Positions 1-64,000 of a DNA stretch of 64,000 nt are shown here, one piece after another. Below the pieces are notes generated by a model, which was given only the letters and a program-made list of their open reading frames with translations, ran no database searches and was not told where the DNA came from. The DNA is taken from positions 160,001 to 224,000 of the forward strand of contig CAVRGP010000002.1 of NCBI GenBank assembly GCA_963720755.1, given 5' to 3'. Within the stretch, counting starts at the first letter, position 1. The number at the start of each line of letters is the position of its first letter. The position numbers were made by a program, and so were the translations under genes. The DNA is from an uncultured Chloroflexia bacterium. Its GTDB lineage: Bacteria > Chloroflexota > Limnocylindria > Limnocylindrales > CSP1-4.

Positions 1-124
1 CCCGGCGGAGGGCATCGAACGCGCCGGCCCGGGTCGCGGCGTCCAGATCGATCGGATCGGATGCGTCCACCCGACCGAGCAGGATCGTCGGCCAGGCCGC
101 CGGTGTGGTGAAGCGTTCGACCAT
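1..124 (-). CDS. N-terminus of probable NuoF-like subunit (runs off window edge)
   Basis: Manual translation MVERFTTPAAWPTILLGRVDASDPIDLDAATRAGAFDALRR resembles a NuoF N-terminus (..GGYEALRKA..); lies directly after a NuoE-like domain. Only about 41 codons visible. Confidence 0.5.
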   Translation of the reverse strand, partial: MVERFTTPAAWPTILLGRVDASDPIDLDAATRAGAFDALRR

Positions 125-128
125 CGTC

Positions 129-788
129 CTACGCCCTCCCCGGTCCGCCGAGGGCCGCGTCGAGCGCGCTCAGATAGGTCGCCTCGGAGGGTCGGTGGGC
201 GTCCATCGCGGCCGCCTGGACGGTCGCATCCGCGGGTTCGAATCGGAGGTGATGGTAGTACGTCGCGGTCCCGTAGATCATCGCGTACCAGGCACCCGTG
301 CGCTGGCTGATCCGCTTGAGCGCCGCCACAGGAAGGTAGCCGTAGACCGACTGGGCCGCCTCGAGGATCTGGAGCATGTGCGCGGGATCATGGTCGTATT
401 CCTCGAGGATCCCGTCGACGGCCGCCAGGTCGACGGGGGCGAACGGCACGTACACACGATCCGGGACGGGGCGGCCGGAGCGGCGGAGCGCAGATTCCTC
501 GCGCCGCTCGCCGTAGGTCTCGGGGGCGCCCCAGTGGACGTGGAACCGGCCACGCGTGTCCACCCCGCCCATGTCGATGCACTCGATCGGGCAGGCCTGT
601 GCGCACTGGAAGCAGGTCTCGCACTTGAGCGTGCCCCACTCGTCGTACAGCAGCTGCAACCGGCCACGGAACTTGGGCGGCGGATCCCGGCGGTCCTCGG
701 GATACATGACGGTGACCTTGGGTTCGACGAACCGACGCAGGGTGAGGGCCATCCCCTTGGCGATACCGAGACCGGGCAGGAGGCTCAT
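129..788 (-). CDS. Fusion of NuoI N-terminal half (one 4Fe-4S motif) and NuoE N-terminal helical domain
   Basis: ATG at 788 overlaps the nuoH stop. KGMALTLRRF..VTVMYPE..FRGRLQL..CETCFQCAQACP is NuoI-like; ILEEY..MLQILEAAQSVYGYLP..IYGTATYY is NuoE N-domain-like. Confidence 0.8.
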   Translation of the reverse strand: MSLLPGLGIAKGMALTLRRFVEPKVTVMYPEDRRDPPPKFRGRLQLLYDEWGTLKCETCFQCAQACPIECIDMGGVDTRGRFHVHWGAPETYGERREESALRRSGRPVPDRVYVPFAPVDLAAVDGILEEYDHDPAHMLQILEAAQSVYGYLPVAALKRISQRTGAWYAMIYGTATYYHHLRFEPADATVQAAAMDAHRPSEATYLSALDAALGGPGRA

Positions 789-2134
789 CAGGGATTCCCG
801 CTCACGATGACGATGGCCGCGGCGGTCACGAACAGGTTGAGCAGCGCTGCCGGCAGCATCCACTTCCAGGCGAAGTCCATGAGCTGGTCGATCCGGACTC
901 GGGGCAGGGTCCCGCGCATCCACACGAAGGTGAAGACGAAGACATAGGTCTTGCCCAGGAACCAGAGCAGGCCCGCGACCCAGTCGAGGCCGATATAGGC
1001 CACCGCTCCGATGACCGCGACCACGAACAGGTTGGCGAGGACGAACCCGCCGATCAACGCCTGCCAGCCCTTGACCCGGGCGCTGACCATCCAGATCGGT
1101 GCCGCGAAGGCGAAGGTCAGGATGAGCGGCACGACCGCGACGAGGATGAGCAGGCCGACCCCGAGTTGCCCCGGGTCCAGGGACAGGGTGACGTCCCACG
1201 GCCACGGGACCGGTGCGTTCCAGCCGCCGAAGAAGAGGGTCACGGTCAGGGCGGAGATGATGAAAACGTTGACGTACTCGGCGAAGAAGAAGAACCCGAA
1301 GCGCATCCCGGAGTACTCGGTCGCGAACCCTGCCACGATCTCCGAATCCGCCTCGGTCAGGTCGAACGGGGTCCGGTTCGCCTCGGCCGTCGCGGCGATG
1401 AAGAAGATCAGGAACCCCAGGGGCTGGCGGAACACGTACCAATCGGTGAACCAGCCACCCTGGTTCAGGACGATCTGGTTGAGGCTGAGCGTGCCGGCAA
1501 GGAGGATCAGGCCGACGACCGACAAGGTCAGCGGGATCTCATAGCTGATGACCTGGGCCGCGGAGCGCAGGCCACCCAGCAGCGAGTACTTGTTGTAGCT
1601 CGACCAACCGGCCATCAGCAGTCCGACCACCGACAACCCGCCGATGGCGAAGAAGTAGAGCAGTCCGAGGTTCAGGTCCTGGCCGAAGAACCCGGGCGCG
1701 AACGGGATGACCAGGAGGGTCATGACCGCCGCCAGGTAGGTCACCACCGGCGCCCAGGTGAACACGATCGGATCCGCTCCGGTCGGGGTGAAGTCTTCCT
1801 TCATCAGGACCTTGAGCCCGTGGACGACCGACAGCAGCGAACCGGCCGGACCGACCCGATCCGGGCCGATGCGCAGGTTCATCAGGGCGATGATCTTCAT
1901 CTCCATGTAGATGATCAGGAACGCGGTCGGCACGGTGATCAGGAGGATGGCCGTCACCGCCACCACGAAGCGGACGATGGGCAGGTTGTTCGCCGCGAGA
2001 TCGACGAGCGGACCACCGAGAAGCACGATCGTGACGACCAGCGCGCCGGTCAGCACGACCAGGATCGGGATCATCGTGAAGATGATCTTGCCGGGCAGGG
2101 TCAGCCGGCTCCAGGATCGCCCGACGACCGTCAC
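788..2134 (-). CDS. nuoH: NADH-quinone oxidoreductase subunit H
   Basis: RIGPDRVGP, LLGGLRSAAQVISYE, AEANRTPFDLTEADSE, PRVRIDQLM motifs; hydrophobic. Confidence 0.95.
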   Translation of the reverse strand: MTVVGRSWSRLTLPGKIIFTMIPILVVLTGALVVTIVLLGGPLVDLAANNLPIVRFVVAVTAILLITVPTAFLIIYMEMKIIALMNLRIGPDRVGPAGSLLSVVHGLKVLMKEDFTPTGADPIVFTWAPVVTYLAAVMTLLVIPFAPGFFGQDLNLGLLYFFAIGGLSVVGLLMAGWSSYNKYSLLGGLRSAAQVISYEIPLTLSVVGLILLAGTLSLNQIVLNQGGWFTDWYVFRQPLGFLIFFIAATAEANRTPFDLTEADSEIVAGFATEYSGMRFGFFFFAEYVNVFIISALTVTLFFGGWNAPVPWPWDVTLSLDPGQLGVGLLILVAVVPLILTFAFAAPIWMVSARVKGWQALIGGFVLANLFVVAVIGAVAYIGLDWVAGLLWFLGKTYVFVFTFVWMRGTLPRVRIDQLMDFAWKWMLPAALLNLFVTAAAIVIVSGNP

Positions 2135-3351
2135 TTATCGACCCCGCCCATGATCGGGTCCAGGCTGGCCATGATCGCCATGGTGTCCGCGATGAGGTGG
2201 CCGGGCATCATCAGCCCGACCGACTGGAGATGGATGAACGACGGATCGTGGATCCGCATCCGGAATGGCTGGTCCGTCCCGTCGCTGATGGCGTAGGTCG
2301 AGTACTGGCCGCGCGGCCCTTCGACGGCGGCATAGGCGCGGCCCGGGCGCGGACGCATCAGCCGGGGCAGTTTGGCCATGACCGGACCGTCCGGCATCTG
2401 GTGCAGGCACTGGTCGATGATCCGGAGGCTCTGCTTGATCTCGTCCATCCGGAGCAGGTAGCGGGCCAGGCAGTCGCCTTCCGAACGCGTGGGGATGTCG
2501 AATTCCAGCTCCGGGAAGACGCTGTAGGGATGGGCCCGGCGCATGTCGAACGGAACGCCGGTCGCCCGCAGGTTCGGGCCGGTCATGACCATCCGCAATG
2601 CGGTCGCTGTGTCGATCCGGCCGAGCCCGCGCATCCGCCGGACGAAGATCTCGTTCTCGTTGAGCAGCGCGTTGCCCGACTCGATCTGCTCGGTGGCCTT
2701 CGACATCCAGTCGCCCAGCCGGCTCATGAAGTCGTGGTTCAGGTCGCCGTTGACGCCACCGATCCGGAAGTAGTTGAACAGCATCCGCTGGCCGGTCAGC
2801 GAGGCGAGCAGGTCGACGATCTCGTCGCGCTCGATGAACGACCACAGGATCGGCGTCAGGCCGCCCAGGTCGAGCGCCATCCAGCCGAGGAAGAGGGCAT
2901 GGCTGGCGATCCGGTTGAGTTCCGTGGAGAGGACCCGGATGTATTCGGCCCGGCGCGGGACCTGGACGTCCATCAGCTTCTCGAAGGCCAGCACGGGCGC
3001 CCATTCGTTGAACAGCGAGCTCACGTATTCGAGCGGGTCCGTGTAGCAGATCGCCTGGTGATAGTCGGCGTTCTCGCACAGCTTCTCGACCCCGCGGTGC
3101 AGGTAGCCGAGGACCGGGTCGAGGTCGACCACCTTCTCGCCGTCGAGCTTCAGGACGACCCGCAGGACGCCGTGGGTGGACGGGTGCTGCGGACCCATGT
3201 TGATGAACATCTCGCCGTCGCCGAGGGTGTAGAACTCGGCCTCGCGCTCAGTCCGCGGCGGGTACGGCGGGACCGGCTCGAAGACGCCCAGATCCCGGTC
3301 GAGGGTGACCCTGGGATCGTCCGTGGACTGGTGCGGGACGGAGGTGCGCAT
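2131..3351 (-). CDS. nuoD: NADH-quinone oxidoreductase subunit D
   Basis: NMGPQHPSTHGVLR, GYLHRGVEK, EGPRG, C-terminal DPIMGGVDK. Confidence 0.96.
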   Translation of the reverse strand: MRTSVPHQSTDDPRVTLDRDLGVFEPVPPYPPRTEREAEFYTLGDGEMFINMGPQHPSTHGVLRVVLKLDGEKVVDLDPVLGYLHRGVEKLCENADYHQAICYTDPLEYVSSLFNEWAPVLAFEKLMDVQVPRRAEYIRVLSTELNRIASHALFLGWMALDLGGLTPILWSFIERDEIVDLLASLTGQRMLFNYFRIGGVNGDLNHDFMSRLGDWMSKATEQIESGNALLNENEIFVRRMRGLGRIDTATALRMVMTGPNLRATGVPFDMRRAHPYSVFPELEFDIPTRSEGDCLARYLLRMDEIKQSLRIIDQCLHQMPDGPVMAKLPRLMRPRPGRAYAAVEGPRGQYSTYAISDGTDQPFRMRIHDPSFIHLQSVGLMMPGHLIADTMAIMASLDPIMGGVDK

Positions 3352-3359
3352 CGGCTCGG

Positions 3360-3908
3360 TCAGCCTCCCGTCCGGCGGACCAGCGCCGTCGTCGGGGCAT
3401 TGCGCGGCGCGTGCGTTCGCTCCATCGGCCGGACCCCGCCGCCGGGAGAGCGGGCCGCATCATCCGCGAGGTAGAAGTCCTTGCGCAGCGGGAAGCTCTG
3501 GTAGTCGGGCGGCATATAGATCCGGCGCAGGTCGCGGTTGCCCTCGAAGGTGATCCCGAACATGTCGTAGGCCTCGCGTTCCATCCACTCGGCGCCCTTC
3601 CACAGGAAGGTCACCGACGGCACGCGGGGATCGTCGCGCGACAGGCCGTCGGCCGTCACCCGCAGCCAATCCGGTGTGGTCTCGCTCCACAGGTGATAGA
3701 CCACCTGCATCACCTGCCCCGTGTCCACCCCGGCGAGGTCGCTCAGGAACTCGAACCGGAGATCGCGCTCGTCGTGCAGGGCGCTCATGACCGTGACGAC
3801 ATCGCCCGCCCCGATGCGCATCTCGGTCTCGTCGTGACGCTGGCGGATCGGACCGGTCAGGGATTCCCCGAAGCGAGCCTCCAGTCGCGCCTTGAACTGG
3901 CGGTCCAT
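3360..3908 (-). CDS. nuoC: NADH-quinone oxidoreductase subunit C
   Basis: AEWMEREAYDMFGITFEGNRDLRRI, PLRKDF; start taken at ATG 3908. Confidence 0.93.
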   Translation of the reverse strand: MDRQFKARLEARFGESLTGPIRQRHDETEMRIGAGDVVTVMSALHDERDLRFEFLSDLAGVDTGQVMQVVYHLWSETTPDWLRVTADGLSRDDPRVPSVTFLWKGAEWMEREAYDMFGITFEGNRDLRRIYMPPDYQSFPLRKDFYLADDAARSPGGGVRPMERTHAPRNAPTTALVRRTGG

Positions 3909-3910
3909 GC

Positions 3911-4612
3911 TCAGACGTCCTCCGGAACGGTCGGACCGATGGCCCGGTCCGGCCAGTGGCCGCGGCGCTCCTTGACCAGCTGCTGGAGCTTCATCATCCC
4001 GTAGATGAGACCCTCCGGCCGCGGTGGGCAACCCGGCACGTAGACGTCGACGGGCATGACCCGGTCGATCCCCTCGACCGTGCTGTAGCTCCGCTTGTAG
4101 CGGCCGCCGGAGCAGGTGCAGTCACCCATCGCCACACACCACTTGGGCTCCGGCATCTGCTCCCACAACCGGACCAGCGGTCCGGCCATCTTGGTCGTCA
4201 GGGTGCCCGCCACGATGAGGACGTCGGCCTGGCGGGGGCTGGCCCGGAACGGGAACATCCCCCAGCGATCCATGTCGTTCTTGGACGTGGCGGCCGACAT
4301 CATCTCGATGGCGCAGCAGGCCAGGCCGGACAGGAGCGGCCAGAGGCTGTTCATCCGGATGAGGTCCAGGACGTAGTCCGCCTTGGTCGGGATCACCTCG
4401 AGTGCGCCGCTCCACCGGGCGTCGTCGTGACGTCCCAGCCCGCTCGCCGCGTACTCCCGCAAGTGGGTGATGTCGCTCTCTCGCCCACCGTCGTAGGCCT
4501 CGGGATCCGCCGCCTGCCAGAGCGTGTTCGGCACCACGATCGGCACGATCAGGTCGGACGCGGTGTCGGTCACCGCGGGGAGGTCGCGTCCTTCGTCCGG
4601 CTTCAACGCCAT
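3911..4612 (-). CDS. nuoB: NADH-quinone oxidoreductase subunit B
   Basis: [32 protein letters not shown]. Confidence 0.96.
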
Positions 4613-4959
4613 GTCAGAGCACCCTTCCGCCAGGCGTATGCGAGTCCGAGCAGGAGGATCGCGACGAAGACGAGCATGCTCGCGAGACCGCCAAGCAGGA
4701 TGTCCCGGAAGGCGATCGCCCACAGGTAGATGAAGATCACCTCGATGTCGAAGGCGACGAAGAGCAAGGCGTAGATGTAGAACGACAACCCGAATCGGCC
4801 GTGGGTGTCGCCATACGTATCGATCCCGGATTCGTAGGGCAGGCCCTTGTGCTCATCACCGCGGTTGCGATGGGAGATGAGCCACGCGGCGCCGATCGTC
4901 AGGAAGACGAACGACACGCCGGCGAAGGCGAACCCCACGACGTACCAGATGCCGGTCAA
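4603..4959 (-). CDS. nuoA: NADH-quinone oxidoreductase subunit A
   Basis: [23 protein letters not shown]; three TM segments. Confidence 0.95.
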
Positions 4960-5317
4960 CCGAACTCCCTTCGAGCGACACGCCCGGGCTGGCGCCGCTA
5001 GCTCGGGGTCTTTGCGGAGCGCACAGTCATACCCGGTGCGACTGGGCTGTCCCTCTCGGCATTCTAGCGTGGACGGCGGCGTGCCGCGGTCGTCATCTCA
5101 CGAGGGGATTCGGCCTGCGGGCGGGTGGACTCGGCGCCCGGATCCTGGGTCGGCCGGCATCGGCAGCATGTTCGGGGAGCGGCGCGTGCCGAGCGCGCGT
5201 GCAGGACCGCGCGCCGCTCCCCATCGGTCGTGCCCGACCGTCGCAAAGCGTGCGGTTCGGACGGCGCGCGCTGCAATAGGCAGAACGCCCTAGCGGCCCG
5301 TGGCCGCGGGCGCCGCG

Positions 5318-6511
5318 TCAGCGAGCGAGGCGGTAGTCGAGGCCGACCGGCACGACACCCTTCGGCCACCGGTTCCCGAATGCCATGACCCGGAACCGGC
5401 CCATCGCACCGGGGTCGAGCAGGCGCACGAGGGCCGACCGAACGTCCAGATAGACCTCGATCGTGGTCGCCGGATCCGCCTGGATCGCCTGCAGTCGACC
5501 CTCGATGCCGAGCCCGACCAGGTACTCGGCCTGGGTCGTGGTCCCGAGATGGGTCAGACCGGCGGCGGTCGCCGCTCGCTCGACGGCGGTGACATCGACA
5601 TGAGCGGTCAGGTCCTGTCGCCCGATATGGACGTACGGGTCGTCGTGCACGCGGTGTCGGAGGTAGGCGCGAAGGGTGCCGTCGTGCCGCCGGACGGGGT
5701 CGTACAGATCGGTCGCCGGGTAGCCGTAGTCGATCAGGACGACGAGCCCTCGATGAAGGCCGCTCGCGAGCCCCGCGATCCACGGTTCGAGCGCCAGGCT
5801 GACCTCAGCCCGCTGGCCATCCACCAGGCGAACCCCGTCAGACGCCAGCCTGGCCGCCAGCTTAGGATCCGACAGGTCGGCTTCGACGTCGACGAACCGG
5901 CCGCCGTCGATCCCGACCATGACCTCGACCAGCCGTCCGCCGCGCATGACCAGCCGATGCGTCGGCAAGGCATCGAGGACCTCGTTGGCGAGTACGACAC
6001 CGTCGATCGACGGGGGCGGATCGGTCCGGTCGATCGTGTCCAGCGTCGACCCGTGCCCGGCTGCCACGAGGCGCGCGGTCAGGTCGGCGATGCGACGGGT
6101 CTCCGCCTCGATCGGCTGGTAGCGGATCGCGGATGCGAGGTCCGGGTGTTCGCGATCGAGGGTGTCGAGGATGGCGACCGCGAGGGCGCCAGTCCCCGCG
6201 CCGTACTCGCGGAGGATGAACGGCGCCGGCCGGCCGAGTCGGTCCCACGCATCGGCGATGGCCCTGCTGATCGTCGCCCCGAAGATCGGGTGGGATTCAG
6301 GTGCCGTCAGGAAGTCGCCGCCGCGGCCAGGTCGCGTCGCTTCCGACCGGTAGTACCCGCCGTCCGGGTCATACAACGCCATGTCCATGAACCGGGCGAA
6401 CGTGATCGGTCCGTCCCGCTCGATCGACGCGCGGATCCGGCCGACAAGCTCGTCGTCCTGGCCGACCGCATCGAGGTCCGGGTGTGGGTCGCGCCGAAGC
6501 CCGGGAGTCAC
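5318..6511 (-). CDS. SAM-dependent methyltransferase, MidA/NDUFAF7 family
   Basis: GPITFARFMDMALY, GDFLTAPE, EYGAGTG, ANEVLDALP, IDYG, QDLTAHVD; GTG start overlaps the upstream stop. Confidence 0.9.
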   Translation of the reverse strand: MTPGLRRDPHPDLDAVGQDDELVGRIRASIERDGPITFARFMDMALYDPDGGYYRSEATRPGRGGDFLTAPESHPIFGATISRAIADAWDRLGRPAPFILREYGAGTGALAVAILDTLDREHPDLASAIRYQPIEAETRRIADLTARLVAAGHGSTLDTIDRTDPPPSIDGVVLANEVLDALPTHRLVMRGGRLVEVMVGIDGGRFVDVEADLSDPKLAARLASDGVRLVDGQRAEVSLALEPWIAGLASGLHRGLVVLIDYGYPATDLYDPVRRHDGTLRAYLRHRVHDDPYVHIGRQDLTAHVDVTAVERAATAAGLTHLGTTTQAEYLVGLGIEGRLQAIQADPATTIEVYLDVRSALVRLLDPGAMGRFRVMAFGNRWPKGVVPVGLDYRLAR

Positions 6512-7593
6512 GTCCACGGGGCACCGCGCAGGACGAGCCGGATCCCCGGCCCGACGAGGGTGTGGCCACCGAGCAGGATCGGGATCGGTGCGGCCGCCGC
6601 GGACGCCGTGAGCGCACGCAACCACGGGTCCGCGACCCGGTCGGGCAGCAGGAGATCCGATGCATACCGGTCCTCGGCGGCCGGCCAGGCACGTTCGTTC
6701 GCCCCGAGGCGGTGGGCGAGCAGGACCCGGCTGTCGAGGATGGCACCATCGGCGAGTCGGGCGATGTGATCGCCGAGCGACCCCGGCCCGTCGCGGTCCA
6801 GGAGTGTCCCGAGGATCGACGCCGGTGGTCGCTGGATGGCCCCGTCGGACGCCTGTGCAAGGCGGCTGGCCGCCCGGAAGCCCCGCTCCTCCACGAAGGC
6901 ACGAGTCCGCGACGCCGTGGACAATTCGAGCCAGGCAAGCGTGCGCGCCGAGGTGCGTCCAGCCACGAGCAGCTCCGCATGCGCGTCTGCCGCCACCCGG
7001 CGAACCGCGTCCATGGCGACCGAGACACGACCGACGTCGACCCCGGCCGCCGCCGCCGCTTCCCTGCCCCGACGTCGATCGACCAGGAGGAGATCGAGCG
7101 GGCCGTCGATGTCGACCGACAGGCGCCATCGTCCGCGCAGGTCATCCACCCGGTAGCCAGCATGCGCCTCGAGCCATCGCGGCAAGGCGTTGTCGGATGG
7201 CAGATCGGGCAGCGTGGCGAGGTTCGGCCACGCGCCGGCCACGGCGACGGCATCGGCCGAATATCGATTGTTGGCCAGCGCTCGACGGTCATCAGACCCG
7301 GCAGCGGTCGCGAAGTCCCGGGCATCGCGACCCGTCGCGAGCGGGATCGAACCGGAGCCAAGGATGACGATCCCGTCCGGATGCTCCTGTTCCACGAGGC
7401 CGCGGAGACGCGCTCCGAACGATACGGTGTCGGGCGGTCCCGCCACGACGGTGACGTCGTCCGCCCCGGCCGCGACGAAGCGATCGTGGAGCCGGCGCGC
7501 GTTGGCGGCTCGCCCGCCGGCGAGCCATGTCGTGAGCGGGCCGGCACCGGGCTCCGGTTCGGGGTGCATGATGCGGACCGTGACCCTGCGCAT
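6508..7593 (-). CDS. Hypothetical protein, weakly CofC/nucleotidyltransferase-like
   Basis: 361 aa ORF coupled to the downstream gene; DIDGPLDL resembles the CofC-type DVDTxxDL motif. Confidence 0.55.
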   Translation of the reverse strand: MRRVTVRIMHPEPEPGAGPLTTWLAGGRAANARRLHDRFVAAGADDVTVVAGPPDTVSFGARLRGLVEQEHPDGIVILGSGSIPLATGRDARDFATAAGSDDRRALANNRYSADAVAVAGAWPNLATLPDLPSDNALPRWLEAHAGYRVDDLRGRWRLSVDIDGPLDLLLVDRRRGREAAAAAGVDVGRVSVAMDAVRRVAADAHAELLVAGRTSARTLAWLELSTASRTRAFVEERGFRAASRLAQASDGAIQRPPASILGTLLDRDGPGSLGDHIARLADGAILDSRVLLAHRLGANERAWPAAEDRYASDLLLPDRVADPWLRALTASAAAAPIPILLGGHTLVGPGIRLVLRGAPWT

Positions 7594-7625
7594 GGCCGGA
7601 GTCTATGCTCCCCGACGAGGTACCC

Positions 7626-8309
7626 ATGAGCGACCGACGCGTCCGCGCCTACATCGGTCTGGGAGCGAACCTGGGTGATGCGGAAGCCACGCTGGGCCAT
7701 GCGGTCGACGCTGTGGCCGCCATCCCTGGGGTGACGCTTCGGGCCGTCTCCCGGCTGTATGCCACCGCCCCGGTCGGCGTCCTCGACCAGCCCGAGTTCC
7801 GCAACGCGGTCGTGGCCGTCGACGTCCCGGCCGGATCCGATCCCGAGCACGGTGCGCTCGATTTACTGGGCCGATTGAAGGAGATCGAGCGGGCGTTCGG
7901 TCGCCGTCGTCGCCGTCGGTGGGGTCCGCGCGAACTCGACCTCGACCTGCTCGTCTTCGGACGTGCCCGGATCGCCGTCGAGCGCCGTGCGGACAGTCGC
8001 TCCATCGACGCCGATGTCGACCCGGACAAGGCGTCGCGGCCGCTCGTCGTCCCCCACCCGGAAGCGTCCGTTCGAACGTTTGTGCTGGCACCCCTGGCCG
8101 ATCTTTCGCCGGGTCTTGTCCCGCCTGGCTGGGGTCAGACCGTGGCGACAGCCCTGCGCCGGCAGACGACGTTGGACGCGCCCGATGCGATCCAGATCGT
8201 CGGGCGGTGGGATCCTGCCGACCGCCGGTGGCGGGCGGATCAGCCCAGGGAGCGGGTTGGCAGGGCGGTCTCGATCGCGGTGCCGTCCGGAGCGCGTTCG
8301 ACCCGGTAG
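7626..8309 (+). CDS. folK: 2-amino-4-hydroxy-6-hydroxymethyldihydropteridine diphosphokinase
   Basis: AYIGLGANLG, QPEFRNAV, RWGPRELDLDLL, PHP. Confidence 0.93.
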   Translation: MSDRRVRAYIGLGANLGDAEATLGHAVDAVAAIPGVTLRAVSRLYATAPVGVLDQPEFRNAVVAVDVPAGSDPEHGALDLLGRLKEIERAFGRRRRRRWGPRELDLDLLVFGRARIAVERRADSRSIDADVDPDKASRPLVVPHPEASVRTFVLAPLADLSPGLVPPGWGQTVATALRRQTTLDAPDAIQIVGRWDPADRRWRADQPRERVGRAVSIAVPSGARSTR

Positions 8310-8956
8310 GCCCGGGCACCGGGTCGGGATGAAACGACCTCGACGAGCCGTTCATCGCGGAACACGAGGGCGGCCCCGTCGTCGGCCGCGAACCCGGCCG
8401 GCATCGACCCTTCGGCGACGAGCCGCTGGTAGGTCGGGCGTCGACCCGGTTCCGCATCGTAGTGTGGCGAGTGGCTCCCCGGCAGGAACCCGAGACCCCG
8501 CGACAGGGCCGCCAGGCCGTTCCCGAACGAATCGGTGGTCCCGGTCTCGAACCAGCACAGCGATCCCGCCGACAAGCCGGTCATGACGACGCCCTGCTCC
8601 CAGGCGCCACGGAGCGCGCGATCCACGCCATGGACGCGCCAGACCGCGAGCATGTTCTCCGTGTTGCCGCCCCCGACGTAGACGACGTCCTGCTCGAGCA
8701 GGAACGCACCGATGTCCTCGACCGTGCGGTCGAACAGCGCCAGATGCGATGTCTCAGCCCGGTTGGCGAAGGCGGCGTGGAACCCTTCGATGTAGTTATT
8801 CGCGTCGCCGCTGGCGGTGGCCAGGAAGCAGACTCGAGGTCTGGTCCGGCCACGGGCTGCACGCGCGATGTCGAGGGTGTGATCGTCGAGACGGGGATCG
8901 TCCGGCGTATCGGAAAAGCCGCCGCCGCCCATGGCGACGACGATCCGCTCCGTCAT
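8240..8956 (-). CDS. Peptidase E (S51 family)
   Basis: VCFLATASGD, VYVGGGNT, GLSAGS nucleophile, PHYD. Confidence 0.9.
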   Translation of the reverse strand: MTERIVVAMGGGGFSDTPDDPRLDDHTLDIARAARGRTRPRVCFLATASGDANNYIEGFHAAFANRAETSHLALFDRTVEDIGAFLLEQDVVYVGGGNTENMLAVWRVHGVDRALRGAWEQGVVMTGLSAGSLCWFETGTTDSFGNGLAALSRGLGFLPGSHSPHYDAEPGRRPTYQRLVAEGSMPAGFAADDGAALVFRDERLVEVVSSRPGARAYRVERAPDGTAIETALPTRSLG

Positions 8957-9963
8957 TGCGACGCGACCCGGAACCCGATGTGCTTGTCGCCGTAGGTGGG
9001 CGGATCCTCGTAGTGGCGATAGGCGGATCGGGCGACGAATTCGTTGCTGCCCCACCAGCCGCCCTTCTCGACCTTCCGGGTCCCCGTCGCCGGGCCCGTC
9101 GGGTCCTGGCTCGGACTCACCGCGTAGTAGCCCGTGTCGAGCCAGTCCGAGACCCACTCCATCGCGTTCCCTGCCATGTCCAGCGCGCCGACCCAGCTGG
9201 CGCCGGCCGGATAGCTGCCAACCGCTTTGGGCCCGACACTGTTGACGACGTTGGCCCGGTCGATATCCCAGTCGTCTCCCCACGGATAGACCCGTGACTC
9301 GGGTCCGCGGGCCGCGTACTCCCACTCGGCCTCGGTCGGCAGCCGGCCGGCCCGCCAGGTGGCGTAGGCCTCGGCCTCGAACCAGGTGATGCACAAGCGC
9401 GGCTGATCTGCGACATCACCCTGGCAGTGCAGCGGGAGTCGGGCCGGGTCCTGGCTCGCGAGCCAGGCCTGGCCGGCGGGCGACCAGACCGTCGGGTCCA
9501 GGTAGCCGCCCGCGTCGACGAACGCCGCGAAGGACGCCACGGTGACCTCGGTCGCATCGATCCAGTACCCGCGGGTGAGCGTGACGTCGTGGGCCGGCTG
9601 TTCACTGGGGAACTCCGCGATGACCCAGTCTGGAGGGTCCTGGCTCGTCAAGTCCGCGATCGACCGGGCATCCGTGCCCATCACGAACGACCCGGCCGGG
9701 ACCCAGACCTGGTCGATGCCCCACGGGTCGGTGCGGGTCTCGCCCGCGGTCTGGCCGTCGGACGGACGGGCGGTCGGCGGTGCAGGGCTGTGCGGACTCG
9801 CCGATGCGACCGTCGACGCAGCGGCCGTTGCCGCGGCGTCCGTGGCCGGTGCCGATCCCGTCGCCGCACTTCCACCACAGCCGAACGAGATCGTCCCGAT
9901 CGCTGCGGCGGCGGCGATCGCCCTGACCCATCCCGAACCCGGCCGACCCCGGTGACCCATCAT
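8953..9963 (-). CDS. Formylglycine-generating enzyme (SUMF1/FGE-sulfatase) domain protein, probable lipoprotein
   Basis: AGSFVMG, EVT, RLPTEAEWEYAARG, DMAGNAMEW, GFR; signal-like segment ending SFGC then an A/P/T linker. Confidence 0.88.
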   Translation of the reverse strand: MMGHRGRPGSGWVRAIAAAAAIGTISFGCGGSAATGSAPATDAAATAAASTVASASPHSPAPPTARPSDGQTAGETRTDPWGIDQVWVPAGSFVMGTDARSIADLTSQDPPDWVIAEFPSEQPAHDVTLTRGYWIDATEVTVASFAAFVDAGGYLDPTVWSPAGQAWLASQDPARLPLHCQGDVADQPRLCITWFEAEAYATWRAGRLPTEAEWEYAARGPESRVYPWGDDWDIDRANVVNSVGPKAVGSYPAGASWVGALDMAGNAMEWVSDWLDTGYYAVSPSQDPTGPATGTRKVEKGGWWGSNEFVARSAYRHYEDPPTYGDKHIGFRVASQ

Positions 9964-9979
9964 CGGACGTCGTCGCCGA

Positions 9980-10981
9980 TCAAGCGTACCGAGCCCGCAG
10001 CCTCGGCAGGATGCGCTCGCCATAGCGGGCGATGGCGGCTTCCTGATCCTCACCCGGGAAGTGGAAGACGAGGTGATCGAACCCGTACTCGACGTAGGTC
10101 GCGATCTGCTCGATGTGATCATCGATGTCAGCCGAGACGAGCCAACGCCGGTGGGCGATGTTCTCCACGCCCCTGGCCAGCCGTTCCATCTCGCGTGGGT
10201 CCTCGACCCCCATCTTCTGTTCGCCCGACAAGGCCAGGGCCGACCAGACCTTGGTGTCCTCCATGGCTCGCTCGAGGTCGTCGTCGAAGCTGACCTTCAT
10301 CTCGATCATCCGGACGAATGGATCCGGGTCGCGTCCCGCCTTGGCCGCGCCTTCGAGGACGGCCGGCAGGAGCGTCTCGGTGTACAGCTCCGTGCCTTTC
10401 CCGGACGTACAGATGAGGCCGTCAGCCAGGCGACCCGCGAGCCGCGCCGCCGCCGGGCCGGAGGCCGCGATGTAGATCGGGACCGGGTCGGCAGGCCGAT
10501 CGTAGATCGTCGCCGCGCGGGTCCGGTGGTAGTCACCCTCGAACGTGACGAACTCCTCGCGGAACAGCCGCTGGATGAGTTGCACCGACTCGCGCAGCCG
10601 GGCGAACCGCTCGCTCTGCTCCGGCCAGTCGATGCCGACCGGGCTCTCGTTCATCGATTCGCCGGTGCCGACGCCGAGGATGACCCGGTCCGGGGCCAGG
10701 AGGGCGAGCGTCGCAAATGCCTGGGCGACGACCGCCGGGTTGTACCGGAACGATGGCGTCAGGACGCTCGTGCCGAGGGTCACCCGGTGGGTTGCCTGGG
10801 CGGCCGCTCCCAGCCAGACCAGGGCGTTGGGGGCGTGGCCGCCGGTGTGTCGCCAGGGCTGGAAGTGATCGCTCGTCCAGACCGAATCGAACCCTGCTTC
10901 TTCGGCCGCGACCGCAAGGTCCAGCAACCGCCGCGGTCCGAACTGCTCGGCGGATGCCTTGTAGCCGAGGGTCAGCGGCAT
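9980..10981 (-). CDS. fgd: F420-dependent glucose-6-phosphate dehydrogenase (LLM family)
   Basis: LGYKASAEQFGP, SDHFQPWRH, GTSVLTP, GTGESMNE, ICTSGKG. Confidence 0.88.
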   Translation of the reverse strand: MPLTLGYKASAEQFGPRRLLDLAVAAEEAGFDSVWTSDHFQPWRHTGGHAPNALVWLGAAAQATHRVTLGTSVLTPSFRYNPAVVAQAFATLALLAPDRVILGVGTGESMNESPVGIDWPEQSERFARLRESVQLIQRLFREEFVTFEGDYHRTRAATIYDRPADPVPIYIAASGPAAARLAGRLADGLICTSGKGTELYTETLLPAVLEGAAKAGRDPDPFVRMIEMKVSFDDDLERAMEDTKVWSALALSGEQKMGVEDPREMERLARGVENIAHRRWLVSADIDDHIEQIATYVEYGFDHLVFHFPGEDQEAAIARYGERILPRLRARYA

Positions 10982-10984
10982 CGG

Positions 10985-11968
10985 CTACAACCGGACCCGT
11001 GGCGGGCTGTCGCGGTCGAACATGTGGACCGTATCCACGAACCGGACCTGCTTGGCCTGGTAGGCCATCACCAGCGAATGCGTTCGCGCTCCACCGCCGA
11101 AGAAGCGGACGCCCTGGAGGAGGTCCCCTGCGGTGACACCGGTCGCCGCGAAGACGAGGTTGTCGCCCGGCGCCAGGTCCTCTGTTCGATAGACCCGTGA
11201 CTCGTCCCCGTGGCCCATCCGCGCCCCACGCTCACGTTCCTCGTCGGACCGATACCGGAATCGAGCCTGGATCTCACCGCCCAGACAGCGGAGCGCTGCA
11301 GCGGTGATGACGCCTTCCGGGGCCCCGCCGAGCCCCATCACGGCGTGGACGCCGGTGCCCGACACGGCGCAGGAGATGGCGGCGGACAGATCGCCGTCGC
11401 CGATCAGCTTGATCCGTGCGCCAGCCTCGCGGACCTCCGCGATCAGGTCGTCGTGGCGGCGCCGTTCGAGGATGACGACGGTGATGTCGGTCACCCGTCG
11501 CTTGAGGGCCTCCGCGATCCTGCCCAGGTTCTCGGATGGCGATTCGCGGATGTCGACCTTGCCGGCGACCACCGGCCCGACACACAGCTTCTCTAGGTAC
11601 GTATCCGGGGCGTGGGTGAGGCCGCCCGCCTCCGACGCTGCCAGGACGGTGATCGCTCCAGCCTGCCCGTGGGCAACAAGGTTCGTGCCCTCCAGCGGAT
11701 CGACGGCGATATCGACCCGCGGCACGTCATCCCGGTCGGCACCGGATCGGCCGACGCGTTCGCCGATATAGAGCATCGGGGCCTGGTCGCGCTCACCCTC
11801 GCCGATGACGATCCGGCCGGCGAAGTCGATCTCGTCCATGGTCTTGCGCATCGCCTCGGTGGCGGCGGCATCGGCGGCATCCTTCTCGCCCTGGCCCATG
11901 TATCGGGCGGACTCGATGGCGGCGGCCTCCGTGACCCGGATCATCTCGAGGGCGAGGAGCTGTTCCAT
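10985..11968 (-). CDS. glpX: Class II fructose-1,6-bisphosphatase
   Basis: [36 protein letters not shown]. Confidence 0.95.
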
Positions 11969-11982
11969 GGGCAGGGCCTCCG

Positions 11983-13530
11983 TCAGTGTCTGAAGTGGCG
12001 CCGACCGGTGAAGACCATCGCCATGTGGTGGCGGTCGGCCACTTCGATCGCCATCTCGTCCCGGATGGACCCGCCGGGCTGGATGATGGCGGTCACGCCG
12101 GCTCCGGCCGCCGCCTGGATGCCGTCCGGGAACGGGAAATAGGCATCCGAAGCGAGGACCGCGAGCCTGGCTCGATCGCCGGCTCGGCGGACGGCGATCT
12201 CCACCGAGACCTGGCGGCTGGCCTGGCCGGCCCCGATCCCGACGGTCGCCCCGTTGCGGGCGAGCACGACGGCGTTGGATCGGACGTGGCGGACCGCCCG
12301 CCAACCGAACAGCAGATCGGTCAGCTCCTCGAGCGTCGGCCGCCGCTGGGTGACGACCTGGAGCCGGCCGCGATCGAGTCCGAGGTCGTCCACGCTCTCC
12401 ACCAGCAGGCCACCGGCGACCCGCTTGAAATCGAGACTGGCGATCCCGTAGTCACGCATCCCGTCGGTCGGGTCGGGCGGGATGGCCAGCAGCTCCAGGC
12501 CCGGCTTGCCGCGCAGGATGCCGATCGCGGCCTGGCTGAACCCGGGCGCGACGACCGCCTCGTAGGAGTTGGCCGCGATCTCCCGTGCGGTCGATCCATC
12601 GAGCTCGCGGTTGACGCCGACGATCCCGCCGAACGCCGCGACCGGGTCGGTCTCGAGCGCATGCCGATAGGCCTCGACGAGCTCGTCGTCCGAGGCGAGA
12701 CCGACCGGGTCGGTGTGCTTGACGATCGCGACCGTCGGGGCGGTGTAGTCGCGGGCGATCCGATAGGCCGCATCCAGGTCGAGCAGGTTGTTGAACGACG
12801 GCATCTCGCCCTGTAGCCGGGTCGCGTCGGCCAGGGTTCCGCTCCGGTGGGTCGTCTCCCGGTAGAACGCCGCCCGCTGATGCGGGTTCTCGCCATAGCC
12901 CAGGTCGTCGACCTTCTGCAGAACGATCGCGAGCTGGCGTGGGAAGGTGTTGCCCGAGATCTGGTTGAGGTAGGCGGCGATCTCGGCGTGATACGCGGCG
13001 ACCGTACTGAACGCCTCTGCCGCCAGCCGAGCGCGGGTTTCCGGGCTGACCAGCCCCAGTTCGCGCAGTTCGCTGATCACCTGCGGGTAGTACGCCGGGT
13101 CGGCGACGGAGGCGACCCCGGCCGCATTCCGTGCGGCGGCCCCGAGCAGGGCGGCCCCGGCGATGTCGATCATCTCGATCGCCTCGTCCAGCCCGATGAG
13201 CTTGGCCCCGATGGCGGGCGCGAACGGCTTCACATTGACGACGACCACGTCGATCAGGCCGATGCCCTGGGCCCTGAGTTCCTCGAGTTGGCTCGGGACG
13301 TCACGCCTGGCCAGGATGCCCGCGTAGACCGCATGGTGGAACGTCTTGACCTGGCCGCCGACGTCTGGTTCGCCCTGCGTCAGCGACGACACCGGCTCGA
13401 CCTTGACCCCTTCACCGGCCAGGAATTCACGAGTCCCGTCCGTGGCCACGACGTCCATGCCGAGATCCAGCAGCTCGCGGGCCAACTCGGCGATCCCATC
13501 TCGGTTCGCCACTGACAGCAGGGCTCGCAC
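11983..13530 (-). CDS. purH: Bifunctional AICAR transformylase/IMP cyclohydrolase
   Basis: [36 protein letters not shown]; GTG start with GGAGG RBS. Confidence 0.93.
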
Positions 13531-13626
13531 CCGGGCCTCCTCCCGATCCCCTGGCTGGCGACGCGTCAGCGGGGCCGATCGGTGGCTCCCCCGGACGGAC
13601 GCGACAGCGCCGCATCGTTGCGGTCG

Positions 13627-13632
13627 AGTATA
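13627..13632 (-). promoter_or_regulatory. Putative -10 box (TATACT) for the purH-glpX-fgd operon
   Basis: Near-consensus hexamer in the divergent intergenic gap of a very GC-rich sequence; no clear -35. Confidence 0.4.
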
Positions 13633-13688
13633 CCGCCCGACATGGCATACTCCCTTGGCCCATCCAACATGCGACATGAGGTCAGCGC

Positions 13689-14132
13689 GTGACCCTTGCC
13701 CCCTGGGAATACCTCTTCGAGGCGTTCAACAGCACGAACTTTCCGGACCTGTTCCACCCGATCTGGATCGCTTCGCTGGTGCTGTTGGTCATCCTGACCG
13801 TCCTCTACAACCTGCGGACGCGTGCGCTGCATCGCCACCCGCCGTACCTCGAGATGTGGGAGTGGCTGTGGTGGACCGGCTTGATCACGTTCAGCCTGAT
13901 CCTCATCGAGTCACTCTTTGTGTTCGACTTCTTCCTGGTGCTGACGACGCTCATCGTCGGTCTGGGCACCCTCGTCTGGATCCGGTTCATCCGGTTCCCG
14001 CCGTATTTCGTGGCCTACGAGGCGAAATTGGCGCGCGAGCGATACAACACCCAGCGCCGGTATGCGGATCCGGACGCAACCATCAAGAAGCGCGGCGGGC
14101 GGCCCCAGCGGCAACGGCGCCGCCGTCACTGA
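13689..14132 (+). CDS. Hypothetical membrane protein
   Basis: Three hydrophobic segments and a basic C-terminal tail. Confidence 0.75.
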   Translation: MTLAPWEYLFEAFNSTNFPDLFHPIWIASLVLLVILTVLYNLRTRALHRHPPYLEMWEWLWWTGLITFSLILIESLFVFDFFLVLTTLIVGLGTLVWIRFIRFPPYFVAYEAKLARERYNTQRRYADPDATIKKRGGRPQRQRRRRH

Positions 14133-14142
14133 CGGCGCGGTC

Positions 14143-14610
14143 ATGTCGATCGAGATCCGACAATTCGGGGTCGGCCACCGGCGTGCGACAGGCCCGATCG
14201 GTTCAGTCGGCCTGACCGGGCAGACGGTCCACGCGGATGGTCGTGGTTCGGTGGCGGAAGTCGTCCTGTCGCGCAATGCCCGGATCGAACCCCACGCGAA
14301 CCCGAACACGACCTACTTCATCGTCATCGAGGGCGGCGGCTGGGTCGGGGTCGGCGACGAATGGACCCGGATCGCCGCCGGCGAGGCCGCGGTCTGGCCG
14401 GCGGACATCCCGCATGCCGCCTGGACCGAGCACTCGGAGATGCGCGCGATCGTCGTTGAATTCGCGGGGCCAGACGATTCCGACTCGGTCATCGGCCGGG
14501 CGCGCGTGGCCGGGAACGACGGGGAGGCCGTCGGCCGGGGTGCCGGCCGCCTGACGGCCCGGACGGGTCCGCCGCCAACCCACGATCCGTCCGAGGGTGA
14601 GCCTGCCTAG
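14143..14610 (+). CDS. Cupin domain protein
   Basis: PHANP..FIVIEGGG..GEAAVWPADIPH cupin pattern. Confidence 0.8.
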   Translation: MSIEIRQFGVGHRRATGPIGSVGLTGQTVHADGRGSVAEVVLSRNARIEPHANPNTTYFIVIEGGGWVGVGDEWTRIAAGEAAVWPADIPHAAWTEHSEMRAIVVEFAGPDDSDSVIGRARVAGNDGEAVGRGAGRLTARTGPPPTHDPSEGEPA

Positions 14611-15245
14611 GGGCGGAGCAGGCCGCCGACCTGGCTGAGGATGCGCGCCGTCGCGCCCCAGACCGACAGCCCATCGATGTCGTACGCCCCGTAGCGAACG
14701 GGCCAACCCTCGATCTCGCGTTCGACGATGGTGATCGGGGCGTCCGGCAGGAAACGCACGATCGGTGGCTCCACGATCCGAGCCACTTCGGCAGGCGACG
14801 CGATCAGCAGCGGGCGCCGCTCGGCGACGGCCAGGATCGGGGTCACCGCGAAACCGCTCACGGGGATCGTGAACTGCTGGAGTAGGCCGATCACGCGGAC
14901 GGCCGCCTGGACACCGTCGAGACCCACCTCTTCGGCGGCTTCGCGCATGGCCGTCGCGGTGAGGTCGGCATCGTCCGGTTCGGCCTTGCCACCCGGGAAA
15001 CTGACTTCGCCGCTGTGATGGCCATCCCGGCTGGCGCGCTCGGTCAGGACGACCCGGGTCGCGCCGGCATCGTCGGGGAACAGGAGTACCAGGACGGCCG
15101 CCGATCGAGGCGGTCGATCGGATCGGAGGCGACGCCAGGCCGGTGGCTCGGCGGCGCCCACCACGATCGGCATCAGGACATCTGCGGGCACCGGCCATCG
15201 ATCCGGGAGCACCCGAAGTCGATCGAGCGCGTCATCGAAGCGCAT
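14607..15245 (-). CDS. Nudix CoA pyrophosphatase
   Basis: AAVLV, HSGEVSFPGG..AMREAAEEVG, VWGATARIL. Confidence 0.9.
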   Translation of the reverse strand: MRFDDALDRLRVLPDRWPVPADVLMPIVVGAAEPPAWRRLRSDRPPRSAAVLVLLFPDDAGATRVVLTERASRDGHHSGEVSFPGGKAEPDDADLTATAMREAAEEVGLDGVQAAVRVIGLLQQFTIPVSGFAVTPILAVAERRPLLIASPAEVARIVEPPIVRFLPDAPITIVEREIEGWPVRYGAYDIDGLSVWGATARILSQVGGLLRP

Positions 15246-15286
15246 GGTTCGATCGAGGATACGTCGACGTCGAGTCGGGGGCCCCG

Positions 15287-17977
15287 CTAGTTGAGCCGAT
15301 CCCCGCCGGGGACCGGGGCCGGGTCCTGGACCCGCCGTGCGCGGGCGTCGCGCTTCGTGCCGCCCTCCGTGACGATCGTCGCCGACCCGGTCGAGAAGAC
15401 GAGGGTCCCGTTGACCCGGTCGGCATCGGCCACGATCCGGTCCCCGGGCCGGAACTCGCCGGAGACGATGGCCCGGGCCAGGGGGTTCTCCACGAGCCGC
15501 TGGATCGTCCGCTTGAGCGGCCTGGCTCCGAACGCGGGATCGGTCCCTTCGTCGACCAACAGGGCCCGGGCCGCCTGGGTCAGCTCGAGTTCGATGTCCT
15601 GACCGCTGAGCCGGGTGGCGAGGTCGTCGACCAGGAGCCCGACGATCTGCTCGAGGTCCGCCTCGGTCAGGGCATGGAACACGATGACCTCGTCGACACG
15701 GTTGAGGAACTCCGGCCGGAAGCTCGAGCTGAGCGCCTCGGTCACCTCCTGCTTCATCAGCTCGTATGCCGCGTCGCCGCTGCGGGCCCCGGTGGCGGCG
15801 ATCGCCGCGCTCCCGATATTGCTGGTCATGATCACGACCGTGTTCTTGAAGTCCACCGTCCGGCCCTGGCTATCGGTCAGGCGGCCGTCGTCGAGGACCT
15901 GGAGCAGGACGTTGAAGACGTCGGGGTGGGCCTTCTCGATCTCGTCGAGCAGCACGACCTGGTACGGCCGCCGTCGGACGGCTTCGGTCAACTGGCCACC
16001 CTCGTCGTAGCCGACATACCCCGGAGGTGCCCCGACCAGCCGCGACACGGCGAACTTCTCCATGTACTCGCTCATGTCGATCCGGACCATCGCGTTCTCG
16101 TCGTCGAACATGAACTCGGCAAGCGCCCGGGCCAACTCCGTCTTGCCGACGCCGGTCGGTCCGAGGAACAGGAACGAGCCGATCGGACGGCGCGGATCCT
16201 TGAGTCCCGCCCGCGCCCGTCGAACGGCATCGGACACGGCCTGGAGTGCCTCGTCCTGGCCCACGACCCGGGCGTGCAGCCGTTCCTCCATGTGGATCAG
16301 CTTGTCGGTCTCGCCCTCCAGCAGGCGGTTGACCGGGATCCCTGTCCAGCTGGCGACGATCTCGGCGATGTCGTCGGCGCCGACTTCCTCCTTGAGCAGG
16401 GCGCCGGGTCCCTGAAGCGCCGCAACGGCGGCTTCCTGCTCGGTCATCCGGTCGGTCAGCTCCTTGAGCGTCCCGTACTTGAGCTCGGCGGCGGTCGCAT
16501 AGTCGGTCTCGCGCTCGGCCTGTTCGATCCTGGTCGTCAGCGTCTCCAGCTCGGCCTTGGTGGCGCGGATCGCGGCGATCGCCGACTTCTCCGCCTCCCA
16601 GCGCTGTTTCATCGCGCCGGCCTGCTCGTCGATGTCGGCGAGCTCCTTCTCGAGCGTTTCGAGCCTCGCCTTCGACGCCTCGTCGGTCTCCTTGCGCAGC
16701 GCTTCGCGTTCGATCTCGAGCTGGATGCGTCGCCGCTCGAGCTCGTCGATCTCGATCGGCATCGAGTCGATCTCCATCCGCAACCGGGAGGCCGCCTCGT
16801 CGACCAGATCGATCGCCTTGTCGGGCAGGAATCGTTCGGTGATGTAGCGGTCGGACAGGGTCGCGGCCGCGACCAGCGCTGAATCGGTGATCCGGACACC
16901 GTGGTGGACCTCGTACCGTTCGCGCAGCCCACGCAGGATGCTGATCGTCTCCTCGACGGTCGGCTGGTCGACGAGGACGGGCTGGAAGCGCCGCTCGAGC
17001 GCCGCGTCCTTCTCGATGTGCTTGCGGTACTCGTCGAGGGTCGTGGCGCCGATCGTGTGCAGTTCACCGCGGGCGAGCATCGGCTTGAGCAGGTTCGAGG
17101 CGTCCATGGCGCCTTCCGCGGCGCCCGCACCGACGACCGTGTGGAGCTCGTCGATGAACAGGATGACCCGTCCCTCGGCGTCCTTGATCTCCTTGAGGAC
17201 GGCCTTGAGCCGCTCCTCGAACTCCCCGCGGAACTTGGCTCCGGCGATGAGCGCACCGAGGTCGAGCGCGACGACGCGCTTGTCCTTCAGTCCCTCCGGA
17301 ACATCGCCCCGGACGATCCGCTGGGCGAGACCCTCCGCGATCGCCGTCTTGCCGACGCCGGGTTCGCCGATCAGGACCGGATTGTTCTTCGTTCGACGGG
17401 ACAGGACCTGGATGACCCGACGGATCTCGTCGTCGCGGCCGATGACCGGGTCGAGCTTGCCGGCTCGCGCCTCGACGGTCAGGTCGCGGCCGTACTTCTC
17501 GAGCGCCGCATACGTCCCTTCGGGGTTCTGCGAGGTCACCCGCTGGCCGCCGCGGACGCTCTGGAGCGCCTGGAGGATGGCCTCGCGGCCGGCCGCGTGA
17601 CCCTCGAGCAGCGCCTGGCCCTCACCGCCGACCTCGTCGATGGCCAGGAGCAGGTGCTCGGTCGAGACGTACTCGTCGCCAAGGCGCCGGGCCTCCGCCT
17701 CGGCCAGTTCGATCACCCGTCGGGCGCGTGGATCCATCGACAGCGATCCGCCCTGGACCCGAGCCCGTCGGGCCAGGATCGCGGCAAGTTCTCCGCGGAA
17801 CCCAGGCAGGTCCACGCCCAATCGGCGAAGCGTTTCAGCGGGCACCCCGTCGTCCGGTTCGATCAGGGCGGACAGGATGTGCTCCGCGTCGAGGATCGGG
17901 CTGTCGAGCCGCTGGGCTGTGGCCTGGGCTTCGACGATGGCCTCCTGGGCCTTCTGGGTGAATCGGTCGAGTTGCAT
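15287..17977 (-). CDS. clpB: ATP-dependent chaperone ClpB
   Basis: Two AAA domains ([16 protein letters not shown]), coiled-coil middle domain, GAPPGYVGY. Confidence 0.97.
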
Positions 17978-17978
17978 C

Positions 17979-19016
17979 TCAGTTCTCGTTCCTGTCGAGG
18001 TGTTCGAAGAGGGTCCGGGCGGCCGTGCGAGCCTCGTCGGATAGATGGGTCGGGATGGTCACCCGGGCCTTGGCGTAGAGGTCGCCGTGACCGGTCCCCT
18101 TGAATCGTGGCATCCCGCGTCCGGTCAGGCGGAAGGTCCGACCGGGTTGGGTCCCGGCCGGGATCGTGAGCAGGACGCTGCCCTTGAGGGTCTCGACCCG
18201 GACCTCCGCACCGAGCAGGGCCTCCTCGAGCGTCAGCGGGAGCTCGCGGTCGAGGTCCGCGCCGCGGCGCGTGAACCGTGCATCGGGCAGCTGGCGAACG
18301 ACGACGACGATGTCGCCGCCACCCGGTCCACGCCCGGTCAGCTTGATCCGGGTCCCGGTGTCGGCACCGGGAGGGATGGTGATCTCGAGACGCTTGCCAT
18401 CGACGTCCACGAGGCGAGTCGTACCGTGATACGCCTCCTCGAGCGTGATCTCGGCGGCGGCTTCGTGGACCGCCCGTGGTCGGGCCGGGCCGCCCGGCCT
18501 GCCTGTCGGCCCGGCCGACCGGCCATCGATCCCCATCCCGGCGAGGATGTCGTCGAAGCCCATGGCACCGGTCCGGCTGCCGACTCCGGCGCCACTCGTC
18601 GATGCGGGACCGGTCGGGCCGGCATCCTGGCCAAAGAAGACGCGGAAGAAGTCCGAGAAGCCACCCGTGTCTCCGCTCGTCCGGAACTCGTAGCGGACGT
18701 TGCCGCCCGGGGCGCCGTGACCCGCGCCGAACCCCGCGAAGGGGCCGCCAGCCGGGCCACCTCCGGCCCCGGCCTGTCTGGCCCGACTGATGGCCTCCCA
18801 GTTCGCCCCGAGCTCGTCATATTGCTTCCGTTTCGCGACGTCGCCCAGGACCTCGTTGGCTTCGTTGATCTCCTTGAACCGGGTCTCGGCGGTGGCATCG
18901 CCGGGCTTGGCGTCCGGATGGTGCTGGCGGGCTAGCTTGCGGAAGGCCTTCTTGACGTCAGCCTGCGACGCGGTCCTCGGCACGCCGAGGACCGCGTAGT
19001 AATCCTTGAACTCCAT
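17979..19016 (-). CDS. DnaJ-class chaperone (CbpA-like, no zinc finger)
   Basis: [12 protein letters not shown] motif, G/F-rich region, DnaJ-C domain; no CxxCxGxG. Confidence 0.92.
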
Positions 19017-19097
19017 GGGGTTGCTTGCCACGGTCCGTTGGTCGCCGCCTGAGTGCTCGATCCGTTCACTGGGTCGAGCACCCGACGACGAGGTCTC

Positions 19098-21596
19098 CTA
19101 TCCGTGTTCGACGACGACGGGCGGCCGGTCGGTCGTCGGGAAGTTGGTCCGCCGAACGGTCGGCTGTCGGTCCGGTTCGGGATCGACCTTGTCCTTGCCC
19201 TTGACGACCTTCGGCGGTTCGGTGGCGAGCGCCTTCGGCTTGCGCCGCAGGGCGGCCTCGAGGACCTGTTCCATCGAGTCGACGAGGATGAGTTTGATCG
19301 ACTTGCGGATCTCATCGGGGATGTCCCGGAGATCCTTCTCATTCTTGCGCGGGAGGATGACGATCTTCGCCCCCGACAGGTGGGCGGCAAGGATCTTGCT
19401 CTTGAGCCCGCCGATCGGGAGGACCCGACCGCGCAGCGTGATCTCGCCGGTCATCGCCACGTCCTTGCGGACCGGGATGCCCGTCAGGGCGCTGACCATC
19501 GCGGTGGCCATCGTGATCCCGGCAGACGGGCCGTCCTTGGGGATCGCTCCGGCCGGCACATGGATGTGCAGCGTGTTGTGCTCGAAGATCTCCCTCGGGA
19601 TGCCGAGTTCGGCCGCGTGGGCTCGGGTCCACGACAGGCCGGCCCTGGCGGATTCGCGCATGACCTCGCCCAGCTGGCCGGTCAGGATGAAGTCCTCGCG
19701 GCCCTCCATCCGGGTCACCTCGATGGCAACCACATCGCCACCGACCTCGGTCACGACGAGGCCCGTCGCGGCGCCGGTCTGATCCTCGGACTCGAGTTCG
19801 CCGTACTCGAACCGCGCCGGGCCGAGGAGTGCGGCCAGCTTCTTGGGATCGATGATCGTCTTGCGCTTGCGGCCCTCGGCGACCTGCCGGGCGACCTTGC
19901 GCATCACGTTGGCGAGCTCGCGCTCGAGGTTTCGAACGCCGGCTTCATGCGTGTACGAGCGGACGAGTTCGGTCATGGCCTCGTCCGTGATCTCGATGTG
20001 CTTGGCCTTGAGGCCGTGGTTGGTCATCTGCTTCGGGACGAGGAAGCGCTTCCCGATCTCGATCTTCTCCTGCTCCGTATAGCCGGGCAGATAGACGATC
20101 TCCATCCGGTCGCGGAGGGCCGGCGGGATCGGATCGAGCAGGTTGCCCGTGGCCACGAACAGGACCTTGCTGAGGTCGAACGGGACCTCCAGATAGTTGT
20201 CCTGGAAGGTGCTGTTCTGCTCTGGGTCGAGGACCTCCAGGAGGGCCGAACTCGGGTCGCCCCGGAAGTCCATCCCGATCTTGTCGACCTCGTCGAGCAT
20301 GAACACCGGGTTATTCGAGCCGGCGGTCTTGATGCTCTGGATGATCCGACCGGGCAACGCGCCGATATAGGTGCGCCGATGGCCGCGGATCTCGGCCTCG
20401 TCGTGGATGCCGCCAAGGCTCATCCGCACGAACTTGCGGTCCATCGCCCGCGCGATGCTCTTGCCCAGGCTCGTCTTGCCCACTCCGGGGGGCCCGACGA
20501 AGGCGAGGATCGGGCTGCGGATCTCATCCGCGAGCGTGCGCACCGCGAGGTATTCGAGGATGCGCTCCTTGATCTTGTCGAGGCCGTAATGATCCTCGTC
20601 GAGGATCCGGGCAGCCTCCTTGATGTCGAGCTGGTCGTCGGTCGCGACATCCCAGGGCAGCCCGATCAGCCAGTCGACGTAGGTCCGGATGACCCCGACC
20701 TCCGGCGATGCCGAGGGGATCCGGCTCATCCGGTCGATCTCCTTGATCGCCCGGGCCTTGATCTCTTCCGGCATACCGGCGGCCTCGACCTTGTCGCGCA
20801 GTTCGTTGATCTCTGCCTGCTGGGGGTCGTCCTCGCCCAGCTCGCGCTGGATCGCCTTGAGTTGCTCGCGCAGGATGTACTCACGCTGGGTCTTGTCCAT
20901 CTCCGACTTGACTTCGGACTGGATCCGACCCTTGAGCTCGAGGATCTCGATCTGATGGGCGAGGAAGGTCGAGACGAGCTTCAGACGCTCGGTGACGTCG
21001 ATCGTCTCGAGCATCTCCTGGCGCTGCTCGGTGGTCATGTCCGGGCTGTACGCGACCATGTCGGCGAGCAGCCCGGGCTCGGTGATATTTCGCGCCGCGA
21101 CGGCGGCTTCGGGTGGGACGGGTGCGCCGTTGGCGACGTACTGCTCGATCTGCGCCTGGACCGAGCGCATGAGCGCCTGGACCTCGACGTCGTCGGGGCT
21201 CTCGTCGCTGAGTTCCTCGACGTGCGCGCGCAGGTATGGCTCCGTCGCGCTGAACCCGTGGACGCGCAGGCGGCCCTGACCCTGGACGATGGCCCGAACG
21301 GTCCCGTCCTGGAGTTGGACGACCTGGGCGATCTTGGCGAGGGTGCCGATGGCGTACAGCTCGGACGGATCGGTGATGTCTTCCTGTTCGGCTTGCCGCT
21401 GGGTCACGAGCGCGATCGGGCCGCCTTCGGCGACCGCCGCGTTGAGCGCGTTGACGCTCTTCTCGCGACCGACCTGCAGTGGGACGATCATCTCCGGAAA
21501 GATGACCGTCTCCCGAAGTGCGACGAGCGGAAGCTCGACGATGCCCATGGTCGGGGTGGGCTGCTCGTCGACCGGGTTGGACGGTCGCTTGGCCAT
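19098..21596 (-). CDS. lon: Lon protease
   Basis: [27 protein letters not shown] catalytic Ser, PIGGLKSK. Confidence 0.97.
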
Positions 21597-21607
21597 TCGA
21601 TGATCTC

Positions 21608-21961
21608 CTAGGGTGCTGGTGTCGTGGGATCTTCAGTCGACGCGTCGGTCGCGTCGTCCCTGGTCCCTTCGGCGTAGAGGGCTTCGAGGATGCGAGCGCC
21701 GAGGCGCTCCTCGAGTTCGAACAGGATCCGGATGCCGGCGAGATTCACGCCACGTTCCCGGGTCAGATGGCGGATCCAGGTGATCCGTCGGATGTCGTTT
21801 TCGCTGTACAGGCGGATGTTGGATGGTGTCCGGGCCGGACAGAGGAGGCCTTCGTCCTCGTAGATGCGCAGCGTCCGGGGATGTGCGCTCACGAGTGTCG
21901 CCGCCACGCTGATCACGTAGACCGGCTGCTCGGGATCGCGCTCCCGCCGGACGGAGGCCAT
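21608..21961 (-). CDS. hspR: MerR-family heat-shock repressor, HspR-like
   Basis: PVYVISVAA..HPRTLRIYE..RLYS..GVNLAGI; inside a chaperone operon. Confidence 0.85.
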   Translation of the reverse strand: MASVRRERDPEQPVYVISVAATLVSAHPRTLRIYEDEGLLCPARTPSNIRLYSENDIRRITWIRHLTRERGVNLAGIRILFELEERLGARILEALYAEGTRDDATDASTEDPTTPAP

Positions 21962-21965
21962 CCGG

Positions 21966-22484
21966 TCAGACGCCCGCAGGGGTTGCGGTGTCCGAGGCGG
22001 ACGTCGCCTTGGCGCCATTGGTCGAGTGACCATCGGTGGTCGGGCTGATCCGGATCTGGCGCGGCTTGACCGCCTCGGCCCGCGGGATCCGAAGGCTCAG
22101 CATGCCGTGCTCGAAGGTGGCCGTCGCCTTGTCGGCCTCGAGCCCGCGAGGGAGCGAGACGACCCGGTTGAACGTGCCACGACGGATCTCGCGGACGAGC
22201 GTCTCGCCCTCTCCGCCGGCGTGCTCGTCGGTCGACTCCGCATGGATGTTGAGGGTCCCGTCCTCGACCGTGATCTCGACATCCTCGGGACGGATCCCGG
22301 GCAGAGCCGCCTGGACGATGAGTTCGTCGGCCCCGCTGGTGATGTCAAGGGGGAGGGTGAATGGATCCTGGCCGCCGCCTGTCCACGAGAACGGGCGAAC
22401 GACGCTGTCTTCAAAGAGCCGGTCCATCGCCTGGCGCAGCGAGACGAGCTCGCCGAGAGGCGAGGCGCGGCGCACGATCGTCAT
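21966..22484 (-). CDS. Hsp20/alpha-crystallin small heat-shock protein
   Basis: LPGIRPEDVEI, F.R.VSLP, A.FEHGML.L.IP, terminal IxI motif; GGAGGTG RBS. Confidence 0.93.
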   Translation of the reverse strand: MTIVRRASPLGELVSLRQAMDRLFEDSVVRPFSWTGGGQDPFTLPLDITSGADELIVQAALPGIRPEDVEITVEDGTLNIHAESTDEHAGGEGETLVREIRRGTFNRVVSLPRGLEADKATATFEHGMLSLRIPRAEAVKPRQIRISPTTDGHSTNGAKATSASDTATPAGV

Positions 22485-22549
22485 GACGTACACCTCCAGT
22501 GATGATGGTTCGGACTGGTCCCGACCGGGCATCGGTTGGAACATGGCGC

Positions 22550-22580
22550 ATCGTAGAACCCTGACAATGACGTTGTCAAG
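22550..22580 (-). promoter_or_regulatory. Sigma70 promoter (TTGACA-18-TACGAT) overlapped by a HAIR-like inverted repeat CTTGACA-N7-TGTCAGG
   Basis: -35 at 22574-22579, -10 at 22550-22555; 7-7-7 palindrome at 22560-22580. Confidence 0.8.
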
Positions 22581-22690
22581 AGAGTTACGGGTTCTTCACG
22601 ATTCCGGGCCTAGTGGCGCCCGGTCGAACGGTGGCGCGGAGCCTCGACCGGGCGGTGCCGACCCTGCGTAGCCCCGATCCGGTCCTGGCG

Positions 22691-23371
22691 TCAGCCGGCG
22701 ATCGGGGACTCCAGATCGCCGATGAGCTGGTCGTGGAGCAGGTCCCCACAATCCTGCCGACCGATCGCGATGACCTTGTCGCCCTCGAGCATCACCGTCT
22801 CCGGTCGGAGCGGTGTGGCGATCCCGTCGCGGATCACCGCGAACAGGGAGCAGCCTTCCGGGATCGCCAGGTCCTTCGGGGTCCGCCCGATGGCCGGCGA
22901 ACCGGTCTGCAGGTGCGCTTCGATGATCTCCAGTTCGCCCTCGCCGAGCGCCGCGAGATGGAGGAGCTCGTGGACCGGGATGTCCTGCTCGATCGAGCTT
23001 AGGACCATCCGCGTCGGACTGATGAGTTCATCGACGCCGAGATGCCGGAAGAGCGCTTCGTTCTTCGGGTTGTTGACCCGGGCGATCGTCCGCGGCACGT
23101 CGAAGTGGTGCTTGGCCATCTGGCAGATCACCAGGTTGTCCTCGTCGTCACCGGTCACCGCCGCAACGACATCCGCCCGGTTGCATCCGGCCTCGCCGAG
23201 GTACTTGCCCTCACATCCGTCGTGGGCGATGACGATCGAACCGATCTCGTCGGCGATCTGGGTCGCCCGAGCCCGATCCTTCTCCATGAGGGCCACTTCA
23301 TGGCCCGATTCGATGAGTTCCTTGGCCAGGTAATAGCCGACCTTGCCGCCGCCGACCACGAGTACGAACAC
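22691..23371 (-). CDS. TrkA family K+ uptake regulator (RCK-N + RCK-C)
   Basis: VGGGKVG, TGDDEDNL, TIARVNNP, C-terminal TrkA-C. Confidence 0.92.
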   Translation of the reverse strand: MFVLVVGGGKVGYYLAKELIESGHEVALMEKDRARATQIADEIGSIVIAHDGCEGKYLGEAGCNRADVVAAVTGDDEDNLVICQMAKHHFDVPRTIARVNNPKNEALFRHLGVDELISPTRMVLSSIEQDIPVHELLHLAALGEGELEIIEAHLQTGSPAIGRTPKDLAIPEGCSLFAVIRDGIATPLRPETVMLEGDKVIAIGRQDCGDLLHDQLIGDLESPIAG

Positions 23372-23374
23372 GGC

Positions 23375-23914
23375 TCAGACCTCCTGGCTGTGAACGGCTG
23401 CCGGACCGGTCGTGGACGTTGCGACCGGTGGCACGGACGGGGTGTCCGCGGGTGCGTCGTGGGATCCCGGATGGTGATGTCCGGAAGCGGCGATCAAGCC
23501 CGGCAGTCCGGAACGTGGCAGCCCGAGGTGATCGTCGATGGCATCGAGCATCAGGCCCGTCCGGCACAACGTCGTGACCCCGAGCTCGGCATAGGCGGTC
23601 GCCCGGAGTGGGTCGTTGATCTTGGCGATGACGCGCTCGACGCCGAGTGCCTCCACGGCGAGCTGGGCGGCCATGACATTGCGATTGTCGCCCTCGGTCA
23701 ACGCGAGGAAGACGTCCGCACTGTCGGCGCCTGCTCGGCGGAGGACATCTTCATCGGTCCCGTCGCCCCGCAGGGAGTCGCCGCCGAACGTCGACGGCAG
23801 GCGATCGAAGGCCGAGGTGAGGACGTCCAGGATGACGACTTCATGGCCGGCCCTGTCGTAGATATCCGCGATGGATGCACCGACCCTGCCGCACCCGACG
23901 ATCACGATCTTCAC
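23375..23914 (-). CDS. TrkA family protein (RCK-N only)
   Basis: IVGCGRVG, GDGTDEDVL, GDNRNVM. Confidence 0.9.
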   Translation of the reverse strand: MKIVIVGCGRVGASIADIYDRAGHEVVILDVLTSAFDRLPSTFGGDSLRGDGTDEDVLRRAGADSADVFLALTEGDNRNVMAAQLAVEALGVERVIAKINDPLRATAYAELGVTTLCRTGLMLDAIDDHLGLPRSGLPGLIAASGHHHPGSHDAPADTPSVPPVATSTTGPAAVHSQEV

Positions 23915-24369
23915 GCTGGCTCCTCGATGATGGGTTCGCGCACCACCCAGACGGCGCAGGGCGCGTTCTGGAGAACGTACGGGATGGTCCGGCCGATGGC
24001 GAACTCGCCACCGAACCGCTTGCGATACGGCAGCCCGACCACCAGCAAGTCCGCTTCACGCTCGGTCGACTCGTCGACGATCGCCGCGCCGACGTCGCGT
24101 GCCTGGAGCAGGACCGGTTCGAGGGTCAGCTTCGATTCCTCCGCCACCTCCTCGGCCATGTCCAGGACGCGCTGGACATCCTCGCTTCGTCCGGCGATGT
24201 CGGCGTCGAGCGGGAGTGTCCAGTCGATCTCGACGACGTGGATCGCGATCAATTCGGCGTTCGACGCTCTGGCCATCTCCGCCACGAGACGGACGATCCG
24301 GAGGTCGCTTGAACCGCCATTGAGGGCGACCACCGCGCGACGAAAGACTGGCTGTCGGGCATCTGCCAT
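23911..24369 (-). CDS. Universal stress protein
   Basis: ADLLVVG..GRT..VLQNAPCAVWVV. Confidence 0.88.
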   Translation of the reverse strand: MADARQPVFRRAVVALNGGSSDLRIVRLVAEMARASNAELIAIHVVEIDWTLPLDADIAGRSEDVQRVLDMAEEVAEESKLTLEPVLLQARDVGAAIVDESTEREADLLVVGLPYRKRFGGEFAIGRTIPYVLQNAPCAVWVVREPIIEEPA

Positions 24370-24423
24370 GGCCGGTCACGATACCACCGAGCGGTCCCGT
24401 TGGCGTCGGCCCAGTCTGGACCC

Positions 24424-24699
24424 TCAATCCGACTTCCGGGTCAGGTCCTCGTCAGCTCCGTTGCCCGGTGGCTGGTCGCGTTCGGTCGCACGCATGGCGC
24501 CAAGGGCCGACTCGAAGAGCGCCGGATCTTCTCGACGGTAGGGGACGTTGACGACGACGGTATGCGGCCGGCCGAGGAGCATCGACTTGACCCGCTTTGC
24601 CGCCTGGTTGTACAGGAGGCGCTCCCACCAGCTGCGGGCGACGTATTCGGGGACGCTCGACAGCGGCCGTCCGAACACGATGGCCCGGGCACGCGCCAC
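24424..24699 (-). pseudogene. Collapsed remnant of a second KimA-like APC permease (N-terminal motif joined to C-terminal tail)
   Basis: AIVFGRPLSS resembles the neighbour's N-terminal GVFFGRPLAS; it is followed directly by VPEYVARSWWERLLYNQ..VNVPYRR, which resembles the neighbour's C-terminal LPEYVGRHWWDQMLYNQ..ADVPYRR. Confidence 0.75.
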
Positions 24700-24700
24700 G

Positions 24701-26710
24701 TCAATGTCCTCGTCGGTAGGGAACGTCCGCGATCACCGTATGGTCACGCCCCACGAGTGCGCTCTTGAGTCGTTTGGCGGTCTGGTTGTACAGCATCTGG
24801 TCCCACCAGTGGCGACCCACGTATTCGGGCAGCACGACGACAGTGATCGGTGCCTCCTTGTCGGGCGGCCAGGCCTGGTCGAGGACATCGAGGTAGGCGA
24901 CGACCGGCGAGATGATCGCCCGGTACGGCGATTCGACGACGACCAGGGGCACGTCCGGGAACTGCGCCTCCCAGCGGACCCGCATCGCCTCAGCCGCTTC
25001 GAGGTCATCGGTGACGTAGACCGCCCGGATGTCCGCAGCCAGGCCACGCCCGAAGTTGACGGCATGGACGATCGACCGATTGATCGCGTTGACCGGGATG
25101 ATCACCCGCTGCTCGCGGTGCGGTCCGGGCAGGACGCCCACGTCCGGAACGCTGAGCTCCCGCTCGTGTGCCTCGTACTGGCGATGGACGAATGACATCA
25201 TCGTGACGAAGACCGGGATCAGGACGAGGACGAGCCAGGCGCCGTCCCAGAACTTCACGTAGATGACGATCACGGCCACGATCCCGGTCAGGGCCGCGCC
25301 GAACGCGTTGATGCTCAACCGGCGACGCCAGCCCGGTGACCGCTCCCGCCGCCAGTGCCGGATCATGCCCGATTGGCTGATCGTGAAATCGATGAACACG
25401 CCGACCGCGTACAACGGGATCAGCAGGTGGGTCGAGCCCTTGAAGATCACGATCAGGAGCGCCGCCAGCGAAGCCAGCATGATGATCCCGTACGAGAACG
25501 CGAGTCGGTCACCGCGCAGGGCGAACTGGCGCGGCATGTAGCCATCGCCGGCCAGGATGGCCAGGAGGCGGGGGAACGCGTTGAAGCTGGTGTTGGCGGC
25601 CAGGAACAGCAGGACGGCCGTGAACGCCTGGAAGAGGTAGAACGCGAGCCCGTCGCCGTAGACCGTCCGGGCGACCTGGGCGATGACCGTCTGCTTCTCC
25701 GGGAACTCGATCGGGATGATCGCGTAGCGAACCGCCAGGAATGTGATCCCGATGAACAGGATCGCCAGCAGGGCCGCCATCACGGCCAGGGTCGTGGCGG
25801 CGTTCCTCGCCTCTGGCGGCTTGAACGCCGGGACTCCCGTTGCGATCGCTTCCGTGCCGGTCAGCGCGACGGCACCGGCGGCGAATGCGCGCAGCAGGAG
25901 GAGGATCGTGATCGGCTGGACCGTATCGGTGAGTTGCTGGGTGACCTGCGGGCCGTAGCTCTCGCCCTCGCCCAGGACGAGGATCCGGAAGGCCCCGACC
26001 GCGATCATCAGGAGGGCCGACCCGACGAACAGGTAGGTCGGTGCGGCAAAGATGTTGCCGGCCTCGCGCAGGCCTCGAAGGTTGGCGATGGCGATCAGGC
26101 CGATCGCGGTGACGCCGATGAGGACGCGCTCGTCGAACAATGCCGGAAAGGCCGACACGATCTGCTCGACGGCCGAGGAGGTCGAGACCGCGACCGTCAT
26201 CACGTAATCGATGAGCAGCGCGGAGGCCGCCACGAGACTGACCGTGCGCCCGATGTTGCGCCGTGACACGGTGTATGAGCCGCCGCCGTTCGGATAGGCG
26301 ACGCAGATCTGCCGGTACGAGATGGCGACCGCCACGAGCAGGATGGAGATCGCGGCACTGACCCACACACCGAGCGTCAATGCAGCCGCGCCGCCGAGGA
26401 TCAGGACCCGCAGGATCTCCTCTGTCGCGTACGCCGACGAGCTGATCGCATCGGAACTGAAGATCGCGAGCGCCTTGGTCTTGGACAGACGTTCGCCGAG
26501 TTCCGCCTCGCTGGCGAGGGGCCGACCGAAGAACACGCCGCGCATGGAGGCCAGACCGCGGCCGACCCGCGTGGTCGGAGCACTCGCGGCTTCCTTGGCC
26601 GTGAGCTGGCCGCGACCCGTGTATCGGAAATACGGCGCGTGCGGGCGGTCCACCCGTACTCGACGGTCCCCCGGCTTGCGTCCTTGAAGCGGTCGTCTAC
26701 CGCCGATCAT
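24701..26710 (-). CDS. APC family permease, KimA/YdaO-like K+ transporter
   Basis: FSSDAISSSAYATEEI, YPNGGGSY, ALTGTEAI, AANTSFNAFP, LIPLYAVGVF, SPYR..PEY cytoplasmic domain. Confidence 0.9.
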   Translation of the reverse strand: MIGGRRPLQGRKPGDRRVRVDRPHAPYFRYTGRGQLTAKEAASAPTTRVGRGLASMRGVFFGRPLASEAELGERLSKTKALAIFSSDAISSSAYATEEILRVLILGGAAALTLGVWVSAAISILLVAVAISYRQICVAYPNGGGSYTVSRRNIGRTVSLVAASALLIDYVMTVAVSTSSAVEQIVSAFPALFDERVLIGVTAIGLIAIANLRGLREAGNIFAAPTYLFVGSALLMIAVGAFRILVLGEGESYGPQVTQQLTDTVQPITILLLLRAFAAGAVALTGTEAIATGVPAFKPPEARNAATTLAVMAALLAILFIGITFLAVRYAIIPIEFPEKQTVIAQVARTVYGDGLAFYLFQAFTAVLLFLAANTSFNAFPRLLAILAGDGYMPRQFALRGDRLAFSYGIIMLASLAALLIVIFKGSTHLLIPLYAVGVFIDFTISQSGMIRHWRRERSPGWRRRLSINAFGAALTGIVAVIVIYVKFWDGAWLVLVLIPVFVTMMSFVHRQYEAHERELSVPDVGVLPGPHREQRVIIPVNAINRSIVHAVNFGRGLAADIRAVYVTDDLEAAEAMRVRWEAQFPDVPLVVVESPYRAIISPVVAYLDVLDQAWPPDKEAPITVVVLPEYVGRHWWDQMLYNQTAKRLKSALVGRDHTVIADVPYRRGH

Positions 26711-27432
26711 CAGGCGCCGACATAGAGCCGGTCTGCGAGACGGGTCGGCAATCCGGCGGCGCGGATCATCTTGACGACGGCGTCGATGTCATAGTCGGCG
26801 CGACCCCAGGTCGCGGTGCCCGCGTCCGTGTCGATGACCATGTAGCTCGCTCGGGGATCCCCGTCGCGTGGCTGGCCGACGCTGCCCGGGTTCAGGAGCG
26901 TCCGGCCTTCGCCAAGGGCGACGGTGTTGCCCGCCCTTGGCGCCAGGGTGCGCATCCGCCCGTCGACCTGGGTGAATGCGACCGGGACGTGGGTGTGACC
27001 GTGCAGGCCGTGCTCGGTCGAGATCGCCGAGAGCCCGGCGCGGGCGAGCGCCGCCGAGGTCACGTATTCCCAGATCGGATCGCGCGGGCTTCCATGGACG
27101 AGCGTGAAATCGCCGTCGACCCGGCGCTGGGGCAGTGCCTCGAGCCACGCCCGGGTCGATCCGGAGATCGTCTCGCGCGTCCACTCCATCGCCGCTCGGG
27201 CATCGGGATTGAACCAGTCGATCTCGTTCCCCCCGGCGGCCGCGGCGTCGTGATTCCCACGCACGCCGGTCGCACCGAGCGTGGACAGGCGGTCGACCAC
27301 GGCATCCGGTTCCGGTCCGTATCCGACCACATCGCCGAGATGCCAGACGGCGTCGACAGACCCGACCTTGGCCAGCACCGCGTCGAGCGCGATGAGGTTG
27401 CCGTGGATATCCGAGAGGATGGCGACTCGCAC
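26710..27432 (-). CDS. Metallophosphoesterase family protein
   Basis: SDIHGN, LGDVVGYG, GNHD, HGSP, GHTH, NPGSVGQPRD. Confidence 0.92.
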   Translation of the reverse strand: MRVAILSDIHGNLIALDAVLAKVGSVDAVWHLGDVVGYGPEPDAVVDRLSTLGATGVRGNHDAAAAGGNEIDWFNPDARAAMEWTRETISGSTRAWLEALPQRRVDGDFTLVHGSPRDPIWEYVTSAALARAGLSAISTEHGLHGHTHVPVAFTQVDGRMRTLAPRAGNTVALGEGRTLLNPGSVGQPRDGDPRASYMVIDTDAGTATWGRADYDIDAVVKMIRAAGLPTRLADRLYVGA

Positions 27433-27457
27433 GGGACCGAATCTAGCAGTGCGCCGG

Positions 27458-28231
27458 TCACCATGACCGGCGTCTGCGCGTGGCTGGGTCACGCGGGTAT
27501 CCGGCTGGGGTCCGTCCACGCACGGTCGCGACGACCAACCGGTGGTCACGGAGACCGGGAACGCCCACCGGGCGGACCTCCAGGGAACCGCCGCCCAGTG
27601 CCGTCATCGCGCGCTCGGCTGCGGCGAGCTCGTCCGCCAGGTCACCCCGCTTCCAGGCGATCAGGCAGCCACCCGGCGCCAGCAATGGGAAGGCGAGTTC
27701 GATGAGTTCCGCGAGCGGCGCTACGGCCCTGGCCGTGACCGCCGGCCAGCGTCCGCGATGCCGTGGGTCTGTCGCCATCGCCTCGGCCCGCATCGGCACC
27801 GACTCGAGGACGTCGGCCAGACCGGTCGCCGCCGCGGCAACGGTGAGGAATCGGGCCTTCTTGGCGACCGGCTCGAGCAGGACCGATCGAGTCAGTGGCA
27901 CGGCGGCCGCGATCGGGATCCCCGGATAGCCGCCGCCGGATCCGAGGTCGAGCGACTGATCGACGCCCCGTTCTCGGAGCACTTCGACGCCGCTCAGGCT
28001 ATCGACGACGTGGGCGAGGGCCACCGCCGCGGGATCGCGGATGGCGGTCAGATTGATGGCCGTCGTCCATCTGAGCAACAGGCGAGCGTGACCATCGATG
28101 GCCGCCCGGGCGGCCGCCGTCAGATCCAGGCCCAGCGCATCGAGTCCGTCGTCGAGCGCCGTCGAATAGGCCGGAGGCAGGGGGGCCGTGTCCTGAACGC
28201 GCGTCGGGAGTGGCTCACGCGGCCGGTCCAT
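27458..28231 (-). CDS. rsmG: 16S rRNA m7G527 methyltransferase
   Basis: INLTAI, HVVDSL, DLGSGGGYPGIP, TARAVA. Confidence 0.92.
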   Translation of the reverse strand: MDRPREPLPTRVQDTAPLPPAYSTALDDGLDALGLDLTAAARAAIDGHARLLLRWTTAINLTAIRDPAAVALAHVVDSLSGVEVLRERGVDQSLDLGSGGGYPGIPIAAAVPLTRSVLLEPVAKKARFLTVAAAATGLADVLESVPMRAEAMATDPRHRGRWPAVTARAVAPLAELIELAFPLLAPGGCLIAWKRGDLADELAAAERAMTALGGGSLEVRPVGVPGLRDHRLVVATVRGRTPAGYPRDPATRRRRSW

Positions 28232-28496
28232 GACACGCCTCCTGTGTCTGCGTGCCATCCGCCCGCGCGGCGCCACTCCCGGCGTCGACATCGTCTCGCA
28301 CCGTTGGCGTGCGTCCGGTCTTCCGCAGTCCGTCCGGTTCGCGGCCGAGTCTCCTCGAACCCCTCGCGGACCGCGTTACCCTCGTGCCGGCCCCAGTGCG
28401 GATGCTGGACGCTACCGGCCGGATCGCATCTGCGTCAACGGGGTTTTCCACGAATCGAGGACGTCGACGTGGATTGGTGGATAACCGGCCGGGATA

Positions 28497-28853
28497 TCAA
28501 GATGAACGGCCGGGACTCCGAACGGGGCGACCGAGGGTCCGGCGGACGACATCGATGACCTCGTCAACGTACGCGTCCGCCTGGCCCTGCTCGGCCGCGG
28601 TTCGGACACACCCACTGACGTGATCCTCGAGGACCACGATCGACAGCGCGTCGACAGCCGCCCGCAGTGCGGCAGTCTGCTGGAGGATGTCGATGCAGTA
28701 CTCCTCGCGCTCGATCATCCGGGCGATCCCGCGCACCTGCCCCTCCATCCGCGACAGGCGGCGAGCGAGGAGGGTCTTGTCCTTGGAATAGCTGTGGCGG
28801 AAGTGGCTCGGGTCGGGCGGTTGGGCCGCTCGACGTCCGGTGGTCGGACTCAT
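28497..28853 (-). CDS. CsoR/RcnR family metal-sensing repressor
   Basis: RLSRMEGQVRGI..YCIDILQQ..LEDHVSGC (C-H-C ligand set). Confidence 0.9.
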   Translation of the reverse strand: MSPTTGRRAAQPPDPSHFRHSYSKDKTLLARRLSRMEGQVRGIARMIEREEYCIDILQQTAALRAAVDALSIVVLEDHVSGCVRTAAEQGQADAYVDEVIDVVRRTLGRPVRSPGRSS

Positions 28854-28907
28854 CGTCGGTCAGGACCTCGCGGGATCGGCGCACATCTGGCGACGCTTCG
28901 CGGCATC

Positions 28908-28924
28908 ATACCCCCTGGGGGTAT
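28908..28924. promoter_or_regulatory. CsoR-type operator palindrome ATACCCCC-T-GGGGGTAT
   Basis: Perfect inverted repeat with C/G tracts 55 bp upstream of the csoR-like gene. Confidence 0.8.
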
Positions 28925-28979
28925 CGTTGTCAGCCCGCATCGTATCGCGAACCGGCCCGCTCCGCTAGACTTCGGGCCG

Positions 28980-29348
28980 ATGGATCCGCGCGATCGTCCA
29001 CGCTTGCTCCCCGACGGCGCCAGGTGCACCGCCTGCGGGGCGACCGTCCCGGCGGGCCGGATCCGGGTCCTCGCCGAGCGGGAGGATCTCGTCTTCGTCG
29101 AACTCGACTGCGACGCTTGCGGGAGCACGGCGCTCGGATTGCTGGAGTCCACCTCCGATGGGCGGCCGCGGCTCGACGTCGCCGCCGAGGGGCCGGCGGC
29201 AGGACCTGATCCGAGCCGATCCGGTCAGCTGGTCAGCCTCGCCGATGTCGAAGCGATCCGGCGCGACCTGGCGACATGGAACGGTGACCTCGTGCGCTGG
29301 CTTGCGGCCATCGATCCCGGTCGGGTCGATGCTGGCGGGGAACCGTGA
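28980..29348 (+). CDS. Hypothetical zinc-ribbon protein
   Basis: CTAC..CDAC pair; overlaps the next gene by GTGA. Confidence 0.65.
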   Translation: MDPRDRPRLLPDGARCTACGATVPAGRIRVLAEREDLVFVELDCDACGSTALGLLESTSDGRPRLDVAAEGPAAGPDPSRSGQLVSLADVEAIRRDLATWNGDLVRWLAAIDPGRVDAGGEP

Positions 29349-29878
29349 GGGCTCCATTCGCCCACGCCAGCGAAGCCGAGCTGTCACGCATCCTCGATTT
29401 CTACGCCGTTCGATGGGAGTACGAACCGCATACCTTCCCGATCCTCTGGAACATGGACGGCGATGTCGTCGAGAGCTTCTCGCCGGACTTCTACCTGCCC
29501 GATCTCGACCTGTACCTGGAGATGACGACGCTTCGCCAGAAACTGGTCCGGAAGAAGAACCGCAAACTGCGCCGGTTGCGCGAGCTGTACCCGGATCTCA
29601 ACATCAAGCTCTTCTACGCCCGCGACTTCCGGGCTCTGATGCTCAAATACGGCAAGCTCGCCCTCGTCGCCGGACTGTCCGGGACGTCGGGCCAGGTGGC
29701 GATGCCGTATCGCGATGATGGAAGCGAGACTGGATCGACGGGCGCTGCCCCCCATCAGGGATCCAGCGGACCGACGATCCAGGCCGCACCGGGGCCGCCA
29801 TCCGGCCGGGACCCCGACCGCCGGCGGCGGAGCTCCGATCCGGACACCGTGACGGAAGGGAAGGCGACGCACGCATGA
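29345..29878 (+). CDS. Hypothetical protein with PD-(D/E)xK-like fold
   Basis: SE..WEYEP..FSPDFYLPDLDLYLEMTT. Confidence 0.7.
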   Translation: MRAPFAHASEAELSRILDFYAVRWEYEPHTFPILWNMDGDVVESFSPDFYLPDLDLYLEMTTLRQKLVRKKNRKLRRLRELYPDLNIKLFYARDFRALMLKYGKLALVAGLSGTSGQVAMPYRDDGSETGSTGAAPHQGSSGPTIQAAPGPPSGRDPDRRRRSSDPDTVTEGKATHA

Positions 29879-29891
29879 GCGAGACGGACCG

Positions 29892-30460
<569 letters not shown>

Positions 30461-30464
<4 letters not shown>

Positions 30465-30907
30465 CGATGCACCGTCGACCGCTCGGGCGCGGCCGGACCA
30501 TGGCCGCCGTTGCGGGCCTGCTCATCGTGCTCGGGTGCATCCTGCCCTGGTGGCAGGTGGGTGGCACCCCCGGGATCCCAGCCGAATCGGGTAATGGCCT
30601 GGCGGGCAGTGGGATCCTCGTGTTCCTGGTCGGGGTCACGACCCTCGCCCTGGTGGCGCTCCCCTACGCCGCCGGTGATCGGCCGCTTGGGGCCGACCGT
30701 TGGCTCTCCTTCGCGATCCTGGCGGTCGCGGGCTGGATCGGGCTGGTGTGGCGCATCGTGGAACTCGCTTCCATCGGCGCCTTCCAATTCCGATCGCCGG
30801 CCGAGATCGTGACCAACGCGCCGGGTCTCTGGCTGGCCGGGATCGGTCTGGTCGTGTTGTCTCGCGCCGCCTGGGTGATCTCGCGCGAGTCCGCCTATTA
30901 CCGCTGA
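30461..30907 (+). CDS. Hypothetical membrane protein
   Basis: Four hydrophobic segments, LPW motif; coupled to hpt. Confidence 0.7.
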
Positions 30908-30926
30908 CCGCGCAGGTGGTCCCAAC

Positions 30927-31679
30927 TTATCCGGCCGGCGGACTCGACGCCACCCGGATCTCCACGCCGAACCAGCGTTGGTAGCCCGACCCGACGACCG
31001 CGAAGACGTAGCGCCCGGCGGCCCAGGTGTCGTCGGCCGTGGCCGATCGGTCGCTCGGCACGTAGACCGGGACTTCGATCGTGACCGTCGGGTCGAAGAC
31101 GGCCGCCCGGAGCGCGACCGGCCCGGCCGGGCTTTCCCTGCCGTCGTCGGAGCGTCGCCAGGCGTCGAGGATCGCACCGGCAGGGGGCCCATCGACGTCG
31201 TCCGGGGGCGGGCAGTAGCCGATCCCGGAGATCCGCTCCGAGAAGATGGTCACGAACGGGATGCTGGGATCGTCCGGGCCGTCTGCCGCCGTCGACGGGA
31301 CGATCTCCAGCCATCGCCGAAGCGGGTTTCCGATGTCCATGGTCGGAGCGGGGCGTAGCGTTGCCGATGGCGACCCGGCCGTTCCGTCGCCGCCCAACGG
31401 ATCGGGGAGCCCGACCGCGAACACCCGCCAGGCTGCCGCGAAGGCGCACTCACTCGGGACCTCAGCCGTCGGGGAGGGCGTCGGCGTGGAGGTCGCGACC
31501 GCGACCGGGCCCGATCCGACGCTGTCCGGCCGTCCGACAGGTGCAAGGAACAGGTCCCACGGCTTGATGAGCGCGACACCGAGGAAGATGCCGACCACGA
31601 ATGTCGCGATCGGCAGGAACCGGCTGGGTGGTCGGTCGCCGACCGACCGGACCTTGAATTCCTTCTGTGGGTCGTTCAT
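30927..31679 (-). CDS. Hypothetical membrane-anchored protein
   Basis: N-terminal TM ending IKPW, P/T linker, extracytoplasmic domain with two Cys. Confidence 0.65.
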   Translation of the reverse strand: MNDPQKEFKVRSVGDRPPSRFLPIATFVVGIFLGVALIKPWDLFLAPVGRPDSVGSGPVAVATSTPTPSPTAEVPSECAFAAAWRVFAVGLPDPLGGDGTAGSPSATLRPAPTMDIGNPLRRWLEIVPSTAADGPDDPSIPFVTIFSERISGIGYCPPPDDVDGPPAGAILDAWRRSDDGRESPAGPVALRAAVFDPTVTIEVPVYVPSDRSATADDTWAAGRYVFAVVGSGYQRWFGVEIRVASSPPAG

Positions 31680-31714
31680 GTCGCTCGGTCGGTGCCCGTG
31701 CGTCCGGGAGCGGG

Positions 31715-32449
31715 TCAGATCTCCCCGAGATAGGCGCGCCTCACATCGCCGTTGGCCGCCAGGACCTTGGCGTCGTCGGACAGGATGACCCGGCCCGTCT
31801 GGAGCACGTAGCCTCGGTCGGCCACATCGAGCGCCTGCAAGGCGTTCTGTTCGACCAGCAGGATGGTCGTTCCCTGGGCGTTGATCTCGCGGATGATCGC
31901 GAAGATCTGCTGGATGAGGATCGGGGCCAGTCCGAGCGATGGCTCATCGAGCAGCAGGACCTTGGGTCGGGTCATGAGGGCGCGCCCGATCGCCAGCATC
32001 TGCTGCTCACCGCCGGACAGCGTCCCACCCTTCTGGCCGGACCGCTCATCCAGTCGCGGGAACAGTCCGAAGACATGCTCGATGTTCTTGGCCACATCCT
32101 TGCTGGACTGCGTGTAGCCGCCCATCTGGAGGTTCTCCAGGACGGTCAGCCGGGAGAAGATCCGGCGACCCTCCGGCGCGTGCGAGATCCCGTCGCGAAC
32201 CAGGACATGGGGGGCCGTCTTCGAGACGTCCTTGCCCTGGAAATGGACGCTGCCCGAGCGCGGATGGAGAAGCCCGCTGATCGTCTTGAGGGTGGTCGTC
32301 TTGCCGGCACCGTTCGATCCGATCAGGGTCACGATCTCGCCGTCGCGGACCACGACGTCGATCCCCTGCAAGGCATGGATCTTGCCGTAGTAGGTCTGGA
32401 CGTCGCGCAATTCGAGAACGACATCGCCGATCGTCCGTTCAGCGGTCAC
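31715..32449 (-). CDS. livF: Branched-chain amino acid ABC transporter ATPase
   Basis: GSNGAGKTT, LSGGEQQM, LDEPSLGL, VEQN. Confidence 0.93.
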   Translation of the reverse strand: MTAERTIGDVVLELRDVQTYYGKIHALQGIDVVVRDGEIVTLIGSNGAGKTTTLKTISGLLHPRSGSVHFQGKDVSKTAPHVLVRDGISHAPEGRRIFSRLTVLENLQMGGYTQSSKDVAKNIEHVFGLFPRLDERSGQKGGTLSGGEQQMLAIGRALMTRPKVLLLDEPSLGLAPILIQQIFAIIREINAQGTTILLVEQNALQALDVADRGYVLQTGRVILSDDAKVLAANGDVRRAYLGEI

Positions 32450-33489
32450 GACGCACCCGTCCCGAGATAGGCCTCGATGACCCGCGGGTCGCGACGGACT
32501 TCCTCGGGGCTGCCCTCGGAGATCCGTTCTCCGTGATCCATTACGAGGATGTGATCGCTGATGCCCATGACCACCCGCATGTCGTGTTCGATGAGCAGGA
32601 TGCTGAGACCCATGTCGCGACGGAGGCGACCGATCAATTCGGTCATCTCGCCGGTCTCGTTCGGGTTCATGCCTGCGGTCGGCTCATCGAGCAGGAGCAG
32701 CGCAGGCTTGTTGCCGAGGGCGCGCGCGAGCTCGAGACGGCGCTGGTCGCCGTAGGGGAGGTTCTTGGCCAATTCATTCTCGCGTCCGGCAAGGCCCACC
32801 AGCGCAAGCAGCTCGGCGGCTCTCGCGGTCGAGGCATCCTCTTCCCGCTGCTGGCGCCGCGAGGCGAGCACGTGATCGACCATGTTCGAACGCAACTGGA
32901 GGTGCATCCCGACCAGGATGTTCTCGAGCACGGTCATGTTCTGGAAGAGGCGGATGTTCTGGAACGTCCGACCCATCCCGGCAGCGACGACGTCGTTCGG
33001 TCGGGCACTGCGCAGGATCCCGAGCCGGTCGAGCAGGCCCACGTACCAGCCCGGCCGGATCGTGGCCACCACGAGCGTCGCCACCAACGCCCCGACGACC
33101 GCCGAGGCGGTCAGGACCAGGCCGTCCTCACCGGAATCGCCGGCGCCCAGCGCGAGCGCGAGCGCGGCGACGAGGATCGCCGGCACGATCCACAGAACGG
33201 ATTCGAGCCAGACGCGGCGGGGCCGGCTGATGAGGGTCTGGCCCTTGAACGAGACCGTTCCGGCCGTCGGGTCGATGATCCCGGCGATGACATTGAAGAA
33301 AGTCGTCTTGCCGGCGCCGTTCGGGCCGATGATGCTGACGATCCCGCCTTCGGGGATGTCGAGATTGACATCGCGGACGGCGACCAGCCCGCCGAACTGC
33401 TTCGTCACTGCCCGGGCCTCGAGGATCGGCGCGCCGGTCGTCGTCGGCTGGTCGACAGGGGTGGCCCCAGGGACCTTCGTCTCACTCAT
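32446..33489 (-). CDS. livG: Branched-chain amino acid ABC transporter ATPase with an internal hydrophobic insertion
   Basis: GPNGAGKTT, RTFQNIRLF, LPYGDQRRLE, LDEP, IEHDM. Confidence 0.9.
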   Translation of the reverse strand: MSETKVPGATPVDQPTTTGAPILEARAVTKQFGGLVAVRDVNLDIPEGGIVSIIGPNGAGKTTFFNVIAGIIDPTAGTVSFKGQTLISRPRRVWLESVLWIVPAILVAALALALGAGDSGEDGLVLTASAVVGALVATLVVATIRPGWYVGLLDRLGILRSARPNDVVAAGMGRTFQNIRLFQNMTVLENILVGMHLQLRSNMVDHVLASRRQQREEDASTARAAELLALVGLAGRENELAKNLPYGDQRRLELARALGNKPALLLLDEPTAGMNPNETGEMTELIGRLRRDMGLSILLIEHDMRVVMGISDHILVMDHGERISEGSPEEVRRDPRVIEAYLGTGAS

Positions 33490-34652
33490 TCCGGATCCGC
33501 GCCCATCACGTCGCCTTGCTCGCCGAACGCCGCATCTTCCTCGGTATGCAGCTCGCGTTTGCGGCGTTGACTCGGGAAGAGTCCTTCCGGTCGCAACAGC
33601 ATCATCGCGACCAGGGCGATGCCATAGAGCAGGAACTGGTACTGGAGGAAGTCCACGTCGCTCAGGATCGGGACGTGGACGTTGTCGAAGAAGATGTTCA
33701 TCTGCTTGAGCAGGACGCTCTGGATCATGAAGATGATGAACGCCCCGACCGCGACGCCCCAGATGTTGCCCATCCCGCCGAGGACGACCATGGCCAGGAC
33801 GGTGAACGAGACGTCGAAGCGGAACAGGTTCGGGGTGACCGTCTGCAGCTTGGCGGCGAGGAAGACCCCGGCCAGCCCCGCGGTCGACGCACCCAAGGCG
33901 AAGGCGAGCAGCTTGGTGGTCACCGTGTTGATGCCGTTGGCCGACGCCGCCAGCTCATCCTCCCGGATCGCCATCCAGGATCGACCGAGACGGGAATCCT
34001 GGAGCCGATAGATGAGGATCATCGAGATGATGATCAGACCCAGCATCACCAGGTAGTACGGCCATGGGTTCCCGGTGGTCGGGAAGACGAAGTCGCCGAT
34101 GCTCGGGGCGGTGATGCCGCCGATGCCGTTCGGCCCCTCCGTGTAGTTGCTCAGGTTCAGGATCGTGATCGGGACGATCTCGCCGAAACCAAGGGTGACG
34201 ATGGCGAGATAGTCGCCGCGGAGGCGCAACGTCGGCGCTCCGAGCATGATCCCGAAGACCGCAGCGATCACCGCACCGACGATCAACATCGGCCAGAACG
34301 AGACCTGGACCCCGCTGAACGGTGAGGCCGCGAGGGCGTACGTGTAGGCGCCGATCGCGAAGAACGCGGCATAGCCGAGGTCGAGCAACCCGGACATGCC
34401 GACCACGATGTTCAGACCGAGGGCAAGGAGGATATAGATCCCCGCGATCGTGAAGCCGTCCATCCAGACGCCCTGACCGCTGAAGCTGTTGAACGGCGGG
34501 AACAGGACGATGACCGGCAGCGCCAGGGCGAATGCCCCGACGCCCAAGAACACGCTGGCCGACCGATGGCGGTCGCTGAACGTGCGGATCCGATCGCGCA
34601 GTCCGCTCGGACGGCGCGTCGATGGCGCGGGTGCCGCGACGTTGGTCGTCAT
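33486..34652 (-). CDS. livM: Branched-chain amino acid ABC transporter permease
   Basis: GLLDLGYAAFFAIGAY, LRLRGDYLAIVTLGFGE, LGGMGN. Confidence 0.93.
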   Translation of the reverse strand: MTTNVAAPAPSTRRPSGLRDRIRTFSDRHRSASVFLGVGAFALALPVIVLFPPFNSFSGQGVWMDGFTIAGIYILLALGLNIVVGMSGLLDLGYAAFFAIGAYTYALAASPFSGVQVSFWPMLIVGAVIAAVFGIMLGAPTLRLRGDYLAIVTLGFGEIVPITILNLSNYTEGPNGIGGITAPSIGDFVFPTTGNPWPYYLVMLGLIIISMILIYRLQDSRLGRSWMAIREDELAASANGINTVTTKLLAFALGASTAGLAGVFLAAKLQTVTPNLFRFDVSFTVLAMVVLGGMGNIWGVAVGAFIIFMIQSVLLKQMNIFFDNVHVPILSDVDFLQYQFLLYGIALVAMMLLRPEGLFPSQRRKRELHTEEDAAFGEQGDVMGADPE

Positions 34653-35680
34653 GCTCGCTCACCGAGTTGCTGGCCGAACAGACCGGCAGGCCGGAACACC
34701 AGGGTGATGATCAGGATCATGAAGACCGCGGCCTGGGCCCACACGAAGTAGCCGAAGTTGGCCGCCGTGACTTCGACGAACCCGATCATGAACCCGCCGA
34801 TCGCCGCGCCCGTGATGTTGCCGATCCCGCCGAGCACCGCGGCCGTGAAGGCCTTGAGGCCGGATTGGAACCCGAGCGATGAGGTGATGTTGCCGAAGTA
34901 CAGCCCCTGGACGACGCCCGCGGCGCCCGCAAGCGCCGACCCGATCAGGAAGGTGACAGCGATCGTCCGGTTGATGTCGACCCCCATCAGCGAGGCCGCC
35001 TCCCGGTCGGACGCCGTGGAGCGCATCGCGCGTCCGATCTTGGTGCGCGACACGAACAGCTGCAGCCCGATCATCAGGGCGAGGGCGGTGACGATGATGA
35101 AGACGTTGACCCAGCCGATGGTGATCCCGCCAACGTCGATCCTGGCCGTCGGGGGGATGATCTGGGGGGTATTGATCGGCGACGGCCCGTAGATCAGCTG
35201 GACGATGTTCTGCAGGATGAACGAGATGCCGATGGCGGTGATCAACGGGGCCAGGCGCGGTGCGTTGCGCAGGGGACGATAGGCGAACCGCTCGATGAAC
35301 ACTCCGAGCAATCCGACGACCGTCATCGTCAAAACGAAGGTGACCGTCAGTTGGAAGATCATCGTTGGCAGATCGGGCGCCGGTCCGGTCGCGCCAAGGA
35401 TGTTGGTGAGAACGAACAATGAGACGAACGAGCCGACCATGAACACGTCGCCGTGGGCGAAGTTGATGAGCTCGATGATGCCGTAGACCATCGTGTAGCC
35501 GAGGGCCACCAGGGCATAGATGGCGCCGATGGTCAGCGCGTTGACGAACTGCTTCGGACCCAGGATGAAGTACATCAGGATCGTCAGCGCGATGATGAAC
35601 GCGTACGGTCCGGCGCCGCTTCGTTGGGCGACCATGAACGGGTTGGGTCGCGCCTGGGCTTTAACCGTGGAGCTCGTCAT
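34649..35680 (-). CDS. livH: Branched-chain amino acid ABC transporter permease
   Basis: ALGYTMVYGI..INFAHG, KAFTAAVLGGIG, RPAGLFG. Confidence 0.93.
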   Translation of the reverse strand: MTSSTVKAQARPNPFMVAQRSGAGPYAFIIALTILMYFILGPKQFVNALTIGAIYALVALGYTMVYGIIELINFAHGDVFMVGSFVSLFVLTNILGATGPAPDLPTMIFQLTVTFVLTMTVVGLLGVFIERFAYRPLRNAPRLAPLITAIGISFILQNIVQLIYGPSPINTPQIIPPTARIDVGGITIGWVNVFIIVTALALMIGLQLFVSRTKIGRAMRSTASDREAASLMGVDINRTIAVTFLIGSALAGAAGVVQGLYFGNITSSLGFQSGLKAFTAAVLGGIGNITGAAIGGFMIGFVEVTAANFGYFVWAQAAVFMILIITLVFRPAGLFGQQLGERA

Positions 35681-35718
35681 GGGGACTCCCAGCGGGCTGG
35701 ATCCGGCGGCGATTCAGA

Positions 35719-35749
35719 ACGACCGGAGAGCGAGTTGCTCCCCGGTCGT
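35719..35749 (-). terminator. Intercistronic stem-loop after the binding-protein gene (mRNA stabiliser or partial terminator)
   Basis: ACGACCGGAGAGC..GCTCCCCGGTCGT inverted repeat; no strong U-tract. Confidence 0.55.
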
Positions 35750-35763
35750 CCCGTTGGTTCGGG

Positions 35764-37089
35764 TTACTGCCCGAAGGACTGCTGCTCCTTGAAGACCCAG
35801 TCGGCGCCGCCGGTGGCATTCACGTCGACGTCGTAGAAGGAGATGAACGGCGACGTGGTGTCACCATTCTGGTCGAACGAGATCGGCCCGAGGACCGTGT
35901 CGAACGAGTTGGCCGGGTCGCTCGCATAGGCGCGGACGCCCTCTCGGATCGCGGCCATGTCGGACGCTCCGCCATCGAGGGCTGCCTTGAGCGAGTCGAG
36001 CAGCACCACGGCGCAGGCGTTCGCCGGCCCCGAGTAGGCGCCCGGAGTCTTGAAGTCCGAGTCGTTCTTGAAGTGCTCGATGTAGGCCGCATCGAAGTCG
36101 GCCTTGCCCGGGAAGTCGCCGATGGCGGCGATGGTGCCGTAGGAATTCGCGGCCGCGTCGGCGCCGGCGATCTTGATCAGCGAACCGTCGTCATTGACGC
36201 TGCCGTTGACGATGCCGTCCGGGCCGGTGAACGGCACGGCCAGACCGGCCTGACGGAGCTGCTTGAGGAACAGGCCCGCGCCGGAGGTGACGACGCCGCC
36301 GTAGTAGACGCCGTCCGGTGGGTTCGAGGTCACCGCCTGGCTGCTGATGATCCCGTTGAAGTCGGTCGTGTCGGCCGGTGCGCCCTGGCGCAGGACGACC
36401 TTGCCGCCGAGCTCCTCGAACTTCGCCTGGAAGGCGTCGGCGACGCCCTTGCCGAAGGTCGTCACGTCATCGACGATCAGGAGGTTCCGGAGGCCCAGGG
36501 TGTTGTAGTCGTAGACCGCCATGGCCGGGCCCTGGAGGCTATCGGTGGCGGCCACGCGGATGTAGTTGATCCGCTCCGGGAAGTCCTTGCGGAGATCCAG
36601 GGCACCCTCTTCAGGTTTGGTCAGGCCGGTATTCGTGTTGGCCGGGCTGCACTGGGCAAGACCCGCGGAGTTGCTGATCGGGATCTGGACCTTCGCGACC
36701 GCGGAGTTGTACGGGCCGACGACGCCGAACACCGCGGTGTCAGCGACGAAGGTCTGCATGTCCTGGGCGGCCTGCTGCTCGTTGTACTTGCCGTTGACAG
36801 CATGGTCGAGCGGGAACAGCTTGATGGTGTACCCGCCGATGCCACCGGCTTCGTTGGCCTGGTCGACGGCCAGCTGCGCGCCCTTGAGCGTGGGCTGGCC
36901 GTCGGCCGCCGCACCACCCGACAGGGGCAGCGAGACGCCGAGCTTCAGCTCACCCATGGATGCGGGTGCGGACGGTGCGCCACTGGCGCCGCCAGCCGCG
37001 CTCGGGGCGGTCGTCGCCCCGCTCGAACTGCACGCCGCAAGGGCCAGCACGCTGACCCCCGCGAGCGCACCGATCTTGTGCAATCTCAT
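35764..37089 (-). CDS. Branched-chain amino acid ABC transporter substrate-binding lipoprotein (LivJ/K family)
   Basis: LAAC lipobox, GVSLPLSG, VVGPYNS, SPANT. Confidence 0.92.
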   Translation of the reverse strand: MRLHKIGALAGVSVLALAACSSSGATTAPSAAGGASGAPSAPASMGELKLGVSLPLSGGAAADGQPTLKGAQLAVDQANEAGGIGGYTIKLFPLDHAVNGKYNEQQAAQDMQTFVADTAVFGVVGPYNSAVAKVQIPISNSAGLAQCSPANTNTGLTKPEEGALDLRKDFPERINYIRVAATDSLQGPAMAVYDYNTLGLRNLLIVDDVTTFGKGVADAFQAKFEELGGKVVLRQGAPADTTDFNGIISSQAVTSNPPDGVYYGGVVTSGAGLFLKQLRQAGLAVPFTGPDGIVNGSVNDDGSLIKIAGADAAANSYGTIAAIGDFPGKADFDAAYIEHFKNDSDFKTPGAYSGPANACAVVLLDSLKAALDGGASDMAAIREGVRAYASDPANSFDTVLGPISFDQNGDTTSPFISFYDVDVNATGGADWVFKEQQSFGQ

Positions 37090-37457
37090 TCGGTTCTCCT
37101 CCAAGTTGCCGGTCGAACCCGACTGGCACGATCCGGACATGGATCCCACCCGTCGTTCGAGTGCCCTTCGCCCGTCGACGCCGACCCTCCCCCGGGAAGC
37201 GATCGCAGGCCATGGTGCACGCTCGGATGACCGCAGCTGGATCCCGCATCCGGACGGCGCACAAGTGGCCGCCGAAGCGATGCCGTATATTACCCTTCGG
37301 CGTCCCGAATGCAAGACCGGTCGGCCGCACCCTAGAGACGCGTCGCAAGCGAACGAACGCTCGGCGCGGAAGGGCGGATCGCGGGCCTCGGCCTTGCCTC
37401 GCTCGAACCCGATCGAGGTAGATGGACGCCTGACCCTGCGAGGTTGGACCCGTCGGC

Positions 37458-37922
37458 GTGGAGTATCTGGTCCGAGCAGCCCGTGTCACCGACATCGACC
37501 GAGTCGTCGCCCTGAGCGACACATCGGTGCAGACGGCCGGTGGCGAGAGCCCGCTCGAGGCCGCGGATCTGATGCGCCAGTTGGTCTACCTGCCGCAGGC
37601 GAGCATCATCGTCGCCGAGGCACAGCGCGTCGTCGTCGGCTGCGCGATCCTCGCGCTCCGACCGTCCGTCAAGGCCGGTGGGTATGTCGGCACGGTCGAC
37701 CTCCTCGTCGTGGACCCGGGCCACGACGCCGACCGGATCACCGCCGCGCTCCTGGAGGAGCTCGTCAGGTCTGCAAGCAACAAGGGGTGTACCGTCGTCG
37801 AAGCCGATCTGCCTCCGGCAGAAGCCCGCATCCGTTGGCAACGGATGGGTTTCGCCGAGACGGGCCCGCGAATCCAACGGATCGTGGCCGCTGCGGGTTC
37901 CGCCGCGCGCCGCCAGTCATGA
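37458..37922 (+). CDS. GNAT family N-acetyltransferase
   Basis: VRAARVTD, LVVDP, W..MGF; acetyl-CoA loop looks degenerate. Confidence 0.7.
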   Translation: MEYLVRAARVTDIDRVVALSDTSVQTAGGESPLEAADLMRQLVYLPQASIIVAEAQRVVVGCAILALRPSVKAGGYVGTVDLLVVDPGHDADRITAALLEELVRSASNKGCTVVEADLPPAEARIRWQRMGFAETGPRIQRIVAAAGSAARRQS

Positions 37923-37985
37923 ACGTCCGGACCGAGCTGCGCCAGTGCGCGCCGGGCGGGCAAATCCCTCAATCAAGGAGCGAAT

Positions 37986-39857
37986 GTGAGTAAGAACGTC
38001 GCCGTCTTCGTTGACGTCGCGAACATCTTCTATGCGGCCAAGGCCGCCGGGGTCGACATCGACTACGTGACCCTGCTCAAGGCGGCGTCGGCTGGTCGAG
38101 ACCTCGTGCGCGCCTATGCCTACACGGGGCTGGACCCGGACAACGAGAACCAGCGCAACTTCCACGACTTCCTGCGCCGCAGCAACTACAAGGTCGTCAG
38201 CAAGGACATCCGCAAATACGGTGACGGCAAGGTCAAGGCGAACCTCGACATCGAACTCGTCGTCGACATGATGAAGACCGCTCGGAACCTGGACATCGCG
38301 ATCGTCGTGTCCGGCGACGGCGACTTCGCGCCGGCCATCCGTGCCGTCCAGGAGCAGGGCGTCCGCGTCGAGGTCATCAGCTTCCGCGGCAATACGAGTT
38401 CGGACCTTATCGAGGTCGCCGACCTGTTCACGGATATCGTCCAACTCGCCCGCGTCGAGAAGGGATCCCGATCCGGACGTCGGGTCGCCGATGACGACGC
38501 CGATCTGTCGATGACCGAGGTTCCCGACAAGCTGACCGAGGGGACCGGGGTCGGTCGTGGTCGAGGTCGCGGTCGTGGTCGTGGCCGCGACGCTGAGCCG
38601 GCCGCTCCTGCGGCCCGAGGACGGAGTCGTGCCCGGAGTGCCGGCGAGGTGCCGGCCGCCGCGGAAGCCCCGGTCGGTCTCGTGGCCCTCCCTGGCGAGC
38701 GCCTGTCTCACGCTGTCGGGACACTCACCGAGGCGGACCTGGCCAGGGCAGAGGTCTTCACCCTGGACGCCGCCGACGACGCCGTCACCGACGCGATCGA
38801 TGAACTCGATGAGCGAGGTCGCGACGAGGGTCCGCTCGAGGATGGGGCCGAACCCCGCCGACGGCGCCGACGTGGCGGTCGTGGACGTGGCCGTGGTCGC
38901 GGACGTGACGAGGACGCTCCGATCGATGCCGACGCCGCAGCGCCGACCCCGGCACCGCGGCCAGCGGCGCCAGCCGTGGACCGGATCCAGGACGAGGACG
39001 TCGACGAGCGGCCCGCTGCCCGGAGTCCCAAGGCCACGCCGTTCGGCTCCGTCTGGGATTCGCAACTCGGGACACCGACTGCATCGGCGGCTGCCTCCAC
39101 TGCCCCGATCCTCGATGACGAGGACTTCGACGAGCCGGAGATCCCGGAATACCTGATCGCCGAGCAGCGTCGCGGCGCCAACCGTGGCGGATCCGGAGGC
39201 GGACGGGGAGCTCGCGGTGGACGCTCCGCCTACCAATCTGCGATGGAGCGAGAGCGGTACGGGCGCGGCGGTGGGGGTGGCGGGATCAACCGCTACCCCG
39301 ACGTGAGTGGTCGGACGGCATCAACGGGACCGGCTCGAGACGACCGATCTCGCGGCCGCAGCACCCAGCAGGAGCCGTCACGGGCGCCCCGCGATCCGAA
39401 CGAGCCGTGGAGCGATGTCCCACCGGAGCTCGAGGCCATGCTCCGGGCGCAGGTCGCCCAGAAACCGGCCCCGAGTCGTCATCCGGTCGACACCGGTGCT
39501 GCAGCCGCTCAGGTCGTTGACGGGTCGGAGGACGTGACCACCGCCCCGAAGCCGCGATCGACGCGTAAGCCGGCCGCCGCCAAGCCGGCCGCCGCCAAAC
39601 CGGCCTCGACCAAGGCGCCGACCAAGCCGCGAGCCAGTCGTGCGTCGGCCAAGCCGGTCGCCGAGGTGGCCGTGGAGCCGGCCGACGCAGGAACCGGGAC
39701 CGCGACGGCGGCACCGAAGCCGAGGGCTGCGCGAAAGCCCAAGGCAGCGGCAGCGTCCGACGCTCCGGTTTCGACCAACGAGACCGGGGAGGCGGCGCCA
39801 AAGGCACCGGCCAAGCGCCGGACGACGCGCAAGGCGGCCCCCGCCGAGACCGACTGA
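37986..39857 (+). CDS. NYN/LabA (DUF88) domain protein with long disordered C-terminal region
   Basis: VFVDVAN, KANLDIELVVD, VSGDGDF in the first ~165 aa; low-complexity remainder. Confidence 0.88.
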   Translation: MSKNVAVFVDVANIFYAAKAAGVDIDYVTLLKAASAGRDLVRAYAYTGLDPDNENQRNFHDFLRRSNYKVVSKDIRKYGDGKVKANLDIELVVDMMKTARNLDIAIVVSGDGDFAPAIRAVQEQGVRVEVISFRGNTSSDLIEVADLFTDIVQLARVEKGSRSGRRVADDDADLSMTEVPDKLTEGTGVGRGRGRGRGRGRDAEPAAPAARGRSRARSAGEVPAAAEAPVGLVALPGERLSHAVGTLTEADLARAEVFTLDAADDAVTDAIDELDERGRDEGPLEDGAEPRRRRRRGGRGRGRGRGRDEDAPIDADAAAPTPAPRPAAPAVDRIQDEDVDERPAARSPKATPFGSVWDSQLGTPTASAAASTAPILDDEDFDEPEIPEYLIAEQRRGANRGGSGGGRGARGGRSAYQSAMERERYGRGGGGGGINRYPDVSGRTASTGPARDDRSRGRSTQQEPSRAPRDPNEPWSDVPPELEAMLRAQVAQKPAPSRHPVDTGAAAAQVVDGSEDVTTAPKPRSTRKPAAAKPAAAKPASTKAPTKPRASRASAKPVAEVAVEPADAGTGTATAAPKPRAARKPKAAAASDAPVSTNETGEAAPKAPAKRRTTRKAAPAETD

Positions 39858-39866
39858 CCCTCGCCG

Positions 39867-41066
39867 ATGGAGGGCGCCAGGACCCGCGGGCAGCCGGTCG
39901 CGCTTCGCGCGGTGACCTCGATGATCCGCGGTTCGGGACCGCATGCGGTGATGCTCGTCGGACCCGAAGGGATCGGGAAGACGACCCTCGCGCTCGATCT
40001 CGCCGCCGGTCTGCTGTGCACCGCGGACCACGCCGACCGGCCGTGCCGCCAGTGTCGAGCCTGCCGGCTGGTCGACCACGGGAGGCACCCCGACGTCCAC
40101 CGACTCGGACCGGTCGGTCCCGGTCGGCAAGTCGTGATCGGCGGTCCTGACGCGAGGTCCCGCGGGGTCAAGGATCTGATCGCCGACCTGACCCTCATGC
40201 CGGTGGAGGGTGGCGCCCGGGTCGCCATCATCGAAGCCGCGGACCGGATGAATGAGGACGCGCAGTCGGCCCTGCTCAAGACGCTCGAAGAGCCGCCGTC
40301 CGGTGTCACCATCGTCCTCTGCGCAGATCAGGAGGCGCGCCTGCTTCCGACGGTACGGTCCCGCTGCGCCCGCGTCAGGCTCGGGCTGGTCGGACCGCGG
40401 GACATCGAGGCGATCCTGGCCGATCACGGGTTGGCCGACCCACCGACCGCCGCCCGGCTCGGTCGCCTGGCCGGCGGCCGGCCAGGGATGGCGCTGGCCT
40501 ATGCCCGGGCGCCGGAGGCCGTGCTGATCCGGGCGGAACTGGCCAGGCTTCTGCTCGACCTCACCGATGCCGGCGCGGCGGTTCGCCTGGCGGCCGCCCG
40601 AGCGGCCGTACCCCGAGCCATCAGCCTGGTGATGGCGCTCGATGCTCCCGATCCGGCGGCGGGACCGGACGCTCCAGCTCCGCGTCGGCGCGGTGGCCGG
40701 GCGGTCGCGGCCGACGCGGATCGTGACGACACGGACGAGGCAAGTCCCGACGACGTCGATGGTGGCGTGACCAGGGTGCGCACCCCGGCGATCGAACGCC
40801 GACGGGGCGTCGAGATGCTCCTGGGCCTGTGGGCGGACGTGGCGCGCGACCTTCACCTGATCGCGGCCGGAGCCACCCGCTCGATCCACGACACGGTCCT
40901 CATCGACGAGCTCGCCGCGATCGCCGCGACGGTGGACGATGCGAGCGTCGTCAGCTTCCTGGGTCGGGCCGCCCGATCGGCCGAGTGGCTGGCCGGTAAC
41001 GTCTCGCCGGAACTCGTCCTCGACTCGCTCGTCCTTGCCTGGCCGCGTCGAGTGGCCGCCGCGTGA
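39867..41066 (+). CDS. holB: DNA polymerase III subunit delta'
   Basis: GPEGIGKTT, C..C..C zinc module, HPD, ALLKTLEEP, TVRSRC. Confidence 0.9.
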   Translation: MEGARTRGQPVALRAVTSMIRGSGPHAVMLVGPEGIGKTTLALDLAAGLLCTADHADRPCRQCRACRLVDHGRHPDVHRLGPVGPGRQVVIGGPDARSRGVKDLIADLTLMPVEGGARVAIIEAADRMNEDAQSALLKTLEEPPSGVTIVLCADQEARLLPTVRSRCARVRLGLVGPRDIEAILADHGLADPPTAARLGRLAGGRPGMALAYARAPEAVLIRAELARLLLDLTDAGAAVRLAAARAAVPRAISLVMALDAPDPAAGPDAPAPRRRGGRAVAADADRDDTDEASPDDVDGGVTRVRTPAIERRRGVEMLLGLWADVARDLHLIAAGATRSIHDTVLIDELAAIAATVDDASVVSFLGRAARSAEWLAGNVSPELVLDSLVLAWPRRVAAA

Positions 41067-41073
41067 TCCGGTC

Positions 41074-41382
41074 GTGTCCGCCGATCTGAGCATCCGGCGG
41101 GTGGACGCGGTGGTGGCCGGTCGAGTCCAGGGGGTGGGCTTCCGCTACTTCGTCCTGCGCGAGGCCACAGCATTGGGGCTCACCGGCTGGGTGGCCAATA
41201 CGTCGGACGGCGCGGTGCGCTGCGTCGCCGAAGGCCCCGAACCCGAACTCCGATCCCTCGTGACCAGGCTCCACGAGGGCCCGCCGGCGGCGGGAGTCGA
41301 TGGTGTCAGCGTGGCCTGGATGCCGGCGACCGGATCGCTCGGGACGTTCAGCGTGCGAAGCGGCGGGCACCTGGGCGATTGA
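41074..41382 (+). CDS. acyP: Acylphosphatase
   Basis: GRVQGVGFRY, GWVAN, GPPAA. Confidence 0.92.
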   Translation: MSADLSIRRVDAVVAGRVQGVGFRYFVLREATALGLTGWVANTSDGAVRCVAEGPEPELRSLVTRLHEGPPAAGVDGVSVAWMPATGSLGTFSVRSGGHLGD

Positions 41383-41472
41383 CCTTCGCCAGATGCGGTC
41401 GGACCTTCGGCGGTCGTGCCGGGAACGGGTGGGCTATTCCAGCCCGACCGCCTTGACGTCATCCTTGGGACG

Positions 41473-41730
41473 ATGGAGCCGAATACCGCTGCCACGAAAC
41501 TTCCGGGGCTCTACCGCGACGTCCTCGATCGCGTCGGTGAGCTGTCGGCGTCCGGTCACCGCGACCATGCCAACCAGGTCCGGGCCGAGGCGGTGAAGAT
41601 CTACTCACGCGCGTGGGACGAGCGTGCCCGGCGTGAGCTCCAGGCCCTGCTGGATCGGAACCTGGACGTGGTGGCAAGCCACCCCGTACCCGATCACGGC
41701 CTGCTGCGGCGGTTCATCCGCGCGACCTGA
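41473..41730 (+). CDS. Hypothetical protein
   Basis: Short helical ORF with normal codon style; start uncertain. Confidence 0.55.
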   Translation: MEPNTAATKLPGLYRDVLDRVGELSASGHRDHANQVRAEAVKIYSRAWDERARRELQALLDRNLDVVASHPVPDHGLLRRFIRAT

Positions 41731-41765
41731 ATATCGGGGTTCCGCCGGGAGCGTAGGCTAGTCGC

Positions 41766-42068
41766 GTGGCTGGCGAGACGTACGGCGAACTGATCGAGCG
41801 GGCCCTTGTCGCATATACGGAGCTCGCCGAGCTCGGCGAGACGGTCGAGGACGAGTGGTCGTACGTGAACGACCTGGCCGACGCCTGGCGAACCCGCCTG
41901 GACATCCTGATCGAGCATCGCGGCCACGCCGACGCTCTCGATGAAGCCAGCGAAGCCACGGATCGGGCGATCGAGGAGATCGGTCGGATCGACGACCCGC
42001 ACCGAGCGATCGATTGGTTGTCGACGTTCCCGCAGGTCCTGCTCATCGCTCTCGGGGAGCGGCCGTGA
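41766..42068 (+). CDS. Hypothetical acidic helical protein
   Basis: 100 aa ORF coupled to the next gene. Confidence 0.65.
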   Translation: MAGETYGELIERALVAYTELAELGETVEDEWSYVNDLADAWRTRLDILIEHRGHADALDEASEATDRAIEEIGRIDDPHRAIDWLSTFPQVLLIALGERP

Positions 42069-42745
42069 GGTTCCAGGATGCGGCGCCGGACGCGCGGGCG
42101 GTCGTGTATGCCGGGATCCAGGCCGATCCGCTGGTCGTCCGGGCGGCGACGCTCCTGGCGACGGCGACGCAAGGGCAGCGCATCCTCGCCCGGGCGGTCA
42201 TGAACGGCGAGTCGACCGAGCCGGGTCACTGGCGCGCCATGTTCCCGACGCTGTTCGGCTCGACCCCGGGCGATGACGGACCGGCATCCGAGCATTCGGA
42301 GGCGATCCTCGCGGCGTCGCTCGCGGTGGCCGACCGCGGCGAGCAGGTCCGCAGCCAGGTCCGTGGGGCGTTGGTCGAAGAGCTGACCGCGCAGCTCCTG
42401 GCACGCCGCGTGGCGACGACCGCCGTCAAGCGGGAGCGGCGCATCCTGTTCGATGGCGTCAGGGCGGAGATCCACCCATACGACGTCACCGTCGAGCTGG
42501 AGGGCGCGGCCGAGGCATACGACTGCAAATGGGGTGCCCGCGGGATCAACAGCGATGTCCTGCACCAACTCGACGATGCTCGCAGCAACGCCGTCGACGA
42601 AGATGAACGACTGGCCACCGCCCTCGTCATCTTCGATGCCCGGCGTTCGTGCGAGGTCAGGCTTGCTCACCAGAGCGCACCGCACGAGTCGACGCGACTC
42701 TTCACCATCGGGAACATCGACGAGCTGGCCGAGTCGCCTTCGTGA
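42065..42745 (+). CDS. Hypothetical protein with restriction endonuclease-like (PD-(D/E)xK) motif
   Basis: G..VE..PYDV..YDCKW pattern. Confidence 0.6.
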   Translation: MRFQDAAPDARAVVYAGIQADPLVVRAATLLATATQGQRILARAVMNGESTEPGHWRAMFPTLFGSTPGDDGPASEHSEAILAASLAVADRGEQVRSQVRGALVEELTAQLLARRVATTAVKRERRILFDGVRAEIHPYDVTVELEGAAEAYDCKWGARGINSDVLHQLDDARSNAVDEDERLATALVIFDARRSCEVRLAHQSAPHESTRLFTIGNIDELAESPS

Positions 42746-43488
42746 CCGACCGCCCGCCGGAAATCTGCTCCGCGCCGTATCGCGTGAAGTTCGATGAAGG
42801 CTCGCCGGATGGCCTGATCCGGACCTCGGTCCTGCTGCGCTATACGCAGGACCTGGCCGGCCGCCACTCGACGGCCTATGGGTTCGATCGGGCGTGGTAC
42901 CGCCAACGCGGGATCACCTGGCTGGTTCGCGCCGCCGAGGTCGCCGTCGTGGACCGGATCCCGATCGACTTGGAGCTGATCGGGACGACCCGGGTCGTTG
43001 GCAGCCGACGGGTCTGGGCGCGACGACGGACGGACTTCGTCGATGCCGCCGGGACCGCGGTCGCCTGGGTCAACATCGACTGGGTGTTACTCGACCGGCG
43101 CGGTGCGCCGACCCGGATCCCACCCGAGGTCGACGCGGCCTTCGGGATGTCCCCGGCGGCGGTCACGCTGGCCCGGGTCGACCTTGGCGAACCCCCGGGC
43201 CATGCCCAGCGCGGAAGCCTGACCGTCCGACCCCAGGAACTCGATCCGATGGGCCACGTCAACAACGCGGTCTACGCCGATTGGGTGGATGAGTCGGTGA
43301 TCGCCGCCGGTGACCCGACATCCGTCCGCTCCATCCCACGGCTCCTTCGACTCGAGTACGCCCGAGCGGCGGAGGCGGGCGCGCAGGTGCACACGGTCGC
43401 GTGGTCTGATGACAAGGGCGGATGGTCGTGCCGGGTGGCCGACGGCACGGGTCCGGAACTCATCCGCGCGCGACTCGAACCCCTGTGA
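42742..43488 (+). CDS. Acyl-ACP thioesterase family protein
   Basis: Double hotdog fold; ELDPMGHVNNAVY. Confidence 0.88.
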   Translation: MTDRPPEICSAPYRVKFDEGSPDGLIRTSVLLRYTQDLAGRHSTAYGFDRAWYRQRGITWLVRAAEVAVVDRIPIDLELIGTTRVVGSRRVWARRRTDFVDAAGTAVAWVNIDWVLLDRRGAPTRIPPEVDAAFGMSPAAVTLARVDLGEPPGHAQRGSLTVRPQELDPMGHVNNAVYADWVDESVIAAGDPTSVRSIPRLLRLEYARAAEAGAQVHTVAWSDDKGGWSCRVADGTGPELIRARLEPL

Positions 43489-44672
43489 CCGCGACCCGCG
43501 ACGTCGTCATCGTCGGCGGTGGCGCGATCGGCGGGTCGGTCGCCTGGTTCCTGGCCAGCGACCCCGGTTTCGACGGCAGTATCACCGTGCTCGAGCGCGA
43601 TCCGACGTACGCGCAGGCGTCCTCGACCCGGTCCGCTGCGTCGATCCGGCAGCAATTCTCGACCCCCGAGAACATCCGGATGTCGAGCTTCTCGTACGGC
43701 TGGCTGCGGGACGCCGGACGACATCTGGCCGTCGACGATGGCGGCCTGCCGGTGGATCTCGGGTTCCACGAGGGCGGCTACCTCTACCTCGCGACCCGCG
43801 GATCGGCGGCGGACCTTCGCCGGAACCATGCCGTCCAGCGGGCGGAGGGCGCCGCCGTCGATCTCCTCACGACCGGCGAGCTGGCCGAGCGCTACCCATT
43901 CCTGGCCGTCGGCGACCTGGAGGTCGGGTCGTTGGGTCGCGCCGGTGAGGGCTGGTTCGACGGTCACGCCCTCGTGACGGGCCTGCGTCGGGCGGCCACG
44001 TCCCTGGGTGTCGAATACCAGGCCGCCGAGGCCGTTGGTGTCCGTCGATCGAGCCGGCGGATCGAGGCGGTCGTCCTCGCCGATGGTTCGACCATCGCCT
44101 GCGGCACGTTGGTCGATGCGGCCGGTCCATGGGCCCGCGACGTCGCCCGGGCCGCCGGGGTCGACCTACCGGTCGAGGCGCGACGTCGATGCGTCTGGGG
44201 GTTCGAGGCCGCCGATCCGATCCCGGACTGTCCGCTGGTCGTCGACCCCTCGGGTGCCTGGTTCCGGCCGGAGGGTCGCGGGTTCATCGGGTCGATCCCG
44301 CCGGACGCCAGCGAGGACGTCGACGGTCTGCCGCTCGATGTCGACGCGCGGTTGTTCGAGGATCGCCTCTGGCCGGCGCTGGCCGCGCGAGTCCCGGCTT
44401 TCGACGCGATCCGCCAGACGGGCGCGTGGGCCGGCTATTACGAGGTCAACACGTTCGATCACAACGCGATCCTCGGGCGCCATCCCGATCTTGGCAACCT
44501 GCTCTTCGCGAACGGATCCTCCGGTCACGGGATCCAGCACGCTCCCGCCATCGGTCGCGCTCTATCGGAGCTGATCGTCCACGCGCGATACGTCACGCTC
44601 GACCTGACCGTCCTCGGCTTCGAGCGACTCACCGGTGGACGGCCGGTGATGGAGCGCAACGTCATCGGCTGA
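43485..44672 (+). CDS. FAD-dependent oxidoreductase (DAO/sarcosine oxidase beta; FOXRED1-like)
   Basis: IVGGGAIG, ERDPTYAQASST..IRQQFS.PENI, WAGYYE.N..DHN, SGHGIQH. Confidence 0.88.
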   Translation: MTATRDVVIVGGGAIGGSVAWFLASDPGFDGSITVLERDPTYAQASSTRSAASIRQQFSTPENIRMSSFSYGWLRDAGRHLAVDDGGLPVDLGFHEGGYLYLATRGSAADLRRNHAVQRAEGAAVDLLTTGELAERYPFLAVGDLEVGSLGRAGEGWFDGHALVTGLRRAATSLGVEYQAAEAVGVRRSSRRIEAVVLADGSTIACGTLVDAAGPWARDVARAAGVDLPVEARRRCVWGFEAADPIPDCPLVVDPSGAWFRPEGRGFIGSIPPDASEDVDGLPLDVDARLFEDRLWPALAARVPAFDAIRQTGAWAGYYEVNTFDHNAILGRHPDLGNLLFANGSSGHGIQHAPAIGRALSELIVHARYVTLDLTVLGFERLTGGRPVMERNVIG

Positions 44673-44677
44673 GCGGA

Positions 44678-45943
44678 TCAGGCCCCCGAACCGCGCTGGA
44701 TCATCCCGGCCGCGACCGTTCTGTTCGTCCCTTCGTCGACCAGGACGAAGGCACCGGTCTGGCGGTTCGTCTGATAGGCGTCGACGAACAGCGGCTGGGT
44801 CACCCGAAGCTGGATCCGGCCGATCTCGTTGAGGGCCAGCTCCGTCGCGTCTTCCACCCGGTGCAGGGTGTTGACGTCGATCCGATAGGAAAGCTCCTTG
44901 ACGACGGCCCGGGCCCATCGCGTCGTGTGCTTGATCGCGTACCGACGGCCCACCATCAGCGACGCACTCTCGTCCATCCAGCAGACCTGGGCGTCGACAT
45001 CCTGGACGACCGTCGGCAGGTTGTGGGGACGGCAGATCATGTCGCCCCGACCGATGTCGATGTCATCTGCCAGGGTGATGGTGACGGCCATCGGCGGGAA
45101 CGCCTCCTCGACCGGACCGTCGGCCGTGTCGATGCTCGCGATCGTCGATTCGAGGCCGCTGGGCAGGGCCATGATCCGATCTCCCGGTCGCAGGACGCCC
45201 GAAGCGACGGTGCCGGCATATCCGCGGTAATCGATGACCTCGGTCGATTGCGGCCGCAGGATGTACTGGACCGGGAAGCGGACGTCGACGAGGTTCCGGT
45301 CGCTCGCGACGTGCAATCGCTCGAGGTGGCTCAGGAGCGTGGCGCCCTCGTACCACGGCGTGTTCGGGGACCGGGTGACGACGTTGTCGCCGAGCAGGGC
45401 CGAAACCGGGATGAAGGTCATGTCGCGGACGCGAAGGCGGGTGGCGAACTCGCCGAACTCGGCCCGGATGGATTCGAACACCGATTCGGAGAAGTCCACC
45501 AGGTCCATCTTGTTGACGCACACGACGAGATGCGGCACGCCGAGCAGGGTGGAGATGAAGGCGTGGCGGCGGCTCTGCTCGGTGATCCCCCGGCGCGCAT
45601 CGAGCAGGATGACGGCGACATCCGCGGTCGACGCCCCCGTGACCATGTTGCGCGTGTACTGGATATGCCCGGGCGTGTCGGCGACGATGAATTTGCGTCG
45701 AGGCGTCGCGAAGTAGCGGTAGGCGACGTCGATGGTGATGCCCTGCTCCCGCTCCGCACGGAGGCCGTCGGTGATCAGGGCGAGGTCGGTGTAGTCATTA
45801 CCCCGGTCGCGGCTGACTCGCTCGACCGCGTCCAGCTGGTCCGTGAACAGCGACTTGGAATCGAACAACAGGCGACCGATGAGGGTGCTCTTGCCATCGT
45901 CGACGGATCCGGCGGTCGCGAATCGCAGCAGTTCCTGGGACAT
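44678..45943 (-). CDS. cysN: Sulfate adenylyltransferase large subunit (no fused APS kinase)
   Basis: TAGSVDDGKSTLIGRLL, EREQGITIDVAY, DTPGH, NKMD. Confidence 0.95.
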   Translation of the reverse strand: MSQELLRFATAGSVDDGKSTLIGRLLFDSKSLFTDQLDAVERVSRDRGNDYTDLALITDGLRAEREQGITIDVAYRYFATPRRKFIVADTPGHIQYTRNMVTGASTADVAVILLDARRGITEQSRRHAFISTLLGVPHLVVCVNKMDLVDFSESVFESIRAEFGEFATRLRVRDMTFIPVSALLGDNVVTRSPNTPWYEGATLLSHLERLHVASDRNLVDVRFPVQYILRPQSTEVIDYRGYAGTVASGVLRPGDRIMALPSGLESTIASIDTADGPVEEAFPPMAVTITLADDIDIGRGDMICRPHNLPTVVQDVDAQVCWMDESASLMVGRRYAIKHTTRWARAVVKELSYRIDVNTLHRVEDATELALNEIGRIQLRVTQPLFVDAYQTNRQTGAFVLVDEGTNRTVAAGMIQRGSGA

Positions 45944-46845
45944 CAGAAGTAGCCCTCGCGCTTGCGATCTTCCATCGCAGCCTCGCTGACCTTGTCGTCG
46001 CCGCGGGTCGCCCCGCGCTCGGTGATCCGCACGGCGGCGATCTCCTCCACGATCAACTCGACCGTGTGTGCGTTCGACTCGACGGCGGCCGTCAGGTTGG
46101 CGTCGCCGATCGTGCGGTATCGGACGCGCCGGACCTGCGTGAGCTCGCCTGCCCGCAGCGGGATGAACTCGTTGACCGCGTAGAGCATCCCGTCGCGTTC
46201 GACGACCTCCCGATCGGCCGCGAGATACAGCTCGGGGATGGCGATCCGCTCGGACGCGATGTACGTCCAGACGTCCAGTTCCGTCCAGTTGGACAAGGGG
46301 AAGACCCGGATCGACTCGCCGGGGAAGACCCGGCCGTTGTAGAGATTCCAGATCTCCGGACGCTGGTTGCGCGGATCCCATTGGCCGAATTCGTCACGGA
46401 ACGAGAAGACGCGTTCCTTCGCGCGCGCCTTCTCCTCGTCGCGTCGGCCACCGCCGAACAGGGCGTCGAACTTGTAGCGCTCCACGGCCTCGAGCAGGAC
46501 GCCCGTCTGGATCCGGTTCCTCGATCCGTTGGGCTCCTCCCGCACCAGCCCTCGCTCGATCGCATCCTGGACCGACGCCACCACCAGCTGCAGGCCGAGC
46601 TCCTCGATCCATTTGTCGCGGAAGGTCAGGACCTCCGGGAAGTTGAGCCCGGTATCGATGTGCATGATCGGGAACGGGATGCGCGCGGGAGCGAACGCCT
46701 TGCGAGCGATGTTGAGCATCACGATCGAGTCCTTGCCACCGGAGAAGAGGAGGCAGGGCCGCTCCATCTCGGCGGCGACCTCGCGGAAGATATGGATGCT
46801 TTCCGCTTCGAGACTTCGCAGTTGGGTCAGGACGTGCGTGTTCAT
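45943..46845 (-). CDS. cysD: Sulfate adenylyltransferase small subunit
   Basis: LFSGGKDS, RRDEEKARAKER, QRPEIW, MEDRKREGYF. Confidence 0.96.
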   Translation of the reverse strand: MNTHVLTQLRSLEAESIHIFREVAAEMERPCLLFSGGKDSIVMLNIARKAFAPARIPFPIMHIDTGLNFPEVLTFRDKWIEELGLQLVVASVQDAIERGLVREEPNGSRNRIQTGVLLEAVERYKFDALFGGGRRDEEKARAKERVFSFRDEFGQWDPRNQRPEIWNLYNGRVFPGESIRVFPLSNWTELDVWTYIASERIAIPELYLAADREVVERDGMLYAVNEFIPLRAGELTQVRRVRYRTIGDANLTAAVESNAHTVELIVEEIAAVRITERGATRGDDKVSEAAMEDRKREGYF

Positions 46846-47660
46846 CGGCGTGCGTCACGCACGTCATCGAGTCCGACCGCCGCGAGCAGCCGAGTCAGGA
46901 ACGGGCCGACCGCGGGCTCGCAGACCAGCAGGTCCGGGCTCCACGGGTCGGCCTGGTTGAACTCGAGCATCGTCCCATCCACACGCGTGGCGATCAATCC
47001 TGCGGCCCGCGCGACTGCGACCGGAGCAGCGGAATCCCACTCCCATTGACCACCGGCGTGGACATAGGCGTCCACGGTCCCATCGACCACCGCCATCGTT
47101 TTGACCCCGGCCGAGCCCATCGGCACGAGTTCGACGGCGGTGATGGCGGCGAGCCGGTCGACGATGGCCGGCGGGCGGCTGCGGCTCACGGCGAGACGAA
47201 GCGGACGACGTCCCGCCGCGACAGCCTCCCGATCCGGTCGCGTCCCGGCCGTGTCACCGGATGAGTGGACCCGGTCTCGGGCCGGCAGCGCCACCGCCGC
47301 ATCGGTCAGGCCCCGGCCGCGTTGCCACAGGGCGAGATGGACGGCGAAGTCATCCCGCCAACCGCCGTCCTCGGTGCGCTCGGCGAATTCGCGCGTGCCG
47401 TCGAGTGGATCGATGATCCAGACCCGCTCCGCATCGAGCCGCCGGCGATCGTCGACCGCCTCCTCCGACAGGATCGGATCGCCCGGTCGAGCCGCCGCAA
47501 GGGCCGCCGCAAGGAAGCGTTGGGCGCTGGCATCCCCGGCGGCCCGGAGTTCCGCCACCGGCCCGCTGAAACGACCGGACTCCACCTGGGCTCGGACGTC
47601 CAGCAGGATCTGGCCCGCGCCGACCGCCAGATCGACGGCCAGTCGGGTGTCATCGGTCAT
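46842..47660 (-). CDS. cysQ: 3'(2'),5'-bisphosphate nucleotidase
   Basis: ILSEE, WIIDPLDGTREF, SRS, GSAGVK, WEWDSAAP. Confidence 0.9.
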   Translation of the reverse strand: MTDDTRLAVDLAVGAGQILLDVRAQVESGRFSGPVAELRAAGDASAQRFLAAALAAARPGDPILSEEAVDDRRRLDAERVWIIDPLDGTREFAERTEDGGWRDDFAVHLALWQRGRGLTDAAVALPARDRVHSSGDTAGTRPDREAVAAGRRPLRLAVSRSRPPAIVDRLAAITAVELVPMGSAGVKTMAVVDGTVDAYVHAGGQWEWDSAAPVAVARAAGLIATRVDGTMLEFNQADPWSPDLLVCEPAVGPFLTRLLAAVGLDDVRDARR

Positions 47661-47862
47661 CGGCAGGTCGACCTGGGCGTGGTCGATCACGAGCGCTCGG
47701 ACGTCTGGTTCACGGGCGGATACCTTGCTGCGGAGTCTGTCGGGAGTCTGTAGTTTGAACGAACGACGTGATCTGGGCACACAGCCGTCCATATAAGCGT
47801 CGCAGGTATCATCGCCGCATGCCAGCCACGCCATCACGCGGCCCGATCCGACTGCCCCCGGC

Positions 47863-48813
47863 ATGACCTTCGATGCCCCGTTGGCGGCGGCGGGCCTCCT
47901 CATCGGCATCGTCGTTGGTCTGACCGGGATGGGCGGCGGAGCGTTGATGACGCCCGTCCTGGTGTTCTTCTTCAAGATCGACCCTCTGACGGCGATCTCC
48001 AGCGATATCGTCGTCAGCCTGTTCATGAAACCAGCCGCCGCGGTCGTCCATCTTCGGCGCGGCACGGTCAATCTCGAGCTTGTCGGCTGGCTCTGCCTCG
48101 GGTCCGTTCCGGCCGCATTCCTCGGTGCCTGGTTCATCAGCTTCGTCGCACTCGATGAAGGGTCGAGCACGCTCATCAAGCAGGTGCTCGGGGTGGCGCT
48201 GCTGGTCGCGACCGCTGGCCTGATCGTGCGCAGCCTGCTTCAGATGTGGCGCAAACGACTGCCGCTCGGCGAGGGTCCGGCCGTCGTCGTCCGGCCGCCG
48301 ATCGTCAAGATCCGGCGGGTCCCGACGGTGGCCCTTGGGGCGCTCGGTGGCTTCATGGTCGGGGTGACCTCGGTCGGTGCCGGCTCCATCATCATCGTCA
48401 TCCTGCTGATGATCTACCCGACCCTGAAGGCATCCTCGCTGGTCGGAACGGACCTCACCCAGGCCATCCCGCTGGTCGCCGCCGCGGCGGCCGGCCACCT
48501 GCTCTTCGGCAGCTTCTCGGCGATGGTTGCGGCCTCATTGCTCGTCGGCGCGGTGCCGGGCGCCTGGGTCGGGGCGCAGATCAGCAGCCGCGCTCCAGGC
48601 GGGATCATCCGGCGCGTCCTGGCGGTCCTCCTGCTGGCGACCGGCCTGAAGCTGCTCGGGGTCGACACGATCTGGGTCATCGCGGCGGCGATCATGGCGA
48701 TCTTCCTCGGGACGGTCATCTGGGCGCTGATCCGGTCGCGGGTCGTGCCCAAGCCCGGCCTGGCGCGGAACACGGAGGCGGCGCTTCCCGGCGCTGACGG
48801 CGGGCCACGGTGA
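47863..48813 (+). CDS. TauE/SafE (TSUP) family sulfur-oxyanion transporter
   Basis: [28 protein letters not shown]. Confidence 0.9.
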
Positions 48814-50141
48814 GCGCGAGCGATAGCGCCGACGACCTGACGCCCTTCGCCGATACCCCACGCCTCGTCCTCGACGGCGACGGCCTCGACGTCCTCGAAC
48901 TCGCGCTCGGCGGTGCCATCCCCGGGCTCCCGGCGTCGGTCGGCGTCACGTCGGATGGGGAGTGGGTGCTGACCGATCGGGAGAACTCGCCGCTGGCCCA
49001 TCTTCGCGTCGACCCCGCCGGCGACTCGACCTTGCGTCCGCTCCGTCCGATGCCCACCGGCGTCGGACCGCGATGGGATCCGGCGGTGCGGCGACCGGCC
49101 CGGGACGTGCGGGGCGAGCTACGCGACCTGATCGGATCCGGTCCGGTCGTCGGCTTCGTGGTGGACGAGCTCCCGACGGTGTCGGATCTGCAGGCGGTCC
49201 TCGAACGCGTACGGGCCAGCGACGCTGCGGCTGTTCTGTGGGCCGTGCCGGTCGCTCGTCACGGAGATGGGCCGGGTCCCGTCAGTGGCGCCGCACTGGC
49301 GCGGGCGAGTCGGTCATTGGCGGAGACCCTCGCATCCGACCTCGCCGGCCCGCCGGTGATCCCGTTGATCGTGCCCTGGCCGGGGCGCGGGCGCGACGGC
49401 CAGCTCGACGTCATCCCCATCGACGAGGTGATAGCGGCCTACGGCGCGACGGAGACTCGGCACGTGCGCGATCTGCGCAGCCCGGCGACCGACCGGCGCC
49501 TGGCGGGCCTGGACGACGCCTTCGAGCGAGACGTAAGCGCCATCTATCCGCCGGCTTCCGCGGCCGAATTCATCGCCGCCCGCGAGCGCCGCGTCCGCAG
49601 CGTCCGCAGCGGTGCCGTCATCTTCTTCACCGGGCTGTCTGGCTCCGGCAAGTCGACCATCGCCCGGGCGCTCAGCGACGCCCTGAGGGATCGAGGGTCG
49701 CGGGTCACGTTGCTCGACGGAGACGAGGTTCGCCAGCACCTGTCGGCCGAGCTCGGCTTCGACGCGGCATCGCGCGAACGCAATATCGACCGGATCGCCT
49801 TCGTGGCCTCACTCGTTGCCGCGCATGGTGGCATCGCCGTGGCGGCGCCGATCGCGCCATTCGCGGCCGGCCGCCAGGCGGCTCGAACCATGGCCGAGAA
49901 CGAAGGCGTGTTCCTGCTCGTGTACGTCGACACACCACTGGCCGTGTGCGAGGCCAGGGATCGCAAGGGCCTGTATGCCGAGGCTCGGGCCGGTCGCATC
50001 CCCGACTTCACGGGGATCAGTTCGCCGTACGAGCACCCGGACGATGCGGATGTCGTGATCGACACGTCCACGACGTCCGTTGAGGAGGCGGTCGCGGTCA
50101 TCATCGAGGCGCTGGAGCGAGCTGCCGGTCCGGGGCGGTAG
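48810..50141 (+). CDS. cysC: Adenylyl-sulfate kinase fused to a degenerate ATP-sulfurylase-like N-terminal region
   Basis: C-terminal [31 protein letters not shown]; N-terminal '[17 protein letters not shown]' is Sat-like but lacks the QxRN/HxxH motifs. Confidence 0.88.
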
Positions 50142-50147
50142 GCCCCG

Positions 50148-51395
50148 TCAGCTGCGGTCGCGACGACGGCCGAGTCGTGTCAATCGGCGGCGGAGACCAT
50201 GGGCTCGGCGTCCGATGGCCGTTCGGATCCGGACCCACAGGACCACCGCGACCTGGATCGTGGGGATCCCCACGAGCTCCGCGGGCTCACCCGGCACGCG
50301 CGAAGCCGACGAGCCTGATGACGTGGATGTGCGCGCAAGTCCACTCGCAACGACCACGCCCATGGCGGTCGCTGCGGCGGTCCGAGGTGAGATGTGCAGC
50401 TCTGCTGCGGCGGCCCCTGACGTTGATGCGGGCGGTAGTCGGGTCAGGTTCTCATGGTCGCCGACGATCCGGACGCCTGAGGCGACGATCGCGTCGACCA
50501 TCTCCCGGCCGACCGCCCCGGCTCGCTCGAGGGCCCATCGCGGTGTCTCCAACCGAGGCTCGCCCGTGGCGGCGGGGTGGGACTTGACGTAGCTCGCGGC
50601 CCCGAAGCGCATCACGGTGGTATGGAGCGGCCGGCTCAGGCCCGCATCGAAGAACTGCGCGTTGAAGGCGCGGACGATCTCGATCTCGGGCAGCGTCATC
50701 GATCGATTGCTGACGTCGTCCTCGGCGGCGAGGGTTCCCACCCGCAGTCCGAGCAGCTGCTCGAACACCCGCAGGACCATGTCGTGATCCTGATCGTCGA
50801 GGGCGACGACGGTGACGTTGTCCGGCCCGACGACCTCGGTCCAACGGGCGACGAGCTGATCGTGGCGGTGTCGACGCCAAAAGACCGGTTTCAGCCTCGA
50901 CGGGTCGTTGAAGACCGCGTCCAGCCAGTCATCGAACGGCCTTCGCTCGCCGCTCTGCACGAATTGTTGCCACTGGGAGGAGAGGATCCGGCTGAGCGGC
51001 CGCAGCGTCACCACGATATGGACCCGTTCGCCACCCAGGTCCTCGACGATCGTCCGGATGGTGTCCGGTTTGGCCTCGGACAGGAACTCGCTGCTGATGA
51101 CCACCCGCGGCTCGCGCGCGCGTCGCACCTCTCCGACCAGGTGCCGCCACCAGCGCATCGATGGGACCTTGCCGGTGCTCGGGCTCGCATTGCCGACGAT
51201 CGCCTGCACCGCCGCCACGGGTTGGCGGGTGGGGCCGGCATAGTGGACACCCTGGGCGGAGACAGCCTCGCGGTTGCCGTGGAAGGCGCCCTGCAGGTAC
51301 GTCGTCCCGGTCTTGGGTGGGCCGATGTGGATGAGCCGGGTGCCCGCGGGCAGGAGCAGGTCGTCCGATCCGTCCGGTCCGGCAGTGGCGGTCAT
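50148..51395 (-). CDS. Sulfotransferase-like P-loop protein, array copy A (distal, most divergent C-terminus)
   Basis: HIGPPKTGTTYLQ (5'-PSB-like), ISSE, VTLRP..SQWQQ (3'-PB-like), NRS. Confidence 0.78.
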   Translation of the reverse strand: MTATAGPDGSDDLLLPAGTRLIHIGPPKTGTTYLQGAFHGNREAVSAQGVHYAGPTRQPVAAVQAIVGNASPSTGKVPSMRWWRHLVGEVRRAREPRVVISSEFLSEAKPDTIRTIVEDLGGERVHIVVTLRPLSRILSSQWQQFVQSGERRPFDDWLDAVFNDPSRLKPVFWRRHRHDQLVARWTEVVGPDNVTVVALDDQDHDMVLRVFEQLLGLRVGTLAAEDDVSNRSMTLPEIEIVRAFNAQFFDAGLSRPLHTTVMRFGAASYVKSHPAATGEPRLETPRWALERAGAVGREMVDAIVASGVRIVGDHENLTRLPPASTSGAAAAELHISPRTAAATAMGVVVASGLARTSTSSGSSASRVPGEPAELVGIPTIQVAVVLWVRIRTAIGRRAHGLRRRLTRLGRRRDRS

Positions 51396-52606
51396 CGGGA
51401 CCGTCCGACCAGGCGGCGGGTGCGCCGCCCGGCGGCGGTGACGATCCGCCGTCCGACGATGCCGACCATGTCGAGGGTCGAGACCCTGGCCAGGGCGATC
51501 GGTTCGACCGATGTGCGGGTGACCTGACCATCGGGATCGGGGACGAGGCCACTGGCCCGCAGGACGCTCATCGCCACGGTCGCCGCAAGGTCCGGGCTGA
51601 TCTCGGGGTCGGGCTGCACGCCGTCGACGAGCCGGCTGGTCAGGACCGGTCGGAGGTGCTCGGGATCGCCGACGATCCGAACACCCGACGCGGTGATCGC
51701 ATCGACCATCTCCCGGGCGATCCCGGCGGTCCGGTCGAGCGCCCACTGGGGGGTCTCGATCCGGGCCTCGCCGGGACCCGGCTCGCGGGCCTTCATCCGG
51801 GTGGCTGCGCCAAAGGCCATGACCTTCGTATGGAGCGGACGACTCAGGCCCGCGGCGAAGAACTGCTCGTTGAACGCTCGGACGATCTCGATCTCGGCCC
51901 AGGTCATCGACCGGTTCGTCCGGTCGCCATCGGCCACCAGCGTGCCTGCCCGCAGCCCGAGCAGCCGCTCGAACACCCGCAGGACCATGTCGTGGTCCCG
52001 CTCATCGAGGGCGATGACCGTGACGTTCTGTGGCCCGACCACCTCGGCCCAGCGGGCGATCAGCTGATCGTGGCGATGGGGATACCAGAACCACTTCGTG
52101 TGTCGTTCCTCTTGATCCCCGAAGATCTGCTCGAGGAACTGGTCGAACGACGTCCGCAGGCCGGCCTGGACCGTCTGTTGCCATTGAGACGGGATCGACT
52201 TGGCCAGCGGCCGGAGGGTCACCGCGACATGGACACGATCCGGACCCAGGTCATCGACGATCGTTCGGATGGTCTCGGGTTTGGCTCGAGCCAGGCGCTC
52301 GCTGCTGAGCAGGACCCGTCGCTCACCGGCGTTGCGGATCTCGTCGACCAGATCGCGCCACTTCGCGATCGGTGGCACCTCGCCGGTCCTGGTGTTCGAC
52401 AGGCCGAGGATGCTGAGGACCGCCGCCACGGGTTGGCGGGTGGGGCCGGCATAGTGGACACCCTGGGCGGAGACAGCCTGGCGGTTGCCGTGGAAGGCGC
52501 CCTGCAGGTACGTCGTCCCGGTCTTGGGTGGGCCGATGTGGATGAGCCGGGTGCCCGCAGGCAGGAGCAGGTCGTCCGATCCGTCCGGTCCGGCAGTGGC
52601 GGTCAT
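51392..52606 (-). CDS. Sulfotransferase-like protein, array copy B
   Basis: Same motifs; ATGA overlaps with both neighbours. Confidence 0.78.
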   Translation of the reverse strand: MTATAGPDGSDDLLLPAGTRLIHIGPPKTGTTYLQGAFHGNRQAVSAQGVHYAGPTRQPVAAVLSILGLSNTRTGEVPPIAKWRDLVDEIRNAGERRVLLSSERLARAKPETIRTIVDDLGPDRVHVAVTLRPLAKSIPSQWQQTVQAGLRTSFDQFLEQIFGDQEERHTKWFWYPHRHDQLIARWAEVVGPQNVTVIALDERDHDMVLRVFERLLGLRAGTLVADGDRTNRSMTWAEIEIVRAFNEQFFAAGLSRPLHTKVMAFGAATRMKAREPGPGEARIETPQWALDRTAGIAREMVDAITASGVRIVGDPEHLRPVLTSRLVDGVQPDPEISPDLAATVAMSVLRASGLVPDPDGQVTRTSVEPIALARVSTLDMVGIVGRRIVTAAGRRTRRLVGRSR

Positions 52607-53835
52607 CGGGACCGTCCGACCAGGCGGCGGGTGCGCCGCCCCGCGGCGGTGACGATCCGCCGTCCGACGATGCCGACCATGTCGAGGGTCGAGACCCTGG
52701 CCAGGGCGATCGGTTCGACCGATGTGCGGGTGACCTGACCATCGGGATCGGGGACGAGGCCACTTGCCCGCAGGACGCTCATCGCCACGGTCGCCGCAAG
52801 GTCCGGGCTGATCTCGGGGTCGGGCTGCACGCCGTCGACGAGCCGGCTGGTCAGGACCGGTCGGAGGTGCTCGGGATCGCCGACGATCCGGACGCCCGAG
52901 GCGGTGATCGCATCGACCATCTCCCGGGCGATCCCGGCGGTCCGGTCGAGCGCCCACTGCGGCGTCTCGATCCGGGCCTCATCGGGACCCGGCTCACGAG
53001 CCTTCATCCAGGCGGCCGTCCCGAAGCGCATGAACCTGGTGCTCATGACCCTGGTGTGCACGGCTCGGTCCAGGCCCTCGGCGAAGAACTGCGCGTTGAA
53101 CGCGCGGACGATCTCGATCTCGGCCCAGGTCATCGACCGGTTCGTCCGGTCGCCATCGGCCACCAGCGTGCCTGCCCGCAGCCCGAGCAGCTGCTCGAAC
53201 ACCCGCAGGACCATGTCGTGGTCCCGCTCGTCGAGGGCGATGACCGTGACGTTCTGTGGCCCGACCACCTCGGCCCACCGGGCGATCAGCTGATCATGGC
53301 GATGCCGCCGCCAGAAGAGAGATCTGGAGCTGTCGCTGTCCGGGTCCCCGAAGATCTGCTCGAGGAACTGGTCGAACGACGTCTGCAGTCCCGTCTGGAC
53401 ATGTTGCTGCCATTGCGACGGCAGGATCTTGCTGAGTGGTCGGAGGGTCACCACGACGTGCACCGCATCCGGACCCAGGTCCTCGACGATCGTCCGGATG
53501 GTTTCCGGCTGCGCGTGGGCCAGGCGTTCATTGCTGAGCAGGACCCGTCGGTCACCGGCGGCGCGGATCTCGTCGACGAGATCCTGCCACTTCGCGATCG
53601 GTGGGACCTCGCCGGTCACCGGGTTCCGCATCCCCATGACGGCCTGGACCGCCGCGACGGGTTGGCGGGTGGACCCTGCATAGTGGACACCCTGGGCGGA
53701 GACGGTCGCCTGCCCCGAACGAAAGGCGCCCTGCAAGGTCGTCGTCCCGGTCTTGGGTGGGCCGATGTGGATGAGCCGGGTGCCCGCGGGCAGGAGCAGG
53801 TCGTCCGATCCGTCCGGTCCGGCAGTGGCGGTCAT
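52603..53835 (-). CDS. Sulfotransferase-like protein, array copy C
   Basis: Same motifs; ATGA overlaps. Confidence 0.78.
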   Translation of the reverse strand: MTATAGPDGSDDLLLPAGTRLIHIGPPKTGTTTLQGAFRSGQATVSAQGVHYAGSTRQPVAAVQAVMGMRNPVTGEVPPIAKWQDLVDEIRAAGDRRVLLSNERLAHAQPETIRTIVEDLGPDAVHVVVTLRPLSKILPSQWQQHVQTGLQTSFDQFLEQIFGDPDSDSSRSLFWRRHRHDQLIARWAEVVGPQNVTVIALDERDHDMVLRVFEQLLGLRAGTLVADGDRTNRSMTWAEIEIVRAFNAQFFAEGLDRAVHTRVMSTRFMRFGTAAWMKAREPGPDEARIETPQWALDRTAGIAREMVDAITASGVRIVGDPEHLRPVLTSRLVDGVQPDPEISPDLAATVAMSVLRASGLVPDPDGQVTRTSVEPIALARVSTLDMVGIVGRRIVTAAGRRTRRLVGRSR

Positions 53836-55064
53836 CGGGACCGTCCGACCAGGCGGCGGGTGCGCCGCCCCGCGGCGGTGACGATCCGCCGTCCGACGAT
53901 GCCGACCATGTCGAGGGTGGAGACCCTGGCCAGGGCGATCGGTTCGACCGATGTGCGGGTGACCTGACCATCGGGATCGGGGACGAGGCCACTTGCCCGC
54001 AGGACGCTCATCGCCACGGTCGCCGCAAGGTCCGGGCTGATCTCGGGGTCGGGCTGCACGCCGTCGACGAGCCGGCTGGTCAGGACCGGTCGGAGGTGCT
54101 CGGGATCGCCGACGATCCGGACGCCCGACGCGGTGATCGCATCGACCATCTCCCGGGCGATCCCGGCGGTCCGGTCGAGCGCCCACTGCGGCGTCTCGAT
54201 CCGGGCCTCGCCGGGACCCGGCTCGCGAGCCTTCATCCGGGTGGCCATGCCAAAGGCCATCACCCCATGATGCATGACCTTCGTATGGAGCGGACGGCTC
54301 AGGCCCTCGGCGAAGAACTGCGCGTTGAACGCCCGGACGATCTCGATCTCGGCCCAGGTCATCGACCGGTTCGTCCGGTCGCCATCGGCCACCAGCGTTC
54401 CCGTTCGAAGCCCGAGCAGCTGCTCGAACACCCGCAGGACCATGTCGTGATCCCGCTCGTCGAGGGCGATGACCGTGACGTTCTGCGGCCCGACCACCTC
54501 GGCCCACCGGGCGATCAGCTCATCATGCTGCTGGCGGAACCAGAAGAGTCGCCTCGATCGGTCGCTGTCCGGGTCCCCGAAGATCTGCTCGAGGAACTGG
54601 CTGAACGACGTCTGCAGTCCCGTCTGGACGTGCTGTTGCCATTGCGACGGCAGGATCTTGGCTAGTGGCCGAAGGGTCACCGCGACGTGGACCCGATCCG
54701 GACCCAGGTCCTCGACGATCGTCCGGATGGTCTCCGGCTGCGCGTGGGCGAACCGTTCGCTGCTGAGCAGGACCCGCCGGTCACCGGCGCCATGGATCTC
54801 CTCGACGAGATCCCGCCACTTCGCGATGGATGGGATCTCGCCGGTCCGTGGACTGGGACGACCGAGCGCGGCCAGGACGGCCTCGATCGGTTGGCGGGTG
54901 GGGCCGGCATAGTGGACACCCTGGGCGGAGACAGCCTCGCGGTTGCCGTGGAAGGCGCCCTGCAAGGTCGTCGTCCCGGTCTTGGGTGGGCCGATGTGGA
55001 TGAGCCGGGTGCCCGCGGGCAGGAGCAGGTCGTCCGATCCGTCCGGTCCGGCAGTGGCGGTCAT
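53832..55064 (-). CDS. Sulfotransferase-like protein, array copy D
   Basis: Same motifs; ATGA overlaps. Confidence 0.78.
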   Translation of the reverse strand: MTATAGPDGSDDLLLPAGTRLIHIGPPKTGTTTLQGAFHGNREAVSAQGVHYAGPTRQPIEAVLAALGRPSPRTGEIPSIAKWRDLVEEIHGAGDRRVLLSSERFAHAQPETIRTIVEDLGPDRVHVAVTLRPLAKILPSQWQQHVQTGLQTSFSQFLEQIFGDPDSDRSRRLFWFRQQHDELIARWAEVVGPQNVTVIALDERDHDMVLRVFEQLLGLRTGTLVADGDRTNRSMTWAEIEIVRAFNAQFFAEGLSRPLHTKVMHHGVMAFGMATRMKAREPGPGEARIETPQWALDRTAGIAREMVDAITASGVRIVGDPEHLRPVLTSRLVDGVQPDPEISPDLAATVAMSVLRASGLVPDPDGQVTRTSVEPIALARVSTLDMVGIVGRRIVTAAGRRTRRLVGRSR

Positions 55065-56295
55065 CGGGACCGTCCGACCAGGCGGCGGGTGCGCCGCCCG
55101 GCGGCGGCGACGATCCGCCGTCCGACGATGCCGACCATGTCGAGGGTCGAGACCCTGGCCAGGGCGATCGGTTCGACCGATGTGCGGGTGACCTGACCAT
55201 CGGGATCGGGGACGAGGCCACTTGCCCGCAGGACGCTCATCGCCACGGTCGCCGCAAGGTCCGGGCTGATCTCGGGGTCGGGCTGCACGCCGTCGACCAG
55301 CCGGCTGGTCAGGACCGGTCGGAGGTGCTCGGGATCGCCGACGATCCGAACACCCGACGCGGTGATCGCATCGACCATCTCGCGGGCGATCCCGGCGGTC
55401 CGGTCGAGCGCCCACTGCGGCGTTTCGATCCGGGCCTCGTCCGGGACCCGGCTCGCGAGCCTTCACATACGTCGCGACACCGAAGTATGCCCGCACGCCG
55501 TGGTGCATGACCCTGGTATGCACGGCTCGGTCCAGGCCCTCGGCGAAGAACTGCGCGTTGAACGCGCGGACGATCTCGATCTCGGCCCAGGTCATCGACC
55601 GGTTCGTCCGGTCGCCATCGGCCACCAGCGTGCCCGTTCGAAGCCCGAGCAGCTGCTCGAACACCCGCAGGACCATGTCGTGGTCCCGCTCGTCGAGGGC
55701 GATGACCGTGACGGTCCGGTCCGACCACCTCGGCCCACCGGGCGATCAGCTCGTCATGCTGCTGGCGGAACCAGAACGGCGACATCGATATATCGCCATC
55801 CCGATCCTCGAAGAGCTGCTCGAGGAACGGTCCCAGGGGTGTCCTCGCGCCCGATTGGACCGCCTGCTGCCATTGCGACGGCAGGATCTTGCTGAGTGGG
55901 CGAAGGGTCACCGCGACGTGGACCCGATCCGGACCCAGGTCATCGACGATCGTCCGGATGGTTTCGGGTTTGGCGAGCGATATGCGCTCGTTGCTGAGCA
56001 GGACTCGCCGGTCACCGGCGCCGCGGATCTCGTCGACCAGATCCCGCCACTTCGCGATGGAAGGGATCTCGCCGGTCATGGGAGCAGGCATTCCCAGGAC
56101 GGCCTGGATCCCGGTCACCCGCCGATGGGACAAACCGGCATAGTGGACACCCTGGGCGGAGACGGCCTCGCGGTTGCCGTGGAAGGCGCCCTGCAGGTAC
56201 GTCGTCCCGGTCTTGGGTGGGCCGATGTGGATGAGCCGGGTGCCCGCGGGCAGGAGCAGGTCGTCCGATCCGTCCGGTCCGGCAGTGGCGGTCAT
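55061..56295 (-). pseudogene. Sulfotransferase-like protein, array copy E, with two frameshifts
   Basis: Coding sequence is split across three frames: about 2 nt missing near 55712-55722 and 1 nt extra near 55440 relative to sister copies; may be sequencing error. Confidence 0.7.
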
Positions 56296-57536
56296 CGGGA
56301 CCGTCCGACCAGGCGGCGGGTGCGCCGCCCGGCGGCGGTCACGATCCGCCGTCCGACGATGCCGACCATGTCGAGGGTCGAGACCCTGGCCAGGGCGATC
56401 GGTTCGACCGATGTGCGGGTGACCTGACCATCGGGATCGGGGACGAGGCCACTTGCCCGCAGGACGCTCATCGCCACGGTCGCCGCAAGGTCCGGGCTGA
56501 TCTCGGGGTCGGGCTGCACGCCGTCGACCAGCCGGCTGGTCAGGACCGGTCGGAGGTGCTCGGGATCGCCGACGATCCGGACACCCGACGCGGTGATCGC
56601 ATCGACCATCTCCCGGGCGATCCCGGCGGTCCGGTCGAGCGCCCACTGGGGGGTCTCGATCCGGGCCTCGCCGGGACCCGGCTCGCGGGCCTTCATCCGG
56701 GTCGCTGCGCCAAAGGCCATGACCTTCGTATGGAGCGGACGGTCGAGGCCCTCGGCGAAGAACTGCGCGTTGAACGCTCGGACGATCTCGATCTCGGCCC
56801 AGGTCATCGACCGGTTCGTCCGGTCGCCATCGGCCACCAGCGTTCCCGTCCGAAGCCCGAGCAGCTGCTCGAACACCCGCAGGACCATGTCGTGATCGCG
56901 CTCGTCGAGGGCGATGACCGTGACGTTCTGTGGCCCGACCACCTCGGCCCAGCGGGCGATCAGTTGATCGTGGCGATGGGGATACCAGAACAGTCGCCTC
57001 GATCGGTCGCTGTCCGGGTCCTCGAAGATCTGTTCAAGGAATGTCTCAAACGGCGTCTTCACGCCCGATTGGACCGCCTGCTGCCATTGCGACGGCAGGA
57101 TCTTGCTGAGTGGGCGCAGGGTCACCGCGACGTGGACCCGATCCGGACCCAGGTCATCGACGATCGTCCGGATGGTCTCGGGTCGTGCGTGCGTCAGCCA
57201 CTCATTGCTGAGCAGGACCCGTCGGTCACCGGCGCCGCGGATCTCGTCGACCAGATCCCGCCACTTCGCGATCGGCGGGATCTCGCCGGTCCTTCGGCTC
57301 CGCATCCCCATGATCGCCTGGACCGCCGCAACGGGTTGGCGGGTGGGACCGGCATAGTGGACACCCTGAGCGGAGACAGCTTCGCGGTTGCCGTGGAAGG
57401 CCCCCTGCAAGGTCGTCGTCCCGGTCTTGGGTGGGCCGATGTGGATGAGCCGGGTGCCCTCGGGTAGGAGAAGGGCCGCAGGTCTCGAACCTGACGGGGA
57501 TACGTCGATCGTCTGCGTGACGCTGCTGTCCACCAC
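56292..57536 (-). CDS. Sulfotransferase-like protein, array copy F (first in operon, unique N-terminus)
   Basis: 414 aa; HIGPPKTGTTTLQ etc.; C-terminal ~110 aa the same as copies B-E. Confidence 0.78.
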   Translation of the reverse strand: MVDSSVTQTIDVSPSGSRPAALLLPEGTRLIHIGPPKTGTTTLQGAFHGNREAVSAQGVHYAGPTRQPVAAVQAIMGMRSRRTGEIPPIAKWRDLVDEIRGAGDRRVLLSNEWLTHARPETIRTIVDDLGPDRVHVAVTLRPLSKILPSQWQQAVQSGVKTPFETFLEQIFEDPDSDRSRRLFWYPHRHDQLIARWAEVVGPQNVTVIALDERDHDMVLRVFEQLLGLRTGTLVADGDRTNRSMTWAEIEIVRAFNAQFFAEGLDRPLHTKVMAFGAATRMKAREPGPGEARIETPQWALDRTAGIAREMVDAITASGVRIVGDPEHLRPVLTSRLVDGVQPDPEISPDLAATVAMSVLRASGLVPDPDGQVTRTSVEPIALARVSTLDMVGIVGRRIVTAAGRRTRRLVGRSR

Positions 57537-57591
57537 CGGCCCGAGGATACCGGAGATGCGCCCAGCGCCGCGGTCTCAGGTCACGGGAATC

Positions 57592-57623
57592 AAAAAGCGG
57601 CCCGACCGGTCGGTCGGGCCGCT
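57592..57623 (-). terminator. Intrinsic terminator downstream of the cold-shock gene
   Basis: AGCGGCCCGACCG-xx-CGGTCGGGCCGCT perfect hairpin followed by a T-run on the minus strand. Confidence 0.85.
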
Positions 57624-57630
57624 CAGAGGG

Positions 57631-57834
57631 TCAGGCGGCGCGGACGTTCCCGGCGCGCGGCCCCTTCGGGCTCTGCTCGATCTCGAATTCCACTCTCTCG
57701 CCGCCGCTGAGACGGTCGAAATCGAGTGAACTGTCCATCCCGGCGCGATGGAAGAAGTATTCCTTCTCATCCTCGCCGACGATGAATCCGAAGCCGCGGT
57801 CGCTGACGACCTTCTTGATGGTACCGGTGGCCAT
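57631..57834 (-). CDS. Cold-shock domain protein
   Basis: MATGTIK..RGFGFI..EYFFH..KGPRAGNV; GGAGG RBS. Confidence 0.95.
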   Translation of the reverse strand: MATGTIKKVVSDRGFGFIVGEDEKEYFFHRAGMDSSLDFDRLSGGERVEFEIEQSPKGPRAGNVRAA

Positions 57835-58009
57835 GATGACCTCCAACACTTTCCGAACACAGATTGCAGATCGCACGGTCTGTTCGAAAAGGGGGTCGAC
57901 CAGGCGGAGTGTCGTCGCACAGTGCGGCGAGCAACAACAGTAGCACGGATGTTCGGGGTCCCTCGCCTGTGACGGGAGGCTACCGACTGGCGCTTGTATC
58001 GATGCGCCC

Positions 58010-59224
58010 GTGGATCTCACCCTCCAGGAGCTTGCGCGTCAGAGCCAGTCGGATGTCGCGTTCGTCGAGCGCCTGATCCGCCTCGGTGTGGTCACGGAGT
58101 CACCGGACGGGTTCGTGCCCGGCGACATCTGGAAGGTCCGCACCCTCCGAGCGATCGAAGCCGGTGGCGGGACGGCGGAGGCGGTCGCGGAGGCGGTCCG
58201 TGCGGGACGGGTCAACCTTGACTTCCTCGGCTCGCTCTTGCCGGAGCCAGGCCCGCTCAGCGCTCGAACCTTCCGGGAGTTCATCGCGGCGCAGGGTCCG
58301 AGGGGCGACCTGGTAGGCCCGATCCTCGAGATGCTGGGACTGCCACTACCACCCCTCGACCTGCCGATGCGGGCCGACGACGACGCGATGTTGACGCGCT
58401 TCCTCGATCAGTGGGCCCAGAGTCCAGAGATCGCGCTGCGCGCGGCCCGCCTGATGGGTCAGACGACGCGCGCGACGACCGAAGGATGGACCGGCCTGCA
58501 CTACGAGCTGTTCCGCGGCCTGGGCGGTCCGGATCGCGCCGCCTGGACGCCGGAGTTCCGGGCGCACGAGGAGGAGGTCGCTCGCGACGCGATCGCCCTG
58601 GCCGCCGCCATGCCAGGCTGGCTCATGCACCATCTCGTCGAGCGGATCCTGGCGGCCGATGTCGTGGAGAACCTCGAGATGGGCACGGATCCCTTCGCCG
58701 AACGGCGGCAGGACCTTCCTCCGGGTGCGCGGGTCCCCGCCATCGCGTTCGTCGACGTATCGGGCTTCACCGCACTGACCGAGGAGGCCGGCGACCGGGC
58801 CGCCTCCGACTCGACGACGGTCTTCGAGGAGGTCGTGACGCGGGCAGCGGCGGCGCATGGCGGTCGAGTCGTGAAGCTGCTCGGTGACGGCGCGCTCCTC
58901 CACTTCGTGGATGCGACCGTCGCGATCGATGCGATCCTCGTCGTGCGGGACGCGCTCCGCCCCCGCGGGTTGCAGTCGCACGCCGGGATCGATTGCGGGC
59001 CGATCGTTGAGCGCGATGGCGACGTGTTCGGTCGAACGGTCAATCGAGCCGCACGCCTGGCGGCGTTGGCCCGACCGGGGGAGATCGTCGTCAGTGAGGC
59101 GGTCGCCCTGGTCTCGCCTCGAGCGCGTCCGGCGCTGGAGGCGATGGGCCCGCAGGAACTGAAGGGCATCGACCTGCCGCTGGCCGCCTATCGGCTGGCG
59201 GGCGACCGCTCGCCCGATCGGTGA
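58010..59224 (+). CDS. Class III adenylate/guanylate cyclase with N-terminal regulatory (HTH-like) region
   Basis: FVDVSGFT, VKLLGDG, GDVFGRTVNRAARL, LKG. Confidence 0.88.
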   Translation: MDLTLQELARQSQSDVAFVERLIRLGVVTESPDGFVPGDIWKVRTLRAIEAGGGTAEAVAEAVRAGRVNLDFLGSLLPEPGPLSARTFREFIAAQGPRGDLVGPILEMLGLPLPPLDLPMRADDDAMLTRFLDQWAQSPEIALRAARLMGQTTRATTEGWTGLHYELFRGLGGPDRAAWTPEFRAHEEEVARDAIALAAAMPGWLMHHLVERILAADVVENLEMGTDPFAERRQDLPPGARVPAIAFVDVSGFTALTEEAGDRAASDSTTVFEEVVTRAAAAHGGRVVKLLGDGALLHFVDATVAIDAILVVRDALRPRGLQSHAGIDCGPIVERDGDVFGRTVNRAARLAALARPGEIVVSEAVALVSPRARPALEAMGPQELKGIDLPLAAYRLAGDRSPDR

Positions 59225-59244
59225 GGGCGGCTCGGCGGTCGTGA

Positions 59245-60116
59245 TCAGGTCGCCGAGCTTCCGCCCCGATCCAGCGAAACGGCCGTTCCGCTGACCCGGA
59301 TCCCGCCAGTCGTCGTCCGGGACCTCGACCTCGATCACTGCTCGGTCGACCCATCTCGACGCCCTGGCTGATCGTGAACCGGGCGGGTGGCACCAACTCG
59401 CCGCGCCACCGCAGATAGGCACCGAACGCAGCCGCCGCGGCACCGGTGGCGGGATCCTCGACGACGTTGCCGACGGGGAACGGATCGCGCGCACGGAAGT
59501 GGTCGGCGGTCTCGCGCCAGACGAGTTGGACCGTGGTCAGGTCCGCACCCAGCATGATCGAGCGCAGTCGCTCGAAATCGTAGGCGAGCGACGCGAGCCG
59601 GGCGTAGTCGGCCGCGGCAAGGATCAGGTGCTCCGCTCCGGCATAGCTCACCGCCGGCGGCAGCGCCGGATCCAGCTCGCCACGGCCCCATCCGAGGGCA
59701 GCCAGCGCCTCGCTCAGCAGCTCTGCCTCGGCCTCGCGCGTCCGGGGCGGGACGGACGTCAGCGTCGCCCGGACATGTCCGTCCGGACCCACGCTCCGTA
59801 TCGAGCGTCACCAAGCCGTCATTCGTCGTCAGGACGAAGTGGCCGATCCCCGACCGCTCGGCCAGGGCGACCCCGGCCGCGATCGTGGCGTGGCCGCAGA
59901 ACGGGACTTCCGCGGCCGGGCTGAAGTAGCGGACCCGATAGGCGGTGGCCCGCCACTCCCGTCGAGGGCGAGGAAGGCCGTCTCGGAGTACCCGACCTCG
60001 GTCGCGATCCGCTGCATGTCGGTCGGGTCGGGCAGTTCGTTCCCGATCCAGACCCCGGCCGGGTTGCCACCGGTCGGATCGAGCGTGAACGCGGCAAGGC
60101 GGAGCAGCTCGGCCAT
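59245..60116 (-). pseudogene. PhzF family isomerase, multiply frameshifted
   Basis: AFT..GGNPAGV..SETAF, EVPFCGHAT, EDPATGAA, QGVEMGRPS and IRVSGTA lie in different frames. Confidence 0.75.
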
Positions 60117-60193
60117 GTCGCGATCCTAGCCGATGGCAGCGGTGCGTCGTGTGACCGCGCTCAGATCGCCGGTTTGAAGACTACGATCTGTCG

Positions 60194-61775
60194 ATGCCAT
60201 CGACGTTGCGCCTGCTCGATCGCCGTCGGGGACTTCGGCTGCTTGTCGTGACGATCCCGTCCCTGGCGGTCGCCACGTTGGTGGTTGGCGCGCTGGAGAC
60301 CTGGCTGGGCGTACCGAACGCGTCGATCGTCTACCTGGCGGCCGTCGTCCTGAGTGCGATCCTGGCCGGCACCTCGGGCGCCATCTTCGCAGCCATCGGG
60401 TCGGTCATCCTGTACGACTTCCTGTTCACCGGCCCCGAGTACACCCTTCGGATCAGCGATCCGGATGAGTGGCTGAGCGTGATCCTGTTGCTCTTCGTCG
60501 GCGTGGTGGTCGGTCAGCTGGCGGCGCTCCAGCGGTCGCGCACCGATGAAGCCAGGTCGCGGGAGCGGGAGGCGAGGGCGCTCTTCCGGGTTAGCCGCGC
60601 CCTGGCAACGCGTACGTCGACCTCGGCAGCGCTCGAGACGATCGCCGACGTGCTCGTCGGTGAGACGGAGATGTCACGAGTCTGGGTCGTCCTCGACACG
60701 GATGGGTCAGAGCGCACCGTCGTGGATACCGATGGTGGTCCGCGGCCCGCGTTGTCCGCCGTTCAGCACGTGCTTCAGCGGATGCCAGGAGACGAGCCGG
60801 CGCACTGGCAGCGCGTCCACCAGCCCGCGCGCCCGGCGACTCGCGCCACGAATGACGCTGGCCTCCCTGCCTATCGCATCAGGATCGAGACGGCCGACAT
60901 GGTCCTCGGGTCGATCTGGTGCACCCGCGATCGCGCTGCATGGCGACCCGGACCAGACCGAAACGCGGCTGCTGGCGGCCGCCGCTGACCAGACCGGACA
61001 GGTGATCGCGCATGATCGGCTGGCGGCAGAAGCCCGCGCACTCGAGGTCATCCGCCAGGGCAACGAGATCAAGGCGGCGCTCCTGCAGTCGGTGTCCCAC
61101 GACCTGCGGACGCCCTTGGCGACCATCCGAGCCGCCGCAGGAACGATGCGACCGGGCCGCCACGCGCGGCCCGAGGATCTGGAGGAGAGCGTCGACCAGA
61201 TCGACCGCGAGGTCGACTACCTCAATCGCCTCGTCACCAATCTTCTCGACCTCAGCCGGATCGACGCCGGTGCGCTTCGCGTCGACCGAGACGTGTTCGA
61301 ACTCGACGACATCGTCCGGCGAAACCTCGATCGCATCGCCCCGCGCCTGAACACGCGGCGGGTCGACGTGGACCTGCTCGCGCCGCCGGTGGCCGTCGAC
61401 CCGGCCCTGTTCGACCAGGTGGTGGCGAACGTGCTCGACAATGCCATCAAGTACACGGGTGACACGACGCTGGTGCGGCTGCGGGCCTCGTCGCTTGACG
61501 GTGAGCCGTTCGTGCGTCTGACGATCGAGGACGCAGGACCGGGCGTTCCCGAGGACGCCATCCCGAACGTCTTTGACAAGTTCTACCAGGTCCCCGGCGT
61601 CGCGACCGGCTCGCGGTCCGGGACCGGGATCGGTCTCGCCGTCGTTCGCGGCCTCATGGTCGCGATGGGCGGACGGGTCGTCGCACGCCGGAGCGACCTC
61701 GGTGGCCTTGCCATCGACCTCGATGTCCCCGTCGCCACGGTCCCTGCCGAGCTCGAACCATCGGGGATGGGTTGA
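60194..61775 (+). pseudogene. KdpD-like sensor histidine kinase (DUF4118 TM + GAF-like + HisKA/HATPase), frameshift near 60935
   Basis: N-half in ORF 60194-60988 (YDFLF..P.YTL); C-half in another frame (VSHDLRTPL, NAIKY, D.GPG, GTGIGL). Confidence 0.8.
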
Positions 61776-62506
61776 ACGCGCCGAACGCCGCCGACGGCCC
61801 GTCCATCCTTGTCGTCGAGGATGATGAAGAGACGCGGCGTGCGCTCGTTCGCGAGCTGCAGCTCCGGGGTTACCGGATCGACCAGGCGGCCGATGGACGG
61901 TCGGCCATGAGCCGGTGGGAGCTCCACCGGCCCGACGTCGTGCTCCTCGACCTCGGCCTCCCCGATGTGGACGGACTCGATGTCATCCGGCGCATCCGGC
62001 GCGACGCGGCCACGCCGATCGTCATCCTGTCCGGCAGATATGAGGAGCGCGAGAAGGTCGCTGCCCTCGAGGGCGGCGCCGACGATTACGTGGTCAAGCC
62101 GTTCAGTGTCGATGAATTGCACGCCAGGCTTCGGGTCGCGCTTCGCCATGCGGCTGGTCCGGTCGGCGGGGCGACCGGACGCATCACAGCCGGGACCCTC
62201 GTCCTCGATACGGCCCGTCACGAAGTCCGGGTCGGCGCGCAGCTTGTGGAGCTGACGCCGCGCGAGTTCGAGATCCTGCGGGTCTTCCTGACCCACGCCG
62301 GGCGTCTCGTGACGAAGGGCCGTCTCCTGCGGGCCGTCTGGGGGGAGGCCTACCAGCGCGAGGACAGCTACGTCTATGTCTACGTCCACCACCTGCGCCG
62401 GAAGCTCGCTGCCGCCGATCCGAGCGGGGACCTGCGGGACCTGATCGTGACCGAGCCCGGTGTGGGGTATCGGATCCGCGAGCTCGGTGACCCTGGGCAA
62501 TTCTAG
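61772..62506 (+). CDS. KdpE-like OmpR family response regulator
   Basis: ILVVEDD, LLDLGLPD, GADDYVVKPF, TEPGVGYR. Confidence 0.9.
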   Translation: MNAPNAADGPSILVVEDDEETRRALVRELQLRGYRIDQAADGRSAMSRWELHRPDVVLLDLGLPDVDGLDVIRRIRRDAATPIVILSGRYEEREKVAALEGGADDYVVKPFSVDELHARLRVALRHAAGPVGGATGRITAGTLVLDTARHEVRVGAQLVELTPREFEILRVFLTHAGRLVTKGRLLRAVWGEAYQREDSYVYVYVHHLRRKLAAADPSGDLRDLIVTEPGVGYRIRELGDPGQF

Positions 62507-62573
62507 AGGCGCTTAAGACCGCCGGAGCGCTCGAGCGGACGGCCCTCTTGGGACCGTCCCGCACGCTGGGTTC

Positions 62574-62828
62574 ATGAACGAGGTCAGCGACCGGACGGCC
62601 GCCACCGCATCCGCACCCATCGATCACGAATTGCTGCTCATCAAGGAGGCGATCCTCATGGTCGCCTCAGGCCACTCGCCCCGCGTCATCCTGGCGGGCA
62701 TCCACTTCGGCGAGGCGCTGCTCGATCCTGGTCGGCGACTGGCACACGACGCCGGCGTCCAATTGATCCCTCTCCGGAGGGTGGACAACGCCCGTTCCGA
62801 CCTCGCGATCGAACGACTCGAGCGTTGA
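62574..62828 (+). CDS. Hypothetical protein
   Basis: 84 aa ORF whose stop overlaps the TTG start of the next gene. Confidence 0.55.
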   Translation: MNEVSDRTAATASAPIDHELLLIKEAILMVASGHSPRVILAGIHFGEALLDPGRRLAHDAGVQLIPLRRVDNARSDLAIERLER

Positions 62829-64000
62829 TCGGCGGTCGTCGCCTCCTGGCCGGCCGGAAGGTCGCCGATCGGCGGTCCGCCTCGAACGGCCACACACCCG
62901 CTACTTCCGCTACGCCGGGCCACGCACACTCGTCGCAAAGCCCGAGGCATCGGCGCCTCGAACGCCGTTCGGGCGGACGCTCGCGCGTGGGAAGGCGGTG
63001 CTGTTCGGTCGCCCATTGTCGATCCACGAGGAGATCAGTCAGCGCCTGAATGTCTTCACGAGCCTGTCGATCTTCGCGTCGGACAACATCAGCTCCTCGA
63101 CCTACGTGACCGAGGAGATCATGCGGGTCTCATCGTCGCCGGCGCGGGCGCCCTCGCGCTCTCCATGCCGATCACGACAGGCATCGTCATCGTGCTCGCG
63201 ATCGTGGTCACGAGTTACCGGCAGACGATCGCTGCCTATCCATCCGGCGGCGGCTCGTACATCGTCGCGAGCGACAACCTCGTGCAAGTCTCGACGGCGG
63301 TCCTGCTCGTCCTCGCTGCGAACACCTCGTTCGCCGACTTCCCTCGCCTGTCCAGCATCCTCGCGCGCGACGGGTTCCTGCCGCGGGTCTTCCAATACCG
63401 CGGCGATCGGCTGGCGCAGACGGCTCGCGATCAACGGGATCGGCGCGGTCACGACGGGAGTCGTTGCGGTGGAAGTTGCGTTCTCGAAGTTCCTGCTCGG
63501 CGCGTGGGTCGTCCTCATCCTCATCCCGATCCTCATCGCGATGATGCTGTTCATCCACCGGCAGTACAGCTCGTCTGCGGCCAAGCTGACCGTTCGGGCC
63601 GACATCCCGATCCCGGCGCCCCGTCGCGAAGAACGTGTCGTCGTGCCCGTCCCGGGCATCGATCGGGCGGTCATCCAGGCCATCAATGTCGGGCGTTCGA
63701 TCGCCGGCGATGTCCAAGCCGTCCTGGTGTCGGACGATCCGGATGTCGCCGCGCACGTCCGGGAGCGGTGGCAGGTCCAGCTCGCGGAGGTGCCACTGGT
63801 CGTGGTCGAGTCGCCGTATCGGGCGCTCGTGGGGCCGCTGCTCGCCTATCTGGACGTGCTCGATGACTCCTGGCCACCAGACAAGGAGGCGCCGATCACG
63901 TTCGTGGTGATCCCGGAATACGTCGCCCGAAGCTGGTGGGAGCGGATCCTCTACAACCAGTCGGCGCGGCGGTTGCGGGGCGCGTTGCTCGGTCGTCGTC
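62825..64000 (+). pseudogene. KimA-like APC permease, frameshifted and internally deleted (runs off window)
   Basis: MIGGRRLLAGRK parallels the 24701-26710 N-terminus; YPSGGGSYIVASDNL is joined straight to VQVSTAVLLVLAANTSF; SPYR and PEYVARSWWE tail present; several frame changes. Confidence 0.8.

Follow-up and report, generated by a model that had tools for sequence, protein, structure and literature searches.

Evidence for recurrent recombination among six tandem genes for predicted sulfotransferases in a Chloroflexota genome

Introduction

In Helicobacter pylori, the adjacent glycosyltransferase paralogues jhp0562 and β-(1,3)galT recombine within a strain and give rise to functional chimeric alleles (PMC5381349). 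The array described here is similar in that highly similar genes for surface-glycan-modifying enzymes, in the array a putative role, are neighbours, and the available part of that report names no dedicated recombinase. It differs in comprising six genes instead of two and in the fold of the enzymes, and Helicobacter is a host-adapted pathogen; multiple small blocks with alleles found across genomes are a feature of the array that the same part of the report does not describe for jhp0562/β-(1,3)galT. Conversion between RF1 and RF2 in bacteria is restricted to a domain, according to the accessible text (PMC4530459). As in the array, it covers the part with a common function and the specificity parts stay distinct. 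RF1 and RF2 are instead unlinked genes with one tract and rare, ancient events, and the accessible text presents no tandem expansion or reshuffling of specificity. Movement of domains has been described for restriction-modification genes (excerpt of PMC3077401), and exchange of NRPS adenylation-domain segments for mcyB/mcyC (excerpt of PMC8097286). GRINS are defined, in the excerpt available, by duplications of >500 bp at >80% identity and by GC and TA skews >0.15 (PMC8256042). In both NRPS/GRINS and the array, as far as these excerpts go, intragenomic recombination of modules shifts specificity segments and produces network-like mosaics, and repeats are near-identical inside a cluster and diverged between clusters; NRPS/GRINS concern modules of assembly-line enzymes, whereas the genes of the array stand alone.

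Antigenic-variation systems, such as Borrelia vlsE/vls and Neisseria pilE/pilS, combine one expression locus with silent, partial donor cassettes and switch rapidly within populations. Diversity-generating retroelements employ a reverse transcriptase and produce variation at codon positions 1 and 2 with few synonymous changes, and shufflons (site-specific inversion) rely on inverted recombination sites and a linked recombinase. Conserved stretches around variable blocks permit segmental exchange in vlsE/vls and pilE/pilS and likewise in the array. The array departs from vlsE/vls and pilE/pilS in having neither a single expression site nor silent partial donors, and dN does not exceed dS; the contigs of four public runs from one study gave no clear sign of fast turnover.

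Architecture of the array

The array lies in a window of 64,000 nucleotides (the whole stretch of DNA analysed) and is composed of six direct tandem copies with a repeat spacing of 1208–1233 nt.

57595..57624, minus strand: terminator-like hairpin at the end of the cold-shock gene upstream, some 60 nt ahead of copy F
56292..57536, minus strand: copy F, 414 aa, which opens the array; N-terminus unlike that of the other copies
55061..56295, minus strand: copy E, with assembly frameshifts near 55716 and near 55440
53832..55064, minus strand: copy D, 410 aa
53723..54203, minus strand: example of homogenised scaffold, running from the 3′ part of D over the ATGA overlap into the 5′ part of C
52603..53835, minus strand: copy C, 410 aa
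51392..52606, minus strand: copy B, 404 aa
50148..51395, minus strand: copy A, 415 aa, older second paralogue (type Y)

All six copies are full length and joined by ATGA stop–start overlaps. Copies B–F are 86–91% identical to each other across about 1200 nt, which exceeds the duplication threshold of GRINS; assignment to GRINS was rejected on the GC and TA skews of the array, which are 0.072 and 0.069, with no copy above 0.09. Copy A shares 72–76% identity with B–F over the aligned core, and its homogenisation with the array is confined to its first ~190 nt. Segments equivalent to the scaffold example are 98–99% identical among five junctions. Searches of the whole genome (93.6% complete) with tblastn and blastn returned no paralogue outside the array, apart from one 51-nt match (E 1e-4), and no sigma-70-like promoter was found in 49900–58200. 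A shufflon was rejected, as the copies are all direct repeats and the matches listed contain no inverted pair inside the array.

The encoded proteins are predicted sulfotransferases

Sulfotransferases bind the 5′-phosphosulfate through a loop after strand 1 and the 3′-phosphate through an Arg/Ser motif after strand 4. In the array family, P26, K28–T32, R132 and S140 lie at the expected structural elements, and an alignment of 106 proteins shows them conserved in 90% or more. The structure model (pLDDT 90.2) matched 3rnl in Foldseek (E 1.9e-6) and aligned with NDST1 over 235 residues (VIA, Z 15.8, rmsd 3.7). The genes are therefore predicted to encode PAPS-dependent sulfotransferases. Heparan-sulfate sulfotransferases (the NDST1 sulfotransferase domain and 3-OST-1/3/5) and Alicyclobacillus 3rnl share the PKTGTT loop and the equivalents of R132/S140, and align with Z 15–15.8 and rmsd 3.4–4.1 over 222–237 residues; they are only 10–18% identical to the array proteins, which have an extra C-terminus of ~80 residues and a long basic end helix. 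None of the five intact copies matched Pfam at E 0.01, Sulfotransfer_4 gave weak matches in 7 of the 106 family members (best E 0.0008), and PDB sequence searches with the protein and with a profile returned no match. Atlas neighbours bear automatic sulfotransferase names.

Genes for PAPS supply, identified with Pfam, lie next to the array.

44678..50141: cysN-like, cysD-like and cysQ-like genes on the minus strand; tauE and the APS kinase gene cysC on the plus strand

The tauE and cysC genes are convergent with the array, and PAPS genes also adjoin most of the 10 related loci scanned. Genes for an O-antigen ligase, a sugar transferase or GT2 adjoin related loci L086, L087 and L046; no envelope-glycan gene was seen adjoining the present array. 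A search of literature that was mostly without subscription papers and supplements found no paper joining Limnocylindr- or CSP1-4 Chloroflex to a sulfotransferase, and the titles and abstract starts of the literature listed held nothing on point for gene conversion of tandem bacterial sulfotransferase genes.

Position and age of the variable blocks

The differences between copies are concentrated in blocks, given here for copy D.

54966..54983, minus strand: block 0, KTGTTT versus KTGTTY, with 0 nt differences within each allele class; presumably the end of the predicted 5′-phosphosulfate-binding loop
54821..54904, minus strand: block 1, about residues 54–85, after strand 2
54725..54761, minus strand: block 2, about residues 102–112, after strand 3 and conserved E103
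54524..54677, minus strand: block 3, about residues 135–181, reaching from the end of the 3′-phosphate-binding helix as far as the FW helix and divided into three sub-blocks with changing partners
54223..54314, minus strand: block 4, about residues 255–277, with length variants of 0, 18 or 21 nt; lowest-confidence part of the catalytic domain model

Block 1 would line the acceptor site, and the spacing between K28 and this block is similar to that between Lys162 and Glu184–Arg190 of 3-OST-3 (PMC8341778). The placement of the blocks at the acceptor site was made from the order of secondary-structure elements and spacing, not by superposition. The variable segments likely choose the substrate.

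Among copies B, C, D and F, dS rises from 0.067 in the C-terminus to 0.15 in the scaffold and 0.67 in the blocks, a contrast that is partly circular because block boundaries were chosen from the same data. With dS of 0.67, dN of 0.21 and dN/dS of 0.31 in the same four copies, the blocks are old and not hypermutated. A diversity-generating retroelement was rejected on the excess of dS over dN, on the 44/38/75 variable sites at codon positions 1/2/3 and on the absence of any RVT_1 match in the genome (G000, 93.6% complete; the control was positive in 3 of 14 genomes).

Patchwork sharing and tests for recombination

The initial annotation had proposed that block alleles are shared between copies in combinations that no single tree explains. 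All ten motif sharings were recovered in exactly the named copies, and nine of them differ by 0–3 nt in DNA; the two motifs of E beyond 55716 are out of frame owing to the frameshifting of this copy in the assembly. The tenth, FWRRHRHDQ of A and C, was rejected as a recent exchange and is better read as ancestral retention, since the two copies disagree here at 5 of 27 nt and the motif is close to the family consensus FWxRHRHD. Copy F combines a C-like block 1, the E-type QQAVQSG, the D-type DPDSDRSRRLF, the B-type FWYPHRHDQ and a B-type block 4. Copy D has D-type blocks 1 and 2, the C-type QQHVQTG, the E-type FWFRQQHDE and, in block 4, an E-type MHHGV insertion within a B-type frame. Blocks 1, 2 and 4 of copy C are C-type (with an MSTRFMR insertion in block 4), and block 4 of copy B is without insertion, like that of the single X gene of two-gene relatives.

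The PHI test on B–F was significant (p = 1e-4, PHI 0.441 versus 0.545 under the null), with 242 variable sites, 96 of them informative, and 54% of informative pairs incompatible. In 120 clonal simulations with block-wise rate variation, z was at most 2.7, compared with 6.2 observed, although the simulated data carried fewer informative sites (mean 32–49) than the real data (96). Per-block AU tests agreed that no single tree fits: blocks 1 and 4 each rejected four of four alternative trees, block 3 three of four and block 2, the shortest, one of four. PHI, the clonal controls and the AU tests thus bear out recurrent homologous recombination as the driver that had been suggested, and support its having produced the mosaic. 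Its chief effect is homogenisation of the scaffold. The earlier statement that no recombinase or reverse transcriptase is visible in the window was also borne out, with no match to either family among the 64 window ORF references scanned. RecA is present in the genome, and its three tyrosine recombinases are all on other contigs.

Contigs from public runs carry the junctions and joins

Long-read polishing over the repeat could have blended a small number of genuine alleles into chimeras, a reading that we consider highly improbable and that, for F and D, is already largely refuted. Logan contigs from public runs were examined (four runs, X1–X4, all of one study and possibly including the source sample; contigs rather than raw reads). 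The runs listed included no RNA run, which does not bear on expression. The unit-to-unit junction is present in contigs of three of the four runs, and the B-to-A junction on X3 record 17. A 175-nt contig (X2 record 12; 56934–57108, 1 difference) spans QQAVQSG, DPDSDRSRRLF and FWYPHRHDQ of F. At this join D and B share just 7 nt; a 31-mer graph cannot invent such joins. For D, an X1 loose end at 56984 shows the join of block 3b to FWFRQQH, and X4 record 19 connects block 4 of C to its block 3. Contigs thus contain the head-to-tail junction as well as the mosaic joins of F and D, so these are no product of polishing. Matching architecture and alleles in related genome L036 and in ENA proteins also speak against an artefact.

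Some observations do speak for an artefact. The frameshifts of E are likely consensus errors; at least one is missing from E-type contigs, as the extra base at 55440 is absent from X1 record 3 and X3 record 18, and at 55716 the X1 and X2 contigs, which are perhaps not E-specific, show 2 additional bases. Three private bases of F (56703, 56745 and 56991) are missing from the contigs that cover them. Block 3b of E has little contig cover, a gap that carries no weight either way.

Related loci

The same locus in L036 contains four genes. In the 3′ scaffold (375 columns), differences amount to 1–2% among B–F, 0–1% among L036 x1–x3 and 16–17% between genomes, and the scaffold tree unites x1–x3 with support 100. 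In blocks 1, 2 and 4b, x1 is nearest to C (distances 0.19, 0.22 and 0.15) and x2 to E (0.36, 0.37 and 0.23, the first two near background); in blocks 1 and 2, x3 is nearest to D (0.25 and 0.30). The only strong tree support is that for D–x3 in block 1 (100), followed by 86 for E–x2 and 60 for C–x1 in block 4. Block combinations are only partly conserved, because block 4 of x3 is closest to E, not D, and block 3 of L036 is homogenised. These comparisons argue that the block alleles of C, D and E type are older than the separation from L036 and partly keep their combinations. Among the peptides found again in L036, P0005, P0027 and P0001 are PIEAV..LGRPS, HRRV, MSTRFMRFG and MHHGVR.

In each of loci L042, L047 and L092, two paralogues share identical tracts (the longest 258, 264 and 154 nt, respectively) from which blocks 1, 3 and 4 are left out. 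In trees, the tract columns unite sequences of one genome (support 100 in L042 and 97 in L047), whereas the non-tract columns unite those of one paralogue type (100). Tract homogenisation was found in 5 of 42 multi-copy loci (37 of 42 are without an identical tract >31 nt), a count that omits as repeats L025, L026, L030, L045, L053, L091, L094, L097, L105 and L107, omits narrow loci other than L005, does not enter single-copy loci, leaves out L049, L055 and L110, whose apparent 100% pairs are overlapping windows of one gene, and includes the non-independent loci L021/L022, L041/L048 and L059/L060. A shared assembly effect is possible for L036, L042 and L047 because their titles carry one sample label. 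The two-gene X–Y state occurs in G104, L021, L022 and L037.

These loci bear on the reading that the array is a dosage amplification into which old block alleles were imported from relatives by homologous recombination, the patchwork being a neutral by-product without selection for differing specificities. Such import would likewise give cross-genome alleles, the copy number here exceeds that of kin, and conservation within the catalytic domain is lowest, family-wide, in blocks 1 and 3b (majority identity 0.56 and 0.47), so relaxed constraint is possible. However, blocks 2, 3c and 4 are well conserved family-wide (0.74, 0.86 and 0.71) yet polymorphic among the copies, the identical tracts of L042, L047 and L092 end at the same blocks on both sides, and distant blocks of x1/C remain associated across homogenised DNA. 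We regard the dosage reading as quite improbable.

Discussion

Both signs of concerted evolution by interlocus conversion or unequal crossover were observed, namely within-genome likeness of tracts, including synonymous sites, and conflicting segment trees. We think that the array probably arose by tandem expansion, with crossover and conversion overwriting the scaffold while selection keeps old versions of the acceptor-site blocks. An ancestral two-gene X–Y operon would have recombined unequally at the shared P-loop region, and the resulting repeats would fuse the start of Y to the body of X, which would explain the unique start of F and the unique end of A. RecA-type unequal crossover and gene conversion would repeatedly homogenise the scaffold. 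Conversion tracts that cross a block would usually destroy a needed specificity and then be purged, so that C-, D- and E-type combinations of blocks 1, 2 and 4 would outlast the intervening DNA. Some overrunning tracts would become fixed and make new combinations (F and D), and the array would thus also be a slow source of enzyme variants. The enzymes may sulfate differing positions or residues of a cell-envelope glycan with PAPS from the neighbouring genes.

The proposal that recombination generates combinatorial enzyme variants stands in that new block combinations exist in F, D and relative P0006; that these are enzymes is a prediction. The likeness to antigenic-variation cassettes that had been drawn is not supported, because homogenisation dominates, the block alleles are old and dN/dS is 0.31; there are no silent donors. 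A cassette of this type was rejected, since the genome (93.6% complete) yielded no further paralogue and every copy is full length and ATGA-coupled.

An active combinatorial diversifier, in which blocks are reshuffled within populations and frequency-dependent selection (e.g. by phages attaching to a sulfated surface glycan) favours novelty, is unlikely. In its favour, F, D and P0006 are new combinations drawn from a persistent allele pool, the allele set of x1 is divided between C and F, and the module has a scattered distribution among kin (8 of 131 genomes of the genus) and adjoins glycan genes in some relatives. In the within-population check (contigs of four runs of one study), one ambiguous contig, X2 record 14, joins block 1 of F to block 2 of C, a combination absent from the six copies, but a stretch of 33 nt between these blocks is identical in F and C, so that the contig can be a graph chimera. 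The other readable block alleles of X1–X4, among those listed, match B–F. The high dS and low dN/dS of the blocks and the persistence of C-, D- and E-type combinations across genomes, with no silent donors, also argue against a diversifier. We give similarly little credence to a standing 'sulfation-code' generator, in which alleles older than the species would be held by balancing selection and reshuffled between strains, rewriting the sulfation of a surface glycan against phages; if true, a free-living bacterium would have an MHC-like polymorphism in one of its biosynthetic enzymes.

We read the locus as a clear case of a known process, probably gene conversion, and not as a new switching system; it offers a clean, repeated example within an uncharacterised enzyme family. 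Because conversion erases all but four short blocks, the array singles out residues that probably determine which acceptor is used. Its copies are natural chimeras that differ almost only in the blocks, and together with the block map they make the sulfation chemistry of such Chloroflexota directly testable. If strains prove to reshuffle blocks quickly, free-living bacteria would have a new way of varying their surfaces.

Organization of the array and its mosaic pattern

The six predicted sulfotransferase genes, A–F, lie beside PAPS-supply genes:

50148–57536, minus strand: six direct tandem gene copies, with a spacing of 1208–1233 nt
Neighbors of the array: cysN-, cysD- and cysQ-like genes, tauE, and an APS kinase gene

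The copies are transcribed in the order F, E, D, C, B, A, with an ATGA overlap at each stop and next start. DNA identity is 86–91% among B–F (paralogue type X) and 74–78% between these and A (type Y). All 10 motif sharings from which the initial annotation had proposed exchange between copies are present in exactly the copies named, and for nine of them the carrier copies are 0–3 nt apart. The tenth, FWRRHRHDQ in A and C, is probably ancestral, as 5 of its 27 nt differ and it is close to the family consensus. The PHI test that the annotation had called for gave p = 1e-4 for B–F. Incompatible pairs constituted 54% of informative site pairs, and the observed z was 6.2 versus at most 2.7 in clonal simulations (60 star-tree and 60 ladder-tree), which used the observed rate profile and carried fewer informative sites than the actual copies.

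Mosaic joins in assembled contigs

Four DNA runs from one study (X1–X4) contain the stretch and were compared as assembled contigs; the source sample is possibly among them, so the contigs are independent in method and not necessarily in sample. The head-to-tail junction is present in contigs of X1, X3, and X4 (compared to E), and a 912-nt contig connects an X-type 3′ end to A. In X2, a 175-nt contig with a single difference covers three segments of F: QQAVQSG (E-type), DPDSDRSRRLF (D-type), and FWYPHRHDQ (B-type). Because D and B have only 7 nt in common at this join, it could not have been invented by a 31-mer graph. The D-type join was seen in a loose end of X1, and one X4 contig connects blocks 3 and 4 of C. 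With such joins in contigs, the reading of the mosaic as an artefact of assembly or polishing is largely refuted, and we regard it as highly improbable.

Copy E contains two frameshifts, at 55440 and 55716. The extra base near 55440 does not appear in E-type contigs, and the break near 55716 is missing in contigs of X1 and X2 among the matches listed, which may belong to other copies. Consensus errors are the likely cause of both frameshifts, and copy E is probably intact. In F, three private synonymous bases (56703, 56745, and 56991), without support in the contigs covering them, are assembly errors or strain differences. The consensus has such local defects, yet the mosaic is real. Elsewhere in the window, a PhzF-like gene (59091–60116) and a KdpD-like sensor kinase gene (DUF4118 and HisKA/HATPase; 60194–61775) each seem to be broken into two ORFs, with long-read frameshifts as the probable cause, and a 62-nt inverted match (85%; 24592–24653 and 63911–63972) probably pairs the ends of two permease-like paralogues.

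One X2 contig combines block 1 of F with block 2 of C, a combination absent from the assembly. It may be a graph chimera, because between these blocks F and C have 33 identical nt in common. This ambiguous contig is the support for active block shuffling within populations under phage pressure, which we consider unlikely.

Predicted enzyme and block positions

No Pfam family matches any of the five intact copies, and Sulfotransfer_4 matches are weak (7 of 106 relatives). The confidently predicted structure of D (pLDDT 90.2) matches sulfotransferases: Foldseek returned 3rnl (E 1.9e-6), and VIA gave Z of 15.0–15.8 to NDST1, 3-OST-1/3/5, and 3rnl, dropping to 10.7 for the next kind. The PKTGTT loop, R132, and S140 have a conservation of at least 90%.

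Variation is found at T/Y33, residues 37–45, and four blocks (∼54–85, ∼102–112, ∼135–181, and ∼255–277), which in the model come after strand 2, after strand 3, at the end of the helix following strand 4, and in the late helical lid. Passages of PMC8341778 name Lys162, Arg166, Glu184, His186, Asp189, Arg190, Lys215, Gln255, Lys259, Lys368, and Arg370 as activity or substrate-contact residues of 3-OST-3; judged by their order and their distance from K28, these would map at or beside blocks 1, 2, 3, and 4.

The neighbor set of the array recurs in most of 10 related loci scanned, and loci L086, L087, and L046 have an O-antigen ligase, sugar transferase, or GT2 gene next to the family. At 8010–9938 of L046, family copies flank the gene of a GT2 glycosyltransferase that carries a TarS linker domain, hinting at a wall polymer as acceptor. 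The APS kinase of the window (48810–50141) has ∼265 additional N-terminal residues without a Pfam match.

History of the blocks among relatives

Relatives are labelled Chloroflexia or Limnocylindrales. The family is patchily distributed, occurring in 8 of the 131 genus genomes and 55 of the 401 order genomes that were searched, usually with 2–4 old copies. L086 and L087, from streamlined ∼1.1 Mb genomes (G042 and G060) of family f2, in which 20 of 42 genomes searched carry the family, contain 4–5 deeply diverged copies (43–53% DNA identity). The PAPS genes, tauE, and an Rrf2 regulator accompany these copies, and a gene for an O-antigen ligase or a sugar transferase is adjacent. Three database proteins of 610–676 aa that join two copies (P0001, P0014, and P0029) are probably frameshift read-through over tandem genes and not true fusions.

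A two-gene state, X then Y, 68–72% identical and without long identical tracts, is found in more distant relatives (G104, L021, L022, and L037). L036 shares the flanks of the array and has four genes, namely x1, whose start is F-type, x2, x3, and Y. G147, of the same genus, has a multi-copy array of ∼80% identity. An unequal crossover of X with Y inside their common P-loop region would fit the unique start of F and unique end of A.

The 3′ scaffold diverges by 1–2% among B–F, 0–1% among x1–x3, and 16–17% between genomes, and its tree clusters by genome. Blocks 1, 2, and 4b differ by 14–56% within the window's genome, except for the B–F pair in 4b (2%). In these three blocks x1 is nearest C; for x2 the closest copy is E, and for x3 it is D (blocks 1 and 2), with uneven tree support (D–x3 100, E–x2 86, and C–x1 60). 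In block 4, x3 is closest to E; L036 has a homogenized block 3. In a third lineage, the proteins P0001 and P0006 again show the D type and contribute one further mixture. From these sequence patterns, block alleles predate the split; some combinations have persisted and others are new. For B, C, D, and F, with block limits chosen by eye, dS rises from 0.067 in the C-terminus through 0.15 in the scaffold to 0.67 in the blocks (block dN/dS 0.31).

Two or more copies are present in 42 of the 44 loci examined. Paralogue-identical tracts of at least 60 nt occur in five (the window, L036, L042, L047, and L092), and the remaining 37 multi-copy loci have none longer than 31 nt. In L042, L047, and L092 the tracts leave out blocks 1, 3, and 4. 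In L042 and L047, identity of the tracts is 100% within a genome and 86% between genomes; the skipped parts are 53–60% identical within a genome and 72–78% between same-type genes. In trees, the tract columns cluster by genome and the remaining columns by paralogue type. Both paralogue types occur in L046 too, without recent homogenization. As a caveat, L036, L042, and L047 carry one common sample label, and the tracts are known from assemblies. Repeated tract boundaries across loci weaken a neutral dosage amplification with imported alleles, to which we give little credence.

Mechanism and significance

We favor, as the probable explanation, that ordinary homologous recombination would expand the array and even out the scaffold, selection would retain distinct acceptor-site alleles, and tracts crossing a block would occasionally fix, producing new combinations. 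The annotation had named homologous recombination as the simplest driver, with no recombinase or reverse transcriptase in the window; in agreement with this, RecA is present in the genome, no linked recombinase was found, and RVT_1 has no match in the genome. The likeness to antigenic-variation cassettes that it drew is not supported, as no silent donors were found in the genome outside the array.

H. pylori jhp0562/galT chimera formation (PMC5381349), domain-restricted conversion of RF1/RF2 (PMC4530459), and NRPS segment exchange (PMC8097286) work likewise. GRINS was rejected on its skew criterion (PMC8256042). No paper on this sulfotransferase family or array was found in the literature searched. 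The array is a real, well-supported fresh example of an already known process, and it offers a natural map of the likely specificity segments of a predicted sulfotransferase family that is still uncharacterised.
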